The notes under the pieces: generated by a model
Told to the model about the DNA's origin: nothing
The model's database searches: none
What the model saw: only the letters and a program-made list of their open reading frames with translations
Assembly (NCBI GenBank): GCA_964565765.1
Contig: CAZMGF010000007.1
Span: 3,222-67,221 of the forward strand
Reading direction: 5' to 3'
DNA from: an uncultured Spirochaetia bacterium
GTDB lineage: Bacteria > Oederibacteriota > PGYV01 > Palsa-1178
Length of the DNA: 64,000 nt
Shown: piece after piece, positions 1-64,000 of the stretch
Position numbering within the stretch: position 1 is the stretch's first letter
Layout: every line of letters begins with the position of its first letter
Made by a program: the position numbers and the translations under genes

Positions 1-2399
1 AGCTGGTCGTAAGTATTGGCGGCGGCAGTATCTGTTATTGTGGTAAGGCCGTAAGCGATGGTCGCCGGAGCCTGGATCGAACCGTGCAGCCAGAGGGTCT
101 TGTTTACAGAAGTATTAGCCGGGGTTAAGGTGTCTTCCTTTGCCGATGCCACAGCTCCGGTAACGCTGCCGGTTAAAGTTACAATAACTCCATTATCCTG
201 GGAGCCAATTGCGGTTGCAGGGACTATCTGCCTGAATGTTATTGGATATGACGCGCCGTTGTTCACGGTAATAGCAGGCTTTCCATTTACAAGGTATGCG
301 GGATTTATATAATCCCATACTGAATCGCCGTTAGTATCGGACGCAATCGTCACACCGTCGGCCGTATTAATTATGTATGTGGGCCAGCCGTAGTTTGTGG
401 AGCCGGCCGCAAGTGAAATATAAAAAATATCGCTTGTGCCGGTATTGGTGGCCGTCAGATTGATATTCCCCGTGGAATTTATATTTACCGTCTGACTCGT
501 CTGCGGGGCCAGCGTTATTCCGCCAATATTAACCGTTATGGTCTGCTGGTTATTAGCCGGATTCGAGTCTGTGACACCCATGTCGTTTGTAAGGTCCGTA
601 TAAACATTTATCGTATAGGTGCCGGCCGCGAGCGCGCCTATGTTCCACTGGCATCCCGTAACAACGCTTTCCGCGCCGGGAATTGATAAATTAACAGGGG
701 TCATTGTGGTGGTATAAGAATATGCGGCAGGCCCGGTTATTTTCACATGCACCGGAAGCGCGGTCCAGTCGCGCAGCCCGTAATCCACGGCTGTCGCGGT
801 TATCATTATATATCCCTGTGATGTCTGGAAAGTCGCGCCGTTGGCAGGCGCTGATATGGCGGATATGCCGACATCATGCAGCTGGGTGAGGCCGTAGTTT
901 ATTTCGCTTTGCATGTCCACCTGCCCCTGGGCGTTCTGCGTATTGCCGAATCCCCAGATCATTTCCTGAACCTTTTGCTGCCCCTGTGTCATCGCTCCCA
1001 GGTTGTACTCCAGCGCGCCGGAAGCGTCCCCGCTATATGTCGCCGCATTATTAAGGGCAGCGTTCTGTACATCAACCCACATCTGGTTCCATACATTTAC
1101 ATCATGGGCAATGCTTTGCGAAGGGCTTGCAAATCCCATGTAGGCTATCGGATTACCCGCCGGTTTATAACCGTAAAAAGTATCATTAACCGGATCATAT
1201 GAGCAGCTGTCCCCGTTCGGGTCGCCGTCAAAATCAAAATCCGAGCAGTTAAAAAAGTCAATGTTTGAAGCGGTGAGCCCCTGCGTCCCGGCGTTTGTTA
1301 TATAAAAAATTGTGGCGAACCATTTCATATTGCCGCGTATTATTGTCTTTTTGGTTATTGTAAAAGGTATTTCCGGGGTGGTCTGCGTCGTATCAAAAAC
1401 CGTTGTAATGGTCGCCTCTGTCTGGCCCCAGGGCGTGGTGTTCATGTGGTTGTAATTCTGGCTCACATGTGTAAATGCCCTGCCGCGCACGCCAGGGTAT
1501 GAGTTCTCTGTCGCCCCGGTATTTCCATATTGATAATTAAGCCCGTTTGATGAACTCGTGTACCTTAACGCCATTTTGTTGCCCGCGTCATTCGAAACGT
1601 TCCTTCCAATTCCGTTGTCGCCGCTCCTGCCAAGGTGGTCAATGGCCGTGTAATTCTCCAGATTTGTCTGCCCCATATAAGGATACATTATGCACGATAT
1701 CTGCCCGCAGCCGCCGCCCGCGGCGCTCGCCTCTTCAATGAGCATGGAAAAACTCGGCGATGCCGGGTATAAAACCACGGAATATCCGTTTATCGGGTCA
1801 TCATAAAAGTAAAGTGTGTCGCCGTCCCTGTAAAACCTGCTTTGCATAATATAATTTCCCGTGCCGTCCGGCAGCAGGTCGTTCGTAATTTCAACTCCGT
1901 CATCCCTTACAATTTTTTCAACTATTGATGTGTGCGGCACATCCAGCTTAAACCTGTACCACTGGCCGTCGGCCTTGTCGGAGAGTTCCAGCCTGTAAAC
2001 ATTTTCCTTTAATTTACGCGTGTTGAGCCTGGATTTTTTCAGGGCGGCCCTGTCTATATTCTTGTGGAGCTTCGCCGAGAGCGCGTCCACGTCGCCGTCG
2101 GAAAGTGAATACTCTGTCAAATCCGTCATCCCGTCTTTTGAAACGTGGATGCGTTTACTTTTAAAACGCGAAACATCAATGCCGGACTTTTTAATATTTC
2201 CGGACATGGCGGAATAAACGAATTTGCCTTCGGCAGGATCGTAGGCTATTATGTCCTCGCCTTTAATCCTCTCCGAAGGAATATCCGGGACTGCGCCCAG
2301 CTTTGACGGCAGAAATAACGCCGCGGTTAAAACGGCAAAAACCGCCCGCAAAACAACGCTTCTGGCTCCTTTTTTCAATCCGTAATTAAATATTCCCAT
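1..2399 (-). CDS. Large secreted beta-rich protein with a CARDB-like domain; 3'-truncated by the window edge (>799 aa)
   Basis: Absent from the ORF track. Manual translation from ATG at 2399 (SD GGGAG upstream) stays open to base 1. Signal peptide MGIFNYGLKKGARSVVLRAVFAVLTAALFLPSKLGA; CARDB-like segment HDVGISAISAP...DSNPANNQQTITVNI. Confidence 0.85.
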   Translation of the reverse strand, partial: MGIFNYGLKKGARSVVLRAVFAVLTAALFLPSKLGAVPDIPSERIKGEDIIAYDPAEGKFVYSAMSGNIKKSGIDVSRFKSKRIHVSKDGMTDLTEYSLSDGDVDALSAKLHKNIDRAALKKSRLNTRKLKENVYRLELSDKADGQWYRFKLDVPHTSIVEKIVRDDGVEITNDLLPDGTGNYIMQSRFYRDGDTLYFYDDPINGYSVVLYPASPSFSMLIEEASAAGGGCGQISCIMYPYMGQTNLENYTAIDHLGRSGDNGIGRNVSNDAGNKMALRYTSSSNGLNYQYGNTGATENSYPGVRGRAFTHVSQNYNHMNTTPWGQTEATITTVFDTTQTTPEIPFTITKKTIIRGNMKWFATIFYITNAGTQGLTASNIDFFNCSDFDFDGDPNGDSCSYDPVNDTFYGYKPAGNPIAYMGFASPSQSIAHDVNVWNQMWVDVQNAALNNAATYSGDASGALEYNLGAMTQGQQKVQEMIWGFGNTQNAQGQVDMQSEINYGLTQLHDVGISAISAPANGATFQTSQGYIMITATAVDYGLRDWTALPVHVKITGPAAYSYTTTMTPVNLSIPGAESVVTGCQWNIGALAAGTYTINVYTDLTNDMGVTDSNPANNQQTITVNIGGITLAPQTSQTVNINSTGNINLTATNTGTSDIFYISLAAGSTNYGWPTYIINTADGVTIASDTNGDSVWDYINPAYLVNGKPAITVNNGASYPITFRQIVPATAIGSQDNGVIVTLTGSVTGAVASAKEDTLTPANTSVNKTLWLHGSIQAPATIAYGLTTITDTAAANTYDQ

Positions 2400-2477
2400 G
2401 TTCTCCCTTTGGTTCAAAGCTCCCGTACAAATTATCCCGTAAACCGGCTTTTGCCGCCGTGTTATAAATCACAATAT

Positions 2478-2768
2478 TTAACCGTGCCTTTTGTGTGTGT
2501 TTATAAAATCAATTGCCTTTAAAACTTCCCTCGTTACATCCGCGTTGAACTGGTCCTCCATTTCCTTTAACTTCGTGAATATATGCCCCCTGTCGGAGAC
2601 AACATACTGCGGCGGAAGGTGGTTTATCGCAAGGGCGTAAACATCCAGCCTGCATAGCCCGCATTTGCATATATCCTGCCTTATTTCATACTGTTCATCC
2701 ATATTTCTTTTGACTATATCTTCCATATAATTTTTTACTATAATGTCTTTAACTTCCTTCGAATGCAT
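2478..2768 (-). CDS. comFB: Late competence development ComFB family protein (putative c-di-NMP receptor)
   Basis: Family motifs KNYMEDIV, CKCGLCRLDVYALAINHLPPQYVVS and a C-terminal helix ending HKRHG. Confidence 0.9.
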   Translation of the reverse strand: MHSKEVKDIIVKNYMEDIVKRNMDEQYEIRQDICKCGLCRLDVYALAINHLPPQYVVSDRGHIFTKLKEMEDQFNADVTREVLKAIDFINTHKRHG

Positions 2769-2798
2769 CAGTGCCTCCGCCTTATTTATTGTTATTTT

Positions 2799-3074
2799 TC
2801 ATATCCTGCCGATTATTTCCCTGATTCCCTTTAAAGGCACTCCCTTGCCTGAAAACTCCTTGATTTTCCTGCAAAGTTCAATGTGAGCAACGGTATAAAC
2901 GCGCCTGGATCCTACCCTTAGCGGGACAACCACCCTTTTCCTCTCCCAGTTCCTGAGCGTCTGCTGGTGGACGTCAAGCATCATGGCTACTTCATTGATG
3001 CCGAATAATGTTTTTCCGTCTGCGGGCGGTTTTACCCGTGTTTTTTCAAGCAAAGCCGATTCTTCTTTTGTCAT
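2799..3074 (-). CDS. Short MerR-family HTH transcriptional regulator
   Basis: GINEVAMMLDVHQQTLRNWERKRVVVPLRVGSRRVYT is a MerR HTH; no effector-binding domain. Confidence 0.88.
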   Translation of the reverse strand: MTKEESALLEKTRVKPPADGKTLFGINEVAMMLDVHQQTLRNWERKRVVVPLRVGSRRVYTVAHIELCRKIKEFSGKGVPLKGIREIIGRI

Positions 3075-3159
3075 AATAAACCTCCGTTAATAAAAAAAAT
3101 AAAATTTTAAGCATGCGTATATCACACACTCTTTAGTTATTCCCATAACAATTAATATA

Positions 3160-3189
3160 ATTATACCCAGTTGACAACAGTATTGTCAA
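3160..3189 (-). promoter_or_regulatory. Sigma70 promoter of merR with an overlapping palindromic operator
   Basis: Minus strand reads TTGACA-N18-TATAAT. Palindrome TTGACAA-N5-TTGTCAA at 3171-3189 covers the -35 and spacer. Confidence 0.75.
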
Positions 3190-3447
3190 GCACGTAAAAT
3201 AGTTTAATACATTTTTAACACAAAATCCTTTATTTTAAAGCAAAAAATCACTATATATTGTATTGCACGGGATTTATGTATACAAGAAATTGTGGTTTCA
3301 CATTACGGCAAAATACTTGTCTTATATTTCATTTTTCACTCCTTTTTACGCTCCTGCCTGCCCGATAAAACTCGATATTAATTCTATGAATACGCAAATT
3401 AATTTCCATCAGCTTATTTTTCAGGTTTTCTTAGGTTAACATCCCCC

Positions 3448-3476
3448 TTGACATTCATCATTTATTGGAATATGCT
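3448..3476 (+). promoter_or_regulatory. Sigma70 promoter for the 3604 gene
   Basis: TTGACA-N17-TATGCT, about 130 bp upstream of ATG 3604. Confidence 0.6.
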
Positions 3477-3603
3477 TTAAACACGATAAAATTTAATCTT
3501 TGTTTTATCAATACCGATAATAATATGAATAATAAAAACGATATCAGGCGGTTTTCGCTTTTAGATTATTCATTTGCGTCGCCCGCCGGATCAAGGAGTA
3601 TTC

Positions 3604-5952
3604 ATGAAAAATTTTAGAAATTTCTTCCTATTAATACTGCTTGTTATTTTTCCAATTAATATTTTTTCAGCCGTTACAGCCGTAACGGTTGCGCGCGTCG
3701 GAACTGACGGAGAATATCTCGAGGCAGGGACAACAAACAACCTTGTTTATCACATGTCCATCTCCACCGACGTGTCCGGTGATACGCTTTCAAATGTTTC
3801 CATCGCAAACATACTTGATTCATGGTTTGAAGGGCCTGCAACCGAACCTGCTTCAATACAGTCAGGAACGGTGAAATTATGGTATTCAGCCGATAATAAT
3901 TTTTCCGACGCGGCGCTTGAAGGCGTTTTTACCGTATCAGGCGGCAGCGTATGGAACAGCGCCCCCAATCTTTACGTTGGCAACAATTCCGGTGTCTTTG
4001 TGACCGTTGACATTTCATCCTCACCGACAGGCGGCACCATTGAAATGCAGTGCAACGGCCTTGTCTGGTCGTCGGGCCTCTCAACGCCGGCCGTGGATCC
4101 CGTCAACATGCCGTCACTGCCGGCAGTGCTTCAGATTGTCCAGAATCTGCCGGCCACTTCACTTCAGATTTCACACACAAACGGAACAATGCAGCCATAT
4201 TCATCCACCGGCCAGCAAAATCTTATTCCCATGCAGCTTTCATTTTTCAACAACTCCGGGGCCAATGCGGCGCCTATTCTGGTCACTGCCATTACACTTA
4301 CCGTCCAGACAAACTCACCTTACGGGACCATCCTTGACCCGGCTGATATAATTTCGAACATACGCGTGCAGGACTCTTCAAACGGAACAATTTACGGTTC
4401 CAACTCGGGTTCGGCCATACCGGATGCGGCCACGGCCGTAATAATACCCATATCGTCCCTTAATGTGCCTTCCGGGAGTTCGGTCACCACAACAGTTTAT
4501 ATCGCCATAACACCTTCGGCAATATCCGCCGGTGATAATTTTGTCCTTTCGCTCATTTCAGGGAATGCCGTCACGGCAATCGATTATTATACACAGGCTC
4601 CGGTAACCGTATCGGCATCACCGGCAGACGCGACGGGTTTTATAATGAACTCTAACTACACGACCATAGAACCCGCCGCTGTTTCCATAACTGCTGGCGC
4701 ATTAAGCGTAATCGCACCCAACATCAACAAGGGGCAGAAGAACGTCCCTCTCTTTGACGTCTGTTTTTCCAGCACGGTTGCGGCAAATTACGCGGCCGCC
4801 GAGGTCAACAGCATCAAGGTCACCCTGGCCGATATAAATATGAACCCGATTATTCCCTCCGGGCTCCTTTCAAAAATATATGTGACCAGCCAGGACGGCA
4901 CCATTATTTACGGTTCCAAAGATTCCACCACCCTGGAAACCTCCGGAGGCTTTACCACCATTCCGCTCATAAACACGGTCGTTGTTCCGGCCGGCTCATC
5001 CGTCACAGTTGTTGTAAGGGCCGACATAAGCCTTACAACCGTTTCAAATAATTTCAAGGCCGGAATAGCCTCTACCTCGGATATCCTGGCAAGGGACAAA
5101 AACTCCTTTTCAAGCGTTACTGTATTCTCGGCTGTTGCTTTTCCTTTCTACTCTAACACAGCGCTTTTATCCAGTTCATTTACCGTGGCGCATATACCTT
5201 ATATGCCAAAAAATCTTTATAAAGGGGATACGGGCGTAAAAATAATGGACATTAACCTTACGTCGCCGCTTTCCTTCGGATCCGGAAATATACTTGTAAC
5301 GGGCATTACCCTGACGGCATCCGACGGCAGTTCCGCGTCCGAGAATTTTTCTTCCGCCGTATCCGAGGTGCGCCTTACCGCGCCCGGCCAGGATATTACC
5401 ATAACAGCGCCGTCATCCGGAAAGCTTTACGCCGCGTTCCCGCTGACGGTTACCGTTCCTGCAACCATCTCAGTTTATATTTTCCCGCGGCCTGACGCGA
5501 CCGCGAAATCCATCCAGGTTTCTCTTGCCTCAGCTTCAGACATGGGGCTTTTACAGGACAGCGACCCGACAAGGCTCATTTCGGTCACGACCGCATCCGG
5601 AGATTCTTTCCCGATGTCGTCCGGTACGGGCTATATAACCGGCGACGCCTCGGCCCTGACGCTTACCAATTATCCAAATCCGTTTTACGCCGGCTCAACC
5701 ACAAAGTTCGCCTATTATCTGGGCGCGGCCTCAAACGTCACAATTAAAATATTTGACATAACCGGAAGGCTGATACGCTCCATCTGCGACAACTCTCCGA
5801 AATCGCAGGGATCCCATGAGGAAGATTTCTGGGACGGGACAGACACCGCGGGGCGCTGGTGCCTTGCGGGCACTTATATAGTAAGGTCGCAGTTCAAATC
5901 CGCGTCGGGCCAGACACAGGCCCTGACACGTAAAATAACTTTTGTAAAGTGA
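3604..5952 (+). CDS. Secreted repeat protein with a C-terminal FlgD-Ig/T9SS-like sorting domain
   Basis: Start preferred at MKNFRNFF (SD AAGGAG) followed by a signal peptide. Three imperfect beta-sandwich repeats. CTD: NYPNPF...IFDITGRLIR...WDGTDTAG...GTYIV...KITFVK. Confidence 0.85.
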   Translation: MKNFRNFFLLILLVIFPINIFSAVTAVTVARVGTDGEYLEAGTTNNLVYHMSISTDVSGDTLSNVSIANILDSWFEGPATEPASIQSGTVKLWYSADNNFSDAALEGVFTVSGGSVWNSAPNLYVGNNSGVFVTVDISSSPTGGTIEMQCNGLVWSSGLSTPAVDPVNMPSLPAVLQIVQNLPATSLQISHTNGTMQPYSSTGQQNLIPMQLSFFNNSGANAAPILVTAITLTVQTNSPYGTILDPADIISNIRVQDSSNGTIYGSNSGSAIPDAATAVIIPISSLNVPSGSSVTTTVYIAITPSAISAGDNFVLSLISGNAVTAIDYYTQAPVTVSASPADATGFIMNSNYTTIEPAAVSITAGALSVIAPNINKGQKNVPLFDVCFSSTVAANYAAAEVNSIKVTLADINMNPIIPSGLLSKIYVTSQDGTIIYGSKDSTTLETSGGFTTIPLINTVVVPAGSSVTVVVRADISLTTVSNNFKAGIASTSDILARDKNSFSSVTVFSAVAFPFYSNTALLSSSFTVAHIPYMPKNLYKGDTGVKIMDINLTSPLSFGSGNILVTGITLTASDGSSASENFSSAVSEVRLTAPGQDITITAPSSGKLYAAFPLTVTVPATISVYIFPRPDATAKSIQVSLASASDMGLLQDSDPTRLISVTTASGDSFPMSSGTGYITGDASALTLTNYPNPFYAGSTTKFAYYLGAASNVTIKIFDITGRLIRSICDNSPKSQGSHEEDFWDGTDTAGRWCLAGTYIVRSQFKSASGQTQALTRKITFVK

Positions 5953-5963
5953 CGGTGGCACAA

Positions 5964-7655
5964 ATGAAAAAAACACTATCAGCGCTCTCAATTGCCTTTG
6001 CCATATTATTTCCCGCCGCAGCCGCCGCCAATAACCTTTATTTCTTTTCGGACTGCGATATTAAAAACTCAGGCATGTCAGGCTCATACGCGCCTTTTAC
6101 TTCGGGCTCATTTTCACCTTTTACCAACCCCGCGGGGCTCGGCTCAGCCGAAACCCAGGAGCTGGGGCTGATGTATTACAACCTCTTTGAGGGAGCGGTT
6201 GTTGACTGCGTCACTTATGCATATCCTATTATAGACAAAGGCACTCTGTCAGTTTCGGGTATCATGCTGGATAACGGCTCTATTGAACAGCGCGACGCCA
6301 ACAATGTGCTCACCGGCACATTCACCGACACATACAAGGCCCTGTACCTTTCATACGGCATCAATATCCTGCAGCTTATGGATGTCGGCGTGAACGCCCG
6401 GTATATAAACCATGATTTTTACAACATATCAGTTTCCGGCTTCGGCATTGACGCCGGCACAATAGTCTTTCTTCCTTACGGCACAAAGCTTTCCCTGTAC
6501 GCAGGAGATCTTTTGCAGCCTGAATTCCGCTATTCTTCCACAGCCGACGCCCTCCCCCTTTATTATGACGCCACGCTCGGCTGGGAGCAGGAAGTGCTGT
6601 CACAAATTTCCGGAATATTGCGCGTCGCCGCGGGATTTTCAGGCGAAGAATATGACAGCACGGTTAACCTTCACTGCGGCGCTGAATTTTCAGCCTACAA
6701 ATTTGCTTCGGTGCGCCTGGGTGTGTCCGGCACCGGCTTTACCTGCGGCGCCTCGCTGAAATATTCCGGGGCCGAGTTCAATTACGCCCTCGTGCAGTCC
6801 AGCCTTGATCTGGTGCACAGGTTTTCAATCACATATGACTTTGGTGAAAATGTAAGATCCATAGAAAAACAGCTTTCCACAAAAGAAGCAAAGGCAAAGT
6901 TTGAACTTATAGAAAAGATAAAAACAGAAACTGTTTCCAAATACGAGGAAGAAGTTGAAGATTTTATAAAATCAGGGGATTACAGCAACGCCCTCATTTC
7001 CATACAGAAGGCCCTTGTGTGGGCTCCGGCCGACAAATGGTTCACGGAAAAAGAGGGTGAAGTACAGGCCCTGATGAATACGGAAAAAGTCAGGAATTAT
7101 ATCGATGATGCCGACAGCCTGGTCCGTCAGGACCTGTACATTGACGCGCTGGTAAGCTTAAAGAACGCCCTTGATATCGACCCGAAGAATGAAATAGCGT
7201 CCGCCAAAATGGCGCGGGCGCAGGAGCTTATAAAGACTCTCGGGGAAAAGAACCTTTCTGTGGAGGAAGGCAATAAGACCGCTATAAAAGAACACTTCGA
7301 GAGCGGCCTTAACGATTATACCGCCGGAAATTATGAAAAAGCCGTGGAAGAATGGGACAAGGTTATCAAAGCCTCGCCGCTGCAAAGACAGGTTTACAAT
7401 TATATACAGAGGGCGCAGGAAAAGATAAAGGTAAAAGAAGACGCGGCCGTGGCTAAAAAATCCGACGCCGAGAAAAAGCTTGCGTCGCTTTACAGCGACG
7501 CGGTCCTGCTTTATACAAAGGGTGAATTTGAGAAATCCATAGGCCTGTGGCGCGAATACTTAAAGCTCGACCCGGACAACAGGGACGCGAAAGAATATGT
7601 CGAGAAGATAACAAAGGAGTTCCTGGAGCTGCAGAAGCAGAAGCTGGAGTGGTAA
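5964..7655 (+). CDS. PorV/UPF0164-like outer-membrane beta-barrel with C-terminal TPRs
   Basis: Signal peptide MKKTLSALS; degenerate plug motif SGMSGSYAP...FTNPAGLG; barrel ends HRFSITYDFG; then coiled coil and several TPRs. Confidence 0.8.
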   Translation: MKKTLSALSIAFAILFPAAAAANNLYFFSDCDIKNSGMSGSYAPFTSGSFSPFTNPAGLGSAETQELGLMYYNLFEGAVVDCVTYAYPIIDKGTLSVSGIMLDNGSIEQRDANNVLTGTFTDTYKALYLSYGINILQLMDVGVNARYINHDFYNISVSGFGIDAGTIVFLPYGTKLSLYAGDLLQPEFRYSSTADALPLYYDATLGWEQEVLSQISGILRVAAGFSGEEYDSTVNLHCGAEFSAYKFASVRLGVSGTGFTCGASLKYSGAEFNYALVQSSLDLVHRFSITYDFGENVRSIEKQLSTKEAKAKFELIEKIKTETVSKYEEEVEDFIKSGDYSNALISIQKALVWAPADKWFTEKEGEVQALMNTEKVRNYIDDADSLVRQDLYIDALVSLKNALDIDPKNEIASAKMARAQELIKTLGEKNLSVEEGNKTAIKEHFESGLNDYTAGNYEKAVEEWDKVIKASPLQRQVYNYIQRAQEKIKVKEDAAVAKKSDAEKKLASLYSDAVLLYTKGEFEKSIGLWREYLKLDPDNRDAKEYVEKITKEFLELQKQKLEW

Positions 7656-8327
7656 TTACAGCTGCTTCTTTTTCCCGAAGAATTCGGCTCCCCATATATA
7701 TGCCTGCCTGACTATATGCCAGCACCCTGTGCCGGTGTCCTTCAGGAATTCCAGGTAATTAACTTTCTGTGAAACTATCGCCAGTATCAGGGCAATCACC
7801 ATTATATTCATAAAAAAAACAAAAAGCAGCGAAAAAAATATATTTGATTCCTCATACAAATCGCTCTGCTTGGTTGTTAGGGAAAAAAGCGTCAGCGCTA
7901 TATGGAAAGAAAGCGCAGCTCCCACAAAAAAAGCCACATATACACGGTATTCATCCCTGGCGATAAAATAAATAAAAGCTGCCGCGAAGGCGTAAAGCGG
8001 GAAAAAATAGGGGGCAAGCGATACCAGAAAATTTGACTTTGAAACCAGCACCTTGCCGCCGCCCGTGGTCACGTGCAGGGCCTTTGTTTTGCCGCCGAAG
8101 AGCGCGGACCAGAGCATATGGGTAAGTTCATGGGCCATTACATGCGCGAAAACCGGTTTATAAAACAGGAAATGGACGATTATATAAGCTATAAAGCCGC
8201 AGAGAAACGATATCTCCTCATGGGTTGTCACTGAAAGGCCCCGGACAAGCTGCACTATGGCAATCGCCGCGGATATGGAAAGCAGCCCGAGCACAAAAGT
8301 CAGTATAAAAAAAATTGTTTTTTTCAT
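7656..8327 (-). CDS. M50/M50B-like membrane zinc metallopeptidase
   Basis: Multi-TM protein with HELTH (HExxH) and a downstream SLAPYFFP motif. Confidence 0.7.
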   Translation of the reverse strand: MKKTIFFILTFVLGLLSISAAIAIVQLVRGLSVTTHEEISFLCGFIAYIIVHFLFYKPVFAHVMAHELTHMLWSALFGGKTKALHVTTGGGKVLVSKSNFLVSLAPYFFPLYAFAAAFIYFIARDEYRVYVAFFVGAALSFHIALTLFSLTTKQSDLYEESNIFFSLLFVFFMNIMVIALILAIVSQKVNYLEFLKDTGTGCWHIVRQAYIWGAEFFGKKKQL

Positions 8328-10598
8328 TTATCGCGCGGCCGAGAGCCTCTCGTTTACTTCCTCGAGCCTTTTGCGCGCGGTCAGGTGGTTGGGGTCCACT
8401 TTAAGCACCGCCAGGAGCTTTTCTTTTGATTCTTTGAGCCTGCTTTCTCCGAAAAGGTCCATCGCTTCCCTGTAAAGCCTGGAGGCCTCTTCGTCAAAAA
8501 GCGGCTTTAAGTCGCGCATGTATTTAAGGGCGAATTCGCTGGCAGGGTCGATCCGCAGGATTTTATTAAGATATTCCATAGTCTCCGCTGTTTTTTTGTT
8601 CCTGTAAGCTTCGTCAACTTTTTCCATAAGGCCTTCCATGCGGTTTTTCAGTATTTTCTTGACCTTTTCCATATAATCCCTCAGCTTTGTCTCCAGGGGC
8701 CTTTTCTCCACAACTTTCTTCCATTCCCTCAGGGCCGACATATAATCCTCTTCAAGCAATTTGTTTATCCCCTTTATAAAAGCCTCGGAAGCCAGCGCCG
8801 CGTCAACATCCTTTCCGAAATCCTCTTTTGCGAGTTTTCCGTAAGCTTCGTCCATGGCCGCTTTTATCTCCGGGGATTCCGGCTTCATATTCATGGCGTG
8901 GCTGAAGAGCAGGAGCGCCTCCAGGTCATTGCCGCGGGAGGCCTCTTCCTGCCCGGACCTGAACATCGCGTCTGTTTCCTTTTTTAATTTCAGCTCCCTT
9001 AATTTCTGCTCCGCCCCGTCAATGTATGACCTTGCCTGGGCGTTTGACTGGTCAAGCCTCAGGGCCTCGCGCCATTTTTCAATGGCTTCCTCGATTTTTC
9101 CAGTCTTATAAATGGCAACGCCTTCCGCGATTATGCCGGGCAGGTTTGCCGCTATGGCTATCTTTTCTTCCGCTGATTTTATATATGCCTTTATCTGGGC
9201 GTTGTTCGGGTCCAGGGAAAGCCCTTCCTGCCATTTCACAATCGCCCCTTTTATGTTCCCTTTTTTATAGATATTAAGCCCTTCCATTATCATGTTCCTG
9301 ACATCCTGAGAATTCTGATCCGCGCTGAGCCGCATCCTTAAGGCCTCAAGATTTTCCCCCACTTCGCGGTCGTCGGGGTATTTTTCACGCAGCTTTTCAA
9401 ATTCCGCGAATGATTCCTTTATCATTCCCTTTGCAGAGAGTTCCTTTGCCGCTTTTATTTCAACTGCAAGGTCTTTTCTGCCCTGTTCCTTGAGCATATT
9501 ATCCAGTATCGACTGCGCCGAAGCTTTGCTTGAAGTTATGCCTTTCATCATAAGGTCGATTTCCTGGGGCGATGTCGCGTTTTTCTTCGCGTCTTCTATG
9601 GTGATGAGCCCTTTCTTATAAAGGCTTATAAGCGACTGGTCAAAAGTCTGCATGCCGGACTGTGAGCCGTCCTTGATCAGGTCCTTGATGGAGCCCAGCT
9701 TGCCCTCTTCCATATAACCGCGCACCGTCGGAGTCACCACAAGCACTTCCACAGCGGGCACCCTGCCTCCCGCGCCGTCCACCCTGGCTATAAGCCTCAG
9801 TGATATTACGGCCCTTAAAGCGCCGGCAAGCTGCACCCTCACCTGGGCCTGCTGATCCTTGGGGAAAAAATCCAGTATCCTGCTTATCGTCTGGATGGTA
9901 TCTATCGTATGCAGCGTTGAAAACACCATATGGCCCGTTTCCGCGGCGGAAACGGCTATACCCACGGTTTCAGCGTCCCTCATTTCGCCGATAAGAATTA
10001 CATCGGGATCCTGCCTTAAGACAAATTTAAGGGCCGTCCTGAAATTTTCCGTATCCAGCCCGACTTCCCTCTGGGAAACGCTCGATAGCTTGTCGGAATG
10101 TACGAATTCGATGGGGTCCTCTATGGTCACAATATGATGGCGGAATGTTTCGTTTATTTTATTTATCATTGAGGCAAGGGTGGTTGATTTTCCGCTGCCC
10201 GTGGTCCCCGTGACAAGAACGAGCCCCCTGGGCAAAAGCGAAATTTCCGACAATATGGCCGGAAGGTTCATCTCCTCGATGGAAGGTATCTTTATGGGGA
10301 TTGCCCTTAAAACTATCTCGTATTTCCCCATCTGCTGGAAAGCATTAGCCCTGAAACGCGCCACGCCCTCAAGGTTGTACGCGAGATCCATTTCGTTTGT
10401 CTCTTCAAATTTCTTTCTCTGCTTTTCATCCATAAGGGCGAACATTGTTTCCTTCATATCCTCGCGCGACAATATTTCAAGATCCTCCACCGGCAGCATG
10501 CTGCCGTCAACCCTTAAAAGAGGCGGCCTGCCTTCCTTTAAATGCATGTCCGAGGCTTTTTTGTCAATCATCATATGAAGTAAATCGTTGATATTCAT
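8328..10598 (-). CDS. pilT: PilT/PilU-family retraction ATPase fused to about 400 aa of TPRs
   Basis: ASDMHL; Walker A GTTGSGKSTT; Asp box TIEDPIE; Walker B DPDVILIGEMRD; His box GHMVFSTLH; GMQTFDQSL; TPR array follows. Confidence 0.9.
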   Translation of the reverse strand: MNINDLLHMMIDKKASDMHLKEGRPPLLRVDGSMLPVEDLEILSREDMKETMFALMDEKQRKKFEETNEMDLAYNLEGVARFRANAFQQMGKYEIVLRAIPIKIPSIEEMNLPAILSEISLLPRGLVLVTGTTGSGKSTTLASMINKINETFRHHIVTIEDPIEFVHSDKLSSVSQREVGLDTENFRTALKFVLRQDPDVILIGEMRDAETVGIAVSAAETGHMVFSTLHTIDTIQTISRILDFFPKDQQAQVRVQLAGALRAVISLRLIARVDGAGGRVPAVEVLVVTPTVRGYMEEGKLGSIKDLIKDGSQSGMQTFDQSLISLYKKGLITIEDAKKNATSPQEIDLMMKGITSSKASAQSILDNMLKEQGRKDLAVEIKAAKELSAKGMIKESFAEFEKLREKYPDDREVGENLEALRMRLSADQNSQDVRNMIMEGLNIYKKGNIKGAIVKWQEGLSLDPNNAQIKAYIKSAEEKIAIAANLPGIIAEGVAIYKTGKIEEAIEKWREALRLDQSNAQARSYIDGAEQKLRELKLKKETDAMFRSGQEEASRGNDLEALLLFSHAMNMKPESPEIKAAMDEAYGKLAKEDFGKDVDAALASEAFIKGINKLLEEDYMSALREWKKVVEKRPLETKLRDYMEKVKKILKNRMEGLMEKVDEAYRNKKTAETMEYLNKILRIDPASEFALKYMRDLKPLFDEEASRLYREAMDLFGESRLKESKEKLLAVLKVDPNHLTARKRLEEVNERLSAAR

Positions 10599-10626
10599 CC
10601 CCTTGGACTCCTGTGTTTGAATTGGA

Positions 10627-11631
10627 TTAAAAGTATATTGTCAGCCCGAACCTGTTGTTGGACTGGTTTATCTGGCTCCCGAAATACTGCTGGTAGGCGT
10701 AATCAACCGAAAAAGTTTCCAGGGCAACGCTGGCGCCGCAGGTAAAACCGGCCGAAGAATCCGGCGGCAGGTATAAAAATCCCGCCCTGATGGCGATTGA
10801 CTGTATCTGCGATGTTTTCCCGAAGGCGAAATTATACTCGCCGCCGCCGCAAAAATCTGATACTGCCGGCGCGCCTGTGCTGTCCTCGATTGTCTTAAGG
10901 TCAAAGCTTACGAGAAAATCCGGAGTTATCCCGTAATAAAGCCCCGCGTTGAGTTCATAAGGCACTGATTCCTTTGTGCCGGTGTTCCATGTTACCTGGG
11001 AAAAAATGTCCTTGCATACAATCCCGATCCTGAAGTTATCCTTGAAGGCCGCCATGGCCGCCAGATCCGCGGAAAATCCCGAGGCGCTGATCTGCTGTGT
11101 GCCCAGCGTGAGGTCGGAGCTGGCCCCCAGGTATTTTAAATTGACTCCCACGGATATCTTCGGAAAATTATATTTGGACATCCCCAGGTATTTTTCAATC
11201 TGCATGCCCCATGAAAGCAGGGCCGTATACTCCGCCCATTTGTTCGTTGCGTCTCCGGCAAAATCCGGGTCAATCTGCGCGTTAGTATACCTTAGTGACC
11301 CTCCGATGGCGCCGAATCCGCCCGTGTCTCCCTGCGCGTATGATATTAGCATATCAGAGAGCCCCTTAAAATCATTGTAAACCTGGGGTATATATGTGCC
11401 GCTTACCGATTTTTCCTTTCCCAGGAAAGCCATCCCTGCCGGGTTCCACCAGGAAGCGTTTGCGTCATCAGCAACAGCAGTAAACGCGCCGCCCATTCCG
11501 GCGGCCCTTGCCGATATTACGCTGTCGGTAAAGGACCCGCCGAGCAGGTTTGAGCTGTCGGCGTTTGACGCCGGCACAAAAGCCGCGGCAATGATAAAAG
11601 CAAGGAGCGGAAGTTTTGTTGTTTTTTTCAT
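10627..11631 (-). CDS. PorV/UPF0164-like outer-membrane beta-barrel
   Basis: Signal peptide; SARAAGMGGAFTAVADDANASWWNPAG plug motif; ends in GLTIYF (terminal Phe). Confidence 0.85.
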   Translation of the reverse strand: MKKTTKLPLLAFIIAAAFVPASNADSSNLLGGSFTDSVISARAAGMGGAFTAVADDANASWWNPAGMAFLGKEKSVSGTYIPQVYNDFKGLSDMLISYAQGDTGGFGAIGGSLRYTNAQIDPDFAGDATNKWAEYTALLSWGMQIEKYLGMSKYNFPKISVGVNLKYLGASSDLTLGTQQISASGFSADLAAMAAFKDNFRIGIVCKDIFSQVTWNTGTKESVPYELNAGLYYGITPDFLVSFDLKTIEDSTGAPAVSDFCGGGEYNFAFGKTSQIQSIAIRAGFLYLPPDSSAGFTCGASVALETFSVDYAYQQYFGSQINQSNNRFGLTIYF

Positions 11632-11632
11632 A

Positions 11633-14600
11633 TTATTTCACCACCGCAATCATCCTGGAGGCCGAACTTGTTCCCCCGCCGGTATTGGTGGTTACAATCT
11701 TCATCAGGTAAAGGCCGTTGCGCACATAGGCTCCGGCGCCGTTCTTTCCGTCCCAGCTTACATAGTACATTACGTTTGCCGGACTTGTCGGGTTTGCGTC
11801 GCTGCCTGTAAAGAGCGGGTGGTCGGCCGCGTCGCTGAAAACCAGGGTCCTGACAACGCTTCCGGATATGTTGTAGATGTAAACTTTGACATCCTTGATT
11901 GTGGTAATATCCGATGTGTAATAATATTTTGCCGGGCCCGCTGTCGGGTTGAATGCCTTTGTGTTAAGGAAGTGGAAAGCCGCAAGCTGGACCGACGGCG
12001 GCGCATACATCAGGGCGAAAGCGTTGCTTAAGGGTATTGCCGCCATCTGAACCTCATAGTAATTATCCGTTCCGTTGCTGACCGGTGCTGAAAGCCCGGA
12101 AACCTGCGACCACGACGCCCCGTTCCACATCCACAGAGTAAGGCTTAAAGGCGTCAGCCCCAGGCTTGTAAGCGTGGCCACATTTGCGGCGGAATAATGC
12201 ATCCTCAATGTTGTTGAACACTGGTTGGCGTTAAAACTCAGCGGCAGGACAAAAGGAGCCGCTGTAAAAGAGACGCAATTGCCCAGTATAACGTATGTAC
12301 CCGGCGTTGCGGGCGGCGACGGAATCAGCGCAGCCTCAAGGTCGGCAGCCGGTACAGCGGCGTTGTTACTGTCTGTGATTCCGCTTGTTCCGGCGACGTA
12401 GCTTGACAGCCTCAGGTATGTTGTTGTGTTTTCACCCGTGCCGGTGATGTCGACATAAGTAACCCCGGCTGTCGAAATGTTGAACTGATAAGAATATGCC
12501 CCCTGGAAGCCGTTCACGGTCGCGGCCGTCACATAGGCGGTATATTGCCCGTCTGAAATTGTGCTCGACGGTATAAAGGATAAAATATTCGTGCCTGCCG
12601 TGTGCGTCAGGGATCCGGCAATAACGCCTGCCGTGCCCGATACCATTATCCCTGAATTTGCCCAGTCCACTGCCGCGGTGCTTGACTGCAGCAGGGTGGC
12701 GTTCACAGTCGTTACCAGGAACCCCACCTGCGTTGAGGCGGACTGCTGCAGCATCTGGGTTGAGCCGGAAATTGACCCAACATTTACATTGCTTACAGTG
12801 GGTATTGACTGGTCCACAATGGTGAATGTAAATGTGACTGTCGGCCCTATATTATCGGACGCGTCCACAGGCGTAACCTGATAAGTGTAAACTCCGCCCA
12901 CGGTTATCGGTTTGTCGGGTATGTAATATATCTCCCATGTTTTTGTTCCGGGCGTGCCGCCGTTCCATGCCACGTGGCCGCCGACAGGGTTGCCGTACGG
13001 GTCATAAAGCGCGATTGTGGAAAGATTTGTCGGCCCGGCTCCCACGCCGTTGTCCTGCAGTGTGACTTTGATATAATTTGTTGAATTTATTACACCGGGA
13101 TTAAGGACCTGGTTATTTGACGGATAAGCCGAGGATGCCACTATTACAGGCGGCAGGTTGTCGGGCAGCGGCACTGTCACGTCCTGCGGCACAACAAAAG
13201 AGACGGTGGTCTGGTTTGATGTCAGCCCGTATCCTCTGTTATCGCCGATAAAACTGTCATTAAAATAACTCGGCTGGGCATGCAGCATTGCCTGGGTATA
13301 ATTTATCGTGTTTGTACCGCAAACCTCTGAAGCCGTGGCAGGTGTTCCCACCACATCTATCATTCTTCCCACAAGTATGGACCTGAATGAAACTATATAT
13401 GTGCCCGCTGAAATGGAAGTTGAATAATAAGTGTAGGAAGGTTGGGCCGTAAAAGTGCCGTTATTATTGTCAACAAAATTATTAACCGGCGCAAAGACTA
13501 TGTCCCAGTCGTTTGTCAAGATGCCGTCCGGGATGGTATATATATCGGCCGGTATTATGGAGCATGGATCCGTAGGCACCGGATTGTACGTTATCACGCC
13601 GCCGCCGTCAAGGAATCCGGAAAACGGCTTGAGATCGGCAAATTTATTGCCGTAGTTCGGGTTTGTGTAATAGTAATCTGTATCCGTCGTCGGAAAGCTG
13701 TCCCTGGGGGCCACAAATATTTCCGTACCGACGGAATTATAAAGCCTTAAATCAATGTAAATATAAGGATAATTGTGAAAGTCATGGGTTGCCCCTGTTT
13801 CACCGGCCGTATAATTAAACCCGAGGTTCGCAAGGTTGGCTTTGGAGGCGTTTATCATATTTACCCCCATATTAATTGTAACCACAGTCTCAGCCTCCGG
13901 GGTATGCGCAAACTGCGTATTTACAGCGGCCAGGGTGGCGTCAAGCTCCACTGTTGTTACTATTAAATTTGCCGAATATGGGACCCCGGTATTTCCGGCC
14001 ATGTCCGTATAATTAAATGTAAATGTGTAATTTCCGTCAACAACCTCATTGGCGTTATTATCAAGGCCGTCCCATAATATCGGATTGTTATAGCCGAAAT
14101 TTCCCGTGGCCGTCAGTGATTTTATCGTAACGGCCCCCTGTGTAATCGTCAGCGTAACCGTTGAATTTTCGCTCATGTAATAAAAAAACTGCGCCAGCCC
14201 CTTATTGGGATTATAAGGGTTTGGATTTACGTTAACAAGCTGGATTGTCGGCCTTATTCCGTCGATATTAATAGTTGTCGGCGCGGTGAAAGGGGCATTG
14301 CTTGCCGACGCCGTGCCGTCTATAAAGTTTCCCGTTATCTGGCCGTTCTGTATGTTGAACTGGTAATTTTCCCTTATAAGAAAAGCTGTGTTATAAATGC
14401 CGTTGCCGCCGTCGGTGAGCGGTATGCCGGAAATGGCAGTGCCTATGCTTACTGTCGCAGTGCCGCCCGACCCGGGAGTGCCGACGGCGCCGGATAAAAG
14501 TTGTATTATGGAATAATTTGATACAGCCGGCCCCGCAATGAGCATCGTGTTGTCAATTGTCAGCTGCTGAGGCGCGGTATAGCCCGCAGTGTCGAGCCAT

Positions 14601-14905
14601 GTATGCGTGCCGTCATAAATATATATGCCGCCGGGAAACACCGCCGGAAAAGTCGGGCTGCTGAAGGTTATATTATTCGCCGTTGACGAGCTTATTGAAA
14701 TGTCGTTGTATGTAGCCGTCGCGTTTATCACGGACATATTAAAATTTAAGGTGTCCCCGATTTTTGAAACTGTGGCGGCTGGAGAAGGCTGAACATAAAG
14801 TGAAGATATTACATAAGCGGCTTTCAATCCTGATGAAAAAATAACTGCGAATAAAATTACAAAAAAGCTTAAAACAAGGCTGCTGCTTTTTGAGGTTGTT
14901 CTCAA
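11633..14905 (-). CDS. Large secreted protein with internal and C-terminal FlgD-Ig/T9SS-like domains and Ig-like (Big/CopC-like) modules
   Basis: TTG start with GGAGG SD; signal peptide; internal NPNPYNP...WDGLDN...DGNYTF; terminal IYNISGSVVRTL...WDGKN...NGLYLM...MIAVVK. Confidence 0.85.
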   Translation of the reverse strand: MRTTSKSSSLVLSFFVILFAVIFSSGLKAAYVISSLYVQPSPAATVSKIGDTLNFNMSVINATATYNDISISSSTANNITFSSPTFPAVFPGGIYIYDGTHTWLDTAGYTAPQQLTIDNTMLIAGPAVSNYSIIQLLSGAVGTPGSGGTATVSIGTAISGIPLTDGGNGIYNTAFLIRENYQFNIQNGQITGNFIDGTASASNAPFTAPTTINIDGIRPTIQLVNVNPNPYNPNKGLAQFFYYMSENSTVTLTITQGAVTIKSLTATGNFGYNNPILWDGLDNNANEVVDGNYTFTFNYTDMAGNTGVPYSANLIVTTVELDATLAAVNTQFAHTPEAETVVTINMGVNMINASKANLANLGFNYTAGETGATHDFHNYPYIYIDLRLYNSVGTEIFVAPRDSFPTTDTDYYYTNPNYGNKFADLKPFSGFLDGGGVITYNPVPTDPCSIIPADIYTIPDGILTNDWDIVFAPVNNFVDNNNGTFTAQPSYTYYSTSISAGTYIVSFRSILVGRMIDVVGTPATASEVCGTNTINYTQAMLHAQPSYFNDSFIGDNRGYGLTSNQTTVSFVVPQDVTVPLPDNLPPVIVASSAYPSNNQVLNPGVINSTNYIKVTLQDNGVGAGPTNLSTIALYDPYGNPVGGHVAWNGGTPGTKTWEIYYIPDKPITVGGVYTYQVTPVDASDNIGPTVTFTFTIVDQSIPTVSNVNVGSISGSTQMLQQSASTQVGFLVTTVNATLLQSSTAAVDWANSGIMVSGTAGVIAGSLTHTAGTNILSFIPSSTISDGQYTAYVTAATVNGFQGAYSYQFNISTAGVTYVDITGTGENTTTYLRLSSYVAGTSGITDSNNAAVPAADLEAALIPSPPATPGTYVILGNCVSFTAAPFVLPLSFNANQCSTTLRMHYSAANVATLTSLGLTPLSLTLWMWNGASWSQVSGLSAPVSNGTDNYYEVQMAAIPLSNAFALMYAPPSVQLAAFHFLNTKAFNPTAGPAKYYYTSDITTIKDVKVYIYNISGSVVRTLVFSDAADHPLFTGSDANPTSPANVMYYVSWDGKNGAGAYVRNGLYLMKIVTTNTGGGTSSASRMIAVVK

Positions 14906-14976
14906 TTTAGCCTCCCGGATAATAACAATATATATAATAGAATAATATCACAGATTAATGAAAAGTCAAGAATATA

Positions 14977-15004
14977 GGAAACCCCTTAAAAAAGGGGGTT
15001 TTCC
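14977..15004 (-). terminator. Possible intrinsic terminator after the pepA-barrel genes
   Basis: Imperfect hairpin GGAAACCCC...GGGGGTTTTCC in the intergenic region. Confidence 0.4.
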
Positions 15005-15059
15005 CGGTTTTTAATCCTTGCCTTTAAATATTCCCTTTTTATCCCTGTTTTAATGATTT

Positions 15060-15566
15060 TTAAAAATAATACCTTATAATTACCGGGCTTAACGCGAAAT
15101 CCTTTGCCGCGGCCACAAGCAGGTTTGTCTTGCTGTTTGACGTGCTTATTCCTATATATACACCCGCTTCGCTGCTCAAAGTAAGATTCTTGCTGATGCC
15201 GGATAGCACGAGCATAAACTCCGCGCCGACGCCTCCGTCAAGGGTCAACACGCTTGCCCCGGAGCCATAACTGAATTTCAACCCTGGTATAAGATTTATC
15301 GCAAAGTTGTCGCTCTCCATAAGCGGTGAAACCATGCCCGCCCCCAGGGTTGTGGTTGAATCATTCCCGTTCATAAGGAATCCGCCCGTAAGGTCCAGCC
15401 CCACTTTGTCATTTGCCCATACACGGTACACAATCGCGCTGTTTGTCAGGTCAAAACCAAGCGACTCTTTTTGTTTCAGGTCGCCGATGAGCGTGGATGC
15501 CTCCGCAGAAAACGCGGCCGCAGCCGAAGCCAGAACCAGTAACAATACCATAAGTGTCTTTTTCAT
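15060..15566 (-). CDS. Small outer-membrane beta-barrel protein
   Basis: Signal peptide ending AAFSA; alternating amphipathic strands; C-terminal IIRYYF; 4-bp overlap with pepA. Confidence 0.65.
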   Translation of the reverse strand: MKKTLMVLLLVLASAAAAFSAEASTLIGDLKQKESLGFDLTNSAIVYRVWANDKVGLDLTGGFLMNGNDSTTTLGAGMVSPLMESDNFAINLIPGLKFSYGSGASVLTLDGGVGAEFMLVLSGISKNLTLSSEAGVYIGISTSNSKTNLLVAAAKDFALSPVIIRYYF

Positions 15567-17050
15567 ATGACCCCCTCTTTTAAAGCGTTTTTTGTAAATT
15601 CATACATAAGCCTTATTCCGGTTGCGGCCACGCCGTCCGGAATATACGACTTGTTTTTCACTCCGTATGCAGTGCCGGCTATATCAAGGTGAACCCAGGG
15701 ATAACCCCCTGTAAATTCCTTCAGAAAAAGCCCCGCGCATGAAGTGCCCGCGCCGCCTTCCCCCGTGTTTTTAATGTCAGCGTATTTTGATTTCAGGGTC
15801 TCTGCGTACTCTTCCAGCATCGGCAGCTCCCATACAGTCTCGCCGCTTGTAACGCCCGCTTTTTTCATCAACGCCATTACTTCCGCGCCGTCCCCCATGA
15901 GCCCGGTCGCGTAATGGCCAAGCGCCATGACACACGCGCCGGTAAGGGTTGCAATGTCCACTATAAATGCCGGCTTGTATTTCTGGGCAAAATAAAGGGC
16001 GTCGCAGAGTATGAGCCTTCCCTCGGCGTCCGTTGATATAACCTCAATTGTTTTTCCCGACATGGATTTTAAAACATCGCCGGGTTTGTAGGATTTCCCC
16101 GAAGGCAGGTTCTCGGTTGCCGGGGCTATAAACACCGCGTTTATTTTCATCTTCATGGCCGATATTATTTTCATAAGGGCAATTACCGCGGCCGCGCCTG
16201 ACATGTCAAATTTCATGTCCTCTATGACCGACATGCCCGTGGCCTGCGGCTTAAGCGATATCCCGCCGGAATCAAAGGTTATCCCTTTTCCCACAAAAAC
16301 ACCTTTCTTTTTTGAAGCCGGCGCCCCGGTGTATTCCGCCACTATTAATTTCGCGGGCTCATCCGAGCCTTTGGCGACGGCGTAAAAACTTCCCATTCCC
16401 ATCTTTTTTGCCTCTTCAAGCGAATACACCCTGAGCTTTATCCTTTTGTCGCCGGAGGAAACTTTCTTTGCGGCATCAGCCAGCTTTGACGGAGTGGTGT
16501 AATTTCCAGGCCCGTTCATAAGGTCCTTTGCAAAAAATACCGCATCGGCCACCACGGCAGTTTCATCAATTATTTTTTTGAATCCCGCCGCCGCTTCCGG
16601 AAAAGCGACGGACATGATTTTATCCTTATCCTTCTTTTCTTTGAGCTCGTCATAGGCGTAATCGGCGAGCATGAATCCCTCAACCTGTGCCTTAAAATGT
16701 GCCGTTTCCTGTGAGAAGAGCCCGGACGCTATTCTTTTTGCGCCCAGGGACTTCGCTTCCTTTACCGCAAAACCGGAGGCTTCCCTTATTTTTTCCGGGG
16801 TTAATTTTTCTTTTTCTCCCAGCCCCAAAAAAAAGGCTTTTTTCACAGCACCGCCCTTTTCAAAGGTATAAAATGAGCGTTTTTTATATTCTTCCCTTAA
16901 GCCGCCGGCGGAAAAAAGCCTCTTTATTTCCGCCGAAAGCGGGCCGTATTCCGCGGCCGTAAAAACCCCGGCGCCGCCGGTAAAAACAGGGATAATATAA
17001 ATATCCGCCTCAATATCGAACAATTTCTTTCCCGGAATTTTCACTATCAT
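15563..17050 (-). CDS. pepA: Leucyl aminopeptidase (M17)
   Basis: GKGITFDSGGISLK, MKFDMSGAAAV, TDAEGRL, WVHLDIAG. Confidence 0.95.
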   Translation of the reverse strand: MIVKIPGKKLFDIEADIYIIPVFTGGAGVFTAAEYGPLSAEIKRLFSAGGLREEYKKRSFYTFEKGGAVKKAFFLGLGEKEKLTPEKIREASGFAVKEAKSLGAKRIASGLFSQETAHFKAQVEGFMLADYAYDELKEKKDKDKIMSVAFPEAAAGFKKIIDETAVVADAVFFAKDLMNGPGNYTTPSKLADAAKKVSSGDKRIKLRVYSLEEAKKMGMGSFYAVAKGSDEPAKLIVAEYTGAPASKKKGVFVGKGITFDSGGISLKPQATGMSVIEDMKFDMSGAAAVIALMKIISAMKMKINAVFIAPATENLPSGKSYKPGDVLKSMSGKTIEVISTDAEGRLILCDALYFAQKYKPAFIVDIATLTGACVMALGHYATGLMGDGAEVMALMKKAGVTSGETVWELPMLEEYAETLKSKYADIKNTGEGGAGTSCAGLFLKEFTGGYPWVHLDIAGTAYGVKNKSYIPDGVAATGIRLMYEFTKNALKEGVI

Positions 17051-17081
17051 CCGTGCACCCGCCTTATTTTGCAGGGAAAAT

Positions 17082-17762
17082 TTATTTTTCCCCGAAGTGT
17101 GTCAGAAAACCCGTTATATTTTTCGAGATAAAAAGATCGGTCCTGTCGACATCCGCGCTTAACGCGGCAATATCCTTCGCCGTATCCACGGGCGCCGAAT
17201 AAATCCCGGCGCATTCAATAAAAACCGACCTTGTATCCTCGCCCCATGATTCTATTTTTACATCATAAGCGGAAAGCTCATGATTGACCGGAGGAAAAAA
17301 CATCCTTGTGCCGATTATATGAAGGGGCCTCGCGAAAGGTTTCAGGTCCGAGTCGGTCATGGAAAATACTTTTTTCAGGAGATAGTCCCTTCCATCCTCA
17401 AACTGCCGCAGGTTGGCCAGCTTCCTGATGGAGACGCTGTGCATGATTATTAACGGAATGGACAGGGCCTTCGCGCATGTGTTAAAAAAATCAGAAGCCA
17501 GCGCGCTGTAATAATTTATGGAATTTGAGCAGAATTCGTAGGAAATAACAATCCTGTCCCTGAACACCCTGTAACGGGCAAGGTTGTTTTTTTCTTCCTT
17601 GGTGGACATCATCACAGAGCCGTCAGGCAGTGTGGAAAATGAGGTTATGGCATGCGACTCGGAGGCCGAATCAAAAACTCCGCGCAGTTTTTTATCATCC
17701 ATCTGCGCCGGCATAAATACAAATTCCATATTAACCGACATGAGCCTTGTTGAAATATCCAT
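17082..17762 (-). CDS. Hypothetical cytoplasmic alpha/beta protein
   Basis: About 226-aa ORF with normal composition that fills the gap; no family recognised with confidence. The ORF track starts 6 nt earlier, at a GTG. Confidence 0.7.
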   Translation of the reverse strand: MDISTRLMSVNMEFVFMPAQMDDKKLRGVFDSASESHAITSFSTLPDGSVMMSTKEEKNNLARYRVFRDRIVISYEFCSNSINYYSALASDFFNTCAKALSIPLIIMHSVSIRKLANLRQFEDGRDYLLKKVFSMTDSDLKPFARPLHIIGTRMFFPPVNHELSAYDVKIESWGEDTRSVFIECAGIYSAPVDTAKDIAALSADVDRTDLFISKNITGFLTHFGEK

Positions 17763-17838
17763 TTTCACCGCCTGTTATTTTATTCATAATAACAGAATCG
17801 GCGCTGATTTTCAACATGCTTGTGCGGCAAGGTTACAT

Positions 17839-19848
17839 TCAGTTTGACACGGTAAAAGTTACCACAACCCCCTTTGACTGCAGGTAGGGGATATCTGTAT
17901 TTAACGCCTGGCTTCCGAGCGGATTGTTGTTGAGTATTACCTGCGCCCCTCCGGCCAGTCCGCCGGAGTTCACATTGGTTACCAGCGGTGATACGTCTGT
18001 TATCTGGTTGGTATTGACGTCAAGATAATTCAGCGACAGGAGCCCGGCAAGCGGCGTCAGGGAAGTTATTGAATTATTGTACAGCGAAAGTATTGTAAGA
18101 GCGGGGCACTGGTCGAGCCCGCTCAAATCCGCTATTCCCGATGAAAAAGCGTTTAATGTGGTCAGGCCGTAAAGGTCGGTATTGTATATTGTCCCGGCGG
18201 GTTTACCTATGGCCGTTCTTACGGCGGCGTTCAGGTTGGCGTCCGGAAAATCAACTTCATGAGGGGTGAATGTTGGGGTTATTGTAAAAGTGGGGGTCAC
18301 GCTCGGAGTCGCCGTAAAAGTTTCGGTCCTTGTCGGCGTGACAGTCTTTGTATCCGTCATTGTCCTGGTTGACGTAAAAGTCGGTGATTCTGTGCACGTT
18401 CCGGTCACTGTCTTTGTAAGCGTCACCGTAAATGTCTGGGTTATTGTCCTGGTTATACTCGCCGTAGGCGATACCGTCCGTGTTGAAGTAACCGTAACAG
18501 TCGGGCTTATTGTGAAAGTGCATGTAACTGTCTTTGACATGGTGCGGGTCGGGGTAATGGTATTTGAAGCCACGGATGTTTTTGTAACCGTCGGGCTGAC
18601 CGTAAAGGTTTTGCTGATTGTGGAAGTAAGCGTGATTGTGGCGGTTGCCGTATATGTCGGAGTGAAGGTAAAAGTCCGCGTTACCGTGGAAGTTGCCTGG
18701 CTCACCTGAAAAACAGGGCTCACGGCTATAGGATGAACATTTGACCCGTTATTGTCGGATTCTACTGCAAATGTATAACTGCCTGCGGCTGACGGCGCGT
18801 TAAACCCCGGGCCGCCTCCGGACATTGCCCCGTATGTAACAATTATTCTTCCCGTATCGTTGGGCACCGCTGAAGCCGACACGATTATTTCCATTGATTG
18901 CGTCGAAACCTGAGTCAGGGACCCGCCGCTTACCGAAACTGTAAAATAACCCGGGTCGCCCGGATTCAGGGAAGGCTGTGAAAAACCGCCCGGAACTATT
19001 ATCTCCAGCGTACCGCTGCCCCATAATGTCTGTGGTGTATATGTTATCACGGCCGTATTTCCGCCGAAGCCTGTTGACGCTATCTGCGGAGAAATTGCTG
19101 CGGAGCCAAGCGGCGCCACTATGTCAAGCGCAGGGCTGCTCGCTATGGGCGAGGTTGTGTCCCCGCTTTCTGTCATGCCCACGGTAAAAGTAAAGATACC
19201 CGCGTTGGCCGCGGCGGCCGCGCCTGGCCCGCCTCCGCTTTTATCGCCGTAATTGACGGTTATTGTGCCTGTCGCGGCCGTAAGATTTCTTACCTGGATT
19301 ATTATCTGCATTGCATTTACGGTAACAGAATAAAGGGTGCCGTTCGTTACTGAAACCGTAAAATATCCGGGATCTGCCGCGCTCAAGCTTGGCGCTGAAA
19401 ATCCCGCCGGGATTGTAACCGAGAGCGTACCGTAAAGCGGCGCCGCCGCCCATGTTATACTGCCGGCGTTGTAAACCAGCTGCCACGTAATACCCGTCGA
19501 ATTCATCACGGCCCATGACGGCGAAAGCGATGCGACGCCTTTGGGCACTACCGGAGTATATGTGGAAGTACATGTCACCGTCGGTGATATTGTTGGAGAA
19601 ACAAAAGGCGTCAATGTCGGTGTAACCGATATTGTGGGGCTGGCCGTCGGGCTTTGCGGCGTTAAAACCGCGGAAGCCGTAGGGGTCTTTGTGCGCGTCA
19701 TTGTTGTGAGCTGCGTCAGCGCCGGTGTTTTAGGAATATCTATTATGGGGCCGGTGGGCAGCATTTTTTTCGGGTTGCATGACTGCGCGCAGGAAAGCAT
19801 CAACAATGCCGCGATTAGCAGCCTTACCCGCGCTGTTTTGCGGTTCAT
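17839..19848 (-). CDS. Putative lipoprotein: duplicated beta-domains, Thr-rich stalks and a C-terminal internalin-like LRR
   Basis: Lipobox-like LLMLS-C/AQS-C; two ~135-aa repeats sharing DPGYFTVSV and SGGGPG; TxT stalk; FPDANL...LDVNTNQITDVSPL...LNNNPL. Confidence 0.8.
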   Translation of the reverse strand: MNRKTARVRLLIAALLMLSCAQSCNPKKMLPTGPIIDIPKTPALTQLTTMTRTKTPTASAVLTPQSPTASPTISVTPTLTPFVSPTISPTVTCTSTYTPVVPKGVASLSPSWAVMNSTGITWQLVYNAGSITWAAAPLYGTLSVTIPAGFSAPSLSAADPGYFTVSVTNGTLYSVTVNAMQIIIQVRNLTAATGTITVNYGDKSGGGPGAAAAANAGIFTFTVGMTESGDTTSPIASSPALDIVAPLGSAAISPQIASTGFGGNTAVITYTPQTLWGSGTLEIIVPGGFSQPSLNPGDPGYFTVSVSGGSLTQVSTQSMEIIVSASAVPNDTGRIIVTYGAMSGGGPGFNAPSAAGSYTFAVESDNNGSNVHPIAVSPVFQVSQATSTVTRTFTFTPTYTATATITLTSTISKTFTVSPTVTKTSVASNTITPTRTMSKTVTCTFTISPTVTVTSTRTVSPTASITRTITQTFTVTLTKTVTGTCTESPTFTSTRTMTDTKTVTPTRTETFTATPSVTPTFTITPTFTPHEVDFPDANLNAAVRTAIGKPAGTIYNTDLYGLTTLNAFSSGIADLSGLDQCPALTILSLYNNSITSLTPLAGLLSLNYLDVNTNQITDVSPLVTNVNSGGLAGGAQVILNNNPLGSQALNTDIPYLQSKGVVVTFTVSN

Positions 19849-21101
19849 CTTAATGTATCCAGGAATTTTTTCAGTTCATCATCACCGGGGTTTAATTCCA
19901 GGGACTTGCTGTAATACTTCACGGCTTCCTCCGTGTTTTGCATATAATAAAAACAGTTGCCGAGTTTTTTAAATATAAGCGGTCCGGGGCTTAAAGCCGC
20001 AGCGTTTTTATACAGCGATGCCGCAGATGCGTAGTCGCCCTTTATAAACTCCGCATCTCCCTCCCCTGAAAAATCTTCTGCGGCAGCCGCCGTGGCGGTT
20101 ACAACCGGAGTTGCTTTAACAGCCGGTTTAACTTCCGGCGCTGCAACAGTTGTGGCAGTGTCCGTCGCAGTCGCAGTGGCTGCTGAAATAATTACCGCCG
20201 CTGCGGTTGCCGTGGCTATTTCAACCGTGGCTGCTGCTGTTACCGCAGTAAAAGTTGCGGTTGCATCGCTTGTAGCCGTCATTGCCGCGGTTGGCAAAGG
20301 TGTAACACCGCTTTCCTTAACAACCGCCGGGGCGTACTGCTGATTTGCTTTATTGCCGTCAAAGCTGTAATATCCCCCGAGCTGGGCATAAAACCCGGAG
20401 AAATCAGAATTAAAATTTGTCATTGTGCCGTTTATGTTTTCATCGGTTGACCTGAAAGAAGCCTGCCTTGAACCGGAAGCCGCCCTGAATCCAAAATTTA
20501 CAAATAGCCCAGTGTCCTTCTCAATAGAATATTCAAGCCCGGCTTCCGCGGACGCGCCTGGTATTACCCCGTCGATATCCTCAATGGTCGCCTTTTCAAG
20601 GTTCCCGGAGCTGTCATAGGTTTCTTCTTCGATGTAATTATTCACAGCGATAAACATCCCGCACCTTATCCCTCCGAAACATTTAAGTTCCCCTGATAGC
20701 GTAAAATATTTCCTGGCGCACAATTCAAGGCCGTAATAACTGAAAAAAACGTCCCTTTTTTCCATAGCGCTTCCGTCATGGTAATAAACCGCCCCGCCTG
20801 TTCCGGCGCGCATATATGAAACGCACAACCCGGCCCCTGCCGCGCCGTATGCCGGAGTGTCAAAAAGCGCAATCGCGCCCAGTGAAAAAATTGCTGAATA
20901 ATCCACGCCCGTAAGCGAAGCCTTGTACCCGGATGCCGTAAACGCTCCGCCCTGTCCCGGCAGAATATTGTTATATCCGGAAAATCCCCCGGTTCCAGCG
21001 CCTAAAGAAGGCTCAAAAACCAGCCCACAATAATTAATGTCAAAACCAAATGCCGCAACCCCCGAAGAGATAATTATCATAGTTAAAAAAAATCTCTTCA
21101 T
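19845..21101 (-). CDS. Outer-membrane beta-barrel with an Ala/Thr/Val linker and a C-terminal TPR
   Basis: Signal peptide; barrel ends YAQLGGYYSF; low-complexity linker; TPR KKLGNCFYYMQNTEEAVKYYSKSLELNP; 4-bp overlap with the lipoprotein gene. Confidence 0.75.
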   Translation of the reverse strand: MKRFFLTMIIISSGVAAFGFDINYCGLVFEPSLGAGTGGFSGYNNILPGQGGAFTASGYKASLTGVDYSAIFSLGAIALFDTPAYGAAGAGLCVSYMRAGTGGAVYYHDGSAMEKRDVFFSYYGLELCARKYFTLSGELKCFGGIRCGMFIAVNNYIEEETYDSSGNLEKATIEDIDGVIPGASAEAGLEYSIEKDTGLFVNFGFRAASGSRQASFRSTDENINGTMTNFNSDFSGFYAQLGGYYSFDGNKANQQYAPAVVKESGVTPLPTAAMTATSDATATFTAVTAAATVEIATATAAAVIISAATATATDTATTVAAPEVKPAVKATPVVTATAAAAEDFSGEGDAEFIKGDYASAASLYKNAAALSPGPLIFKKLGNCFYYMQNTEEAVKYYSKSLELNPGDDELKKFLDTLR

Positions 21102-21153
21102 TAAACTCCTCCATATTATATGGTCGGCAAATAGATAATTATATTAACAATAA

Positions 21154-21173
21154 ATAAAGCACAATCCGTGCCA
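21154..21173 (-). promoter_or_regulatory. Sigma54 (-24/-12) promoter upstream of the barrel-TPR/lipoprotein genes
   Basis: Minus strand TGGCACGGATTGTGCTTTAT (GG-N10-GC), nearly identical to three promoters inside the flagellar cluster. Confidence 0.75.
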
Positions 21174-21222
21174 ATATAATCCTTGTTTTTAAAGTGGATT
21201 GTCCGGGAATTTGAGAGGATAT

Positions 21223-21260
21223 TTGAAATGCATTGCACAAAATATGGAATGGGTTCCATA
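21223..21260. promoter_or_regulatory. Tandem enhancer-like palindromes (candidate bEBP UAS)
   Basis: TATGGAA-N4-TTCCATA at 21243-21260 and a degenerate copy TTGAAATGCATTGCAC at 21223-21238, 21 bp apart. Confidence 0.6.
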
Positions 21261-21305
21261 GTGTTTTCATGGTTTATCCGGAATAACCAATTATCGTCAG
21301 TAAAG

Positions 21306-21740
21306 TTATACGCCTTCCTTAGTTTCGGATTTTTTTTCCGCTTCTTCAGCCGCATTTTGCGCAGGTACGGCAGGGGCGTCAGTTACGGCGGCTTCAATAT
21401 TTTCCACCGGTTTATCCGGTTGGGGCTCCGGTTTACCAACGGTGCCGGCAAGCTCCTGCCTTATCAACGCTATAATTTCATCCTTGAGCTCCCGGGAAAG
21501 TTTGGGCGCCCCGGAATCCGTCTTATCGCTTTTATCTTCAGCAGCGCCGTTTTGGCCCGGCTGCTCAAGGCACGTTGATATTTTGTATACAAGGGTTGCA
21601 AGTTCCCTGTACTTGGTGTCACCGAGGATATCGATCAAATTGGCAATTACAACCGCATATGGCTCAACTATCGAGCCGCTGTAGCCGCTGTCATTGGCGA
21701 ATTTTTCGACTGCCTCTCGTATATCGGCTTTTAAGTCCAC
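21306..21740 (-). CDS. Orphan acidic protein, probably sigma28-dependent
   Basis: GTG at 21740 follows an SD (GGAGGG). The track's ATG at 21791 lies only 2 nt past the predicted -10 element. Helical N-terminus, Pro/Ala/Glu-rich disordered tail. Confidence 0.65.
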   Translation of the reverse strand: MDLKADIREAVEKFANDSGYSGSIVEPYAVVIANLIDILGDTKYRELATLVYKISTCLEQPGQNGAAEDKSDKTDSGAPKLSRELKDEIIALIRQELAGTVGKPEPQPDKPVENIEAAVTDAPAVPAQNAAEEAEKKSETKEGV

Positions 21741-21793
21741 AATACCCTCCCTCTTTATTTTCAATCGCATCAAAAAGAACTCTTCTTTCATTA

Positions 21794-21820
21794 TAATCGG
21801 TAATTACGGCCGGTAACTTA
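21794..21820 (-). promoter_or_regulatory. Sigma28 (FliA)-type promoter
   Basis: TAAG-N15-ACCGATTA on the minus strand. Confidence 0.65.
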
Positions 21821-21834
21821 AATTATTTTATATG

Positions 21835-22209
21835 CTAAATTTCACCCGTAATCTTTTTGATAAGAGCGGCATGGTCGGCGTCAATTAACATGAAATTTAC
21901 CCCTATCCTGAACACATCAATAACTTTCTCATCCTTTCTGCACCATTCAACACGTCCGAATGTGGTGAGCGGAACTTCCTCTTCCGGCAGATAAACATCC
22001 ATTTTTATCACCTGGCCGGGGCGCATCTCCTCATCGGCGACCATCTGGATCCCGGAAAGGCTTATATCAATGGACGCCCCGGATTTTTCAATCTTCAGTT
22101 TTTCCGGATCGCCGCCATAATCAAGTATCTCCGCGTATTTATACAATACTTTCGCGGAAATAGCCGCCCTTCTGTGTTTTCTGCCTTCTCTGCCGCCGTA
22201 GTTTTCCAT
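21835..22209 (-). CDS. Single-domain PilZ protein (putative c-di-GMP receptor)
   Basis: RKHRR (RxxxR) and DISLSG (DxSxxG) motifs; GRVEW...FRIGVNF. Confidence 0.9.
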   Translation of the reverse strand: MENYGGREGRKHRRAAISAKVLYKYAEILDYGGDPEKLKIEKSGASIDISLSGIQMVADEEMRPGQVIKMDVYLPEEEVPLTTFGRVEWCRKDEKVIDVFRIGVNFMLIDADHAALIKKITGEI

Positions 22210-22263
22210 TTTTTTTGCCGAAAAAAAAACGGCAAATGCTCCTTTATGTTTTTTAAATTCAAA

Positions 22264-22298
22264 AAAAAGACCCGGGCGCGAAGCGCCCGGGTCTTTTT
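22264..22298. terminator. Intrinsic terminator after fliS (symmetric A/T tails)
   Basis: AAAAAGACCCGGGCGC-GAA-GCGCCCGGGTCTTTTT perfect hairpin. Confidence 0.85.
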
Positions 22299-22311
22299 AA
22301 TTGAGAAATTT

Positions 22312-22737
22312 TCATACCCTGTTTTTAACAACACCCTCGCTCCACGTATCCCGCATCATCTGTATTATTTTCAGGGCGTCTTCGGCCTTCTGCCTGTCTT
22401 TTTTCATATTGCTCTGGGTTATCGACCGGTCTATAAAAACGTAAAGTTTCCTGAAATTAACCGCTATATCCCCGCCTTTTTCAAAATTAAGCGAGCCGTT
22501 AAGTTCATCCACAATGGCATCCGCCTTGTTAAGGTTGTTGTTTATTTTTTCGTATGACTCCTCGCTGAAGCCTTCCAGGGCCGCCCGCAGGAATTTAATG
22601 CATCCATCATACAGGTCAAGTATGAGCAGCTCCGGCGGCCGCGTTAAAAAACTGTTATTTACATACTTTTTTATCGAATCGTTCATGCTGTCAACCGCCC
22701 TTAATTCCTGTTTTTCCATTTTCGTCCCGCCTTTCAT
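22312..22737 (-). CDS. fliS: Flagellin export chaperone FliS (alternative start at 22719)
   Basis: PPELLILDLYDGCIKFL...ELNGSLNFEKGGDIAVNFRKLYVF...MRDTW. Confidence 0.92.
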   Translation of the reverse strand: MKGGTKMEKQELRAVDSMNDSIKKYVNNSFLTRPPELLILDLYDGCIKFLRAALEGFSEESYEKINNNLNKADAIVDELNGSLNFEKGGDIAVNFRKLYVFIDRSITQSNMKKDRQKAEDALKIIQMMRDTWSEGVVKNRV

Positions 22738-23366
22738 TAATGTAATGTACTGCCTTCCATCACGTCTTTATAAAGCGCAGGCATGGTATTTTCCCAGCCG
22801 TCTATCATAGGCAAAAGTTCGTATTCCACAATATCCGCGGTCATAATACTATCTTCCAGGCTTATCGCGTCAACTATCCTGGTAAGCATCCCGTTTATAA
22901 CGGATGACTTTTCAATAAATTCATTCACATAACTGCGCCCCTCAACAAAGTTCAGGAGCCCGGATGTTTTCATGCTTCCCATCATTGTAAAAACAGTCTG
23001 GATACTCGACACGCACTGCGAGAAACTTTTCATGGATTTCTCAAATTCCCCCGTCAGAAGAAGCTCCACAACTTTCTTAAGCGCGCCTTTCACCTTTTCA
23101 AGCACAAGAACCGAATCATATATTGTGGCCATCGCTATTTCTTTCTGGGTTGCGGTTACAAGATCCACATATTCGTCATGCACGCTCACAAGCCCGAAAA
23201 TATCCTGGCCGTAAAAATCATACTTGTCGCCCCGGGGGGTCTTTAAAAAAACTATAATCCTGTCCTTTTTTCCGGTGCCCCGCTCCACAAGTTCCACAAG
23301 CGTGTTTCTGCTCTGTTTTTCAAACTCTATTGCGCCGTATTCGATGCCGTCAATTAAAAGTTTCAT
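22737..23366 (-). CDS. Conserved-looking hypothetical helical protein between fliD and fliS
   Basis: 209-aa ORF coupled to fliS by a TAATG overlap; C-terminal TADIVEYELLP...W motif resembles hypotheticals in other flagellar loci. Confidence 0.7.
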   Translation of the reverse strand: MKLLIDGIEYGAIEFEKQSRNTLVELVERGTGKKDRIIVFLKTPRGDKYDFYGQDIFGLVSVHDEYVDLVTATQKEIAMATIYDSVLVLEKVKGALKKVVELLLTGEFEKSMKSFSQCVSSIQTVFTMMGSMKTSGLLNFVEGRSYVNEFIEKSSVINGMLTRIVDAISLEDSIMTADIVEYELLPMIDGWENTMPALYKDVMEGSTLH

Positions 23367-23395
23367 ATTTTCACCTCTGCCTTTTATTTTAAGCG

Positions 23396-25303
23396 CTAGC
23401 TTGAAGTCCCGGATGACGAATCTGAACTCGAAGAATCCGAACTTGAAGAATCCGACGAAGACGGAGAAGCTGTTGAAGAAGAAGAAGAAGAAGAAGTAGT
23501 AGTAGCGCCGCTCATTGCTGAAAAATAGTTCATCTGATTTTTCATCGTTGACATGGAAGCTTCCATGTTCGCAAATTCGGTCTGCAGCTGGTTCTGCTCC
23601 AGCGTCATCCTAGACTCAAATTCTGTAATCTGATCCGTCAACGAGGATACGCTGTTGTTAAGATTTGTGACTTCCGCGCTTATGGGCCCCAGCGGTGCGG
23701 TGTAATTATTGAGTGTATTAAAGGCATTCTGGGCGAATCCGGTGTTGGATGCGAAAAACTGCGACATGCCGTTTGGATTTGAACTCAGCATCTGCTGAAA
23801 TGTGGTGGTATTAAAGTTAAGCGTAAGTGTCTGGTAATTATCGTTTGATGTGAGTGAAAGTCCTGCCTCGGCAGCCATATTCACCCCTCCGCTCATGCCG
23901 GGTATCAGGTTGTCAACCATACCTTCAAGCTTTTCCTTTAATGTTTCAAGGGTGCTGTTGTTGCTCAGGCTTCCCTGGAACATCTGGTCGCCTGTAGTTG
24001 GAGTCTGTACCGAAGTCGCGTTAAGCTGGGTTTGAATATCAGACATGACCTGATTAAATGCGGTAGTAAAAGTCTGCACCGCCGACGTTATGCCCTGTGC
24101 ATCAGAGGCAACGCTGATTGTTGTCTGTCCGATTCCTGAAAGATCCACCGCCATACCCGGAATAGCTCCGGTGATTATATTGGAGGATGATGTCACCGTA
24201 TTCCCGCCATTAATTGAATATTGCGCGTCAGTCCCCGAATATGTGTCCGCCGCCCCGCCGGCCGGCGGATTGTTTGATGATAATTTTAACGCGTAAAGTA
24301 TATTTGAGGTGTCATCGCTGCTGCCAAGCACAATCTGGTTCGCCGAACCCGAATTGTTCGCAGCGAGGCTTATAGTGCCGCTGGCTGAATCATAAGTGGC
24401 CGTAACTCCCGCATTGGAAGCGTTTATTTCGGAAAGGACTGAATGAATTGAATCCTTGGTAGGGTCGACGCTGAATTTTACATTATTAATGGTAAACACT
24501 CCGGCTGTTACGGTATTGTCAAGATTTACCGTGCTTGAATCAAGCAGCTGCGTCTGATCCGTGGCTTTTGCATTCGTTCCGGTATAGGTTCCGGCAGTTA
24601 AATTAAGCGACTCCAGGAGATTTCCCGAAGTCTCGCCAAGCGCCACAGTGGCCGCCTGTCCGGTTGTCCCAGAGCTTATGTTGAAAGTCTGGTTCTGGGT
24701 GTTATAAGTGGCGGTTGCGCCTGTATTGGCTGCATTTATCCTCGCCGCAATATCATTAAGGCTGTCTGTTGAGCTCCAGTTTATGGCGACGCCGTTTACT
24801 GTAATTGTTCCGGAACCATCCGGAGCCGTATTAAAATTTGACCCCTGCGCTCCCAGCGTAACCGCTGACGATACTGTATTTCCCGATGAATTAATGGCGG
24901 CTGAACTTGTTTCAGATGCCGCCGCAGGATTAGCGTTGGATGCGGTATAAAGCACACCGCTTGTTTTAATGGCAAAAGAAGCCAGCGAAGTTACATTTAT
25001 ATTATAATTGCTCAACGGGGTATTATTGTCGCTCAGGGTTGCGCTCGCAACCGAAGGATCAGACACGGTCGGAGCTTTTGAATCAAATACATCGCCGCCT
25101 ATATTGCGCATGGCATCAGCCGCATTTTGAAGTGTATTAAGGTCCGTTGTAAGTCCGGACCAAAAATTCAGCCCGTCGTTATCGGAGGCTACCTGATTCT
25201 GCATTGTTGTTTCCGGTATACGGGCTGCGGTCATCATTTCATTTATTATCGACGTCCAGTCAATCCCCGACGACAACCCTGTAATGTACATGCTTGACGA
25301 CAT
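23396..25303 (-). CDS. fliD: Flagellar filament cap FliD with a Ser-rich C-terminal tail
   Basis: ITGLSSGIDWTSII N-terminus; SSSNIITGAIPG; LQTEFANMEASMSTM C-terminal helix. Confidence 0.92.
   Translation of the reverse strand: MSSSMYITGLSSGIDWTSIINEMMTAARIPETTMQNQVASDNDGLNFWSGLTTDLNTLQNAADAMRNIGGDVFDSKAPTVSDPSVASATLSDNNTPLSNYNINVTSLASFAIKTSGVLYTASNANPAAASETSSAAINSSGNTVSSAVTLGAQGSNFNTAPDGSGTITVNGVAINWSSTDSLNDIAARINAANTGATATYNTQNQTFNISSGTTGQAATVALGETSGNLLESLNLTAGTYTGTNAKATDQTQLLDSSTVNLDNTVTAGVFTINNVKFSVDPTKDSIHSVLSEINASNAGVTATYDSASGTISLAANNSGSANQIVLGSSDDTSNILYALKLSSNNPPAGGAADTYSGTDAQYSINGGNTVTSSSNIITGAIPGMAVDLSGIGQTTISVASDAQGITSAVQTFTTAFNQVMSDIQTQLNATSVQTPTTGDQMFQGSLSNNSTLETLKEKLEGMVDNLIPGMSGGVNMAAEAGLSLTSNDNYQTLTLNFNTTTFQQMLSSNPNGMSQFFASNTGFAQNAFNTLNNYTAPLGPISAEVTNLNNSVSSLTDQITEFESRMTLEQNQLQTEFANMEASMSTMKNQMNYFSAMSGATTTSSSSSSSTASPSSSDSSSSDSSSSDSSSGTSS
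23399..23505 (-). repeat. Ser/Asp low-complexity tail of FliD, including a (GAA)7 microsatellite on the + strand
   Basis: Encodes TTTSSSSSSSTASPSSSDSSSSDSSSSDSSSGTSS; (GAA)7 at 23475-23495. Confidence 0.85.
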
Positions 25304-25353
25304 TTTAGTTCTCCTTTCCCCTCGCTTAAATCCGGTATAAATCCCGGCTCATT

Positions 25354-25386
25354 AAAAGGCCGGCAGGGTTAGAGGCCCTGCCGGCC
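25354..25386 (-). terminator. Intrinsic terminator after flagellin
   Basis: GGCCGGCAGGG/CCCTGCCGGCC 11-bp stem followed by TTTT on the minus strand. Confidence 0.8.
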
Positions 25387-25400
25387 GGTTGATTGAAATT

Positions 25401-26222
25401 TTACTGCATCAGTTTAAGAACACTCTGCGGCAGTGAGTTAGCCTGCGCCAACATGGAAGTGCCCGACTGCTCAAGTACCTGCAGCCTTGTGAAGTTTGAC
25501 ATTTCCGACGCCATGTCAACATCCATTATGTTGGATTCGGATGCCGTCATGTTCGTGTTCTCGATGTCGATGTTGCTGCTCGTTTCCTGGAGCCTGTCCA
25601 TAACAGCGCCTATCTGGCCTCTGTTTGCCGATACAAGGTTGATGGCCGATGTTATTGAATCAATAGCGGCTTCGGATCCCGCAACCGTTGTGAAATTCAG
25701 CGCGTTAACACCGAGTGTTGTGGCACTGACGCCGGTTATGGATAAATCGATCTGATCCGATGAGGCGGATCCCGTTCCCACCTGAAGCTGCTCATTTGTA
25801 AAATTTCCATCGAGCAGATTTTTGGTGTTGAACTGGACCGTTGATGCCATCCTGGTAAGTTCCGATGTGAGCTGGTTGGCCTCGCTCTGAATCAGCCCTT
25901 TGTCCGCAGTTGTAAGGGTCGCGTCATTGGCCGACCTTACCGCCAGGGTGTTGAGCCTCTGCAGTATGTCGGTAGCCGTGTTTAAAGCGCCGTCCGCTGT
26001 CTGCATGAGAGAGAGTCCGTCCGAGGTGTTCTGTTTGGCCTGTGTCAGGGCGTTCATCTGGGCCAGCATTTTCTGCGCGATTGCCATGCCCGCCGGATCA
26101 TCCGCTGACGTGACGATTTTGTCGCCTGAAGAAAGCTTCGTGAGGGAAGACTGCATTGCACTGTCCGTGTTGTTCAGGTTCGTGAGAGCGATCATCGAGC
26201 TGATGTTGTGATTGATAACCAT
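25401..26222 (-). CDS. fliC: Minimal flagellin (D0/D1 only, 273 aa)
   Basis: MVINHNISSM; LSSGDKI..SADDPAGMAI; FNTKNLLDG; DVDMASEM; MLAQAN.LPQSVLKLM. Confidence 0.96.
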   Translation of the reverse strand: MVINHNISSMIALTNLNNTDSAMQSSLTKLSSGDKIVTSADDPAGMAIAQKMLAQMNALTQAKQNTSDGLSLMQTADGALNTATDILQRLNTLAVRSANDATLTTADKGLIQSEANQLTSELTRMASTVQFNTKNLLDGNFTNEQLQVGTGSASSDQIDLSITGVSATTLGVNALNFTTVAGSEAAIDSITSAINLVSANRGQIGAVMDRLQETSSNIDIENTNMTASESNIMDVDMASEMSNFTRLQVLEQSGTSMLAQANSLPQSVLKLMQ

Positions 26223-26228
26223 GATTCA

Positions 26229-26322
26229 TCCTCCGTGATGTTTTTTTCCCGGAATCCTTTCCGGGTGCTTCAGCGTCGCTTGCTCCGTGGCCATCGGAAC
26301 AGTTTGCGTTTTTCTTTTCCTT
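26229..26322 (-). promoter_or_regulatory. Flagellin leader with four ANGGA CsrA-type sites
   Basis: AAGGA (26318-26322); ACGGA (26284-26288); AAGGA in the loop of hairpin CCCGGA-AAGGAT-TCCGGG (26248-26265); ACGGAGGA overlapping the SD. Confidence 0.75.
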
Positions 26323-26330
26323 ACACTTAA

Positions 26331-26357
26331 GCTTCGTCAACTTTTCCGGAAAACTTA
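26331..26357 (-). promoter_or_regulatory. Sigma28-type promoter of fliC
   Basis: TAAG-N15-GACGAAGC. Confidence 0.6.
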
Positions 26358-26361
26358 AATT

Positions 26362-26595
26362 TTATTTTTTCTTTTTTCCTTTCAGTTCCACTTTCGTCAA
26401 ATCCGGCGTTTTTTCCACAAGCGCCCTTGCGTTTTCCTCCTGAACCTTCCTGTACACCTCCTCCCTGTAAATTGAGACGTTTTTCGGGGCAGAGATGCCT
26501 ATCCTTACTTCGCTGCCCCGGAGTTCAGCCACTGTTATTTCTATATTACCGTTTATTATTATCTTTTCTCCCGTTTTCCTTGACAGAATCAGCAT
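26362..26595 (-). CDS. csrA: Carbon storage regulator CsrA
   Basis: MLILSRKTGEKIII...VRIGISAPKNVSIYREEV...EEN, with the C-terminal extension typical of FliW-regulated CsrA. Confidence 0.95.
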   Translation of the reverse strand: MLILSRKTGEKIIINGNIEITVAELRGSEVRIGISAPKNVSIYREEVYRKVQEENARALVEKTPDLTKVELKGKKKK

Positions 26596-27019
26596 TTGCT
26601 TCTCCTCTTTTAACAAGCGGCTCTTTCAGGGAATATCCTTCCCGCATGTTTACGAACTGCCCGCCGGCCATTTTTTTGTAGTTAACAACAACAGGTGCCG
26701 CCATATTAACCGTCATATTGCTCGGGTCCTCCGGAATGGATACAAGGCCGAACAGAAGCGCGTTATCCCCGTTAAATCCAAGAAGCTCCCTGTCGTCATT
26801 GCTTAATTTTAAATCATAGCCGGGGAAAAAGTCAAACATATTAATGGTTATAAATTTTAACATCGGCTCCTCCGCCGCCGTCATCCATATAAACGGGCTG
26901 CCCGGTTTATATTCCTGAAATACAAACACCCTGTGTTCCTCAAATCCTAACACGGGTTTAATAAAGATTATTTCCCTGCTTTTTTCCATTGTTTCAAGTA
27001 CTGCGTTCGCCATAGTCAT
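26546..27019 (-). CDS. fliW: Flagellar assembly factor FliW
   Basis: IIFIKPVLGFEE...PFIWM...VSIPEDPSNMTVNMAAPVVVN...GGQFV. Confidence 0.92.
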   Translation of the reverse strand: MTMANAVLETMEKSREIIFIKPVLGFEEHRVFVFQEYKPGSPFIWMTAAEEPMLKFITINMFDFFPGYDLKLSNDDRELLGFNGDNALLFGLVSIPEDPSNMTVNMAAPVVVNYKKMAGGQFVNMREGYSLKEPLVKRGEANADSVKENGRKDNNKR

Positions 27020-27043
27020 TACCCCTTTTCTTTTTTGAATATT

Positions 27044-27946
27044 TTATCTCAATATGTCAGCCAGCGTGGTCTGCTGCATAAGCGTTGAGATTGAAGTCAG
27101 CGCGGACTGATATACGTTCTGTTGGAGCTGAAAGTTTGTCATTGCCGTGGGCATGTCGACATCCTCAAGCGAGGACTGTATGCCGGTCAGCGTTGTGTTT
27201 GTATTTGTAAGCGTCGAGCTTACCGCAGTGGTCCTCTGCAATTTTCCGCCTATGTCGGTGTTAATATTTGTCAGGCTGTTGTACGCGTTTTGCAGAGTGC
27301 CCGCGTCGTTCGTGATTGCAGCTGTATCGTTATTGTTCAGGTCGTTCCTGAAATTTATAAGGGCGTTATAAACATCTGTCCCGGCCGCTATGAGGCTTGA
27401 GCCCGGCACATTCTTGTTTATTATATCTCCCTGGTTTATCTCCTCCGGCATAAGGCCGCTGTCGCCGTTGTAAGTCACCCCGGTCACCGAAGTCCCGGTC
27501 ATTGTGGCCGTAAAAGGCTGCGCCGTTGTCTGGTAACCTCCGAAAATATACTGTCCGTTCACCTGGGTATTGCCGAGCGAGAGCATTTCCTGAATCTGGT
27601 TGTCCACCTGTGTCGCCATTGTGGCCCTGTCCGAAGCGCTGTTAGTGTCATTGGCGCCCTGGACGGCCAGTGTCTGCGCGGTGCTCAACAGATTGGTCAT
27701 GGAAGTCAGTGCTGTGGAAGTGGAGTTCAGGTAATCGTTGGTTGACCCGACATTCGACTGGTATTGTGTGATGTTGTTTATTGAATCCCGCAGTGATATT
27801 ATGCTTCCTATTTTATCAGGCGCGTCGGAAGGCTTGTTCACGGCAAGCCCGGTTGATATTTGCTGGTTGATTTTGTCAAGCTGCTGCATGTTGTTTTGTA
27901 AATCGGAAATAAAGCTGTCATACATGTAGGAATTTGTAACTCTCAT
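27044..27946 (-). CDS. flgL: Hook-associated protein 3 FlgL
   Basis: MRVTNSYM; QISTGLAVNKPSDAP; NGQYIFGGYQT; LEDVDMPTAM. Confidence 0.93.
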   Translation of the reverse strand: MRVTNSYMYDSFISDLQNNMQQLDKINQQISTGLAVNKPSDAPDKIGSIISLRDSINNITQYQSNVGSTNDYLNSTSTALTSMTNLLSTAQTLAVQGANDTNSASDRATMATQVDNQIQEMLSLGNTQVNGQYIFGGYQTTAQPFTATMTGTSVTGVTYNGDSGLMPEEINQGDIINKNVPGSSLIAAGTDVYNALINFRNDLNNNDTAAITNDAGTLQNAYNSLTNINTDIGGKLQRTTAVSSTLTNTNTTLTGIQSSLEDVDMPTAMTNFQLQQNVYQSALTSISTLMQQTTLADILR

Positions 27947-27972
27947 AATCTCCACCTCGTTTATTTATAAAA

Positions 27973-29382
27973 TTAAGACGGATTTATCATATTTATCAGC
28001 GTCTGCAGCATCTGGTCCTGCACCACCATAACCTTTGAATTGGCCTCAAAAGCGTGCTGGTACTGGACAAGGTTCGTCATTTCCTCGTCAAGAGAGACTC
28101 CCGATTCGGACTGCCACTGCTGCTGCAGGTTGGTGCTTACGCTGGTATATATCTGGTCATTATTCTGCGCGCTCTGGGAATCGCTGCCCACCTGGCTGAC
28201 AAGTGAAGCGTAATTTTCTCCAATGGTCTGCGTCCCTCCGGCCATTAACAGCGAATTCTGTGTGTCCGCCATGGCCAGCGCGTTGGAACCGTCACCGGGC
28301 GAAGACGGGCTTGCCGCCGCCGCTATCAGCGTCGGGTCCGCTGTTATCGCGGGGTTGATTGTTATATCCGCGGAATCGGTTCCATTAAAGAAATTTATGC
28401 CCGTCGGTGCGGCGTCGTTGAGGCCGTAACCGGAAGACTGGAGCGAGTTTACGCTTGTCATCAAAGACTGCGCCATGGAATCCAGGGAGCTCCTGTAACC
28501 CGCAATATTTGTGTCGCGCAGCGTGATAAGGCCGTTAATATCACCGCCGGTGGTTACCAGCGGCGCGCCGTCGTCGGAAAAGACAGGGTTCACCGCGTTG
28601 TTGTTAGCCGGGTCGGTCACGGTAGTAAGAGGTACCGTGTAATTCTGTCCCACAAGCGTGTGCCCATTTATTTCAATTTTCATGTAGCCGTTGCCCATAT
28701 CGGTGGCCTGAAAATTTGTCAGCTTCGAAAGGCTGTTCATAAGATTCTGCCTTGTGTCAAGCAGGTCGTTGGTCGTATATCCCATATTTTGCGCTTTGTA
28801 AATCTGGTAGTTTACGCCATTTATCTGGCTGGCAAGACTGTTAATAGAATTCACGTCGGTTTTGATATTTCCGTTTATCTGCGTGTCCATATTGTCAAGG
28901 TTGGTGTTCATTGTGGAGAACTGATCCGTCAGCGCCTGCGTAGTGTCAATAAGGTTCTGCCTGACTCCTATATCCCCGGGGTCGCTTGAGACGCTGCTTA
29001 ACGCGCTGTAGAAATTATTAAGGGCGTCACCGATTGAAGGCGAGGTTGGTTCGTTAAAAAAGGACTCCACCTGGGAGAGCCCTGTCATTACGGCGGAATT
29101 TGATGACTGCTGGGAATTCCCCTGCGTTATCTGGTTGTTGAGCATTTGATCCCTGGCGCTGTCTATCTGCGACACCACAACGCCCGTGCCAAGCTGCCCG
29201 GCTATCATTGCCGCGTTCGCAGAAGGGTCGGGATATGGAAGCGTCGTGGTCATCTGAGCGACCTGCTTTGTGTATCCGGGAGTATTTGCGTTCGCTATAT
29301 TATTGGAAACGACATCCTGCGCCGCGCTCTGCGCCGTTAACCCTCTTAGCGCTATTTCCAGGCCGAAAAATGTGGACGGCAT
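27973..29382 (-). CDS. flgK: Hook-associated protein 1 FlgK
   Basis: FFGLEIALRGL..Q; NNIANANTPGYTKQ; ESGVSLDEEMTNLVQYQHAFEANSKV. Confidence 0.95.
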   Translation of the reverse strand: MPSTFFGLEIALRGLTAQSAAQDVVSNNIANANTPGYTKQVAQMTTTLPYPDPSANAAMIAGQLGTGVVVSQIDSARDQMLNNQITQGNSQQSSNSAVMTGLSQVESFFNEPTSPSIGDALNNFYSALSSVSSDPGDIGVRQNLIDTTQALTDQFSTMNTNLDNMDTQINGNIKTDVNSINSLASQINGVNYQIYKAQNMGYTTNDLLDTRQNLMNSLSKLTNFQATDMGNGYMKIEINGHTLVGQNYTVPLTTVTDPANNNAVNPVFSDDGAPLVTTGGDINGLITLRDTNIAGYRSSLDSMAQSLMTSVNSLQSSGYGLNDAAPTGINFFNGTDSADITINPAITADPTLIAAAASPSSPGDGSNALAMADTQNSLLMAGGTQTIGENYASLVSQVGSDSQSAQNNDQIYTSVSTNLQQQWQSESGVSLDEEMTNLVQYQHAFEANSKVMVVQDQMLQTLINMINPS

Positions 29383-29391
29383 TTTTACCTC

Positions 29392-29913
29392 CTAAAGCTG
29401 AACATCTAAAAAATTGAGTTCGTTTGATTTTTTTAAAGCATAGCCTTTATCCGAGTAAACTGTCATTTCCCCGTCGCCTTTTTTCATGAAATTAACAACA
29501 TAATTTATAAACTTTACCGTGTCGGCTATGAGCCTTTTGTTTACCATGGCAACCGTCCTTATGCTGGAAGTATATTCCCTGAGCCTGGAAAAAACCTTTT
29601 CAAATTTCATGGTCCAATCTCCCGGAAAAAGTTTTATAAGCCTCATAACCGGCACCTGCTCGCCGGCTTCATACCCGTAGCCGGCCTTCACGGCTTCCAT
29701 GTGTTCCTTAACCTCGTCTTTTTGCACGCTTATGGCGTTCATAAGCTCTTCCTTTTCAATAATGGACGCTGCCAGGCTTTTAAGGTCCTCATAAATTATC
29801 ATGTCTTTTTCCTTCATTGAAAGATCCAGGAGTTTTTTATATAAATTCGCTATTTCATCAAAACACCTGTAAGAATCCTCCATGCATTGTTCCGGTGCCG
29901 GGCCATGGTCCAT
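29392..29913 (-). CDS. flgN: FlgK/FlgL export chaperone FlgN
   Basis: Helical protein between flgM and flgK; YKKLLDLSMKEKDMI; VNKRLI; ends FLDVQL. Confidence 0.8.
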   Translation of the reverse strand: MDHGPAPEQCMEDSYRCFDEIANLYKKLLDLSMKEKDMIIYEDLKSLAASIIEKEELMNAISVQKDEVKEHMEAVKAGYGYEAGEQVPVMRLIKLFPGDWTMKFEKVFSRLREYTSSIRTVAMVNKRLIADTVKFINYVVNFMKKGDGEMTVYSDKGYALKKSNELNFLDVQL

Positions 29914-29931
29914 TTTATCTCCTTTTTCAGC

Positions 29932-30393
29932 CTAATCCAGGCTGTCCACTATGTCGCTTCCGCTTACTTTATATTTGCCTTCGGCGTACTGTTGCTTTAT
30001 CTCAAGCACCTTTCTTGTCCTCTCGGCGTCTGCTTCGGCTATCTCTTCCTTTAATCCGTTCATTTCCATTATTTTTCCGTTAACCTGCGATGGATCCGCC
30101 GTCTCGTCCTTTTCTATTTCTTTTTTTAGTTCGTCAATTTCGCTCTGGTACTGAAAGCTCTGGCTCTCAATGCCCCGCAGTTCATCATTGAGCTTCTCAA
30201 TATCCGCATTTAGGCCCGGCGCAGTTTTATAGTCATAAGCCGCGGTATATCTTTTCGCTGGCTGCCAGGAATCCTGCGGCGCTGTTTTTTTCGCGTCCGG
30301 CGCGGCAGGCGTATCGCTGTTTTTTTTCACACCGGCACCGGCTGAAGGCGCGCTCTGCCTGTCATTTACTTCACTGGCTTTTTTTATTTCCAT
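29932..30393 (-). CDS. flgM: Anti-sigma28 factor FlgM with an internal coiled-coil insertion
   Basis: Position upstream of flgN; C-terminal RTRKVLEIKQQYAEGKYKVSGSDIVDSL matches the FlgM sigma28-binding region. Confidence 0.75.
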   Translation of the reverse strand: MEIKKASEVNDRQSAPSAGAGVKKNSDTPAAPDAKKTAPQDSWQPAKRYTAAYDYKTAPGLNADIEKLNDELRGIESQSFQYQSEIDELKKEIEKDETADPSQVNGKIMEMNGLKEEIAEADAERTRKVLEIKQQYAEGKYKVSGSDIVDSLD

Positions 30394-30447
30394 TTTGCCA
30401 CACTCCTTTATGGCCGGCAGATTCTAAAGATACTCCGGCTCATAAAA

Positions 30448-30474
30448 GTATCGGCCTGAATTCCCGGAATGTTA
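30448..30474 (-). promoter_or_regulatory. Sigma28-type promoter of flgMN-flgKL-fliW-csrA
   Basis: TAAC-N15-GCCGATAC. Confidence 0.75.
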
Positions 30475-30527
30475 AGCAACAATGGCACCAGCTTCTCTGA
30501 ATATTTCACACCTGCCTGAAAAGAGCC

Positions 30528-31673
30528 TTATTTTACAATCACTTTTCCCTTTATTGCCCCTGCGACTTTCATGTCTGTAATAATTGAAATAATATCATCA
30601 GCCGATACCCCCATGGTATTAAGGTTCTTTACAACATCCGCAAGGGTGGCGCCTTTTTTTAGTTCCGCAAAATTGGCCCTGTCCTGGTCCACTGTCATAC
30701 TTGAATTTATTGCCTGAATTGTCGAGCCCGGCGAAAACGGGTTAGGCTGCGAAATTACATTCTTTGATGAAATCGCCACGTGCAGGTTTCCATGGGAAAT
30801 GGCCACTTCGTCCACCGGAATCTGGGCCCCCATTATTACGGTGCCGGTCCTTTCATCAAGCACTACCGAAGGTTCCCCCGGATCCTCTATCTGCATGGAC
30901 GAAACTTCCGCTATGAACGACGCTTTTTTGTTCATATAATCCCCGGGGATATTTACCATTATTTTCTTTCCGTCAGTTGTGCTCGCTGTGCCGCCGCCGA
31001 ATTTCGCGTTTATCCCTTTTATAATGGCCTCGGAAAGTTCAAAATCATTCCTGGCCGTAAATAACGCCACCGAACTGTCTGCGGTAAAATCCGCGTCTAT
31101 TTTTTTCTGGACAGTGGCGCCGCCCGCTATAAAACCCGATGTCGGCGCGTTCTTGCTCACGCTGTTGTTGTTGACCTCAAAATTATGCCCGCCGACCGCC
31201 ACCGAACCCTGGGCGACCGCGCACACATCGTTATTGCCGGCTTTTAACGGGGCCATAAGGAGCGTCCCTCCGTAAAGGCTCTTCGCGTTGCCTATTGAAG
31301 ATATGTGGATGTCTATTTTTTCGCCCTGCTCGCATGTGGGCGGCAGAACTGCCGTCACGATTACGGCCGCGCAATTAAGCGTCTCAATCTGGTCAAGCGG
31401 AACCCTTACCCCCAGCTTATCAAGCATATTAACGACTGATTCCACGGTGACAAGATCCTTACCCGTATCGCCCGTGCCGCTTAAGCCGACCACTATTCCG
31501 TATCCGATGAGGTCGTTGCTCCTCATGCCTGTCATTGATGTAAGGTCCTTAATTTTAGCCGGGGTCGCGGAAATAAAGGACGGCACAACGGCTATAATCA
31601 TAATTATGGCCGCAACAACCGCGCCGTAATGAAGCCTTCCGTCCGGATGTTTTTTCATATGAGCTCCCGCCAT
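30528..31673 (-). CDS. flgI: P-ring protein FlgI (start 31673 or 31658)
   Basis: KIKDL..GMRSNDLIGYGIVVGLSGTGD; AKSLYGGTLLMAPL; VVLDERTGTV. Confidence 0.95.
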   Translation of the reverse strand: MAGAHMKKHPDGRLHYGAVVAAIIMIIAVVPSFISATPAKIKDLTSMTGMRSNDLIGYGIVVGLSGTGDTGKDLVTVESVVNMLDKLGVRVPLDQIETLNCAAVIVTAVLPPTCEQGEKIDIHISSIGNAKSLYGGTLLMAPLKAGNNDVCAVAQGSVAVGGHNFEVNNNSVSKNAPTSGFIAGGATVQKKIDADFTADSSVALFTARNDFELSEAIIKGINAKFGGGTASTTDGKKIMVNIPGDYMNKKASFIAEVSSMQIEDPGEPSVVLDERTGTVIMGAQIPVDEVAISHGNLHVAISSKNVISQPNPFSPGSTIQAINSSMTVDQDRANFAELKKGATLADVVKNLNTMGVSADDIISIITDMKVAGAIKGKVIVK

Positions 31674-32254
31674 TAGAATATTCCCAGCCAGTCAAAAACC
31701 TGGCTCAAGAAACCCATTTTTGATTTGTTGCCCAGTACACCGTCGCCGGTATAATCGATTTTTGCGTTAACTATCTTTGTCGAAAGTATCGTGTTGTCGG
31801 CCTCGATATCCTTCGGATTAACCTCTCCCTCGACAGAAATCTTCTGCGTGTTTCCGTTCATCTGGAGGTTTTTCTGCCCCTTTAACACCAGGTATCCGTT
31901 CTGTTTTACCTCAACAACCTCCACGGTTATTTCTGTCTGAAGCACACCGCTCTGGGTTGCCGTGCCTTTGCCGGTGTTCTGGTTGTTATAGGTGAACTGT
32001 CCGCCGTACGCGGTTGTGTTACTGGCCGGCCCGGCCCCGGCTGTGAGCCCGAAATCCCTTGAAACCCCGGTCTCATTCGACTGCGCGGCAGTCGCGTTTT
32101 CATTTATCAGAATCCTTACGGTATCTCCGGCTTTGTAGGTTTTTGAATTGGTATACAGTGAATTGAGGTCTCCCGAAAGGTCTTCGGCGTAAATAAAAAA
32201 CGCGGCAAAAAGCAGGGCAATAACCGTAGCCAGAATTTTTTTCATTTTACTCAC
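31673..32254 (-). CDS. flgH: L-ring protein FlgH, non-lipoprotein type (no Cys)
   Basis: KAGDTVRILINE; VVEVKQNGYLVLKGQK; NPKDIEADNTILSTKIVNAKIDYTG. Confidence 0.92.
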   Translation of the reverse strand: MSKMKKILATVIALLFAAFFIYAEDLSGDLNSLYTNSKTYKAGDTVRILINENATAAQSNETGVSRDFGLTAGAGPASNTTAYGGQFTYNNQNTGKGTATQSGVLQTEITVEVVEVKQNGYLVLKGQKNLQMNGNTQKISVEGEVNPKDIEADNTILSTKIVNAKIDYTGDGVLGNKSKMGFLSQVFDWLGIF

Positions 32255-32942
32255 CCGTCCTGACCGTGGATGAAGAGACCACCCTGGCCATTATAAGTTT
32301 TTTTGACGATGTGTTTCTCACTTTAATCGAGTCCCCTACCGCCCCCTGCTCTTCAGCGCGGCCCTGCGATTCCATCCTCATATTTTCATCCGCGCATATT
32401 ATTGTCACAAGCGCGCCCGGAGATATCACCGGCGCCTTTTCAATGTCGTACGGGGCTATAACCCTGGCTTTCTGAAGGGCATTTGCCGTGCGCTCGCCGA
32501 TTATCCCTCTTCCGTCGTCCATAAACGGGACAAAGTTCATCGCCGCAATATTGGCGTTCACAAACGCAAGGTCTGTTTTTGTTATGACGCTTCTTGGCGG
32601 CAGCGTCCGTGACGCCGCCAGGACCGGGCAGATTACTTCCACAAGAAATTGCATATCCGCTTCTATTTTTTTGTCATCCCTGTAACCCGTTATATGATAG
32701 CGCATCTTTCTGGAAAGATTGTCGGCGGTTGCCGCTGTTATTGAAACTGCCCCTGCCATGGCAGGCGCCACAGGGCCGGCCGGGCACACATTTACCGCCG
32801 CGTTTTTGGGAGCCCCTTTTTTTATATCATCCGCTACCGCGGATTTTATATCATCTATTACGGCTCCTTTTACCGCCAATGGCAGGAAAAGGCAAGTCAT
32901 GACTGCCGCCGCCCGCAAAATGCCATTTTTCAATTTTATCAT
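32247..32942 (-). CDS. flgA: P-ring assembly chaperone FlgA
   Basis: SAF-like LAASRTLPPRSVIT; GRAEEQGAVGDSIKVRNTSSKK. Confidence 0.9.
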   Translation of the reverse strand: MIKLKNGILRAAAVMTCLFLPLAVKGAVIDDIKSAVADDIKKGAPKNAAVNVCPAGPVAPAMAGAVSITAATADNLSRKMRYHITGYRDDKKIEADMQFLVEVICPVLAASRTLPPRSVITKTDLAFVNANIAAMNFVPFMDDGRGIIGERTANALQKARVIAPYDIEKAPVISPGALVTIICADENMRMESQGRAEEQGAVGDSIKVRNTSSKKLIMARVVSSSTVRTGE

Positions 32943-32944
32943 TT

Positions 32945-33694
32945 TTACCTCTTTATCCCGTTTGCCAGGCTCATCATCTGGTCAGTTGTCTGGAGTACTT
33001 TGGTGTTCATTTCATAGGACCTCTGCGTAAGCATCATTTTAAGCATTTCACTGGCAAGGTCAACGTTGGAGCCTTCCGTATAACCCTGCTGGAGGGTTCC
33101 CAGCCCCTGTTTTCCCGGAGAGTCCACAACCGGATCCCCTGAATTGGCGCTCGGCTTGAATACGCCCTGGCCGTCATCCGTCAATCCCCCCGGGTTTATA
33201 AATTTAGCCAGTTCGAGCGAGCCTATTACCTGTGTAGTGCCGTCATTTTTTGTGGCCGTTATCTGTCCGTTGGCGTTTATAGCGACCGATGATGTATCTG
33301 ATGACACTGTCACTTCCGGATACACCTTGTTGCCGTTTGCAGTCACAAGCGTTCCGTTAGCGTCAAGTGAAAATTGTCCTGACCTGGTGTATCCCGTCGT
33401 CTCGTCTGGCATTGTCACTTCAAAAAAACCGTCGCCGTTTATGGCCACATCAAGGCTGTTTCCAGTGGATTGTATATTGCCCTGGGTGAAATTTCTGGTA
33501 ATTGAAGATACTGTAGTACCTGCCGGATTGACCTGCACGTTTCTGCCGTCGTCGTCCACCTGGGACATTTCCTGGACATACGCGTCCTGAAACTTAAATC
33601 CCACCGTGTTCAGATTTGCCATATTATTGGCGATAAGGTCCAATTTCTGCTCTTCCGCCGCCATCCCGGAACCGGATATCCAGAGTGCCCTCAT
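32945..33694 (-). CDS. flgG: Distal rod protein FlgG
   Basis: MRALWISGSGM; ANNMANLNTVGFK; LDVAINGDGFF; EGSNVDLASEM. Confidence 0.93.
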   Translation of the reverse strand: MRALWISGSGMAAEEQKLDLIANNMANLNTVGFKFQDAYVQEMSQVDDDGRNVQVNPAGTTVSSITRNFTQGNIQSTGNSLDVAINGDGFFEVTMPDETTGYTRSGQFSLDANGTLVTANGNKVYPEVTVSSDTSSVAINANGQITATKNDGTTQVIGSLELAKFINPGGLTDDGQGVFKPSANSGDPVVDSPGKQGLGTLQQGYTEGSNVDLASEMLKMMLTQRSYEMNTKVLQTTDQMMSLANGIKR

Positions 33695-33713
33695 TTTTTA
33701 TACCTCATTTTTA

Positions 33714-34406
33714 TCAGAATTTTCCAAACTCGGTTATCGCCTTGCTCACCGCGTCATCGTTGGCCTGAATAAGTTTCTGGTTTGATTCGTAAGAATTAAG
33801 GGTGTTTACCATTTTAATCATTTCATTGACCCTGTTAACATTCGAACCTTCCCTCATCCCCTGTGTTATAAGGGCGTATCCCGAAGGCGCCTCAACCCCG
33901 GCGTCGTTGATTGTAAAGGTGCCGTCGGCCCGGGGCGTGACTTTTGCCTGGCTGCCGGCCTGCACTATATCAATCTTGTCAACGACAGCGTTGTTTTCCA
34001 TGCATTCGCCCGTCTGTGTTATTTTAAAATCGGAAAGGGACTGTACTTTTATGGACGTGCCGCTAGTATTCAGTATTTTCATCCCGTTAAATGTAAGCTC
34101 GCCGGACGAATTAAGGCTGAGCCTTCCGTCCTTGATATAATAAATATTGCCTTCATCATCGGCGGCTTTCATGAAGTATTTTTTTCCAAGAACCACATCA
34201 AGGGGGTTGGAGGTGGTGCGCAGCGCGCCGCCGGACAAATCCGTGGTAGACGCGGCCTCCGGGGTGTCGTCTTCGGTGTTTACATAAAACAATTCATTGC
34301 TCTTATAATAATCCGTGTCAATATTTGATGAATTCTGGGCCGTCATTTCGTGCTGCTGCTCCCTTACCATCATTGCCGCAGCTGAAATCCTTACCGCGTT
34401 ATCCAT
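33714..34406 (-). CDS. flgF: Proximal rod protein FlgF (FlgG paralogue)
   Basis: Start MDNAVRIS; REGSNVNRVNEMIKM...YESNQK; lies directly upstream of flgG. Confidence 0.8.
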   Translation of the reverse strand: MDNAVRISAAAMMVREQQHEMTAQNSSNIDTDYYKSNELFYVNTEDDTPEAASTTDLSGGALRTTSNPLDVVLGKKYFMKAADDEGNIYYIKDGRLSLNSSGELTFNGMKILNTSGTSIKVQSLSDFKITQTGECMENNAVVDKIDIVQAGSQAKVTPRADGTFTINDAGVEAPSGYALITQGMREGSNVNRVNEMIKMVNTLNSYESNQKLIQANDDAVSKAITEFGKF

Positions 34407-34442
34407 CGCAACCTCACGTTTGTATTTTTTTATCATATTAAT

Positions 34443-34462
34443 ATAAAGCACAAAGCGTGCCG
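34443..34462 (-). promoter_or_regulatory. Sigma54 promoter of flgFGAHI
   Basis: CGGCACGCTTTGTGCTTTAT (GG-N10-GC). Confidence 0.78.
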
Positions 34463-34513
34463 GGGCGCCGGCTTACGGAAAATAAGGGTTTTTTCTTTCT
34501 CAGGAGTGATAAA

Positions 34514-34550
34514 ACCTACACGCTTCCATAAAGTATGGAAATTTTCTTTT
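34514..34550. promoter_or_regulatory. Degenerate tandem enhancer (half-sites CTTCCAT and ATGGAAA)
   Basis: The half-sites fall at the same offsets (about 61 and 82 bp from -24) as the full sites at the flgB-operon promoter. Confidence 0.45.
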
Positions 34551-34554
34551 AAAT

Positions 34555-36981
34555 TCAGGCGCAGCTTGGCAGGTGTATCGTAAATATGGTGCCTTTGCCG
34601 GATGTAACAAAATCTATCTTGCCGCCCTGTAGTTCAATGGCCTTTTTCACATTGTACAACCCGAGTCCCGTTCCGGTTTTTTTGGAGGTGTTAAAAGGCT
34701 CGAATATTTTGTTCATTATTTCTTCCGGTATGCCGTGGCCCGTGTCTCCGATTTTTATAACAAGGTCCCCGGCTTCCTCTGATGCCGCGACCGTCATTTC
34801 CCCGCCGCCCTTCATTTCATCCATGGCGTTCATATAAAGGTTCAAAAGCACCCGTTCAAACCACATTTTATCAGCTTTTACCATGCCGGTTATTTTCAGG
34901 TCCTTTACTATCCTGACATTCTCGGATTTGGCCTTGTGCGCGATAAATTTAAGGGTGGCGCCTATCGACGCTTCCGGGTCAAATTCTTCAATGGTTATCT
35001 TCATCTGTTTGGCGAATTCCATCATTTGCTTCAATATGTGGTCTATATCTATTATCTTTCCCTCCAGATTTTCAAGTATATCGTCTTTTTCCTGAACGGT
35101 GGCGTTCCTTGAATTCTGCACCGCCCCGAGCATTATGGTAAGAGGATTTCTTATCTCATGCGCGACGGCCGCCGCGAATTTTCCCATTCCCGCCAGCTGT
35201 TCACTTATAATGAGCCGCTGCTCGGTCTTGCGCAGAGTCTCGGTGGTTTCTATAAGCTGCTCGTTTTGCTTCAATATCTGGTCAAAAAGGTATGAATTCT
35301 CTATTGATTTCGCCACATGTTCCATCAGCAGTGCAAGCATTTCCACATGAAGCGGATCCATATCCTGTTTTTCAACGCATACGTAACCTATAAGCTTATA
35401 ACGGAGTTTCAGCTGGAAAACCCGGGTGACGCCCGGAATGTTGAAAACCGCGAATTTTTCATTGTTAAGAAGGGCATCCGTTGAATCCTTTCCATAATTT
35501 TCAATTTCTTCCCTGTTGATGGTATTTTTCGAGTACCGCTCAATGCGTTCTTTTTCATATCCGGTGCAGTGTATCAGCTCGAGATTCTGGGATTTTTTAT
35601 TGAAAAGCAGGAGCCCGACTTTCTCCGAGCCCACAAACTGCGAGACTATTTCCACAAAAATGCCTATAAGCTTGGTGTATTCCATGGTTGAATTTATTAT
35701 CTGGGAAATATTGATAAGGCTCCTGATGAGTATGTTTTCCTTGTTGAGCCTGCCGACAAGCATCATGTTTTTATAAATAACGCTCACTATATTTACCACA
35801 AAATCAATTATTTCCATCTTGTTTTCAAAAGTGGCCTCAATACCCCTGGCGTTATAGAGCACAAGCACGCCCAGTTTTATTTCGGCTCCCTTCAGGGGGA
35901 TTATCAGCACATTGGAAACAAGGCCTTCCGGATCATCCATATATTTTTTAACGTCATCGCCGGTAAGAAATAAAGGCTGCTGGTGCATGGCTTTTTTGAC
36001 CTGCTGTATGTGTGTTTTCAATCCGGCATCTGAAAATTTTTCAGCCCCTTCCTGTTCCTCCATGCCGCTCCTGTAAATATTGCCGCCGTCAAAAATATAG
36101 ACGGCCCCGGCCTGGGCGTAAAAATAATTCCCCACCTCCAGAAGAAGCTTTTTAAAAAAATCCCTGCTCCCGGACGGCTCGTTAAGGGTGTGCTGAAAAA
36201 GTTTCTGGATATTGGCCAGCAGCCTTTCGCGCGTCCTGTCATTAACGACAAGTATGCGCCTCTGGTGCCCGTCTACTTCCATGCTGTTTATTTCAAGGTA
36301 CAGTTTTCCTTTGACCGGCGAAACAAACTGTGCGTTCACAGGAGAATCTGAATTTTTTATGTCGGTTTTAAAGACAGCCTCTGCATTCGCCCCTATTATC
36401 ATTTCCTGGCCCACAGAGAGCATATCGTATAGGTTGGAATTCGCCTCAATAATATTGAGCCCGCTGTCTGTAAGTATTACGGCGTTAGGCATCCCCTTCA
36501 AGACCTCGTCAAGCATAACTTTGCGGACATCCGCGGTGTCATGCGCCCGTGAGTAGCTTTCTTTAAGGGCCAAATTTGCCGTTTCCAGCTCGTCGGTAAG
36601 CATTTTTACCCTCAGCATGGCCTTTATCCTGGCGCGCAACTCTTCGGGTTCAAAAGGCTTGGTTATATAATCATCAACTTTTGAGTTTATAAAACTGTCA
36701 ATCTTGTCTTTCTGGAGATGCCTTGCAGTAACCATTATAATGGGTATTTTCCTGAGCCCGGGGTCTTCTTTGATCATCCTGGCAACTTCGCCCCCCCTTA
36801 AAAGAGGCAGCATTTCGTCAAGAAGTATAAGGTCGGGTTTAAAACTGTTTATTTTTGAAAGGGCTTCTTTGCCGTCATTGGCGGTTTCAACTTCATACTG
36901 CCCGGGCTCCATGCCCAGTATTATCTGGATAATCTTGACTATATCGGGCTCGTCGTCAACGACAAGTATTCTTTTTTGCAT
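34555..36981 (-). CDS. Soluble hybrid histidine kinase REC-PAS-GAF-GAF-HisKA-HATPase
   Basis: REC ILVVDDE..LLDEMLP..TKPF; H-box AHEIRNPL; N box LLNLYMNA; DTGHGI; GTGLGL; no TM segment. Confidence 0.9.
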   Translation of the reverse strand: MQKRILVVDDEPDIVKIIQIILGMEPGQYEVETANDGKEALSKINSFKPDLILLDEMLPLLRGGEVARMIKEDPGLRKIPIIMVTARHLQKDKIDSFINSKVDDYITKPFEPEELRARIKAMLRVKMLTDELETANLALKESYSRAHDTADVRKVMLDEVLKGMPNAVILTDSGLNIIEANSNLYDMLSVGQEMIIGANAEAVFKTDIKNSDSPVNAQFVSPVKGKLYLEINSMEVDGHQRRILVVNDRTRERLLANIQKLFQHTLNEPSGSRDFFKKLLLEVGNYFYAQAGAVYIFDGGNIYRSGMEEQEGAEKFSDAGLKTHIQQVKKAMHQQPLFLTGDDVKKYMDDPEGLVSNVLIIPLKGAEIKLGVLVLYNARGIEATFENKMEIIDFVVNIVSVIYKNMMLVGRLNKENILIRSLINISQIINSTMEYTKLIGIFVEIVSQFVGSEKVGLLLFNKKSQNLELIHCTGYEKERIERYSKNTINREEIENYGKDSTDALLNNEKFAVFNIPGVTRVFQLKLRYKLIGYVCVEKQDMDPLHVEMLALLMEHVAKSIENSYLFDQILKQNEQLIETTETLRKTEQRLIISEQLAGMGKFAAAVAHEIRNPLTIMLGAVQNSRNATVQEKDDILENLEGKIIDIDHILKQMMEFAKQMKITIEEFDPEASIGATLKFIAHKAKSENVRIVKDLKITGMVKADKMWFERVLLNLYMNAMDEMKGGGEMTVAASEEAGDLVIKIGDTGHGIPEEIMNKIFEPFNTSKKTGTGLGLYNVKKAIELQGGKIDFVTSGKGTIFTIHLPSCA

Positions 36982-37020
36982 CTTTTTTTATTTCCCTCTT
37001 TACATGGATTTTTCATATGG

Positions 37021-37047
37021 ATACCGGCAGGGTAAAAAAGCCCCTGA
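37021..37047 (-). promoter_or_regulatory. Possible sigma28-type promoter of the hybrid kinase
   Basis: TCAG-N15-GCCGGTAT; both elements are imperfect. Confidence 0.3.
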
Positions 37048-37054
37048 AGTAATT

Positions 37055-37792
37055 CTAGAATATATTAAGGACTTTTTCAACGGAGAGTTTTGCCTTTATT
37101 TTTGAAATGGCCTGGCCGTGTATCTGGGATATCCTGGCCTCTGTCAGATCCATCGCCCTTGATATCTCCTTGAGGGTGAATCCTTCATAATAATACATTG
37201 ACAGCACCGACCTTTCACGGATATCAAGAGCCGTGTCAATTATCCTGGCCAGCAGCTCCCTGCGTTCCATGGATTCCGCATTATCATCGGCGTAAACCGG
37301 GCCGCCTCCGGAATTTGACGAAAAAAATTCGTCTATGGAATAAACCTTATTTACGTGCAGGCCGTCTATGAGCTTGTAATATGCCGTCATATCCAGTCCC
37401 ATTTCCTGAGCAACCTGCTCGTCCGTGGGGTTCGAACACCCGCGCTCCATCAGCGCTCTGTAGGCTTTTTCAAGCCTTGAAGTTTTTTCTTTTACCGATC
37501 TCGGGGCCCAGTCGGCGTTTCTTAAGTAGTCCATTATACTTCCGTATATCCTGAAATAGGCGTAAGTGACGAATTTTATATCGCGCCCCGGGTCGTACTT
37601 TTCAACGGCCTCCAGGAGCCCCATTGCCCCTATATTAAAAAGGTCGTCTTTACTGGCAAGCGTGGAGGCAAAATAAACCCTTTCCACCACGAACCTGACC
37701 AGGTTTATATATTTTTTCGCTATTTCATTCCGTGCCGCTGTGCTTTTGTTTTTTTCGTACTCTTCCCAGACGCCCTTTTCTTCTTCATTCAT
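37055..37792 (-). CDS. fliA: Flagellar sigma factor sigma28 (FliA/WhiG)
   Basis: GAMGLLEAVEKYDP..KFVTYAYFRIYGSIMDYLR..DWAPRS; YYYEGFTLKEI...TEARISQIH. Confidence 0.95.
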   Translation of the reverse strand: MNEEEKGVWEEYEKNKSTAARNEIAKKYINLVRFVVERVYFASTLASKDDLFNIGAMGLLEAVEKYDPGRDIKFVTYAYFRIYGSIMDYLRNADWAPRSVKEKTSRLEKAYRALMERGCSNPTDEQVAQEMGLDMTAYYKLIDGLHVNKVYSIDEFFSSNSGGGPVYADDNAESMERRELLARIIDTALDIRERSVLSMYYYEGFTLKEISRAMDLTEARISQIHGQAISKIKAKLSVEKVLNIF

Positions 37793-37801
37793 TTTGGCAC
37801 C

Positions 37802-37981
37802 TCAGTTGCTGTTTTGTTTTCGTTCCAGTATTTTTCCAAGCACCGCCATAACCGCGAAAGTCGCGGCGTAAAAAACCGCGGACGCAGCCAGTGTGCCGGC
37901 CCAGTTTTTGTGAAAAATCACGCCCAGGAGCACGCAGGAGAAAAAAGCCGCTGGAGGCGCGAAGAAAAATATTATTTTCAT
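37802..37981 (-). CDS. 59-aa two-TM membrane protein (below the ORF-track cutoff)
   Basis: MKIIFFFAPPAAFFSCVLLGVIFHKNWAGTLAASAVFYAATFAVMAVLGKILERKQNSN; GGAG SD; fills the gap between the activator and fliA; its stop overlaps the fliA SD. Confidence 0.7.
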   Translation of the reverse strand: MKIIFFFAPPAAFFSCVLLGVIFHKNWAGTLAASAVFYAATFAVMAVLGKILERKQNSN

Positions 37982-37991
37982 CCGGCTTCTC

Positions 37992-39404
37992 CTAAAGCCC
38001 GTATTCTTTCATCTTGTTATAAAGCGTCTTATAATCCACTTTCAGCGCCTCCGAAACCTTTGTCTTGTTCCATTTAAATTTGTTAAGGGCCCTGACTATC
38101 ATTTCACGCTCTATCTGCTCCCTTGCCCTGCCGCAGGCGTCCTTTAGCGGCAGTATCTCCCCGGAGTCACTCCCGCCCGCCCCGCCTTCCATGCCCGGCT
38201 GGCCGTAATGTTCGCCGCCCGCCACCCTGTCAGTAAGGCTCTTTGGCAGGTTTGCTTTTGTAATATAAGTGTCGGCCATTATTATGGCGTGCTTTATTGT
38301 GTTTTCGAGTTCCCTCACGTTGCCCGGCCATGAATAATCCATAAAAATCTGTTTTACTTCATCATCAATTTCTTTCACATTTTTTTCAAATTTAAGGTTA
38401 TATTTCATTATGAACCTGCCAGCCAGGAGAAGCACATCGTCCCCCCTGCCCCGCAGCGGCGGCAGTTCAAGGTAATATTCATTTATCCTGTGGAAAAGGT
38501 CGTCCCTGAATTCCCCTTTTTTCACAGCTTCATTAAGGTCCACATTTGTCGCGGTAATAACGCGAATATCCAGGTCTATGGTCTTGCGCCCCCCGATTCT
38601 GACTATCTTGCGTTCCTGAAGGACCCTTAATAATTTTTTCTGCACATTAAGCGAAAGATTGCCTATTTCATCAAGAAACAGCGAGCCGCCGTTGGCAAGC
38701 TCGAACCTGCCTGTTTTCGCCTCTGTGGCTCCGGTAAACGACCCTTTTTCATGGCCGAAAAGTTCCGATTCGACGAGATTATCCGGCAGTGTGGCGCAGT
38801 CTATCGAAACAAAAAGCCCCTCTTTTCTCTGGCTGTTCCTGTGTATGGTCTTGGCGACCAGTTCCTTGCCGGTTCCGGATTCACCCAGCAAAAGCACGGA
38901 AACCTCATAACCGGCTATTTTCCTCGCAGTTTCCACAACTTTGGAAAAGCCCGGATGCCCGGTTATTATTTCTTCCTCGGAGTCTTCGCCTTTTATTTTT
39001 TTACGGAGAAGTTTAATTTCCGTTTCCAGTTCCCTTGTCTTAAGGGCATTCTGCACCGTTACCCTGAATTTTTCCTCATCAACGGGTTTTACAAGATAAT
39101 CATAGGCCCCGAGTTTTGTCGTTTCCACCGCAAAACTTACATTTTCATAGGCTGAAAGTATTATTACAGGTGCCTTGAACCCCCTCTCGTTCATCTGTTT
39201 CATAACATCCACACCCGACATACCCGGCATTGTAATATCAAGTATCACCATGTCAAAGGCTGTTTTTTCTATTTTAGAAAGGCAGGCTTCGCCGTTTGAC
39301 GCGCTTTCAAAATCGTAGCCGAATTTTTTTACCAGGCTGCTTATATACCAGACTATCTCAGGGTCGTCATCCACTATAAGTATCTTATGCGTTTTTGGAT
39401 CCAT
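37992..39404 (-). CDS. NtrC-family sigma54 enhancer-binding protein (REC-AAA+-Fis HTH), likely the flagellar activator
   Basis: REC with ILDITMP; GESGTGKE; ESELFGHEKGSFTGA; WPGNVREL; C-terminal HTH WNKTKVSEALKVDYKTLYNKM. Confidence 0.92.
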   Translation of the reverse strand: MDPKTHKILIVDDDPEIVWYISSLVKKFGYDFESASNGEACLSKIEKTAFDMVILDITMPGMSGVDVMKQMNERGFKAPVIILSAYENVSFAVETTKLGAYDYLVKPVDEEKFRVTVQNALKTRELETEIKLLRKKIKGEDSEEEIITGHPGFSKVVETARKIAGYEVSVLLLGESGTGKELVAKTIHRNSQRKEGLFVSIDCATLPDNLVESELFGHEKGSFTGATEAKTGRFELANGGSLFLDEIGNLSLNVQKKLLRVLQERKIVRIGGRKTIDLDIRVITATNVDLNEAVKKGEFRDDLFHRINEYYLELPPLRGRGDDVLLLAGRFIMKYNLKFEKNVKEIDDEVKQIFMDYSWPGNVRELENTIKHAIIMADTYITKANLPKSLTDRVAGGEHYGQPGMEGGAGGSDSGEILPLKDACGRAREQIEREMIVRALNKFKWNKTKVSEALKVDYKTLYNKMKEYGL

Positions 39405-39472
39405 TTTTCCTCCATGTATTTCCGTTTTTTTTGGATTCACGGGGCGCATTAATAATAATCATTTTCCCGCCA

Positions 39473-41557
39473 TTAATCCATAACATTTTTGTCACCCGCG
39501 GACCCTTCCGGCAGCCCTATTATGGCCACTGATTCAACATTATAAAGCGGGTCTATTTCATTGTAGGAAATTATATTTAAATGGGGGATTATCCGCTCCG
39601 TCAGCTTTTTCAGGTGCATCCTCACATTGGGCGAGCACACCACCAGCGGCATCGGGCTCACCGAAAGAAGTTTTTCAACCGCCGTGCCTATTGATTTCAC
39701 GATTTTCTGCATAAGCGTCGGTTCTATGGAGTAAATCACGTCGTTATCAACCTGCCTTACGTTGTCCGTTATTATCTTTTCAAGATTGGGGTCCACCGCC
39801 ACAACTGTAAGATGGTTCTTGCCGTTGTTAAACTGGCTGCAAATGGAGCGTGAAATTGCCTCCCTTATTATCTCCGTCAGCACATCGGTGTCCTTGATTT
39901 TCTTTCCGTTATTTGCCAGTGTTTCCAGAATGGTCTCGATATCCCGCACCGGTATCCTCTCCTTGAGCACATTTTTTATCACCGCTTCCACGTCGCCGGC
40001 GTTCAATGTGTTTGGTATCAGGTCCTCGACAAGCGACGGGTTGTCCGCTTTAATAATATCTATCATCTGGGTAAGTTCCTTCCTGGTAAATACCTCGTGG
40101 GCGTATGACTTTATGACTTCTGTCAGGTGTGTGGCAAGCACAGATACCGAATCCACGACGGTGTACCCTGATGTCTCCGCTTTTATCCTCTCTTTTTCTA
40201 TTATCCATATTGCCGGCAGGCCGAAAGTCGGCTCCTGTGTCGGAATCCCGTTTATTTTCGTTTTTATATCCTTATTTGAGGTCATGGCGAGAAAGTGGCC
40301 TATAAGTATCTCCCCCTGGGCCACTTCATTGCCTTTTATCTTTATGGAATACTGGTTTGTCGAGAGTTCGCTGTTGTCTTTCACCCTTATAAGCGGAAGA
40401 AGAAAGCCGAGCTCCTTTGAAACGTTTTCTCTCACCATCTTGAGCCGGTCCAGAAGGTTGCCCTTTTTATTTTCATCAATGAGCGACAGCAGCCCGTAAC
40501 CTATGTTCAATTCTATGGGATAGACCTTGATTATATTGTAAAGCGGGGGAATGCCGTCCTTCTTTTTTTCCTCCTTCGGATCCTTGCGCTTTGCCGTTTC
40601 AGACGCCGCCTTTACCCTCATTGAAGCCATTGTCATCAGGACCGCCATGACAAGAAACGGAAGCACGGGTAATTTTGTAAAAAAACCGAGAGCGGCAAAA
40701 ACATAGAGAAATCCGGCCACTATTTTTATTGCCTTTGGCTGCATGGATATCTGGGCGGTAAAATCTGATCCGAGGTCCGATTTTGACGCGGCTCTTGTTA
40801 CTATAACACCCATGGCTATTGAAACCACAAGCGCGGGAATTTGCGCCACAAGCCCCTCGCCGATTGTCAGTATCGTGTATATCCTGGTTATTTCCAGCAG
40901 CGTCATACCTCCCCTTAAATAGCCCATCACCATGCCGCCTAGTATATTTATAAAAATTATTATTATTGCCGCAATTACGTTCCCCTTGACGAATTTTGAG
41001 GCTCCGTCCATGGCCCCGTAAAAATCCGCCTCATCCTCAACTTCCTTCCTCCTGCGCCTGGCTTCTTCGTTTGTTATCAGGCCGGCTGAGAGGTCCGCGT
41101 CAATGGACATCTGTTTTCCCGGCATGGCATCCAGAGTGAACCTGGCCGCGACCTCGGCTATCCTTTCCGCGCCCTTTGTTATAACGACAAACTGCACTAT
41201 TGTTATTATAATAAACACCACGAGCCCGACTATAACGTTGCCGCCGACTACGAATTCGCCGAAGGCGGACACGACTGATCCGGCGTTTCCGCTGAGCAAT
41301 ATCATCCTGGTGATTGATATATTCAGCGTCAGGTCAAGCAGCGTCATCACAAGCAGCACGCTGGGGAAGACCGAAAATTCAAGTGGGTTGCCGATATAGA
41401 GCGTTATCATCAGTATAAGCAGCGAAAGAGTGAAATTAATTACTATCAGGAAGCTTATCAGCGCGGGAGGCAGCGGGATTATCATTATCAGAATCAGGCT
41501 GACAATCATTACCGCGACAGCTACGTCCCCCTGTTTAACGGCCTTTTTATCTTCCAT
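39473..41557 (-). CDS. flhA: Export gate protein FlhA
   Basis: AERIAEVAARFTLDAMPGKQMSIDADL; FYGAMDGASKFVKG. Confidence 0.97.
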   Translation of the reverse strand: MEDKKAVKQGDVAVAVMIVSLILIMIIPLPPALISFLIVINFTLSLLILMITLYIGNPLEFSVFPSVLLVMTLLDLTLNISITRMILLSGNAGSVVSAFGEFVVGGNVIVGLVVFIIITIVQFVVITKGAERIAEVAARFTLDAMPGKQMSIDADLSAGLITNEEARRRRKEVEDEADFYGAMDGASKFVKGNVIAAIIIIFINILGGMVMGYLRGGMTLLEITRIYTILTIGEGLVAQIPALVVSIAMGVIVTRAASKSDLGSDFTAQISMQPKAIKIVAGFLYVFAALGFFTKLPVLPFLVMAVLMTMASMRVKAASETAKRKDPKEEKKKDGIPPLYNIIKVYPIELNIGYGLLSLIDENKKGNLLDRLKMVRENVSKELGFLLPLIRVKDNSELSTNQYSIKIKGNEVAQGEILIGHFLAMTSNKDIKTKINGIPTQEPTFGLPAIWIIEKERIKAETSGYTVVDSVSVLATHLTEVIKSYAHEVFTRKELTQMIDIIKADNPSLVEDLIPNTLNAGDVEAVIKNVLKERIPVRDIETILETLANNGKKIKDTDVLTEIIREAISRSICSQFNNGKNHLTVVAVDPNLEKIITDNVRQVDNDVIYSIEPTLMQKIVKSIGTAVEKLLSVSPMPLVVCSPNVRMHLKKLTERIIPHLNIISYNEIDPLYNVESVAIIGLPEGSAGDKNVMD

Positions 41558-42614
41558 TTTTTTTCTCCCTTTCCATTTTATAGATAAATACCAGCACTTT
41601 GGCCAGCGCCTTAAAAAGTTTAGGCGGAATGAACCGCCCTACATCGGTTGAAAAGTATATTGAACGGGTAAGCTCCGGGTTCTTTATCACCGGAACCCTG
41701 AATTCTTTGGCAATTTCCCTTATCCTGAGGGCCATAAGATCGGCGCCTTTTGCAAGCAGCCTCGGCGCCTTCATTCCCCGCTCATATTTTACAGCCACAG
41801 CGAAATGTGTCGGGTTAACCGTCACAAAAGTGGCTTTTTTAACCGATTCCATCATCGCGTGCCTGAGCTTGCGTTTGTGCCAGTTCCTGATCATACCTTT
41901 TGTCCTTAAGTCCCCTTCGGTCTGTTTGACCTCTTCCTTTATCTCTTCCCTGCTCATTTTAAGGTTGGACATATAGTCGTGCCTTTGCCATATATAATCG
42001 ACTATGGCAAGCGCTATAAGAAAAACCACAATCTTTTTTATAATTTCCGTAAAAAGGTACGCGGCGAATTTAAGAACCGTATAAACATCGGCCCCGGAGA
42101 GGAGCATTATTTTTTCCTTTTCCGTCATGAATATATTCTGAAGTATGATAAAAACAATCGCTATCTTAAAAATTGCCTTGAGCAGTTCCACCCAGGAACG
42201 CATTGAAAACATCCTTGAAAAACCGTTTATGGGATTTATCTTTCCAAAATTTACCGACAGCGCCTTTTCCGCAAAAGAGAAGCCTGACTGCGCTATGCCG
42301 GAAAGAAACGCCAGCGCCAGCAGGGTTAAAAGGGCCGGCGTCACAGCGGTAAGGACATCCATGGCCCCGCCCGTTAGAAGCGAGTGCGCCCTGTCAAAAT
42401 CAAGGGGTCTTCCGCTGCCGGCCGCGTCAATGCACCTGTAAAAGCTTTTTACCATAACCGACAGCATGGTTTTCGACGAAATAAAGACAACTGAAAGAAA
42501 ACCAATCATCTGTATCACAGACGAAACTTCCGGGCTCCTGGCGGCCTCTCCCTTTTCCCTGGAATCCCGTATTTTCTTTGGTGTGGGCTTTTCTGTCTTG
42601 CTTGCATCGGCCAT
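41547..42614 (-). CDS. flhB: Export switch protein FlhB
   Basis: KTEKPTPKK; KMSREEIKEEVKQTEGD; NPTH autocleavage motif. Confidence 0.96.
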   Translation of the reverse strand: MADASKTEKPTPKKIRDSREKGEAARSPEVSSVIQMIGFLSVVFISSKTMLSVMVKSFYRCIDAAGSGRPLDFDRAHSLLTGGAMDVLTAVTPALLTLLALAFLSGIAQSGFSFAEKALSVNFGKINPINGFSRMFSMRSWVELLKAIFKIAIVFIILQNIFMTEKEKIMLLSGADVYTVLKFAAYLFTEIIKKIVVFLIALAIVDYIWQRHDYMSNLKMSREEIKEEVKQTEGDLRTKGMIRNWHKRKLRHAMMESVKKATFVTVNPTHFAVAVKYERGMKAPRLLAKGADLMALRIREIAKEFRVPVIKNPELTRSIYFSTDVGRFIPPKLFKALAKVLVFIYKMEREKKNGR

Positions 42615-42616
42615 TA

Positions 42617-43393
42617 TTACCTCGCAAAGACGGCCAGAAGGCCGTTGATCTGTGTAAACATCCTGGCTATGATGTTCCTTATAATCTCGATGTCCATAGG
42701 CACCATTATAATGATAAGCATGAACGCCAGCATTATCTGCAGCGGTATTCCGACCATAAATACATTGAATTGCGGCATGGTCCTTGAAACTATTCCCATG
42801 CTGATATTTGACATAAAAAGGGTGACGGCCACAGGCGCCGCTATCAATACACCCGCCATAAAAATGGACCCTGAAGCTGTGGTAACTTTTTCAAGGACAG
42901 CCTGATTAAAAACAATCGGCTCCAAAACCGATATTTTCGCGAAGGAATAAACAATCCCTTTCAGTATGATAAGGTGCCCGTTTATGGCAAAGAACATTAA
43001 CATTGCCATTATGTTGTAAAATTCCCCCCATACAGTAACCTGCTGTTCCATTGTCGGGTCGATAACATTGGCCATAGAAAACATGGTATTAAAACTTATC
43101 ATGTCTCCCGCGGCCCTTACCGCCATGAAAGGCACCTGCGAAAAAAATCCAATAAAGAATCCTATAAATGCTTCTTTAATTATATAGACGGCAAACATTA
43201 TATTATCGGACAGGACAGGGGCCGCAATTGCCGGCGTTCCCATTATAACCACAAGCGATATCGCTCCGATTATAAATATTTTGGCTATTCCGGGAAACCC
43301 CGTTGACCCGAACCCCGGAAATAATATTATTATGGCGCTGATCCTTACGGCCATAAGCGCATAAAATTTTAGTACAAGTATTAATTCCTCCAC
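42617..43393 (-). CDS. fliR: Export gate protein FliR
   Basis: Multi-TM; GIVSRTMPQFNVFMVGIP. Confidence 0.93.
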   Translation of the reverse strand: MEELILVLKFYALMAVRISAIIILFPGFGSTGFPGIAKIFIIGAISLVVIMGTPAIAAPVLSDNIMFAVYIIKEAFIGFFIGFFSQVPFMAVRAAGDMISFNTMFSMANVIDPTMEQQVTVWGEFYNIMAMLMFFAINGHLIILKGIVYSFAKISVLEPIVFNQAVLEKVTTASGSIFMAGVLIAAPVAVTLFMSNISMGIVSRTMPQFNVFMVGIPLQIMLAFMLIIIMVPMDIEIIRNIIARMFTQINGLLAVFAR

Positions 43394-43400
43394 ATGACCC

Positions 43401-43670
43401 TCACTTTACAAGGTCCGGAATGGACCTTATCAGATTTGTGGAAAAAGAAACCACCATCTGTATCATCCACGGCCCGAAAAATATTATACAGAGCAAAGAT
43501 ATAAGGATTTTCGGTACATAAGTAAGCGTCATTTCCTGAATTGATGTTACGGCCTGAAATATTGATATGGAAAGCCCCAGGATAAGTCCAATTACCATAA
43601 TAGGAGAAATTGTTATAAATGTGACAATTGCGGCTGTTTTCAGTATCATAAGCACCTGCGAAGAGCCCAT
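43401..43670 (-). CDS. fliQ: Export gate protein FliQ
   Basis: ISIFQAVTSIQEMTLTYVPKI...FGPWM. Confidence 0.95.
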   Translation of the reverse strand: MGSSQVLMILKTAAIVTFITISPIMVIGLILGLSISIFQAVTSIQEMTLTYVPKILISLLCIIFFGPWMIQMVVSFSTNLIRSIPDLVK

Positions 43671-43715
43671 TTTTCCTCCTTATAATAAATATATTAAAAT
43701 TATTGCATTTATACC

Positions 43716-43735
43716 ATATTGCACAAAGTATGCCG
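43716..43735 (-). promoter_or_regulatory. Internal sigma54 promoter of fliQR-flhBA-activator-fliA
   Basis: CGGCATACTTTGTGCAATAT (GG-N10-GC) in a 255-bp AT-rich gap between fliP and fliQ. Confidence 0.7.
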
Positions 43736-43773
43736 GAGAATGTTGTATAAAAATAAGGGGTAATATTATTATA

Positions 43774-43814
43774 ATGGAAACTTTTCCATGCTCAAATATG
43801 GAAACAATTCCATA
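43774..43814. promoter_or_regulatory. Tandem palindromic enhancer (candidate UAS)
   Basis: ATGGAAA-CT-TTTCCAT (43774-43789) and ATGGAAA-CA-ATTCCAT (43798-43813). Confidence 0.7.
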
Positions 43815-43925
43815 GTTTTTTATTTAATTTTGTATGCAGAAATTGGCGTTGATTATTAAGAAACTATATTATTGCATGTAATAATTCAGCTGCAGTCAGA
43901 CCTTAATAACCCGCATTTGGTTTCG

Positions 43926-44723
43926 TCAATGAAAACTTTTCAGAAGGGCCTCTGTAACAAGCCTCCATCCGTCGATAAGTACAAAAAGAAGTATTTTAAA
44001 AGGCAGAGATATCATAATAGGCGGCAGCATCATCATTCCCATGGACATTAATATTGACGCGACTATCATGTCAACAACAAGGAAGGGTATATATAATATA
44101 AAGCCGATTTCGAATCCCACCTTCAGTTCGCTCAAAACAAAGGCCGGAGTCGCCACAAAAAATGATATGTCTTTGCGTGTTTTTGGTTTTTCCTTAACCA
44201 TAGAAAGAAAAACCGAGAGGTCCTCGTCGCGGGTCTGGGAGAGCATGAATTTCTTCAGAGGCTGTGTTCCGCTGTCCAGGGCCTGCTCCCATGTTATCTG
44301 TTTTGCGTAATAAGGCTTAACCGCGTTCTCGTTTATCTGCTGTATCACAGGGAGCATGTTAAATATGGTGAGAAATACGGCGAAACCGACCAGCACCTGG
44401 CTGGGAGGCAGCGTCTGCAGCCCTATGCCCTGCCTTAATATGGTAAGGACTATTATTATCCTTATAAAAGATGTGCAAAGCACGAATATTGCCGGTGCCA
44501 GTGAAAGCACTGTAAGCACCACCAGCGCTTTTACGGCGCCGGATAATTCTTTTTCGCTTGACGGCTCGGCTATATTAATGGCGACTGAATTTCCCCGGGA
44601 ATTTACCATTCCGGAGCCGTTTGACGCCCCTACGCCCACGTTAAGATTCAACGAATCCGCGGCAAATGCCGGGGTAAAAAGCGCCATAATCGCCGCTGCA
44701 GCCAGCAATATCCTGGGGTTCAT
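43926..44723 (-). CDS. fliP: Export gate protein FliP
   Basis: Start MNPRILL overlaps the fliO stop; TSFIRIIIVL; LPPSQVL; MGMMMLPPIMISLPFKILLFVLIDGW. Confidence 0.96.
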   Translation of the reverse strand: MNPRILLAAAAIMALFTPAFAADSLNLNVGVGASNGSGMVNSRGNSVAINIAEPSSEKELSGAVKALVVLTVLSLAPAIFVLCTSFIRIIIVLTILRQGIGLQTLPPSQVLVGFAVFLTIFNMLPVIQQINENAVKPYYAKQITWEQALDSGTQPLKKFMLSQTRDEDLSVFLSMVKEKPKTRKDISFFVATPAFVLSELKVGFEIGFILYIPFLVVDMIVASILMSMGMMMLPPIMISLPFKILLFVLIDGWRLVTEALLKSFH

Positions 44724-45109
44724 CGCGTGCCGCCTTTTTTTGCCTTCTTCGCCTCTCCGAGCGTGTCGAGCAGTGTAATTGAATCCCGGCAAATGGCAAC
44801 AACATATTCCCTGCCTCTTGCCTCTATTATTGCGGCTTTCTTGTCCCCGAGTATGGTTTTTACCGACTTTAATTTTATCTCATCATTGAATGCCGCGGGG
44901 TTCAAATTGTACTTTTTCATTATTTTTACCGCGGCGTAAGCAAGCCCCGTCATCACGGCAAGCGCTACCAGTATTTTTACCGCGTACACCGCGGTCAGGT
45001 AGCCTGTGCCTTTATATTCATAACCTGCGTCCTTTGCGGCGGGTACGGCTCCCAAACAAAATCCCGCCATAAGGGCCGTTATTAACAGGACCGCCGCTGT
45101 TTTTTTCAC
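44720..45109 (-). CDS. fliO: FliO export-gate chaperone
   Basis: One TM followed by LGDKKAAIIEARGREYVVAI...ITLL; lies between fliN and fliP. Confidence 0.8.
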   Translation of the reverse strand: MKKTAAVLLITALMAGFCLGAVPAAKDAGYEYKGTGYLTAVYAVKILVALAVMTGLAYAAVKIMKKYNLNPAAFNDEIKLKSVKTILGDKKAAIIEARGREYVVAICRDSITLLDTLGEAKKAKKGGTR

Positions 45110-45447
45110 AGTTTTCCCGCCTTTATCGGGGCCCCTGCCGCAAGCTCGGTGATGCGTACGCCGTACTTCTCCCCTATCACAACCACTTCACCCCGCGCGA
45201 ACAGGTTTTCATTGATGTAAAAATCGACCGGTTCTCCGGCCACCTTGTCAAGTTCTATAACGGTCCCCACGTCAACGTTAAGCGCCTTTTCAAGGGTCAT
45301 TTTTGTGTTGCCCAGCTCCACAGTCGCTCCCAGGGTTACATCAAGGATTTTTTCTATCTTTTCCCTTGTAATTGAATCCTTCGCCTGAGCCTGCTCCGGA
45401 GAGCTGTTTTCTATCTGCGCAAATTCAGCCTTTTTCACATCATCCAT
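45106..45447 (-). CDS. fliN: C-ring protein FliN
   Basis: ILDVTLGATVELG...GEPVDFYINENLFARGEVVVIGEKYGVRIT. Confidence 0.93.
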   Translation of the reverse strand: MDDVKKAEFAQIENSSPEQAQAKDSITREKIEKILDVTLGATVELGNTKMTLEKALNVDVGTVIELDKVAGEPVDFYINENLFARGEVVVIGEKYGVRITELAAGAPIKAGKL

Positions 45448-46357
45448 TTTCTTTTCCTCCTTTTATGCAGGCGATAACCTTGACCGCCATTTTTTTTCCG
45501 CGTAATCCGGGCATCGCGAGAAATTTTGCCTTGCCTCCTATTGCAACGGTAAGGGGCTTGTATATGTCATGTTCGAGCGTCACGCAGTCCCCGGGCTGTA
45601 TGTCAACCAGGTCCTTAAGCTTTATATTTATGCCGCTTAATACCACCTTGCATTCAACCGGCATATTTTTGAGCCTTCCCGCCTTTACTTCCATGGTTTC
45701 CTGACTGGAATTCTTTTTTTCCTGCTGGGGCGGTTTTTTTATCCCTTTTTTAAGGACTGGTTCAAGCAGGAACGAAGGGAACCCCATCACAAAACCACCC
45801 TGATTCTCCGCAAAATTTACATCAAAGTGTATTGTGGTGACAAGGTCGTCAACCATATGAATCTCAAAATTTTCCGCTTTTTTTATCACTTCCTTGATTT
45901 CAAAAGAGTACCTGAGGTTTTTTGGAAGGGCCCTTTCAAAATGTTTCAGTATCCTTTCACATGTCCTGAAAAGGATCCTCTCTTCCATGCCCGTAATCTC
46001 CTGGCGTTCCTCGCTTTTTTTTGAGTCGCCGCCCAGAAATCCGTCCGTCATAAGGTAGCTTAAATTCCTGTCTATCTGGATGAATATTTCCCCTTCCATG
46101 CCCTCAATGCCAACCCTGGCTATTACGACCGGCATCTTTAGTTTCTTGGCCGCCTGGCCGAATTTATTGACGACAGTTTCCCTGTACTTTACGGCAAACG
46201 GCCTCTTAAAATGGCTTGAAAAAGCGAATGACAGCATTTCTGTAAAGCTCTCCGAAAGAAATTTTATAGACTTCAGTTCATCCGGCTGCAGGAGTATGTT
46301 TGACTTAAAATCGTACAGCTTGACACCCGTGTCTTTTTTTTCCGCAAGCGCCATCAT
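45440..46357 (-). CDS. fliM: C-ring protein FliM lacking the N-terminal CheY-binding peptide
   Basis: VKLYDFK, FliM middle domain and C-terminal SpoA domain present; no LSQxEIDxLL. Confidence 0.88.
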   Translation of the reverse strand: MMALAEKKDTGVKLYDFKSNILLQPDELKSIKFLSESFTEMLSFAFSSHFKRPFAVKYRETVVNKFGQAAKKLKMPVVIARVGIEGMEGEIFIQIDRNLSYLMTDGFLGGDSKKSEERQEITGMEERILFRTCERILKHFERALPKNLRYSFEIKEVIKKAENFEIHMVDDLVTTIHFDVNFAENQGGFVMGFPSFLLEPVLKKGIKKPPQQEKKNSSQETMEVKAGRLKNMPVECKVVLSGINIKLKDLVDIQPGDCVTLEHDIYKPLTVAIGGKAKFLAMPGLRGKKMAVKVIACIKGGKENG

Positions 46358-46373
46358 TTTTGCCCTCCTTTTT

Positions 46374-46910
46374 TTACTGCATCATCAGGGCGTTGAAATA
46401 TATGTTCACTACCTTAATATCAGGATCCAGGTCGGCAATTGAGGCTATTATCTCCTGTTTCATGTTCTTTTTCCCGTCCGGCATGCTAAGCTGCTGTGTG
46501 GTATAGCTGCTAAGTTTCTCCAGTATTGTGTCCCTGTACATGGACTCTTTTTCCTTTATAGCCTTTTCGACTTCTTTTGCGTCCTTGACTTCCATTGTTA
46601 TGTCGGTCTTAAGATACCTTGTGGCTTCCTTGTTTGCAAGGTTGACAATAAATTCACCCAGCTTGTAATACATTGTTTTTTCCTTTTCTTTCGCTTTTTC
46701 CTTAACCGGAAGGCTTCCGGGATCCTTTCCCGCCTCTTTTGCCGCAGCGGCACCGCCCTGATTCTGCGGCGCCATAAACTTCACCGTCAGAAAAGACGAC
46801 AGGAAAGCTCCGGCGACCATAATTCCAGCCAGTACCGCTATTCCCGGAAGTCCGCCCTTATTTTCCACCGGGACAATTTTTTCTTTTGGTTTCTGCGCCT
46901 CATCAGCCAT
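46374..46910 (-). CDS. fliL: Basal-body associated FliL
   Basis: One TM; EFIVNLAN...YLKTDITME...YRDTIL..LS...VVNIYFN. Confidence 0.9.
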   Translation of the reverse strand: MADEAQKPKEKIVPVENKGGLPGIAVLAGIMVAGAFLSSFLTVKFMAPQNQGGAAAAKEAGKDPGSLPVKEKAKEKEKTMYYKLGEFIVNLANKEATRYLKTDITMEVKDAKEVEKAIKEKESMYRDTILEKLSSYTTQQLSMPDGKKNMKQEIIASIADLDPDIKVVNIYFNALMMQ

Positions 46911-46911
46911 T

Positions 46912-47721
46912 TCATTTACCTCCCCTGAATGTTTTTTTCATTACAGCAATCAATACCCTGTCGTTTTTTTCGTCGCCGCCTTTGCCGCCGAAAAGCGGCC
47001 GCCACTGCCCGTAACCGGTAAGCGAGAGCCTCTCCGGCTCAAGCATGCTTGTGTTCTGAAAAAAACTTATTACAGATACCGCCCTTGCCGCCGACAGTTC
47101 CCAGTTATTTTTAAAAAGGCTCTCTGCGGGAGGCGTAGTGGAAGTATATCCTTCGACGGATATTTCATTTTTAAGCGGTTTCAGCATGCCCCCGATATCA
47201 GTAAGTATTGCCTTCGCGTCTTCCGTCAGCACGGCTTCACCCTGCCTGAAGAATATCTTGTCCGTTATGATTACGATATAAATGTTCCCCTCTTTTTCCT
47301 TTATATCTATTATACCCTGCAGTTTTTTGTTCATTTTAAGGTCTATAAGCTGCTGCTTTAACTCGGAAAAAATCGCGTCATTCGGGGATGTCCCGCTGGA
47401 TTCACTGGTCATTTTGAATCCTCCGGTTTCTCCTTCCTTTTTACTTACAACAAAAGGCTGCACCGACATGTTTTTTTCCTCTGAAATCACGGTCTGCCCT
47501 TTTTTTCCCTCCATTTCTCCCATAAATCCGCTCTTGATGGAAAGGGCTATTTCCTTGAATTTCGCCAGATTAAGCACGGACATTGAATACATCATTATAA
47601 AAAACGCAACAAGCAGCGTCATCATATCCGCGTATGTCAGGAGCCAGCGTTCTTCATTGTCATGATCATGGCTCTCTTCATTGAGTCCGGATCCTCCGCC
47701 TGGCGGCGTTTGCGATGCCAT
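46912..47721 (-). CDS. motB: Stator B subunit MotB
   Basis: WLLTYADMMTLL (conserved Asp32); OmpA-like domain NWELSAARAVSV. Confidence 0.95.
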   Translation of the reverse strand: MASQTPPGGGSGLNEESHDHDNEERWLLTYADMMTLLVAFFIMMYSMSVLNLAKFKEIALSIKSGFMGEMEGKKGQTVISEEKNMSVQPFVVSKKEGETGGFKMTSESSGTSPNDAIFSELKQQLIDLKMNKKLQGIIDIKEKEGNIYIVIITDKIFFRQGEAVLTEDAKAILTDIGGMLKPLKNEISVEGYTSTTPPAESLFKNNWELSAARAVSVISFFQNTSMLEPERLSLTGYGQWRPLFGGKGGDEKNDRVLIAVMKKTFRGGK

Positions 47722-47746
47722 ATTTTCTCCTTGTTATATTTTTATA

Positions 47747-48559
47747 TTATTTTGTATCTTTTGCCGGACTTTTCTTGCTTCTGCCCTCGTCCCTCTGCTT
47801 GGGCGCGATAAAGGACAAAAGCCGCTCCTCTATTATCCTGGGATTGTCCCCTGCCTGTATCGAAAGCAGGCCTTCAAGCATGATCCTTCTTTCCGTAACT
47901 TCCTTGGCGCTTATCTTTTTCAGCTTATTGGCAAGTGGCAGATAAACAAGGTTTGCCATTGAAACGCCGTAAAGCGTCGCTATAAAAGCAGAAGCAATTG
48001 CCGGCCCCATTGTGGACGGATCCGACAGGCTGGAGAGCATATTCACCAGCCCCATGACGGTTCCTATTATTCCAAGGGTGGGCGAGAACCCTCCGAGCTT
48101 TGAGAAGAAATCCTGCGATTCCGCGTGCCTCTGCTTCAAAAACACTATGTCGGTCTCCATAATCAGCCTGATATGATTCATATCAACACCGTCCACAAGC
48201 AGCTGGACCCCCTTGCGCATGAACTCATTTGTTATATTCTTTGTCTGTTTTTCAAGCACAAGCAATCCGTCACGCCTTACCTGCCTTGAGAAATTCACCA
48301 GCGTTTTTATTATTTCCGGGTAATTTGCCTCGGTGTTAAAAAACGCCTTCTTGATATATGAAGGTATCGCCATGACCTCTTCTTTTGTCAGGCCTATCAT
48401 GGCGGCCCCGAAGGTGCCGCCGAAGACAAGCAGGATCGGCCCCATTTTTACGAACATGGAGACATTTACGCCGGATCCGCCCTCCATCCCTTCAATAATC
48501 ACCGAACCAATGAGGGAAGCCCATGCAAGGACAAGCCCCAGTGATGTGATGATGTCCAT
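47747..48559 (-). CDS. motA: Stator A subunit MotA
   Basis: RRDGLLVLE; SPTLGIIGTVMGL; AFIATLYGV. Confidence 0.95.
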   Translation of the reverse strand: MDIITSLGLVLAWASLIGSVIIEGMEGGSGVNVSMFVKMGPILLVFGGTFGAAMIGLTKEEVMAIPSYIKKAFFNTEANYPEIIKTLVNFSRQVRRDGLLVLEKQTKNITNEFMRKGVQLLVDGVDMNHIRLIMETDIVFLKQRHAESQDFFSKLGGFSPTLGIIGTVMGLVNMLSSLSDPSTMGPAIASAFIATLYGVSMANLVYLPLANKLKKISAKEVTERRIMLEGLLSIQAGDNPRIIEERLLSFIAPKQRDEGRSKKSPAKDTK

Positions 48560-48565
48560 TATTTT

Positions 48566-48754
48566 TTACCTGCCCGCCCTGTTTTTTTTGTTCCATTTCT
48601 CGATCATTTCCAGTATCTTTTCCGGGGTTTCCTTGACGACGAAAGTAGTGCCGTTGTGCAGTGTAATAGCCGAGTCGGGGGACGCGTCCAGCACCTCGAT
48701 ATAATCCTCATTTATATAGACCGCCGTCCCGTCAAGCCTGGTTAATTTTATCAT
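48566..48754 (-). CDS. flbD: Flagellar protein FlbD (SwrD)
   Basis: MIKLTRLDG...INEDYIE...PDSAITLHNG..FVVKET. Confidence 0.92.
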   Translation of the reverse strand: MIKLTRLDGTAVYINEDYIEVLDASPDSAITLHNGTTFVVKETPEKILEMIEKWNKKNRAGR

Positions 48755-48763
48755 TGTGCGCCT

Positions 48764-50005
48764 CTACCTTTTAAGCCCGATAAGGGTCTGCAGCATTTCA
48801 TCGCCTGTCTGGATTATTTTGGAATTTGCCTGGTAGGCCCTTTCGTCCACTATCATATTTGTAAATTCCTGTGAAAGGTCCACATTTGACATTTCAAGGC
48901 TTCCTGAAATAATACTGCCCCTTGAGCCCGTGCCGGCCGCGCCTATGTCGGCGATTCCCGAGTTTGGACTCGACTGATAATTTGAGGAACCTGTCTTTAC
49001 GAGCCCTCCGGAATTCCTGAACGTCGCCATTGCAATCTGGCCTATTCCCTTGGTCGAACCGTTGGAGTACACGCCTGTAATTGTTCCGTCCTGGCCTATT
49101 GTGAAAGACTGAAGCACCCCCGGCGCGTAGCCGTCCTGGCTTCCTACAGTAACCGTCGATGCGGTGCCGAGCTGCGTGACTCCGGTGAAATCGGGATTAA
49201 TATCAAGCGGTGACATCGCGCCATTGGCTGTTACATCAAGCTCCAGCGTCCCGGTCTGGTCGACAAAATTTCCGTTTGTGTCAAAATCTATAACGCCTGT
49301 ATTGTCTGGGCCGACTGTTACGCCCGTGCCTGACGCGGTCCACTGCCATTCATTTGTTACAGCTGTTTTCTCAAATGTCACTGTGACCAGATGACTGTTG
49401 CCCAGCGAATCATAAACCTGGAGAGTGTTCTGAAAATCCGATGTCGGCCCCGCAGCCTGTGTGGAATCAAGATTTCCCACATAAGTGGCGGAATCCGACG
49501 GCTTTGACGTCATTAATTCGCCCATGGGTATCGTGAGATTTTGCAGTGGCGCGCTTGTATTGATATTGCCGTTGGCATCCGCCATCCAGCCCTGCACTTC
49601 CATTCCGTTGCTGGGGTTTACAAGATTATTATTGGCGTCAACATTAAACGAACCGTCCCTTGTATAGAACTGCTGCTGGCTGCCTCCCTGGGTCAGTATA
49701 AAAAATCCGTTCCCCTGTATGGCCAGATCCGTCGGCGATGAGCTTGTCTGGAGGTTCCCCTGGGTAAAAATAGTGCTGATGGTCCCGCTTGTCACGCCTA
49801 GTCCCACCTGTCTGGGGTCCGTTCCTCCGGAATCATCGGTTGGAGCCGACGCCCCGGCCTCTGTTTGTGATATCATGTCTTCAAGGGTGACTTCATTTGC
49901 CTTGTACCCCACAGTGTTGACATTTGCTATATTGTTTCCCACAACGTCCATCATTTCCTGGTACTGCTGCAATCCCGAAACTCCCGCGTTCAGCGACCTC
50001 ATCAT
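48764..50005 (-). CDS. flgE: Hook protein FlgE
   Basis: MMRSLNAGVSGL; GNNIANVNTVGYK; LEMSNVDLSQEFTNMI...YQANSK. Confidence 0.96.
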   Translation of the reverse strand: MMRSLNAGVSGLQQYQEMMDVVGNNIANVNTVGYKANEVTLEDMISQTEAGASAPTDDSGGTDPRQVGLGVTSGTISTIFTQGNLQTSSSPTDLAIQGNGFFILTQGGSQQQFYTRDGSFNVDANNNLVNPSNGMEVQGWMADANGNINTSAPLQNLTIPMGELMTSKPSDSATYVGNLDSTQAAGPTSDFQNTLQVYDSLGNSHLVTVTFEKTAVTNEWQWTASGTGVTVGPDNTGVIDFDTNGNFVDQTGTLELDVTANGAMSPLDINPDFTGVTQLGTASTVTVGSQDGYAPGVLQSFTIGQDGTITGVYSNGSTKGIGQIAMATFRNSGGLVKTGSSNYQSSPNSGIADIGAAGTGSRGSIISGSLEMSNVDLSQEFTNMIVDERAYQANSKIIQTGDEMLQTLIGLKR

Positions 50006-50038
50006 AAATTGTTGCCTCCTTGATTTATTTTTTTAATT

Positions 50039-50476
50039 TCAATATATCTGTATTATATTTGACAGCGGAATACTGGTGTTGTTAACCATCACGCTGGTAT
50101 TGCCCGCGCTGTAATCAATATTCGACACCATCCCGGTAACCTGGTTTCCGTTGGCGTCCGTGGCCACTATATTATGGCTCACAAGGTTTACGGCAAAATT
50201 TAGCTGGCAGAGGCTTTGCTGTGTGAGCAGGCTCTGGAAATTTGTATTCATAGTTGTCATCTGCTCCAGGCTTGAGAACTGCGCCATGTCAGCGATAAAA
50301 TCCTTGTTGTCAACAGGGTCAAGCGGATCCTGATTCTGCAGTTCAGTAACAAGCAGTTGAAGAAAATCCGCCTGTCCCAGCGTCTGTGTGGCGTTGGTTA
50401 CGGCAGTTGCGGTTGATGTGCCTGCTGTGGTCCCCGTCGAAGAGGTAACTCCCGACACCGGATTGGTTGTGGTCAT
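50039..50476 (-). CDS. flgD: Hook cap FlgD (short form)
   Basis: LGQADFLQLLVTELQNQDPLDPVDNKDFI...QFSSLEQM. Confidence 0.93.
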   Translation of the reverse strand: MTTTNPVSGVTSSTGTTAGTSTATAVTNATQTLGQADFLQLLVTELQNQDPLDPVDNKDFIADMAQFSSLEQMTTMNTNFQSLLTQQSLCQLNFAVNLVSHNIVATDANGNQVTGMVSNIDYSAGNTSVMVNNTSIPLSNIIQIY

Positions 50477-50490
50477 TACTTCGCCTCCTT

Positions 50491-51651
50491 CTATACCATG
50501 TATGAGTTTTTTTCAGCATTCGCCGCAGGCTGCCCTGCGGACATGTGGACGGCATGGTTGTAAACGCCGTCCTGATATATTATTTCTTCACCGCCGTTGT
50601 TTTGTTCCGCGCCGGTGTTGCTGTAATTTTGTCCCGACATATCCTGCGCCCCGACATTAACATCAAGCTGCCCCGCGCTTCCCTGGAAAACACCCGAGAG
50701 TTCGTGTTTTAAAGAATCTGCGTTGGAGGTGAGCATTGATATCGTATCCGCTCTCGAGGCTGTAATTTTTACGCTTATTGATTTATCCGCCTTCATAACC
50801 GTCTTTATCTCCATTGATCCCAGCGACGGCGGGGATAGCTTGACTACCGCCGTGTATTCAACCCCTTTTACCGGCGGTTTTTCAAATGATGCCCTGAGTT
50901 GTTTTCCCATTGTTTTAATTATTTCCTGCGCGCCGGCTGAGGCTCCCTGCGGCCCGGCCTGCGGCAATGATGCCTGTTTTACCCCGGATTGCTGCGCCGG
51001 TTCCTGCGTCTTGAATATATTTTCCCTGCTGTTCTGGCCCGGAGCGTCGTCTGATTTATTATCGCTGTTTTTTTGTTTTGAACTGGTTACCAGTATTGAA
51101 GTCACGGGCGCGGCGGTTTTCGTTTCAGGTATTTCGCCTTTTACCGGATCCTGTTGCCTGGAGTTATATAATGAGTCCTGAGCCTGCCTGTGCTGGGCCG
51201 GGGAGGCCTGCTGCTGTTTTACCGCGGTTACATACCCGGAGCCTTCTGAAGCCGTGTTTTTTGCAGCGGCGCTGTTTGCTTCCGCGGACGGCTTTGCCTG
51301 AGTACGGGCTTCGTTTATCGCACCGGAAATAACCGGGGAATAAAAAGACGCCGTGATTTTATTTCCAGCCAAGGGGGCGCCTCCGCCTTCATCTTCTATT
51401 TCCTGTTTTTTGGACTTTATGCTGCTTTTTGACTGTTTGCCGTTGTCCGGCGTTTCGTTTTCCGTACTTTCTTCATCACCACTTTTTTGTACGATAACAT
51501 TTTTTGCGGCCGGCAGCTCTTCCGCCGCAGCCGACATCAAAACCGTTTTAAAAGCCGATGGGAAATTTTTTTCCGCGCCTGAGAGCGGCTTTTCGGGGCT
51601 TTCCTTCACATCTTTAAGGCTGGTAAACGTATGCATTGTGTGTAATTTCAT
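50491..51651 (-). CDS. fliK: Hook-length control protein FliK
   Basis: Disordered N-terminal part followed by the FliK-C motif VKLSPPSLGSMEIK...LKHEL. Confidence 0.85.
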   Translation of the reverse strand: MKLHTMHTFTSLKDVKESPEKPLSGAEKNFPSAFKTVLMSAAAEELPAAKNVIVQKSGDEESTENETPDNGKQSKSSIKSKKQEIEDEGGGAPLAGNKITASFYSPVISGAINEARTQAKPSAEANSAAAKNTASEGSGYVTAVKQQQASPAQHRQAQDSLYNSRQQDPVKGEIPETKTAAPVTSILVTSSKQKNSDNKSDDAPGQNSRENIFKTQEPAQQSGVKQASLPQAGPQGASAGAQEIIKTMGKQLRASFEKPPVKGVEYTAVVKLSPPSLGSMEIKTVMKADKSISVKITASRADTISMLTSNADSLKHELSGVFQGSAGQLDVNVGAQDMSGQNYSNTGAEQNNGGEEIIYQDGVYNHAVHMSAGQPAANAEKNSYMV

Positions 51652-51659
51652 TGTTCCAC

Positions 51660-52127
51660 CTAGTTTAATCCCGCGCCCTGCGCCCTGAATTTAAAAACCG
51701 CGTACTCGTCCGATGCCTTTTGTTCATTCAGATTCTCAGCGTCTTCATGTACCTTTTCATCCCGTTCCCTTATTTTTTCATATGTAAGTGTTTCTTTTCC
51801 GGCTTCTGTCAGGTCCCTGTGCAATTCCTCGAGCTTTGCCTCAAGGGATCTTATCTCCTCTTTTTTTCTTTTTATAAATTCACCGATGCATACAAGATAT
51901 GTGTGGTAGGATTTTATTTCATTAAGATTCTGCGGCGTACGCCTTCCTTCGGAAACGGTTTTAAGCATCGTGTGCCGCATCAGCATCTCTTTTTCAACAG
52001 CTATGTTAAGTTTTATCTTTTCCACGCCGATCTGTGTATTCAGGGTGTCACACTGCTTTTTTATTTCCTTCTCCGTGAGTTCCTTATTTTTCAGAATCTT
52101 TTCAAACCTGTATTTAAAGCTGCTCAT
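51660..52127 (-). CDS. fliJ: Export ATPase stalk FliJ
   Basis: FKYRFEKILKNKELTE; coiled coil; EQKASDE; follows fliI. Confidence 0.85.
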   Translation of the reverse strand: MSSFKYRFEKILKNKELTEKEIKKQCDTLNTQIGVEKIKLNIAVEKEMLMRHTMLKTVSEGRRTPQNLNEIKSYHTYLVCIGEFIKRKKEEIRSLEAKLEELHRDLTEAGKETLTYEKIRERDEKVHEDAENLNEQKASDEYAVFKFRAQGAGLN

Positions 52128-54049
52128 TTTTTAGCCTCCTGTCTCATAATATTTTCAAGTTCTGCCAGGCTTCCGGCCGGCTCGCTCTTTTCGTCGATTC
52201 CCTGCCTTAAAAACGAATTCAATTTTTCAATTATATGACGCGCGTGGTCCACTTTTGGATTTGCACCTTTTTTATACGCGCCAATATTAATAAGATCCTC
52301 CATCTCCTGCATTATTGAGACTGTTTCCCTGGCTTTTCCCGCCGTTTTAATCTGGGCGTCGTCCGTAATGTCGGCCATCAGCCTGCTAATTGATGAAGTC
52401 ACATCAATTGCCGGATAATGATTCCGCGTGGCAAGCTTCCTTGATAGAACTATGTGTCCGTCCAGAATAGATCTCACAGAATCCGCCACCGGCTCGTTCA
52501 TGTCATCGCCTTCAACAAGCACGGTGTAAAACGCCGTTATTGATCCGCCTTTTACAAAATTCCCGGAACGCTCAAGTAATTTTGGAAGCTTGGTAAAAAC
52601 AGAAGGCGTGTATCCTTTTGTGGAAGGCGGTTCTCCGGTGGCAAGCCCTATTTCCCTTAGAGCGGTCGCGTAACGTGTGACAGAATCCATCATTAAAAGC
52701 ACATTGAGCCCCATGTCCTTAAAAAACTCGGCTATCGTGGTCGCCGCCATGGCGCCGTGAACGCGTTCAAGGGCGCTCCTGTCAGATGTGGCCGCTATGA
52801 CCACCGCTCTTTTTAAACCCTCTTCCTGCAGGTCCTTTTCAATAAAATCCTTTACTTCCCTGCCCCTCTCGCCGATGAGCCCTATTACAATGACATCAGC
52901 CGATGTGTTGCGCGCCATCATTCCCATAAGAGATGATTTCCCTACCCCGCTGCCGGAAAATATACCCATTCTCTGCCCTTTTCCGCATGTAAATAAGGAG
53001 TCTATGGCGCGTATCCCCGTGGTTAGTTTATCCTTGATTCTGTCCCTTTCAAAAGGCGTTGTCTGTATCCCGTAAATGGAGCGCTTTTCCGTAAATTTTA
53101 TTGCCGGCCCGCCGTCAATCGGGTTTCCAAGCCCGTCCATAACACGGCCAAGCATATCTTTTCCAATCCCGAGTTCAAACTGCTGCTTTAAATCAATAAC
53201 CCGGCTGTTGGGGCCCACGCCCTGCATTTCATCAAGCGGCATCAGCAGGTTCTTGCCCTCCCTGTAACCTACAGCTTCAGACTTTATCCTTTTCTTGTTG
53301 TCTTTGGTGAATATGTCGCACATGTCTCCTATAGAGCACTCAAGCCCCTCGACCTCAATAACGCTGCCGACTATTTCCTTAACAACTCCTTCGACAGTGA
53401 CAAGGCTTGTTTCAGGAGTTATTTCATTTCCCGTCAGTATCTTTTCCCCGGCATTTTTAATCTTTTCATTTATGGTCGCGTCAACGGCCCTGCTTCCGGA
53501 TTCTACTATGCAGCCGCCTTTTGAAAGCGTCCTGTCCTTTTTAAGTGTTATTCCCTTGCGTGATTTTTCAAGCTCAACCGCAAGGCCGCTTGCCGCAAGG
53601 GCGTCAAAGTCAGTTTCGTTCAGATAAACCTCGATTTCCTCGTGCGCGGCAAAATTGGCCATCGCATCTTCAACTGTTTTTTTTATCTGTCCCTCGTCGC
53701 TTTTACCTCCGGCAAGAATGTTTCTGAGTATATCCATCATATCTTGTACATTCGCCCGTCTGCGCTTTGCCTCAAGGGCGTCATATTTTTTCAGTACGCC
53801 CGAGAGCAGTGTCTTAAAACCCTTCCTGGCGTTTTTTTCCGCAAGAATCCTGGCCTCATTTGTCTGCGCAAGAAGCATTTTTTCAAATTCAAGCGCGGCT
53901 TCTTCATAACCGCGCGTGTATTCCGCCGACTTTGTCCTTAAAGCGGCCGGCAAAATTTCGTCTATTACCGCCCCCATTCCGGCCGCTGCCGAAATCATGG
54001 CGCTGGATGACGGCTTTTTTGTGTTCTTTATTATCCTATACAACGACAT
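52124..54049 (-). CDS. fliI: In-frame FliH-FliI fusion (export ATPase with its regulator)
   Basis: aa 1-205 are FliH-like (VYLNETD...DRTLSKGGCIVESGSRAVDATI). From about aa 217 the sequence is FliI (VEGVVKEIVGSVIE; FSGSGVGKS; LLMMDSVTR). No stop codon at the junction. Confidence 0.9.
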   Translation of the reverse strand: MSLYRIIKNTKKPSSSAMISAAAGMGAVIDEILPAALRTKSAEYTRGYEEAALEFEKMLLAQTNEARILAEKNARKGFKTLLSGVLKKYDALEAKRRRANVQDMMDILRNILAGGKSDEGQIKKTVEDAMANFAAHEEIEVYLNETDFDALAASGLAVELEKSRKGITLKKDRTLSKGGCIVESGSRAVDATINEKIKNAGEKILTGNEITPETSLVTVEGVVKEIVGSVIEVEGLECSIGDMCDIFTKDNKKRIKSEAVGYREGKNLLMPLDEMQGVGPNSRVIDLKQQFELGIGKDMLGRVMDGLGNPIDGGPAIKFTEKRSIYGIQTTPFERDRIKDKLTTGIRAIDSLFTCGKGQRMGIFSGSGVGKSSLMGMMARNTSADVIVIGLIGERGREVKDFIEKDLQEEGLKRAVVIAATSDRSALERVHGAMAATTIAEFFKDMGLNVLLMMDSVTRYATALREIGLATGEPPSTKGYTPSVFTKLPKLLERSGNFVKGGSITAFYTVLVEGDDMNEPVADSVRSILDGHIVLSRKLATRNHYPAIDVTSSISRLMADITDDAQIKTAGKARETVSIMQEMEDLINIGAYKKGANPKVDHARHIIEKLNSFLRQGIDEKSEPAGSLAELENIMRQEAKK

Positions 54050-55037
54050 CAGGGTTGCCCCCTTCCAGGACTATTTCTCCGCTGGCTTCGAGTTTCCTTA
54101 CAGCCGCGAGCACCTTCTGCTGGGACTCCTCGACTATCTGCCTTTTCAGCGGCCCGGTTGCTTCCATATCGTCCTTTATCATTTCCGCCCCGCGCTCGGA
54201 CATATTTGTGAATATTTTTGTCTTTAATTCCTCCGATACGCCTTTAAGAGCTATGACAAGCTCTTTTCCCTCAACTTCACGGAGGATCCGCTGCATGTAC
54301 CTGTCTTCAATGGCCTTTAAATCCTCAAACCTGAATAGTTCTTTTTTGATAAATGAGGCCATTTCAGGTGCGTCTTTTTCAAGGATGTCAATTATCTCCT
54401 TGAGCTGTTTTTTATCGACTTCGTGCAGTATTTTAATAAGTTTTTCAAGGCCGTTAATCTTTATCTCCTTCTTTTTTACAAGCTTGTCCCTTAAGATGGA
54501 AATTATTTCATTTATCATTTCCGTATCGGGCTCGGTTTTTTCAATAACCCCTATGCGCCTTGCTATGTCGGCCCTGGCGTCTTTGGGCAGGAAGCTTAAA
54601 ATATCGGCCCCTTTTTCAGGCGACGTAAAGGCCACTATCACAGCTATTATCTGCGCAGGCTCATTTTTTATCGCCTCAAAAATTTTTTCGGTTTCCAGTT
54701 CCTCGATAAACTTGAACGGCCCCTCGTCGGGCCTTAAAAAAGATATCATTTCATCAGCTTTTTTGGAGTCGTAAAGGTTTGAAAGTATTTCCCTGGCAGC
54801 CGGATAGCCGCCGGTGCTTTTTTCGTCCGCTTCCACCATTGACAGTGTAAAATCCCTTATTATTCCAAGACGCTCTTCCATTGATATCTCTCCGAGGTTC
54901 ATCACCTCGGCCACAACATGGTTGACCTCGTTCTCATTTAAGTGTTTGAGGATGTCCTTTGAGAATTCCGGCCCAAGCGCGACTATGAGTTTTGCAACCT
55001 TTGCGAAATCTTTTCCTTTTTCAATTGTTGCGGGCAT
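54036..55037 (-). CDS. fliG: Rotor/switch protein FliG
   Basis: KVAKLIVALG; LFRFED (MFxF motif); torque helix NMSERGAEMIKDDM. Confidence 0.94.
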   Translation of the reverse strand: MPATIEKGKDFAKVAKLIVALGPEFSKDILKHLNENEVNHVVAEVMNLGEISMEERLGIIRDFTLSMVEADEKSTGGYPAAREILSNLYDSKKADEMISFLRPDEGPFKFIEELETEKIFEAIKNEPAQIIAVIVAFTSPEKGADILSFLPKDARADIARRIGVIEKTEPDTEMINEIISILRDKLVKKKEIKINGLEKLIKILHEVDKKQLKEIIDILEKDAPEMASFIKKELFRFEDLKAIEDRYMQRILREVEGKELVIALKGVSEELKTKIFTNMSERGAEMIKDDMEATGPLKRQIVEESQQKVLAAVRKLEASGEIVLEGGNPDVVV

Positions 55038-55049
55038 ATTTATTCTCCA

Positions 55050-56555
55050 TTATGATATCCATGATTTTATGACCTTGGCGGCTTCTTTGGGGTTTTCCCT
55101 TGCCATTTTAAGTATTTCCTCGGGTTTTAAATTTTTCCCGTGGCCGTTTCCATTTCCATTGCCGTTTCCATTGCCGTTCCCGTTGTCATGCCCAGAAGAT
55201 ATATAAACACCCTTGGAAAAAAGCTGGATGCCTTTTCCCATATTCACGGCAAAAACAACACCAAGAATTATCAGAACCAGGGCCGGTAAATAATCTTTCA
55301 GCAGGTTTACATAAAAATCGCGCTGCGCAAGAGAATCTATTTTAGCGGTTTCTTCCTCGGATATTGACGCCTTGAATTCCATGGCTTTTATGTCAATAAC
55401 GTCCCCGCTTTTTACGTTTATTCCCGCGGCGGCCGCGATGGATTGTTTTAAATTGTCCATATATTTGTCGTCGTATTTTCCGTTGAGCACAACGGCAACT
55501 GTCACGTTCTTTACATCGCCGGGCGTCACAACTGTTTTTTCAGATTCCCTGTTTAATTCATAATTTACGGATTTTTTCTGCCTGACTACCGGCGGTGGTG
55601 CCGGAAGGGACGAGTTTGTGGTCACAGTTGCGCCGTTGGAAGGCGCCACTCCTTCGGAAGTGGAGTCTTCCGATTTTACCGCGGCCTGCTGCGGCTGCGG
55701 CGGAGGTGTATATGATTCCTTCGCTTTTTCCACCTTATTAAACTGAAGCGCAGCGCTGACACGAACCGTTGAATTTCCGGCTCCTACTATATTGTCCAGG
55801 AATGACTGTATTTTGTTCCTGTAATAATCCTCAACCCTGCTGGTAAGTTCAAGTTTTTTATCGGATATGTCGGAATCCGCGCCCCTTGAAAATTCCGTCA
55901 GTATTTTTCCGTCGGTTGAAATTACGGCCACACCCTCGGGCCCGAGCCTTTCAACGCTGCTTGCGACAAGATTCTGTATGCCCAAAATCTGCTCTTTTTT
56001 CAGGTCAACGCCCGGCTTTAATTTAAGGTAAACCGAGGCTTTTGACTGTGACTGTTCATCATCGAATAATTTCTGGTCCGGAATTGAAAGGTGCACCCTG
56101 CACTTTTCGATTCCCGGTATATTGTCAATGGTCCTTTCGAGTTCCGTCTGCAGCGCCCTCTGATAGTTTATTTTCCTTTCTTCATCGCTCATTCCAAAAT
56201 TAGCCTTGTCAAAAAGCTCAAAACCGACTCCGCCGCCTATGGACATCCCGCTTCCGGCAACTTTTATCCTCTCCTGCATCAGCATATTTTCCGCGACAAG
56301 CACGGCTCCCGTCGCCTTGTCAAATTTATAAGGCACCTTGTCATCGTCAAGCTTTTTTACTATTTTGGCCGAATCTGCGTCGGTCAAATTCGAAAATAAC
56401 GGCTTATAATCAGGCGTAGTGGCCCATACAAATATGCCGCTTCCAAGCAGCGCCACAATCAAGCCGGTTACTATCAGCCCTGTCTTCTGCCCGGGCTGTA
56501 GCGAGTTCCACCAGTTTTTGGCGGAAGCTAAAAGATTATTAAGTTCAGTAGGCAT
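55050..56555 (-). CDS. fliF: MS-ring protein FliF
   Basis: Two TMs; GFELFDK..FGMSD; YQRALQTELERTI; C-terminal ENPKEAAKVIKSWI. Confidence 0.95.
   Translation of the reverse strand: MPTELNNLLASAKNWWNSLQPGQKTGLIVTGLIVALLGSGIFVWATTPDYKPLFSNLTDADSAKIVKKLDDDKVPYKFDKATGAVLVAENMLMQERIKVAGSGMSIGGGVGFELFDKANFGMSDEERKINYQRALQTELERTIDNIPGIEKCRVHLSIPDQKLFDDEQSQSKASVYLKLKPGVDLKKEQILGIQNLVASSVERLGPEGVAVISTDGKILTEFSRGADSDISDKKLELTSRVEDYYRNKIQSFLDNIVGAGNSTVRVSAALQFNKVEKAKESYTPPPQPQQAAVKSEDSTSEGVAPSNGATVTTNSSLPAPPPVVRQKKSVNYELNRESEKTVVTPGDVKNVTVAVVLNGKYDDKYMDNLKQSIAAAAGINVKSGDVIDIKAMEFKASISEEETAKIDSLAQRDFYVNLLKDYLPALVLIILGVVFAVNMGKGIQLFSKGVYISSGHDNGNGNGNGNGNGNGHGKNLKPEEILKMARENPKEAAKVIKSWIS
55143..55184 (-). 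repeat. (Asn-Gly)7 dipeptide repeat in the FliF cytoplasmic tail
   Basis: Encoded by mixed synonymous codons (AAC/AAT, GGG/GGC/GGA). Confidence 0.85.
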
Positions 56556-56565
56556 TCATTCCTCC

Positions 56566-56922
56566 TTAAACCTGCATCTTCATGACGGTATTGTAAGCGT
56601 CAATTATTTTGTCCCTTACTTTGACAGTAAAATTAATTGAAAACCTCGCCTGTTCAGCCGCTATCATGACATTATGAAGTTCCTCTTTACCCTGGAGAAA
56701 ATTATTTATTTTCCCTGTGAGTTCCTGCTGCGGCGCGTCCACGGCTTTCACAGCGTCTTTTATGAGCCCTTCCATATCAATATCAGGGGCGTTAAAAGAA
56801 CCTGACGCGACCGACATTCCCGGGCTTAGGTCCAGCCCGGACGCCTGGTCCAATCCATCCATTGGCAGGTCAAGCTTGCTGATATCCATACCCATGCCCG
56901 CGTTAATTCCGTCAATTTTCAT
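56566..56922 (-). CDS. fliE: Hook-basal body protein FliE
   Basis: LHNVMIAAEQARFSINFTVKVRDKIIDAYNTVMKMQV. Confidence 0.92.
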   Translation of the reverse strand: MKIDGINAGMGMDISKLDLPMDGLDQASGLDLSPGMSVASGSFNAPDIDMEGLIKDAVKAVDAPQQELTGKINNFLQGKEELHNVMIAAEQARFSINFTVKVRDKIIDAYNTVMKMQV

Positions 56923-56933
56923 AATGATTCACC

Positions 56934-57335
56934 TCATATGTCAAGGGTTTTTGATAACATGTTCTTTACTGAAGATGCCACTGCGATATTTGCCTCATAC
57001 GCGCGCTGGGCGGAAATCAGGTCCGTCATTTCCCTGACAGTGTTGATTTCCGGGTATTTTACGAACCCCTTCTGGTCCGCGTAGGGATTATTGGGTTCAT
57101 ATTTAAGGACGCCGTTGCTTGCCTCCTGCATAATTTCCTTAACCTGAACCCCTGAATTTTTTCCCTCATCGTCAACTATCGACTCAAAAACCGGCGTCTG
57201 TCTTTTATAAAAACTGCCCTCTTTTGTCATTACCGTGTCGGAATTCGCCACATTGGCCGCTATAATTTCCATCTTTTCTTTCTGGGCCTGCATGCCGCTT
57301 ACCGAAATTTCCATCGGCTTTAAGAATCCACTCAT
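56934..57335 (-). CDS. flgC: Rod protein FlgC
   Basis: ISVSGMQAQ..IIAANVANS; YEPNNPYAD..GFVKYPEIN...AQRAYEAN. Confidence 0.95.
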   Translation of the reverse strand: MSGFLKPMEISVSGMQAQKEKMEIIAANVANSDTVMTKEGSFYKRQTPVFESIVDDEGKNSGVQVKEIMQEASNGVLKYEPNNPYADQKGFVKYPEINTVREMTDLISAQRAYEANIAVASSVKNMLSKTLDI

Positions 57336-57661
57336 GAGCCTGTACCCAGTGATGTATTGAGTATCTGCATTCTTAACGCCGTGATTTTAGCCACCGAATC
57401 ATAGAGAACGGTATTCTCGGAAAGCTCGGCAGTCTCATTTTCGAGTTTTATAGGCACCCCCGGCTGCTGCTGTATTTCCGGCCCTGTCCAGTTTTGAATA
57501 TCTCCGTCATTTTTAAGCAGGTCGTCTATCTGCCCCTGAAAATCAACATCCTGCCTGACATACCCCTGTGTATCGGAATTCGCTATATTTCCGGCAATGG
57601 CCTCATGTTTTGCCCAGATAGTGTCAAGCGCCTTTGAGAGTATTTTATCGACTGCTTCCAT
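57332..57661 (-). CDS. flgB: Rod protein FlgB
   Basis: KHEAIAGNIANSDTQGYVRQDVDF. Confidence 0.88.
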   Translation of the reverse strand: MEAVDKILSKALDTIWAKHEAIAGNIANSDTQGYVRQDVDFQGQIDDLLKNDGDIQNWTGPEIQQQPGVPIKLENETAELSENTVLYDSVAKITALRMQILNTSLGTGS

Positions 57662-58117
57662 TTATCTGTCCTCCTGCAGAAAAAGTCCTTCACTTCTTGT
57701 GTTTTTATAGGCATTTACCAGCATTACGCGTTTCTTTACGTTATTTATTTTTATCCTTGTGCTGTCCATGTTTTTCTGGAGCATTTCCGCGTTGCGTGTC
57801 TGAATTTTGATGAGCTCTTCAAGCAGAAAAGAAAGTTTTACCAGGAGCCTGTCCAGGTCCTTTGAAGAAAATCCGGTCTTTTCTTTCACCGTCATATATT
57901 CATTTTTAAGGGGTTTTATCTGTTTTTCAATCGCGTCAAGATCGGCTATTATGGCTGATTTCTCGGAAAGCACTTTCATGGTCTTTCCGATTTCCCCGCC
58001 TTCCTTTATAAGCTTCATTTCTTCGTCAAGTTTTAACAGCAAAGATTCATAACAGCGTATCTCAATGGCATACTTTGCTATTATTGTATTTATTTTTTCC
58101 TCGGTCATTCTTTCCAT
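57662..58117 (-). CDS. Helical FlgN/FliT-like protein, first gene of the basal-body operon
   Basis: Coiled-coil protein coupled to flgB; ends LFLQEDR, like FlgN-type chaperones. Confidence 0.6.
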   Translation of the reverse strand: MERMTEEKINTIIAKYAIEIRCYESLLLKLDEEMKLIKEGGEIGKTMKVLSEKSAIIADLDAIEKQIKPLKNEYMTVKEKTGFSSKDLDRLLVKLSFLLEELIKIQTRNAEMLQKNMDSTRIKINNVKKRVMLVNAYKNTRSEGLFLQEDR

Positions 58118-58149
58118 ATTTCACCTCCTGCTTTTATCAACGTATACTT

Positions 58150-58169
58150 ATAAAGCACATACCGTGCCG
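58150..58169 (-). promoter_or_regulatory. Sigma54 promoter of the basal-body operon
   Basis: CGGCACGGTATGTGCTTTAT (GG-N10-GC). Confidence 0.78.
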
Positions 58170-58220
58170 TGGCAAAAGGCCGTTAATTTAAAGGCTCTTC
58201 TTTGGTTTTCCGTAACTTAT

Positions 58221-58257
58221 TTGGAAATGAATGCAACCTATATGCAAAAGTTTCCAA
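58221..58257. promoter_or_regulatory. Tandem enhancer-like sites (candidate UAS)
   Basis: TTGGAAA-TG-AATGCAA (58221-58236) and ATGCAAA-AG-TTTCCAA (58242-58257), 21 bp apart. Confidence 0.6.
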
Positions 58258-58450
58258 TTGCCTGGTTCCATATGACGGTATAATGATTTTTGGACAAATA
58301 ATATTTTTTCTATAGTCTTTCGAGCCGAAAAAATCTATCTGGCCCGGCCGCCGTTGCAAGCCGCACTTGAATTTTTTGTTATTTTAGTTTATAATAATGA
58401 TGTTAATATTCAAATAGGCTGCATCTATTTTCAAAATAAAGGAGTATATT

Positions 58451-59125
58451 ATGGATGGCCAATTTTCCGTTAACAAACCGCGCCTTTTTGCGTTTATCGC
58501 GCTTATTTCCCTGATATTTACCATGGCTATATACGCCGGCTGGGGTTATCATAACGGCGGCTACCGGAACGACGGTTACAGATATGGCGGCGGGTCCCGC
58601 GGCGAATCCGCTCAGGGCACAAATTACCGGGCGGAATCGGAACAAAAGCAGGATTATAGCGGCCAGGGGTATCATAATGGCCGGGTGCGCGGTTATGGTT
58701 TCAGGTATGGGGGCTGGCGCGGCTGGTATGGCTGGTACGGTTTATACGACCCGTTCTGGCTGGTCGATATGCCCTATTTATATTTTCCATATTATCATCC
58801 TTACACGATAACATACAATTACAGCGATTTTTCCGACAGCTATTATTACAGCCCTCTTCTTGACAGGTACGAACCTGTATCGCCCCTTGCAAGTTCAACG
58901 CCTCTGGTTGATACGGCGGCCGCAGCTGCCGCGGCGCAGGTTGATACGGTGGCAAAGAAAACTGAATCAGCTGATAATACAATAACAATAAATATCCCGA
59001 ATTCCAAAGGAGGGTTCACTCCTGTAACGCTTAAGAAAACGGATGGCGGATATACCGGCCCCAACAATGAATTTTACAAGGGGAATCCGACCGTCGAGGA
59101 ACTAAAGGCGTTATACGGGAATTGA
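58451..59125 (+). CDS. Exported Gly/Tyr/Arg-rich protein with a small C-terminal domain
   Basis: SD AAGGAG; signal/TM segment; GYHNG twice; GWYGWYG; C-terminal TITINIPNSKGGFTPVTLKK...PTVEELKALYG. Confidence 0.75.
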   Translation: MDGQFSVNKPRLFAFIALISLIFTMAIYAGWGYHNGGYRNDGYRYGGGSRGESAQGTNYRAESEQKQDYSGQGYHNGRVRGYGFRYGGWRGWYGWYGLYDPFWLVDMPYLYFPYYHPYTITYNYSDFSDSYYYSPLLDRYEPVSPLASSTPLVDTAAAAAAAQVDTVAKKTESADNTITINIPNSKGGFTPVTLKKTDGGYTGPNNEFYKGNPTVEELKALYGN

Positions 59126-59185
59126 TTCCATTTTGTTTAGCAGGCTGTTATATAATAAATGTTTTATCGCCTGCGGTTTTCAAAA

Positions 59186-60853
59186 CTAAAAATTATATCC
59201 GGCAAAAGCCGATATTATAAATCCCCTGTAATCCATTGTGGTTTCCCCGGTGGTTCCCACGCCATAAACAGCGCCTTTATTAATTGTAATTGTCGATCCG
59301 TTGGATGTTGTAACCGAATAATCTTTATCAGCCGTTAATTTATCCACAATGCAATACCTGTATCCAAGGTCAAAGCCGTATGAAAGCCCTTTATGCCCTT
59401 TATCAGGATATTTAATCTTTAAATCAAGATCGCATAATCCCGAGCCGCCATAATAATTGGAATTGATGTCATAATTGCCGTATGCCGGATCGCCTGTTAC
59501 CTTAGCATTCCTGGATACTTCCGCGAAACCGTAACCCAGTCCCGCCGATACATCCACCACAAAAGGCAGGTCATATCCTTTGATTACATCGCCGGGTTTA
59601 ATTTCATATCCCGCCTCGGCTTCAAGCGGGATTAAGCCGGCGTATATATCTATGTTGTGCGGACTGCCGTTCAGGTCGAATTTTCTATTTGCGTCAATAC
59701 AAAATAAATATCCCGCCTCAGGGCCGAAATAAAAACCGTTGGCCTTCACGTCCGCGCCGGCCATTATTGATATGCCGCTGTTCATCTGCGAATAGCTTAC
59801 ATTACTGTAACTTGGATTGGCCTTGAATATTTTATTCATTGTGTACATGCCGTTGTTCAGGTTTGACATCAGGACATACTGGTAACCAGCCTCCAGGTTA
59901 ATAATCAATTTATCCGTGCCAAATGTCCATGAGGATGGAGCCGCCGCGTCAGCGCCGCCGGAATCCATGCTATTCTCTCCAGCTCCGGTTTTTATACCAT
60001 TTGAATTTTCAGCGGGCTTTTCAACCTCTTCAGTTTTCACAGCGGCCTGCGAAAAAGGATATTCATACCCGATCCCGAATATCCATGACGGCCCGGTTAT
60101 TCCGGCCTCGACCAGGATCCTGGAATCGCTTTTTGGCGGCGTTAATTCAGCGCTCAGGGAAAAATCAAGGCCGAGCCCGAGCCCCGGCAGATATTTCTGA
60201 AGAAAGGCTGAATGCCAGACGTATGTGGAATTTGATATAGGTGTGGAATAACCCGACCATGGGTCGTCAATGTTCATACCCATATAGCCGTACATGCTAA
60301 AACCCAGGGACGCGCCAAACTTTATATATTCATTCATTGCCATATGGGCCGTAAATTCCGGAGAAAGAGCCCACCAGAAACCAGATATATCTATCATATC
60401 ACCGCTGTGTATATAAACCTGGCTGCCGAAACCGTTATCAGCAAAATAATTTCCAGGCTCTCCGCCGCCCTGCTGCGTCTGCCAGTATGTATATGCCAGC
60501 GCGAGCTTTCCTTTTAAACCCCAGTCAATTGGCGTGTCATTTAGATGGAGCCTGCCCATTATCTTTTCTGCGCCGCCCTGCAGCACCAGGTCAAATGATC
60601 CGATTGTATAAGCCGAATTGGCATTGTCGTTCTGGTCAATAAAGGCCGGTACAGGCAGCCCCGAGACAGATGTGCCCATGTCAACCGAGGCTGATAAAAG
60701 TATATCGTCAACCGTGGCCGTCACATGCGGCGCGGAAATGGCTGAGATTGCCGGCGTTCCATCCGCTCCGATTTTCATCCCATCCATCGCGGAAAGACTG
60801 GTGGAAATAAGCAAAATTAACGCGAGTCCCGCAAGAACCCTGCGGTGTCCCAT
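59186..60853 (-). CDS. Outer-membrane protein with two tandem beta-barrel-like domains
   Basis: Signal peptide; domain 1 ends WIFGIGYEYPF; ~40-aa linker; domain 2 ends FIISAFAGYNF. Confidence 0.65.
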   Translation of the reverse strand: MGHRRVLAGLALILLISTSLSAMDGMKIGADGTPAISAISAPHVTATVDDILLSASVDMGTSVSGLPVPAFIDQNDNANSAYTIGSFDLVLQGGAEKIMGRLHLNDTPIDWGLKGKLALAYTYWQTQQGGGEPGNYFADNGFGSQVYIHSGDMIDISGFWWALSPEFTAHMAMNEYIKFGASLGFSMYGYMGMNIDDPWSGYSTPISNSTYVWHSAFLQKYLPGLGLGLDFSLSAELTPPKSDSRILVEAGITGPSWIFGIGYEYPFSQAAVKTEEVEKPAENSNGIKTGAGENSMDSGGADAAAPSSWTFGTDKLIINLEAGYQYVLMSNLNNGMYTMNKIFKANPSYSNVSYSQMNSGISIMAGADVKANGFYFGPEAGYLFCIDANRKFDLNGSPHNIDIYAGLIPLEAEAGYEIKPGDVIKGYDLPFVVDVSAGLGYGFAEVSRNAKVTGDPAYGNYDINSNYYGGSGLCDLDLKIKYPDKGHKGLSYGFDLGYRYCIVDKLTADKDYSVTTSNGSTITINKGAVYGVGTTGETTMDYRGFIISAFAGYNF

Positions 60854-60908
60854 ACAATGCCTCCTATTTTTAATAAAAACACAAAATAATTTTTACGCAA
60901 GAGGCGGG

Positions 60909-62681
60909 CTAATTGGCTGTCTTTTTAAATCCCTGTAAAGCTTTTTGCTTTGACCTTGCGTCCATTATATATCTTCTGACTTTTACCGCGTAATCACAAT
61001 CAGGATCAAGTTCGTCAATATTTTTCCAGTAAATAACTGCCGCGTCAAGATTGCCGTCGGTGTACTTTTCAATGCCCTTATAATAATAATCCTTTGTTTT
61101 TAATGCTATGAGTTCTTTCAGGGTGGCCAGAATATCTGTCGCTTCCTTATTTGCCGGGCATATGCCTGAAATTGTCCGAAGCCTTTTTACTCCTTCAATA
61201 ACGGAAGCGTCGTTGGCAACCTCGGCTTTTGCCTTGTTTATATCATCCCAGATTTCACTTTGTTTATACTTTGTCCTGGCTATATACTGTTTTATCTTTG
61301 TATTCTTCGGATCCTTTTCAAGCCCCTGCTCCCAGGAGGCAAGCGCTTTGACATAGTCGCAGTTGTTATAATACTTGAGCCCTTCCTTGAAATATTTTTC
61401 GCCCAGTTTTGTCATGCCTTTGTTTGCCTTTAATTCCTTCGCGTCGCCTATCCATGTATCAATATCCTTATACGCCGGCGCAATGTTTTTTACTTCGTTC
61501 CATTTATTAAGGGCGCATTCAAAGTCAAACGCCTCATAGCATTGCATTCCTTCGTTATATAAATCATCCGCTTTTTTAACCCCGCCGCCTGTTGATATGA
61601 GCTTTTTTACCCTGACCAGCATAAGATCAATGTCTTTATAATTTGGCGCCATTGATTTAACATCCGACCAGTCAGCCAGGGCCTGGTTGTAATTTCCGGC
61701 ATTAAAAGCCTCTTCCCCGTTTCTGTAATTCTGATAAGCCAGAAACTCCGTTAATTTCTGATAGTTCTTTTTCTCGACTTCGTCCTGGGCTTCGTATAGC
61801 AGCTTTATGCTGACAAGATTTGTTATGCCCAGGTCTCCCTTTGAAGCAAAAGCGTAATCAAAAGAAAGTTTTTCTAAAGTAATCCCCAGGCCTGCCGAAA
61901 GCCCGGATAACGCGCCAAGCGCCTGAAACGAATTATTAATCGCGTAGCCGCACCTCACGGAGAGAATCTTAAAAATGGTTAATTCCGCGCCAACGGCGCC
62001 TGAGGTGCCGTAAATGCCCGAATATATTAAATCCAGATCCGCCAGCATTTTATAATCTTTAATATTAAAAAGATTTATTCCAACCCCGGCCCTTAAATTA
62101 TACCCGCCGCTTAAAGATGTATCAAGATTTTGTAAAGCGGCCCCTGCGGAAAACATATCGTTGATTTTCAATAAAAGCCCCAGGTCGAAGCTCAGCATAT
62201 AATCGTTGTAACCGGCCATGGAATAGTTTGAAAAGTTTATCCCCAGGCCTGCCGACAAAGCTTCCCTTACCGGCATGCCGTAAGCAATCGTCGCCGAAAG
62301 ATTATATGGATTAAGGTCATTAAACAAATTCGCCCCGCCGGCGTCGCGCTGGACAAAGGTTCCAAAATTAGTATAGGTGAACATCGCGCCAGCCGAGCCC
62401 GGCCCGGCCGGAATGACCAGATTGCCGTACTGAAAAGATGAATCCATGAGCCATTTATCATAAGCAATATCAATTTCAACCATTTTTATATTTGAGAGCC
62501 CGGCCGGATTGTAATAAATGGCAGAGGCGTCGTCCGCAATGCCGGTAAAGGCGCCTGCAAGGGCGGCCGCACGGGCTCCTGTGTTTATATCAAGTGTAGA
62601 GAGCGCGGCTGATTGAGCGGGTGCAGCGTTAAGATACGGGCATACAAACACCGTAAGCAATATGATTATAGTTTTTTTCAT
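60909..62681 (-). CDS. PorV/UPF0164-like beta-barrel with C-terminal TPRs
   Basis: GARAAALAGAFTGIADDASAIYYNPAGL; FDYAFASKGDLG; repeated TPRs. Confidence 0.85.
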   Translation of the reverse strand: MKKTIIILLTVFVCPYLNAAPAQSAALSTLDINTGARAAALAGAFTGIADDASAIYYNPAGLSNIKMVEIDIAYDKWLMDSSFQYGNLVIPAGPGSAGAMFTYTNFGTFVQRDAGGANLFNDLNPYNLSATIAYGMPVREALSAGLGINFSNYSMAGYNDYMLSFDLGLLLKINDMFSAGAALQNLDTSLSGGYNLRAGVGINLFNIKDYKMLADLDLIYSGIYGTSGAVGAELTIFKILSVRCGYAINNSFQALGALSGLSAGLGITLEKLSFDYAFASKGDLGITNLVSIKLLYEAQDEVEKKNYQKLTEFLAYQNYRNGEEAFNAGNYNQALADWSDVKSMAPNYKDIDLMLVRVKKLISTGGGVKKADDLYNEGMQCYEAFDFECALNKWNEVKNIAPAYKDIDTWIGDAKELKANKGMTKLGEKYFKEGLKYYNNCDYVKALASWEQGLEKDPKNTKIKQYIARTKYKQSEIWDDINKAKAEVANDASVIEGVKRLRTISGICPANKEATDILATLKELIALKTKDYYYKGIEKYTDGNLDAAVIYWKNIDELDPDCDYAVKVRRYIMDARSKQKALQGFKKTAN

Positions 62682-62694
62682 TATTTATCCACCG

Positions 62695-64000
62695 CTACTT
62701 CTGCACTATAAACTTGTTTATTTTATATTTAATTTCTTTTCCGGATGCCGTCACGGCTTTTATCAGGTAATAATAAACGCCCCTGCTAAACCGTGAAATA
62801 TTGACCCCTGTAATTTCCGCAATATTTGACGCCGCCACATTACTCCCCGAAACTGTCTTGACTAAATTTCCGGCGAAATCAAATATATTTATTGTTACAC
62901 TGGCGGTTTCGTTGAGCGAAAAAACAAACGAAATGCTTGATGAAGCGGGCATCGGATAAACATAAGAATCGTCATTGGCCGGGATATCCAGTGAAGCCAC
63001 AGGCGTGGGTGTCGTAGTATATGTAGGAGTAGGCGATTCAATAGGGGTCACTGTGTACGTTGGAGAAACCGTCCATGTCTGTGTAATTGTCGGCGTAATT
63101 GTAGCGGTTATTAAATATCCGGAATTGGGGCAAAAATTGGCGTAAATTGACCATTCCCGTGATTGCTGTGAATAACCGCTGCCGAACGGATCCGGAAGGG
63201 TCCCGAATGTATTGGCAATAACCGCACCCTCTCCCGGCAATGAATCCGTGTAATAAACTCCGATACCTGTCTGCGCTTCGACGGCAAGCCAATAAAAACC
63301 CGCTGAAAGCGGCATAACAGGGATGCTTACCACATTCCATCCCGGCGAACACGTAATCGGAGCGGACGGAACAATAAGCGAATCCGGAGCGTCGGAATTA
63401 TCAGAATAAATTGCCGCCATTATCATGCCGCTGCCGGAGCTCACATAAACATTAAGTTGCAATATTGTTGAATCCTGAAGCAGTTGGAACCTGCTTGCAT
63501 AAAGGCTTGATCCGCCGCTTATCATAACACTGGAACCGGAGTTGTTTCCGAATGTGCCAGCGGCGCAGACTGTAAGGGTCAGTGTTGGCGTTGCTGTAGG
63601 TATGCTTGTAAAAGTATTGGTTACCGTAAATGTCTGGCTTGGTGTTTGCGTTAAAGAATCCGTCCCGGTAGCCGTTTGCGTAACCGTCCAGGTATAAGTA
63701 GAAGTATATGTCGGAGTAATTGTTTTAGTATGAGAATATGTTTCAGTTGGAGTATATGTATAAGCATCCGTTCCGGTCAGCGTAAAAGTAAATGTGGGTG
63801 TTCCGGTAAAAGTCGGCGATATGCTCGATGTGGGTGTAATTGTAGCTGATATTAAAATAGTTGTCGCCGTCTGTGTTATTGACCATGTGGGCGTGATTGA
63901 AGGTGTTTTTGAAGGGCTCGCAGTCAGAGTGGCTGATAATGTGCATGTAAGGGTTGGTGTGTTTGTCGCGGTAATGGTAACAGTGGGAGTATATGTCTGC
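62695..64000 (-). CDS. Secreted protein with Thr-rich stalks, a small beta-domain and a T9SS type-A-like CTD; 5'-truncated by the window edge
   Basis: The frame is open from 64000 (..QTYTPTVTITATN..) through the track ORF 62695-63525. CTD: YVYPMPA...IFDFAGNLVK...GVYYYLIK...KFIVQK. Confidence 0.85.
   Translation of the reverse strand, partial: QTYTPTVTITATNTPTLTCTLSATLTASPSKTPSITPTWSITQTATTILISATITPTSSISPTFTGTPTFTFTLTGTDAYTYTPTETYSHTKTITPTYTSTYTWTVTQTATGTDSLTQTPSQTFTVTNTFTSIPTATPTLTLTVCAAGTFGNNSGSSVMISGGSSLYASRFQLLQDSTILQLNVYVSSGSGMIMAAIYSDNSDAPDSLIVPSAPITCSPGWNVVSIPVMPLSAGFYWLAVEAQTGIGVYYTDSLPGEGAVIANTFGTLPDPFGSGYSQQSREWSIYANFCPNSGYLITATITPTITQTWTVSPTYTVTPIESPTPTYTTTPTPVASLDIPANDDSYVYPMPASSSISFVFSLNETASVTINIFDFAGNLVKTVSGSNVAASNIAEITGVNISRFSRGVYYYLIKAVTASGKEIKYKINKFIVQK

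Follow-up and report, generated by a model that had tools for sequence, protein, structure and literature searches.

The N-terminal peptide of FliM is the textbook link between chemotaxis and the flagellar motor, and CheY-P of E. coli and T. maritima makes additional low-affinity contacts with the middle domain of FliM and with FliN. Bubendorfer et al. reportedly showed in 2014 that FliM2 of Shewanella putrefaciens lacks the CheY-binding N-terminus. The EIDAL motif within this peptide binds CheY-P as well as FlhG (10.1101/2022.04.21.489128; PMC12826062), and in S. putrefaciens it is both necessary and sufficient for FlhG binding (PMC12826062). The lateral flagella of the same organism stand outside chemotaxis control and carry a PilZ-only brake, MotL (PMC8203827). 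A motor that ignores chemotaxis and has a PilZ brake is thus already known, which limits the novelty of what we describe here.

We analyzed a stretch of 64,000 nucleotides, referred to below as the window, from an uncultured peat-bog bacterium whose lineage consists of peat and wetland bacteria. The described system to which we liken its motor is the lateral system of S. putrefaciens CN-32 (FliM2 and MotL), whose motor, of the proton type with MotAB as here, is unresponsive to chemotaxis. Both clusters contain a gene for a stand-alone PilZ effector of c-di-GMP (PMC8203827), but motL follows motAB whereas the PilZ gene of the window follows fliS. The two also differ in standing: the lateral system is a second one beside a chemotactic polar flagellum, while the window holds the sole flagellar cluster seen, which is typical of the whole candidate phylum. 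The features needed first are these:

21835–58117, minus strand: the whole flagellar cluster, with no che, flhF or flhG gene inside
47747–48559, minus strand: motA, stator (Pfam)
46912–47721, minus strand: motB, stator (Pfam)
46374–46910, minus strand: fliL (Pfam)
46358–46373, minus strand: fliL-fliM spacer of 16 nt, AAAAAGGAGGGCAAAA, read directly; includes the Shine-Dalgarno sequence AGGAGG
45440–46357, minus strand: fliM, 305 aa; a disordered N-terminus of about 14 residues without the CheY/FlhG docking peptide, the FliM middle domain (15–204) and a FliN-like C-terminal domain (228–297)
45106–45447, minus strand: fliN, 113 aa, a plain FliN (FliMN_C 33–102) that overlaps the fliM stop by 8 nt (Pfam)

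The cluster opens with flgN-like, flgB, flgC, fliE, fliF, fliG, a fliH-fliI fusion, fliJ, fliK, flgD, flgE and flbD, continues with motAB, fliL, fliM, fliN, fliO-R, flhB, flhA, a sigma-54 activator, fliA and a hybrid kinase, and ends with flgF, flgG, flgA, flgH, flgI, flgM, flgN, flgK, flgL, fliW, csrA, flagellin, fliD, an unknown gene, fliS and PilZ. Among these, fliJ, fliK, flgD, flgE, flbD, fliO-R, flhB and flhA were assigned through precomputed Pfam matches of their orthologues in related loci. The cluster also encodes the stator, hook, filament and L/P rings, and fliM occupies its customary place between fliL and fliN in the flagellar operon, an order kept in the related loci.

The translation of fliM begins MMALAEKKDTGVKLYDF. 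ATGATG follows directly on the 16-nt spacer, the Shine-Dalgarno sequence lies at 46364–46369, 6 nt ahead of the ATG, and the stop codon of fliL occupies 46374–46376. Read in frame, the upstream DNA gives two stops followed by CSKKRRAKMMALAEKK, which places the stops 8 codons before the start, and the translated interval between them contains no ATG, GTG or TTG. These stops, together with the lack of a start codon, rule out an earlier or alternative start for fliM. Residue 9 of the protein aligns to residue 32 of Salmonella FliM (8umd_C), indicating that about 23 N-terminal residues are missing, the CheY-binding peptide among them. A six-frame scan of the entire 64-kb window for LSQxEIDxLL-like peptides (patterns [LIVMF][STND][QE]x[ED][ILVM][DE]x[LIVMF][LIVMF], S[QE]xE[IVL]D and [QE]xE[IVL]DxL[LIVMF]) returned no match, which excludes a docking peptide encoded by another gene in the window.

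FliM is a genuine, structurally ordinary protein. It scores 66.7 bits on the Pfam FliM model (PF02154; gathering cut-off 27), residues 15–204 covering model positions 1–191 of 192, and 57 bits on FliMN_C/SpoA (PF01052) over residues 228–297. The AF2 model has pLDDT of ∼80–90 for residues 20–204 and low confidence for residues 1–19. Its middle domain is predicted to adopt an ordinary CheC-like alpha/beta/alpha fold, which Foldseek superimposes on the crystal structures 4FHR_A, 2HP7, 4GC8 and 7DM9 with TM(target) of 0.84–0.88 and rmsd of 2.5–2.9 Å. With canonical FliM (Salmonella/E. coli, T. maritima, H. pylori, Vibrio; 8UMD, 2HP7, 4FHR, 4GC8, 7DM9) it thus shares the FliM plus FliMN_C architecture, the fold of the middle domain, the gene position between fliL and fliN and the first two glycines of the GGxG loop. 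Unlike canonical FliM, it is without the N-terminal segment of ∼25–30 residues that bears LSQxEIDxLL; identity is only ∼17–26%, GGDS stands in place of GGxG, and the protein falls in a separate cluster in sequence space.

Could the short N-terminus be an artefact, arising from a miscalled start, a frameshift, faulty assembly or the decay of a flagellar locus that no longer functions? Metagenome assembly carries a general risk of this kind, and some FliM proteins of other lineages with short N-termini could be start miscalls. For the window, the in-frame stops and the strong, properly spaced Shine-Dalgarno sequence speak against it, as do the confident model of the FliM fold and the ∼40 flagellar genes, all of which are intact. 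The same architecture recurs across independent JGI, ENA, NCBI and Logan assemblies, down to 37% identity. RNA-derived contigs also match the locus: the fliM operon is probably transcribed, and metatranscriptome contigs of low depth, in which DNA carry-over is possible, are identical to parts of fliM, motA and fliO. The chance of an artefact is close to negligible, and we regard this explanation as effectively refuted already.

The window FliM falls within a FliM clade of the candidate phylum FCPU426 (related to Goldbacteria) that is small and sharply set apart. A sequence-only reading of this DNA had called for a survey of FliM N-termini across the lineage, and the result is uniform: the docking peptide is absent in all 14 clade FliMs (37–100% identity, from independent assemblies with the same operon order), and a PSSM scan for it was likewise negative in 14 of 14. 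The 11 close homologues measure 296–309 aa where complete, every one with a short N-terminus. Scanned with HMMER, 1.84 billion cluster representatives gave only seven matches at E<1e-30, one of them a fragment and none with an N-terminal extension; after these the score drops from 207 to 108 bits and identity from 37% to ∼26%, and the next FliMs below the gap are ordinary proteins of 328–335 aa with 22–30 additional residues. Loss of the peptide is therefore old and clade-wide, and not an artefact of annotation. We found no conserved N-terminal element that replaces the peptide in the clade FliMs.

Absence of the peptide is not confined to this clade. It is present in 107 of 136 other full-length FliM representatives, so that ∼20% have no recognizable peptide; FliM without the motif thus appears to occur already outside the clade, and the novelty of the window FliM is limited to that extent. 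Since about one in five of the 136 surveyed clusters is affected, a comparison with che-gene content would be informative well beyond this window, and whether FliM has the peptide could become an inexpensive sequence marker in metagenomes for predicting if a flagellated organism is likely to be steered by CheY.

FliN does not supply what FliM lacks. FliY of Bacillus subtilis and T. maritima (PDB 4HYN) is a C-ring protein with the FliM/CheC fold that is able to carry the EIDAL peptide; in contrast, the 113-aa FliN of the window carries the SpoA/FliN domain alone, with neither a CheC-like domain nor an N-terminal docking peptide. Pfam detects no further FliMN_C or CheC match in the window besides FliM and FliN, and the flagellar cluster holds no FliY-type substitute. 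The docking peptide is thus absent from all C-ring proteins of the window. The N-terminus of FliN is conserved as MDE[VI]KKAEFAQ[IL]. It presumably corresponds to the ordinary A-x-F-x-Q-L element ahead of the FliN domain in Salmonella, which it resembles. This segment at first looked like a candidate docking peptide; the PDB alignments begin downstream of it. On these points the sequence-only reading has held up: it had placed the fliM start 16 bp from fliL behind a Shine-Dalgarno sequence, had called LSQxEIDxLL truly absent and had described FliN as not of the FliY type, and the start analysis, the Salmonella alignment, the six-frame scan and the domain content of FliN bear it out. Its interpretation, a possibly non-chemotactic motor, finds support in part only.

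Our preferred explanation, which we hold to be somewhat probable on balance, is that the motor of this clade, built with a FliM that has no docking peptide, is blind to CheY, turns in its default direction and is modulated by PilZ, and that the kinase and activator of the cluster act on transcription. With the peptide gone, the high-affinity tether that concentrates CheY-P at the C ring would be inoperative, as would the interaction with FlhG through the same peptide; the motor would therefore most likely be blind to canonical CheY signals and turn in a default direction. The conserved stand-alone PilZ receptor of c-di-GMP could act as a brake or clutch on FliG, FliM or MotA, by analogy with MotL in the lateral system of S. 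putrefaciens, while the hybrid kinase with its REC domain and the REC/sigma-54 activator would steer transcription of flagellar genes and not rotation. An uncultured lineage that builds a complete, apparently expressed flagellum without the peptide offers a natural experiment on a motor lacking the CheY link, and it bears on whether braking by c-di-GMP and PilZ can assume day-to-day control of a motor.

The contact between FliM and FliG was evaluated separately, because the sequence-only reading had noted changes on both sides of it:

46022–46033, minus strand: GGDS of FliM (aa 109–112), at the GGxG position that contacts FliG (alignments)
54036–55037, minus strand: fliG, 333 aa, with N, M and C domains; charged residues of the torque helix conserved (Pfam, alignment)
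54651–54662, minus strand: EPAQ of FliG (aa 126–129), at the EHPQ position; the later Arg of EHPQR is retained (alignments)

Both substitutions are real. In FliM the first two glycines are retained and the last is Ser, where the aligned region reads FGGDGR in Salmonella and Vibrio and LGGKGS in H. pylori. Outside the clade, GGxG is found in 130 of 143 diverse FliM cluster representatives and GGx[non-G] in 11; within it only 1 of 14 FliMs has GGxG, indicating that the last glycine is relaxed clade-wide. EHPQ is found in FliG of T. maritima, A. aeolicus and Salmonella, and EPAQ is confined to the sub-clade of the window, its relatives having EHPQ, ESPQ, ERPQ or EEPQ. One relative (L011) combines a short GGDS FliM with a canonical EHPQ in FliG, and EPAQ is therefore uncoupled from the change in FliM. 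This pairing and the ESPQ, ERPQ and EEPQ relatives rule out co-variation of GGDS with EPAQ, and the suggestion that EPAQ forms part of an altered, clade-wide FliM/FliG interface does not stand. EPAQ appears from the alignments to be a recent sub-clade variant; both it and GGDS are tolerated where FliM meets FliG and give no evidence for a different interface. The torque helix of FliG (SERGAEMIKDDMEATGPLKR) aligns with the T. maritima motifs, and its switch-related elements are largely retained: the proline of helix MC, LFRFED in place of MFxFED, and one of the two glycines in the Gly-Gly linker.

This retention of switch elements bears on the main alternative, in which chemotaxis has been kept: a che system would lie elsewhere in the genome, and CheY, a CheY-like protein or an adaptor would reach the switch by another site, such as the FliM middle domain, FliN or FliG, or by way of a new partner. 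In that case the absence of the peptide would point to a rewired interface between CheY and the motor and not to a CheY-blind motor. We give this a considerable chance of being right, though short of even. Because model organisms have secondary, low-affinity CheY-P contacts on the FliM middle domain and FliN, an abundant or otherwise recruited CheY could act without the tether. The ∼20% of diverse FliM clusters without the peptide also seem too many to be all non-chemotactic. In addition, a chemoreceptor clade has been matched to three FCPU426 genomes in a preprint that puts the chemoreceptors of Goldbacteria close by (10.1101/2025.06.24.661292); this argues against a phylum-wide absence of chemosensing, but those FCPU426 genomes may be of another class than the window clade.

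Against retained chemotaxis stand the lack of any conserved FliM element in place of the peptide and the gene content of the locus, where the earlier remark that no che genes are in view proved correct. A Pfam scan of the window (ORFs of 110 aa or longer, unless shadowed by a longer ORF on the opposite strand, and the two end-truncated frames) detected no CheA (Hpt/CheW-like), CheW, MCPsignal, CheR, CheB, CheC/X/D/Z or single-domain REC protein. No che gene occurs in the 8.5 kb past the right end of the window (L006) or around the cluster in related, non-redundant sequence that adds up to roughly 100 kb, and neither che genes nor flhF or flhG were found in eight to nine related contexts with the same operon order.

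Control of flagellar number by FlhG also reaches the motor through this FliM peptide, whose loss might follow mainly from the loss of FlhF/FlhG control over flagellar number and placement, with little bearing on chemotaxis. As the main cause this is decidedly improbable. The N-terminal FliM segment of E. coli and Salmonella keeps the peptide for CheY. Both organisms are without FlhF and FlhG (PMC12826062), yet their FliM has an N-terminal segment of ∼30 residues before the core, so that absence of FlhG alone is insufficient to account for loss of the peptide. What lends the idea weight is the strict dependence of FlhG binding on EIDAL in S. putrefaciens (PMC12826062), together with the sigma-54 activator that fills the flhF/flhG slot, between flhA and fliA, in every clade member. 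It is, moreover, compatible with our preferred explanation of a CheY-blind motor.

That activator and the kinase near it have the following coordinates:

37992–39449, minus strand: response regulator with REC, sigma-54 activator and HTH_8 domains, between flhA and fliA, the usual flhF/flhG slot; at the same site in all related loci
34555–36981, minus strand: hybrid histidine kinase, 808 aa (REC 5–120, HisKA 600–658, HATPase_c 704–805), kept directly after fliA

The kinase had been put forward as a possible controller of rotation. Pfam finds neither an Hpt nor a CheW domain in it, so that it is not of the CheA type, and its position beside fliA and the activator, with sigma-54-like promoters in the cluster, makes it look transcriptional: it is likely the partner of the sigma-54 activator in transcription and not a rotation controller. 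Sigma-54-like promoters CGGCACGGTATGTGCT (58154–58169) and CGGCACGCTTTGTGCT (34447–34462) lie just ahead of the flgB and flgF operons. The window contains 24 sigma-54-like matches against 32 expected, a total not above chance; three well-placed, mutually similar sites are suggestive by position and shared extended sequence only. The pair looks like FlgS/FlgR of Campylobacter and Helicobacter, FlrB/FlrC of Vibrio and FleS/FleR of Pseudomonas, which likewise consist of a kinase and a REC/AAA+/HTH_8 activator whose genes lie with flagellar ones, and the window shares with this type the sigma-54-like promoters ahead of the rod and hook operons. Unlike these kinases, that of the window has an additional N-terminal REC domain and a long middle region without domain assignment.

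For rotation itself, the sequence-only reading had pointed to c-di-GMP and to PilZ and ComFB genes nearby:

21835–22209, minus strand: stand-alone PilZ protein of 124 aa (PF07238, 39.4 bits), its gene the last in the cluster, after fliS
2481–2798, minus strand: ComFB (Pfam)

The PilZ half of this proposal stands. RxxxR (RKHRR, aa 10–14) and DxSxxG (DISLSG) are intact; among six full-length homologues of 50–73% identity, RxxxR is present in 6 of 6 and DxSxxG in all but P0168 (HISVSG). PilZ follows fliS directly in the window and in the relative whose context was fetched (L015, a 328-kb JGI contig), and a clade FliM (P0004) shares its 137,798-bp contig with one of the homologues. JGI names two of the homologues 'c-di-GMP-binding flagellar brake protein YcgR'. 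Like the brakes YcgR, MotI(DgrA) and FlgZ, the window protein has a PilZ domain with RxxxR and DxSxxG and is encoded with flagellar genes; unlike YcgR, it is a single domain of ∼124 aa without the N-terminal PilZN domain. Judged by its motifs and its conserved place as last gene of the cluster, control of the motor by c-di-GMP through PilZ is plausible, and its function and target are suggested by the motifs, gene position and analogy.

PilZ would also have a part in a further reading, which we consider unlikely: that the only flagellar system of FCPU426 and Goldbacteria has long been without the CheY/FlhG docking peptide while chemoreceptors persist, with sensory control by an undescribed route. 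Such a route might be a CheY-like protein with a docking site on FliN, on FliG or at the relaxed GGDS loop, or a chemosensory pathway that feeds c-di-GMP to PilZ, resulting in navigation based on speed (chemokinetic) and not on reversal. The ComFB half of the earlier proposal falls away on position: the gene lies outside the cluster, ∼19 kb past its end and 43 kb from fliM.

The flagellar genes form a cluster of ~36 kb (21835-58117). All of them are on the minus strand, in the order listed here; fliJ, fliK, flgD, flgE, flbD, fliO-R, flhB and flhA were named via precomputed Pfam matches of their orthologues in related loci.

Minus strand, first part: flgN-like, flgB, flgC, fliE, fliF, fliG, fliH-fliI fusion, fliJ, fliK, flgD, flgE, flbD
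Minus strand, middle: motA, motB, fliL, fliM, fliN, fliO-R, flhB, flhA, REC/sigma-54 activator, small membrane ORF, fliA
Minus strand, next: REC hybrid histidine kinase, flgF, flgG, flgA, flgH, flgI, flgM, flgN, flgK, flgL
Minus strand, end: fliW, csrA, flagellin, fliD, unassigned gene, fliS, PilZ gene

The fliM gene (45440-46357, minus strand) encodes 305 residues, with Pfam FliM (15-204) and FliMN_C (228-297) domains both well above threshold. Upstream of its start, two in-frame stops lie 8 codons away with no possible start codon in between; the N-terminus MMALAEKKDTGVKLYDF is therefore real. The spacer after the fliL stop, read directly, is 16 nt (AAAAAGGAGGGCAAAA), the length given in the sequence-only reading of this DNA. 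Residue 9 aligns with residue 32 of Salmonella FliM, so that the Salmonella segment bearing the CheY-binding peptide is absent, and no LSQxEIDxLL-like peptide was found in any of the six frames of the 64-kb window. That reading was thus correct that the CheY-P peptide is truly missing, and also that no FliY-type copy is present: FliN is an ordinary 113-aa protein. The FliM middle domain gives a confident structure model that superposes on FliM crystal structures (TM 0.84-0.88), while residues 1-19 are disordered in the model. An artefactually short N-terminus is effectively excluded.

Nor is the short N-terminus an oddity of one assembly. The survey of the lineage that had been proposed as a check found it throughout: a word-indexed search returned 11 FliM homologues (46-100% identity), the complete ones 300-309 aa long and equally short at the N-terminus, and of 1.84 billion cluster representatives scanned exhaustively with HMMER only seven reached E<1e-30, all without N-terminal extension. 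Below this clade (14 FliMs, candidate phylum FCPU426) the score falls by a step, from 207 bits (37% identity) to 108 bits (26%), and the FliMs beyond the step are ordinary, 328-335 aa long with 22-30 additional N-terminal residues. In contexts from JGI, ENA, NCBI and Logan, the gene order, the fliH-fliI fusion and the activator/fliA/kinase block are all identical, down to the 37%-identical member, and none of these contexts, that member included, contains che genes. The missing-peptide observation is right and robust.

Two public genomes with a clade FliM put a name to the lineage: 'candidate division FCPU426 bacterium bog_1181' (83%) and one labelled 'uncultured Spirochaetia bacterium' (FliM 90% identical to the window's; CAYUDX010000012.1, GCA_964443355.1), whose operon is the same as in bog_1181 and whose taxonomic label is probably wrong. 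FCPU426 16S sequences cluster with Goldbacteria, which have flagellar genes, whereas their sister groups do not (PMC7031533). The organism is present in peat and wetland metagenomes, and low-depth metatranscriptome contigs are identical to portions of fliM, motA and fliO.

To place the loss among other FliMs, we scored 136 full-length FliM representatives outside the clade with a PSSM derived from 86 strict instances of the motif. The peptide is present in 107 and missing or merely degenerate in 29; 13 of these 29 have short N-termini, some of which may be start miscalls. The sequence-only reading had also described an altered FliM/FliG interface. Its readings of the motifs, GGDS at the FliM GGxG site (aa 109-112) and EPAQ at the FliG EHPQ site (aa 126-129), are correct, but the interface change was overstated. 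GGxG occurs in 130 of 143 FliM representatives outside the clade and GGx[non-G] in 11; clade members end the motif in S, A, Y or L, with a single case of G. Because the FliG site also varies inside the clade (EPAQ in the window and its 90% relative, otherwise ESPQ, EHPQ, ERPQ or EEPQ), we regard EPAQ as a recent local variant, uncoupled from the FliM change. In an alignment with T. maritima FliG, the charged residues of the torque helix are matched, as is the EHPQR Arg, and the parts that rotation requires look ordinary. Two further FliG (54036-55037, minus strand) elements, tied to switching in model organisms, also differ: the Gly-Gly linker (aa 193-200) reads ING, with NA, KG or DG in relatives (VGG in T. 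maritima, MGG in Salmonella, LEG in Aquifex), and the MFxF hinge (about aa 235-240) reads LFRF.

CheY-P docks with high affinity on the EIDAL peptide of FliM, and in polar flagellates FlhG docks there too. Genes for these two clients are missing from the cluster and its surroundings: the window contains no che genes, as already noted from sequence, no flhF or flhG, and neither an SRP-type GTPase nor a MinD/ParA-type ATPase. Between flhA and fliA (37055-39449, minus strand), a position commonly held by flhF/flhG, stand the REC/sigma-54 activator and a conserved two-helix membrane ORF of 56-60 aa (37802-37981). With the peptide missing and neither client found in this region, the most economical reading is that high-affinity CheY-P docking would be lost and the motor would not respond to canonical CheY signalling; a 'non-chemotactic' motor is plausible on these sequence grounds. 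The main rival is that a chemosensory system is retained and reaches the motor by another contact, which we consider possible but somewhat doubtful. It derives from a preprint reporting a chemoreceptor clade that matches three FCPU426 genomes not assigned to a class, with Goldbacteria receptors close by (10.1101/2025.06.24.661292). Interest would grow if genomes with the short FliM prove to keep chemoreceptors.

If the motor is indeed deaf to CheY, what might control it after assembly? The hybrid kinase, earlier put forward for rotation, is an unlikely answer. It has no CheA features, it is always accompanied by the REC/sigma-54 activator and fliA, and the flgB and flgF operons are each closely preceded by one of two near-identical sigma-54-like promoters; we therefore assign kinase and activator to transcription. 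Three mutually similar candidates (YGGCACG-N4-TGTGCT) are listed here, although the window as a whole has no more sigma-54-like matches than chance would give.

58154-58169, minus strand: just upstream of the flgN-like/flgB operon
34447-34462, minus strand: at the annotated flgF start; the flgF GTG start may be miscalled
21158-21173, minus strand: ahead of a TPR gene beyond the PilZ region

The best candidate, judged from its motifs, is the stand-alone 124-aa PilZ protein, in which RxxxR (RKHRR) and DxSxxG (DISLSG) are intact; its homologues all keep RxxxR, and all but one DxSxxG. ComFB proteins, proposed as cyclic-dinucleotide receptors, had been named together with PilZ as neighbours. PilZ does belong to the cluster, following fliS here and directly so in L015, the relative whose context was fetched, but the ComFB protein (2481-2798, minus strand; 83 bits) lies ~19 kb beyond it, adjoining a MerR-type regulator (2802-3086, minus strand), with no link to motility visible in the window. 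[quoted passage not shown] A motor blind to CheY and braked by a PilZ protein is thus already known, and FliMs without the peptide are not rare. A HAMP/class III nucleotidyl cyclase gene ~6 kb past the window's right end (3345-4907 on the near-identical contig L006) is a possible further second-messenger input near the cluster.

Several other features of the cluster deserve mention. The fused fliH-fliI gene (52124-54049, minus strand; 636-643 aa) encodes FliH (78-199) followed by the N-terminal, catalytic and C-terminal domains of the ATPase. It is kept in every clade member (relatives L001 2316-4241, L009 2124-4055, L011 2462-4372, L013 2414-4342, L014 2495-4414) and so is no frameshift artefact; we know of no described FliH-FliI fusion. 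Between fliP and fliQ lies a hot spot for insertions (L001 12545-14287, L009 12478-13206), with a HisKA_7TM-PAS histidine kinase in one relative, a methyltransferase in another and a gap of ~250 nt in the window (43670-43926). The only flagellin gene (273 aa) is directly preceded by the fliW-csrA pair (26362-26616 and 26546-27019, minus strand); together they form the FliW-CsrA-flagellin translational control module of the Bacillus/spirochaete type. Between fliD and fliS, a conserved 209-aa gene (22737-23366, minus strand; L015 8810-9439) gave no Pfam match in a direct scan, but its orthologue is listed under DUF8042; the product may be a FlaG-like protein or a flagellar chaperone specific to the lineage. 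The flanks hold an M17 peptidase, the MerR/ComFB pair towards the window's left end, TPR proteins, and large secreted or surface proteins (FlgD_ig, type IX secretion C-terminal sorting domains) with PorV-like/UPF0164 outer-membrane proteins (3574-5952, plus strand; 10627-14905 and 60909-63999, minus strand; L006 4939-8559), which suggests a T9SS-like secretion system in phylum FCPU426.

Follow-up and report, generated by a model that had tools for sequence, protein, structure and literature searches.

The complex of a FliH dimer with one FliI, held together reversibly through the N-terminal helix of FliI, is the accepted unit of both flagellar and injectisome ATPase complexes. Exchange of this FliH2–FliI unit at the C-ring has been proposed to deliver substrates. 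In the injectisome, the corresponding SctL and SctN are, to our knowledge, separate proteins in all described systems; they form a homologous pair of stalk and ATPase (EscN, PDB 6NJO). In Salmonella, an amphipathic helix at the N terminus of FliI (residues 2–21) binds FliH and regulates oligomerisation. The C-domain of the second FliH binds an arginine cluster on FliI comprising R26, R27, R30, R33, R76 and R93 (PMC9114704). FliH and FliI are two polypeptides in this canonical flagellar system, and their genes stand in the order fliG–fliH–fliI–fliJ.

Related arrangements are found in the rotary ATPases. The F-type peripheral stalk is a b2–delta assembly in which delta binds the N terminus of subunit alpha, and natural b–delta fusions occur within this stalk in mycobacteria and in the N-ATPase. 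FliH is homologous to F-type b plus delta, and the contact of the FliI N-terminal helix with the FliH C-domain mirrors that of the alpha N terminus with delta (PMC9114704; bioRxiv 10.1101/2021.01.01.425057). V/A-type ATPases carry two or three E–G stalks per A3B3 head, each of them a heterodimer. Within the flagellum, neighbouring interacting proteins can be fused and still assemble, as FliF–FliG and FliM–FliN demonstrate. These are engineered or spontaneous laboratory mutants in the rotor, FliF–FliG fusions having been used in structure work (PMC11481574).

In one uncultured lineage, made up of candidate division FCPU426 and related MAGs, FliH and FliI are naturally fused in a single protein, FliHI, a new form of the known FliH/FliI export ATPase system. 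Whereas the known F-type fusions join stalk to stalk, FliHI joins the stalk to the catalytic subunit and the docking helix has been lost. The E–G stalk, likewise, is separate from both A and B, whilst FliH here is fused to the ATPase. Unlike FliF–FliG and FliM–FliN, the fusion is natural, clade-wide and located in the export ATPase complex. No mention of a FliH–FliI or SctL–SctN fusion was found in the literature searched.

The fusion gene was recognised in a 64-kb stretch of DNA, referred to here as the window, in which essentially all of the flagellar regulon lies. Its set of flagellar genes is complete and includes fliJ, fliM, fliN, flhA, flhB and fliPQR, and fliHI is the sole FliH and the sole FliI detected in the window. 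The 641-aa reading frame reported by a first-pass annotation of this DNA, joining FliH to FliI, is present at the position claimed (Table 1). Both halves are clear homologues of the components of Salmonella FliH2–FliI and FliH12–FliI6–FliJ (PDB 5B0O, 2DPY), with which the locus shares its gene order, and FliJ, FliN and FlhA are likewise encoded here. From its ATG onward, fliHI shares its first 14 nt with the end of fliG, and it is joined to fliJ by overlapping stop and start codons (ATGA). The FliI part is thus encoded between fliG/fliH and fliJ in the flagellar operon, as expected of FliI, and this fliG–[fliHI]–fliJ order is conserved, with identical synteny even in the most divergent members of the clade. 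The identities of fliM and fliN draw on Pfam FliMN_C, matched on their orthologues at the related loci L067 and L068.

Table 1. Features of the fliHI locus and associated flagellar genes, in nucleotide positions of the window; aa numbers refer to the fusion protein.
Feature	Position	Strand	Remarks
fliHI fusion gene	52124..54049	-	641 aa + stop codon
N-terminal motif MSLYRIIKN (aa 1-9)	54023..54049	-	presumed contact with FliN/C-ring (and FlhA)
Long FliH alpha-helix (aa 28-113)	53711..53968	-	presumed coiled-coil stalk; AlphaFold + hydrophobic periodicity
FliH C-terminal globular domain (aa 119-206)	53432..53695	-	PF02108 + fold match
Linker TGNEITPETSL (aa 207-217)	53399..53431	-	predicted coil
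FliI N-terminal beta-barrel domain (aa 218-295)	53165..53398	-	Pfam ATP-synt_ab_N 224-287
FliI ATPase domain (aa 345-555)	52385..53017	-	Pfam ATP-synt_ab 345-555
FliI C-terminal helical domain (aa 562-632)	52154..52366	-	Pfam T3SS_ATPase_C 562-632
fliG	54036..55037	-	directly upstream of fliHI
fliJ (central stalk)	51660..52127	-	directly downstream of fliHI, translationally coupled
fliN	45106..45447	-	113 aa; expected C-ring docking partner of FliH N-terminus
fliM	45440-46357		

The FliI half has the three-domain layout of FliI: an N-terminal beta-barrel, a RecA-like ATPase domain and a C-terminal helical domain. It passes the family threshold of the NCBIfam model TIGR01026 (FliI/YscN; 586.7 bits, cut-off 379.5) and lies just under the cut-offs of the equivalog models FliI_clade2 (595.5 vs 629.8) and clade1 (578.5 vs 619.1). 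As its best score is on these FliI clade models, the locus is assigned to the flagellar system. The FliI part aligns to residues 31–451 of 5B0O chain A (E = 1.8e-122) and matches EscN at 6.3e-102. The Walker A motif, GSGVGKS, with K371 equivalent to Salmonella K188, and the catalytic glutamate E394, equivalent to E211, are invariant in 11/11 sequences. The arginine cluster has fared differently. Four of the six equivalents are not basic in the fusion, only the R76 and R93 sites being so (K266 and R283), which suggests that the canonical contact with the second FliH C-domain may be altered as well. The full-length AlphaFold model, made with 11 sequences, is of low confidence (pLDDT 63) and its Foldseek matches merely restate FliI homology; at this pLDDT it was not used to place FliH-C on FliI-N.

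The FliH half is recognised by Pfam FliH (PF02108) at residues 78–199 with 42.9 bits against a gathering cut-off of 24.1. An AlphaFold model of residues 1–213 (pLDDT 75) has the expected FliH fold, a long N-terminal helix followed by a C-terminal alpha/beta domain. The top Foldseek matches to this model are FliH chains 5b0o_E and 5b0o_F (E about 2e-6, TM 0.66–0.70), followed by V-ATPase subunit E from human, Thermus, Pyrococcus and yeast (E = 6e-5 to 3e-4), so that a resemblance to the E subunit of the V/A-type stalk is also apparent. With the FliH part as query, phmmer found no FliH among PDB sequences; the relationship was recovered only via Pfam and fold comparison. The stalk helix bears a conserved hydrophobic stripe with a period of ~3.67–3.75 (peak 3.75, P = 0.008), whilst the classical heptad period of 3.5 is not significant. 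A periodicity of ~3.7 fits a right-handed coiled coil, in line with the V/A-type comparison, and lends modest support to the predicted pairing of FliH helices. At the N terminus, the motif MSLYRIIKN is kept in 11/11 fusions and is similar to the MSxIIK with which stand-alone FliH proteins start, a loose pattern of this kind being present in 34 of 149 such proteins; Trp-7 and Trp-10 of Salmonella FliH are absent from the fusions. It is from the role of these tryptophans that the presumed docking function of the motif is deduced (PMC9114704).

The junction between the two halves is well defined. The first-pass annotation had proposed a FliH of residues 1–205, a linker of ~11 aa at 53437–53401, and a FliI that starts at its first beta-strand having lost an N-terminus of ~20 aa, and the present analysis agrees on each point. 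The proposed linker interval corresponds to residues 205–217. FliH is complete to residue ~206, its last helix in the AlphaFold model spanning 193–205/206, and the first FliI strand (218–227) opens a beta-barrel that begins at residue ~218. The C-termini of 149 stand-alone FliH proteins map to fusion residue ~212 (interquartile range 209–215). The linker is conserved in length, only semi-conserved in sequence (G.EIT..TSL), and contains no conserved in-frame start codon. The loss of the FliI N-terminus is borne out both by profile alignment and by comparison with stand-alone FliIs. Residues 213–636 align to positions 17–440 of the 440 in TIGR01026, so that the first 16 profile positions are without a counterpart in the fusion, and residue 31 of Salmonella FliI aligns to fusion residue 223. 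The nearest stand-alone FliIs possess ~22–24 additional N-terminal residues, with a motif of the (F/L)xKYxxIL type, which have no counterpart in the fusion; the fused FliI begins where residue ~24–26 of a stand-alone FliI would fall. The stretch preceding the barrel consists of the FliH tail and the 11-aa coil, and the amphipathic helix is absent.

The same architecture is found in 11 clusters defined at the 90% identity level, with lengths of 636–643 aa and 53–100% identity. They derive from NCBI, JGI, ENA and Logan assemblies, and one fusion protein is present on 35 contigs from several sources. A metagenome scan with the clade-specific FliI N-domain yielded three further loci, each of them a fusion identical to a cluster already known, and no pre-fusion sister lineage. 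The alignment of the 11 fusions is nearly indel-free at the junction, with a single 1-residue gap in P0011, and FliH-part identity falls to 27% within the clade. The reading frame is unbroken across the junction in six diverged DNA sequences, and codon differences there are mostly synonymous. The fusions are monophyletic in a neighbour-joining FliI tree (50/50 bootstraps), FliI-part identity never falling below 65.8% between clade members nor rising above 62.7% in comparisons with stand-alone FliIs. The dN/dS values are about 0.1–0.17 for the FliH part (0.11–0.17), 0.03–0.04 for the FliI part and 0.2–0.8 for the 12 codons of the linker, the least constrained segment; by this measure both halves are under purifying selection. 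Conserved architecture and linker length, monophyly, in-frame junctions and dN/dS together uphold the earlier proposal of a covalent link as opposed to a chance read-through.

Separate genes in close relatives, the outcome named at the outset as contrary to that proposal, were looked for and none was found. FliH is covalently joined to FliI in every member of the clade and is thus nowhere in it a separate polypeptide. A stand-alone fliI was found in 63 further GTDB species representatives; wherever the genes are separate, the phylum is a different one. Apparent fusions in Thermodesulfobacteriota, 'Deltaproteobacteria', Hydrogenedentota, Planctomycetes and Zipacnadia, suggested by tblastn matches extending into the FliH part, were shown by ORF analysis to be a fliH and a fliI gene that lie side by side but are distinct, each in its own frame. 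That the clade carries an ancient fliH–fliI fusion, kept by selection in the normal fliG–[fliHI]–fliJ position with its catalytic site intact, can be held with high confidence.

An in-frame deletion appears to have taken the fliH stop codon together with approximately the first 22 codons of fliI, those for the equivalent of FliI residues 1 to ~22, leaving one polypeptide where the canonical system has two. The predicted 71-kDa product would consist, in order, of the FliH docking motif, stalk helix and C-terminal globular domain, ~11 residues of linker, and FliI. The covalent tether would substitute for the contact, non-covalent in the canonical complex, that the FliI N-terminal helix makes with one FliH C-domain. 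As a consequence FliH would be unable to leave FliI and the ratio of the two would be locked at 1:1, in contrast to the canonical 2:1, reversible association. Since the hydrophobic stripe is kept on the long FliH helix, this helix most likely still pairs with that of a second FliH, and the soluble unit would be a (FliH-I)2 dimer. No more than six FliH chains would then anchor the FliI6–FliJ ring to FliN at the C-ring. The simplest layout would be three two-stranded stalks, each shared by neighbouring subunits, a number which would equal that of the eukaryotic V-ATPase. As a whole, the explanation of a maintained fusion with a 1:1 tethered stalk is considered probable. The specific three-stalk arrangement is put forward only tentatively, and an export ATPase working with half the FliH complement, by way of six tethered chains, three stalks and no reversible association, is somewhat doubtful.

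A different assembly can be envisaged in which twelve fusion chains are present per export apparatus and six dimeric stalks are kept, with six FliI in the ring and their six partner FliI outside it as spare or cargo-carrier ATPases. A (FliH-I)2 dimer would inherently bring a second FliI, and in Salmonella additional FliH2–FliI units are docked next to the hexamer at the C-ring, where they turn over rapidly (PMC9114704, PMC4185386). Of the docking patch for the second FliH-C, however, only K266 and R283 are retained, and such an assembly appears unlikely.

The 2:1 ratio might also be preserved if a gene away from the flagellar cluster supplied a stand-alone FliH which pairs with the fused FliH so that each stalk contains one free and one tethered chain. 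FliH is normally dimeric, and both C-domains touch one FliI (PMC9114704). Clade-specific and broad FliH HMMs, applied to all six-frame ORFs of the window and to five related loci (L001–L003, L067 and L068, ~20 kb each), found nothing FliH-like besides the fusion; the absence of a separate fliH, claimed initially for the cluster, therefore extends across the whole window. The broad HMM recovered stand-alone fliH in 8/8 control loci, and a profile from 149 stand-alone FliH proteins matches the fusion ORF at 1.1e-27. A word-indexed search with the FliH-part alignment came back empty, missing even the fusions, probably because it was swamped by Lys/Glu-rich words, and an exhaustive FliH-profile search of 1.84 billion representatives was used in its place. 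Its single match below 1e-30 is the fusion cluster. Among the 1.84 billion the search turned up no stand-alone protein closely related to the fused FliH, the next best match scoring 85 bits against 271, and the other best 149 of the 8294 FliH-like representatives returned are proteins of 154–409 aa, none fused. Some room for a free partner is left by the extent of the locus searches, 64 kb of this genome and ~20 kb of each relative, and by the 8294 FliH-like representatives. Against it, the FliI helix able to hold a free FliH dimer is deleted, and this possibility is regarded as distinctly improbable.

One ORF could alternatively give rise to two proteins if internal initiation, frameshifting or proteolysis of the linker were to free FliH and FliI. 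The low constraint on the linker and its predicted coil would be compatible with this, as would a GTG or ATG that some relatives have in frame close to the junction. These start codons are not conserved in position, however, and in the window no ATG, GTG or TTG lies in frame from codon ~196 to codon 243. Nor is the A8 run of the FliH part conserved, and a freed FliI would be without the helix required to rebind FliH, all of which makes two products very unlikely. Finally, the suspicion of an artefact or pseudogene (a collapsed deletion, frameshift error or chimeric assembly), which a window known only as an assembly from an uncultured organism might invite, is effectively refuted by the recurrence of the fusion in diverged clusters from independent sources, by junctions in frame despite different nucleotide sequences, and by purifying selection on both halves with invariant catalytic residues.

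The FliHI lineage thus represents a natural test of which FliH2–FliI properties are essential. It bears on the number of stalks needed by the FliI6 ring and on the relation of the type III secretion ATPases to the peripheral stalks of F- and V-type enzymes. If the 1:1 tethered model with three stalks were true, the lineage would have converged naturally on the three stalks of the eukaryotic V-ATPase, and neither the FliH12FliI6 stoichiometry nor the 'dynamic carrier' cycle of FliH2FliI would be required to build a flagellum. A single-chain FliH–FliI could also serve as a stable reagent for structures of the junction between stalk and ATPase. The fusion proteins are currently annotated just as 'flagellum-specific ATP synthase', and by that label alone their genomes would seem to be without fliH.

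The FliH–FliI fusion is not an artefact. A homology search recovered 11 clusters (90% identity) of 636-643 aa which cover the entire query at 53-100% identity, the hits ranked next being stand-alone FliIs of 435-450 aa. One cluster member, P0270, is present on 35 contigs (NCBI, JGI, ENA, Logan), and the shorter members are fragments truncated at contig ends. Three more JGI metagenome loci, retrieved with only the FliI N-domain as query, likewise all carry the fusion. Aligned with the window protein, the FliI part is 68-93% identical, while identity in the FliH part drops to 27%. The junction is almost without indels, with a single one-residue gap in the most divergent member; it is in frame in six DNA sequences, which bear many third-position differences and share no conserved internal start codon. 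Among the three closest sequences, Nei-Gojobori dN/dS ranges from 0.11 to 0.17 in the FliH part and from 0.03 to 0.04 in the FliI part; with dS near saturation, these values are approximate. The gene order flgB-flgC-fliE-fliF-fliG-[fliHI]-fliJ-fliK-flgD-flgE-flbD-motAB-fliLMNOPQR is kept in the most divergent fusion members. The clusters, in-frame junctions, low dN/dS, kept neighbourhood and recurrence of P0270 together support the genuine fusion proposed in the first-pass annotation.

The N-terminal part of the protein is a FliH family member by profile and fold. It scores 42.9 bits against PF02108 (cut-off 24.1), and the ORF matches a profile of 149 stand-alone FliH proteins at 1.1e-27. The predicted model of aa 1-213 (pLDDT 75) finds its best fold matches in the FliH chains 5b0o_E and 5b0o_F of the Salmonella FliH–FliI crystal structure (E about 2e-6, TM 0.66-0.70), followed by V/A-ATPase peripheral-stalk subunit E (human, Thermus, Pyrococcus, yeast). 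The clade keeps an N-terminal MSLYRIIKN motif, similar to the MSxIIK with which stand-alone FliH proteins begin. At about 206 aa the fused FliH is short for its family (median 236 aa); the family feature it lacks is that of a 'separate, non-covalently bound dimer'.

The protein belongs to the FliI/YscN family on the strength of its score, its domains, its catalytic residues and its context. The NCBIfam FliI/YscN model TIGR01026 gives 586.7 bits (cut-off 379.5), and the protein retains both the Walker A lysine (Salmonella K188, fusion K371) and the catalytic glutamate (E211, E394). The one family feature absent is the N-terminal FliH-binding helix. In source databases the clade proteins are currently labelled only 'flagellum-specific ATP synthase'.

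Loss of this FliH-binding segment, also claimed from the sequence earlier, is borne out at the junction. Fusion residues 213-636 align to positions 17-440 of TIGR01026, so that the first 16 positions are unmatched, and residue 31 of Salmonella FliI (PDB 5B0O chain A) pairs with fusion residue 223 (E = 1.8e-122). In the alignment, the beta-barrel of the 49 best stand-alone FliIs is preceded by about 22-24 residues in which an (F/L)xKYxxIL pattern recurs; these have no counterpart in the fusion, where the end of FliH takes their position. Aligned to a profile of the fused FliH part, the 149 stand-alone FliH proteins have C-termini that map to fusion residue 212 (interquartile range 209-215). In the AlphaFold prediction the last FliH helix spans 193-206 and the first FliI strand 218-227, with residues 207-217 between them modelled as coil. 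The fused FliH is therefore complete and the fused FliI begins at its first strand, with about 11 residues (TGNEITPETSL) between them, and the original coordinates and description of the fusion and linker prove correct.

Coordinates of the fusion, its parts and genes of the surrounding flagellar cluster
Feature	Window	Strand	Fusion aa	Source
fliF	55050-56555	-		
fliG	54036-55037	-		
fliHI fusion ORF (641 aa)	52124-54049	-		
fliJ	51660-52127	-		
FliH (PF02108)			78-199	Pfam
FliH helix (86 residues)	53711-53968		28-113	
Linker	53399-53431	-		alignments, AlphaFold
ATP-synt_ab_N			224-287	Pfam
ATP-synt_ab			345-555	Pfam
T3SS_ATPase_C			562-632	Pfam
A8 run	53677-53684	-		
FliF (Gly-Asn)x7 run	55143-55184	-		
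FlgN-like gene, upstream	57662-58117			
FlgN-like gene, second	29392-29913			
sigma-54-dependent activator	37992-39449			
FliA-like sigma factor	37055-37792			
Hybrid histidine kinase/receiver	34555-36981			
flgI/flgH	30528-32254			
PilZ-domain protein	21835-22209			

Along the long FliH helix a hydrophobic stripe is conserved; its periodicity is strongest at 3.75 (P = 0.008 against shuffles) and also significant at 3.67, but not at the classical 3.5. A period of about 3.75 characterises right-handed coiled coils, the F-type b2 and V-type E-G stalks among them, and the helix thus probably still pairs.

In Salmonella, FliH is a dimer joined by a coiled coil (residues 101-140), one C-domain holding FliI helix 2-21 and the other resting on a FliI Arg cluster (R26, R27, R30, R33, R76, R93); the ring has the composition FliH12-FliI6-FliJ, and exchange of FliH2-FliI units at the C-ring goes through FliN (PMC9114704). 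The fusion has no counterpart of helix 2-21, and its equivalents of R26, R27, R30 and R33 are non-basic (T/V/V/E-like), whilst K266 and R283, corresponding to R76 and R93, stay basic. The peptide bond may stand in for the helix-groove contact, and FliH would therefore be attached permanently to FliI at 1:1. Pairing of the FliH helices would yield a soluble (FliH-I)2 form, and a ring would contain at most six FliH chains, most simply arranged as three stalks common to neighbouring subunits. Such a stoichiometric consequence is plausible. One alternative is a dodecamer of fusion chains with six FliI moieties outboard; another is that a free FliH partner, possibly divergent, is encoded elsewhere in the genome.

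Searches of all six-frame ORFs with clade-specific and broad FliH HMMs detected no FliH other than the fusion in the 64-kb window, upholding the earlier view that the cluster has no separate fliH, and only the fusion matched in the related loci L001-L003, L067 and L068; the broad HMM recovered stand-alone fliH in 8/8 control loci. When 1.84 billion representative proteins were searched exhaustively with a FliH profile, 8294 FliH-like sequences matched, of which only the representative of the fusion cluster fell below 1e-30; the 149 listed hits other than this one are all 154-409 aa long, the best of them scoring 85 bits. Hence there is no close stand-alone paralogue of the fused FliH among these representatives and no further fusion among the best matches. 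Full-text literature searches found no occurrence of a FliH–FliI or SctL–SctN fusion.

The fusion has one origin and belongs to one lineage: its members are monophyletic in 50/50 bootstraps (neighbour-joining, FliI part, with 49 stand-alone FliIs), and FliI-part identity is at least 65.8% within the clade and at most 62.7% to outside. Among 66 retrieved GTDB species representatives, only L001-L003 have an open frame of >100 aa upstream of FliI. In other phyla, matches that appeared to extend into FliH were rejected, the genes being adjacent but separate. L002 is labelled candidate division FCPU426, L001 and L003 'uncultured Spirochaetia'. The L-ring and P-ring genes flgH and flgI, considered also with L001 and L003, together with flgA, indicate a diderm with an external flagellum, a gene set that sits badly with the Spirochaetia label of the closest MAG contigs.

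The FliH–FliI fusion does not amount to a new type of machine. In some ATPases of the F and N types, b and delta are naturally fused within the peripheral stalk (bioRxiv 10.1101/2021.01.01.425057), and fusions joining rotor proteins, for example FliF-FliG, are known too (PMC11481574). The FliH–FliI fusion is nevertheless an unexpected departure from a FliH:FliI stoichiometry treated as universal, and gives a direct handle on the question of why FliH is dimeric and detachable.

The window contains essentially the entire flagellar regulon (flgBC, fliE-R, flhBA, motAB, flgFGAHI, flgMNKL, fliW, flagellin, fliDS, FliA and a sigma-54 activator). The start of the fusion ORF shares 14 nt with the end of fliG, and its stop codon and the fliJ start overlap within ATGA; fliK, flgD and flgE lie in the same minus-strand group. 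Directly downstream of flhA are the sigma-54-dependent response-regulator activator and the FliA-like sigma factor, followed by the hybrid kinase, which suggests a multi-tier transcription hierarchy within the cluster. There are two FlgN-like chaperone genes; that upstream of flgB/flgC has a weak Pfam match (28.1 bits, under the cut-off of 30.5), and unannotated orthologues of 146-153 aa hold the equivalent position in L067 and L068. The small PilZ-domain protein gene adjoins fliS and fliD, and its product is a possible c-di-GMP brake or motor regulator. Sizeable ORFs without a Pfam match (58451-60853; 22737-23366) flank or lie inside the cluster, of 224 aa (plus strand), 555 aa (minus strand) and 209 aa, the last between fliS and fliD. 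The A8 homopolymer in the FliH part (codons Q-I-K-K-T) is a spot prone to sequencing errors; since it is not conserved at the protein level among relatives, programmed slippage there is unlikely. Close to the FliF C-terminus lies the Gly-Asn run DNGNGNGNGNGNGNGHG, the product of an imperfect 6/12/18-nt tandem array; the run could be a length-variable linker preceding the FliG-binding tail.
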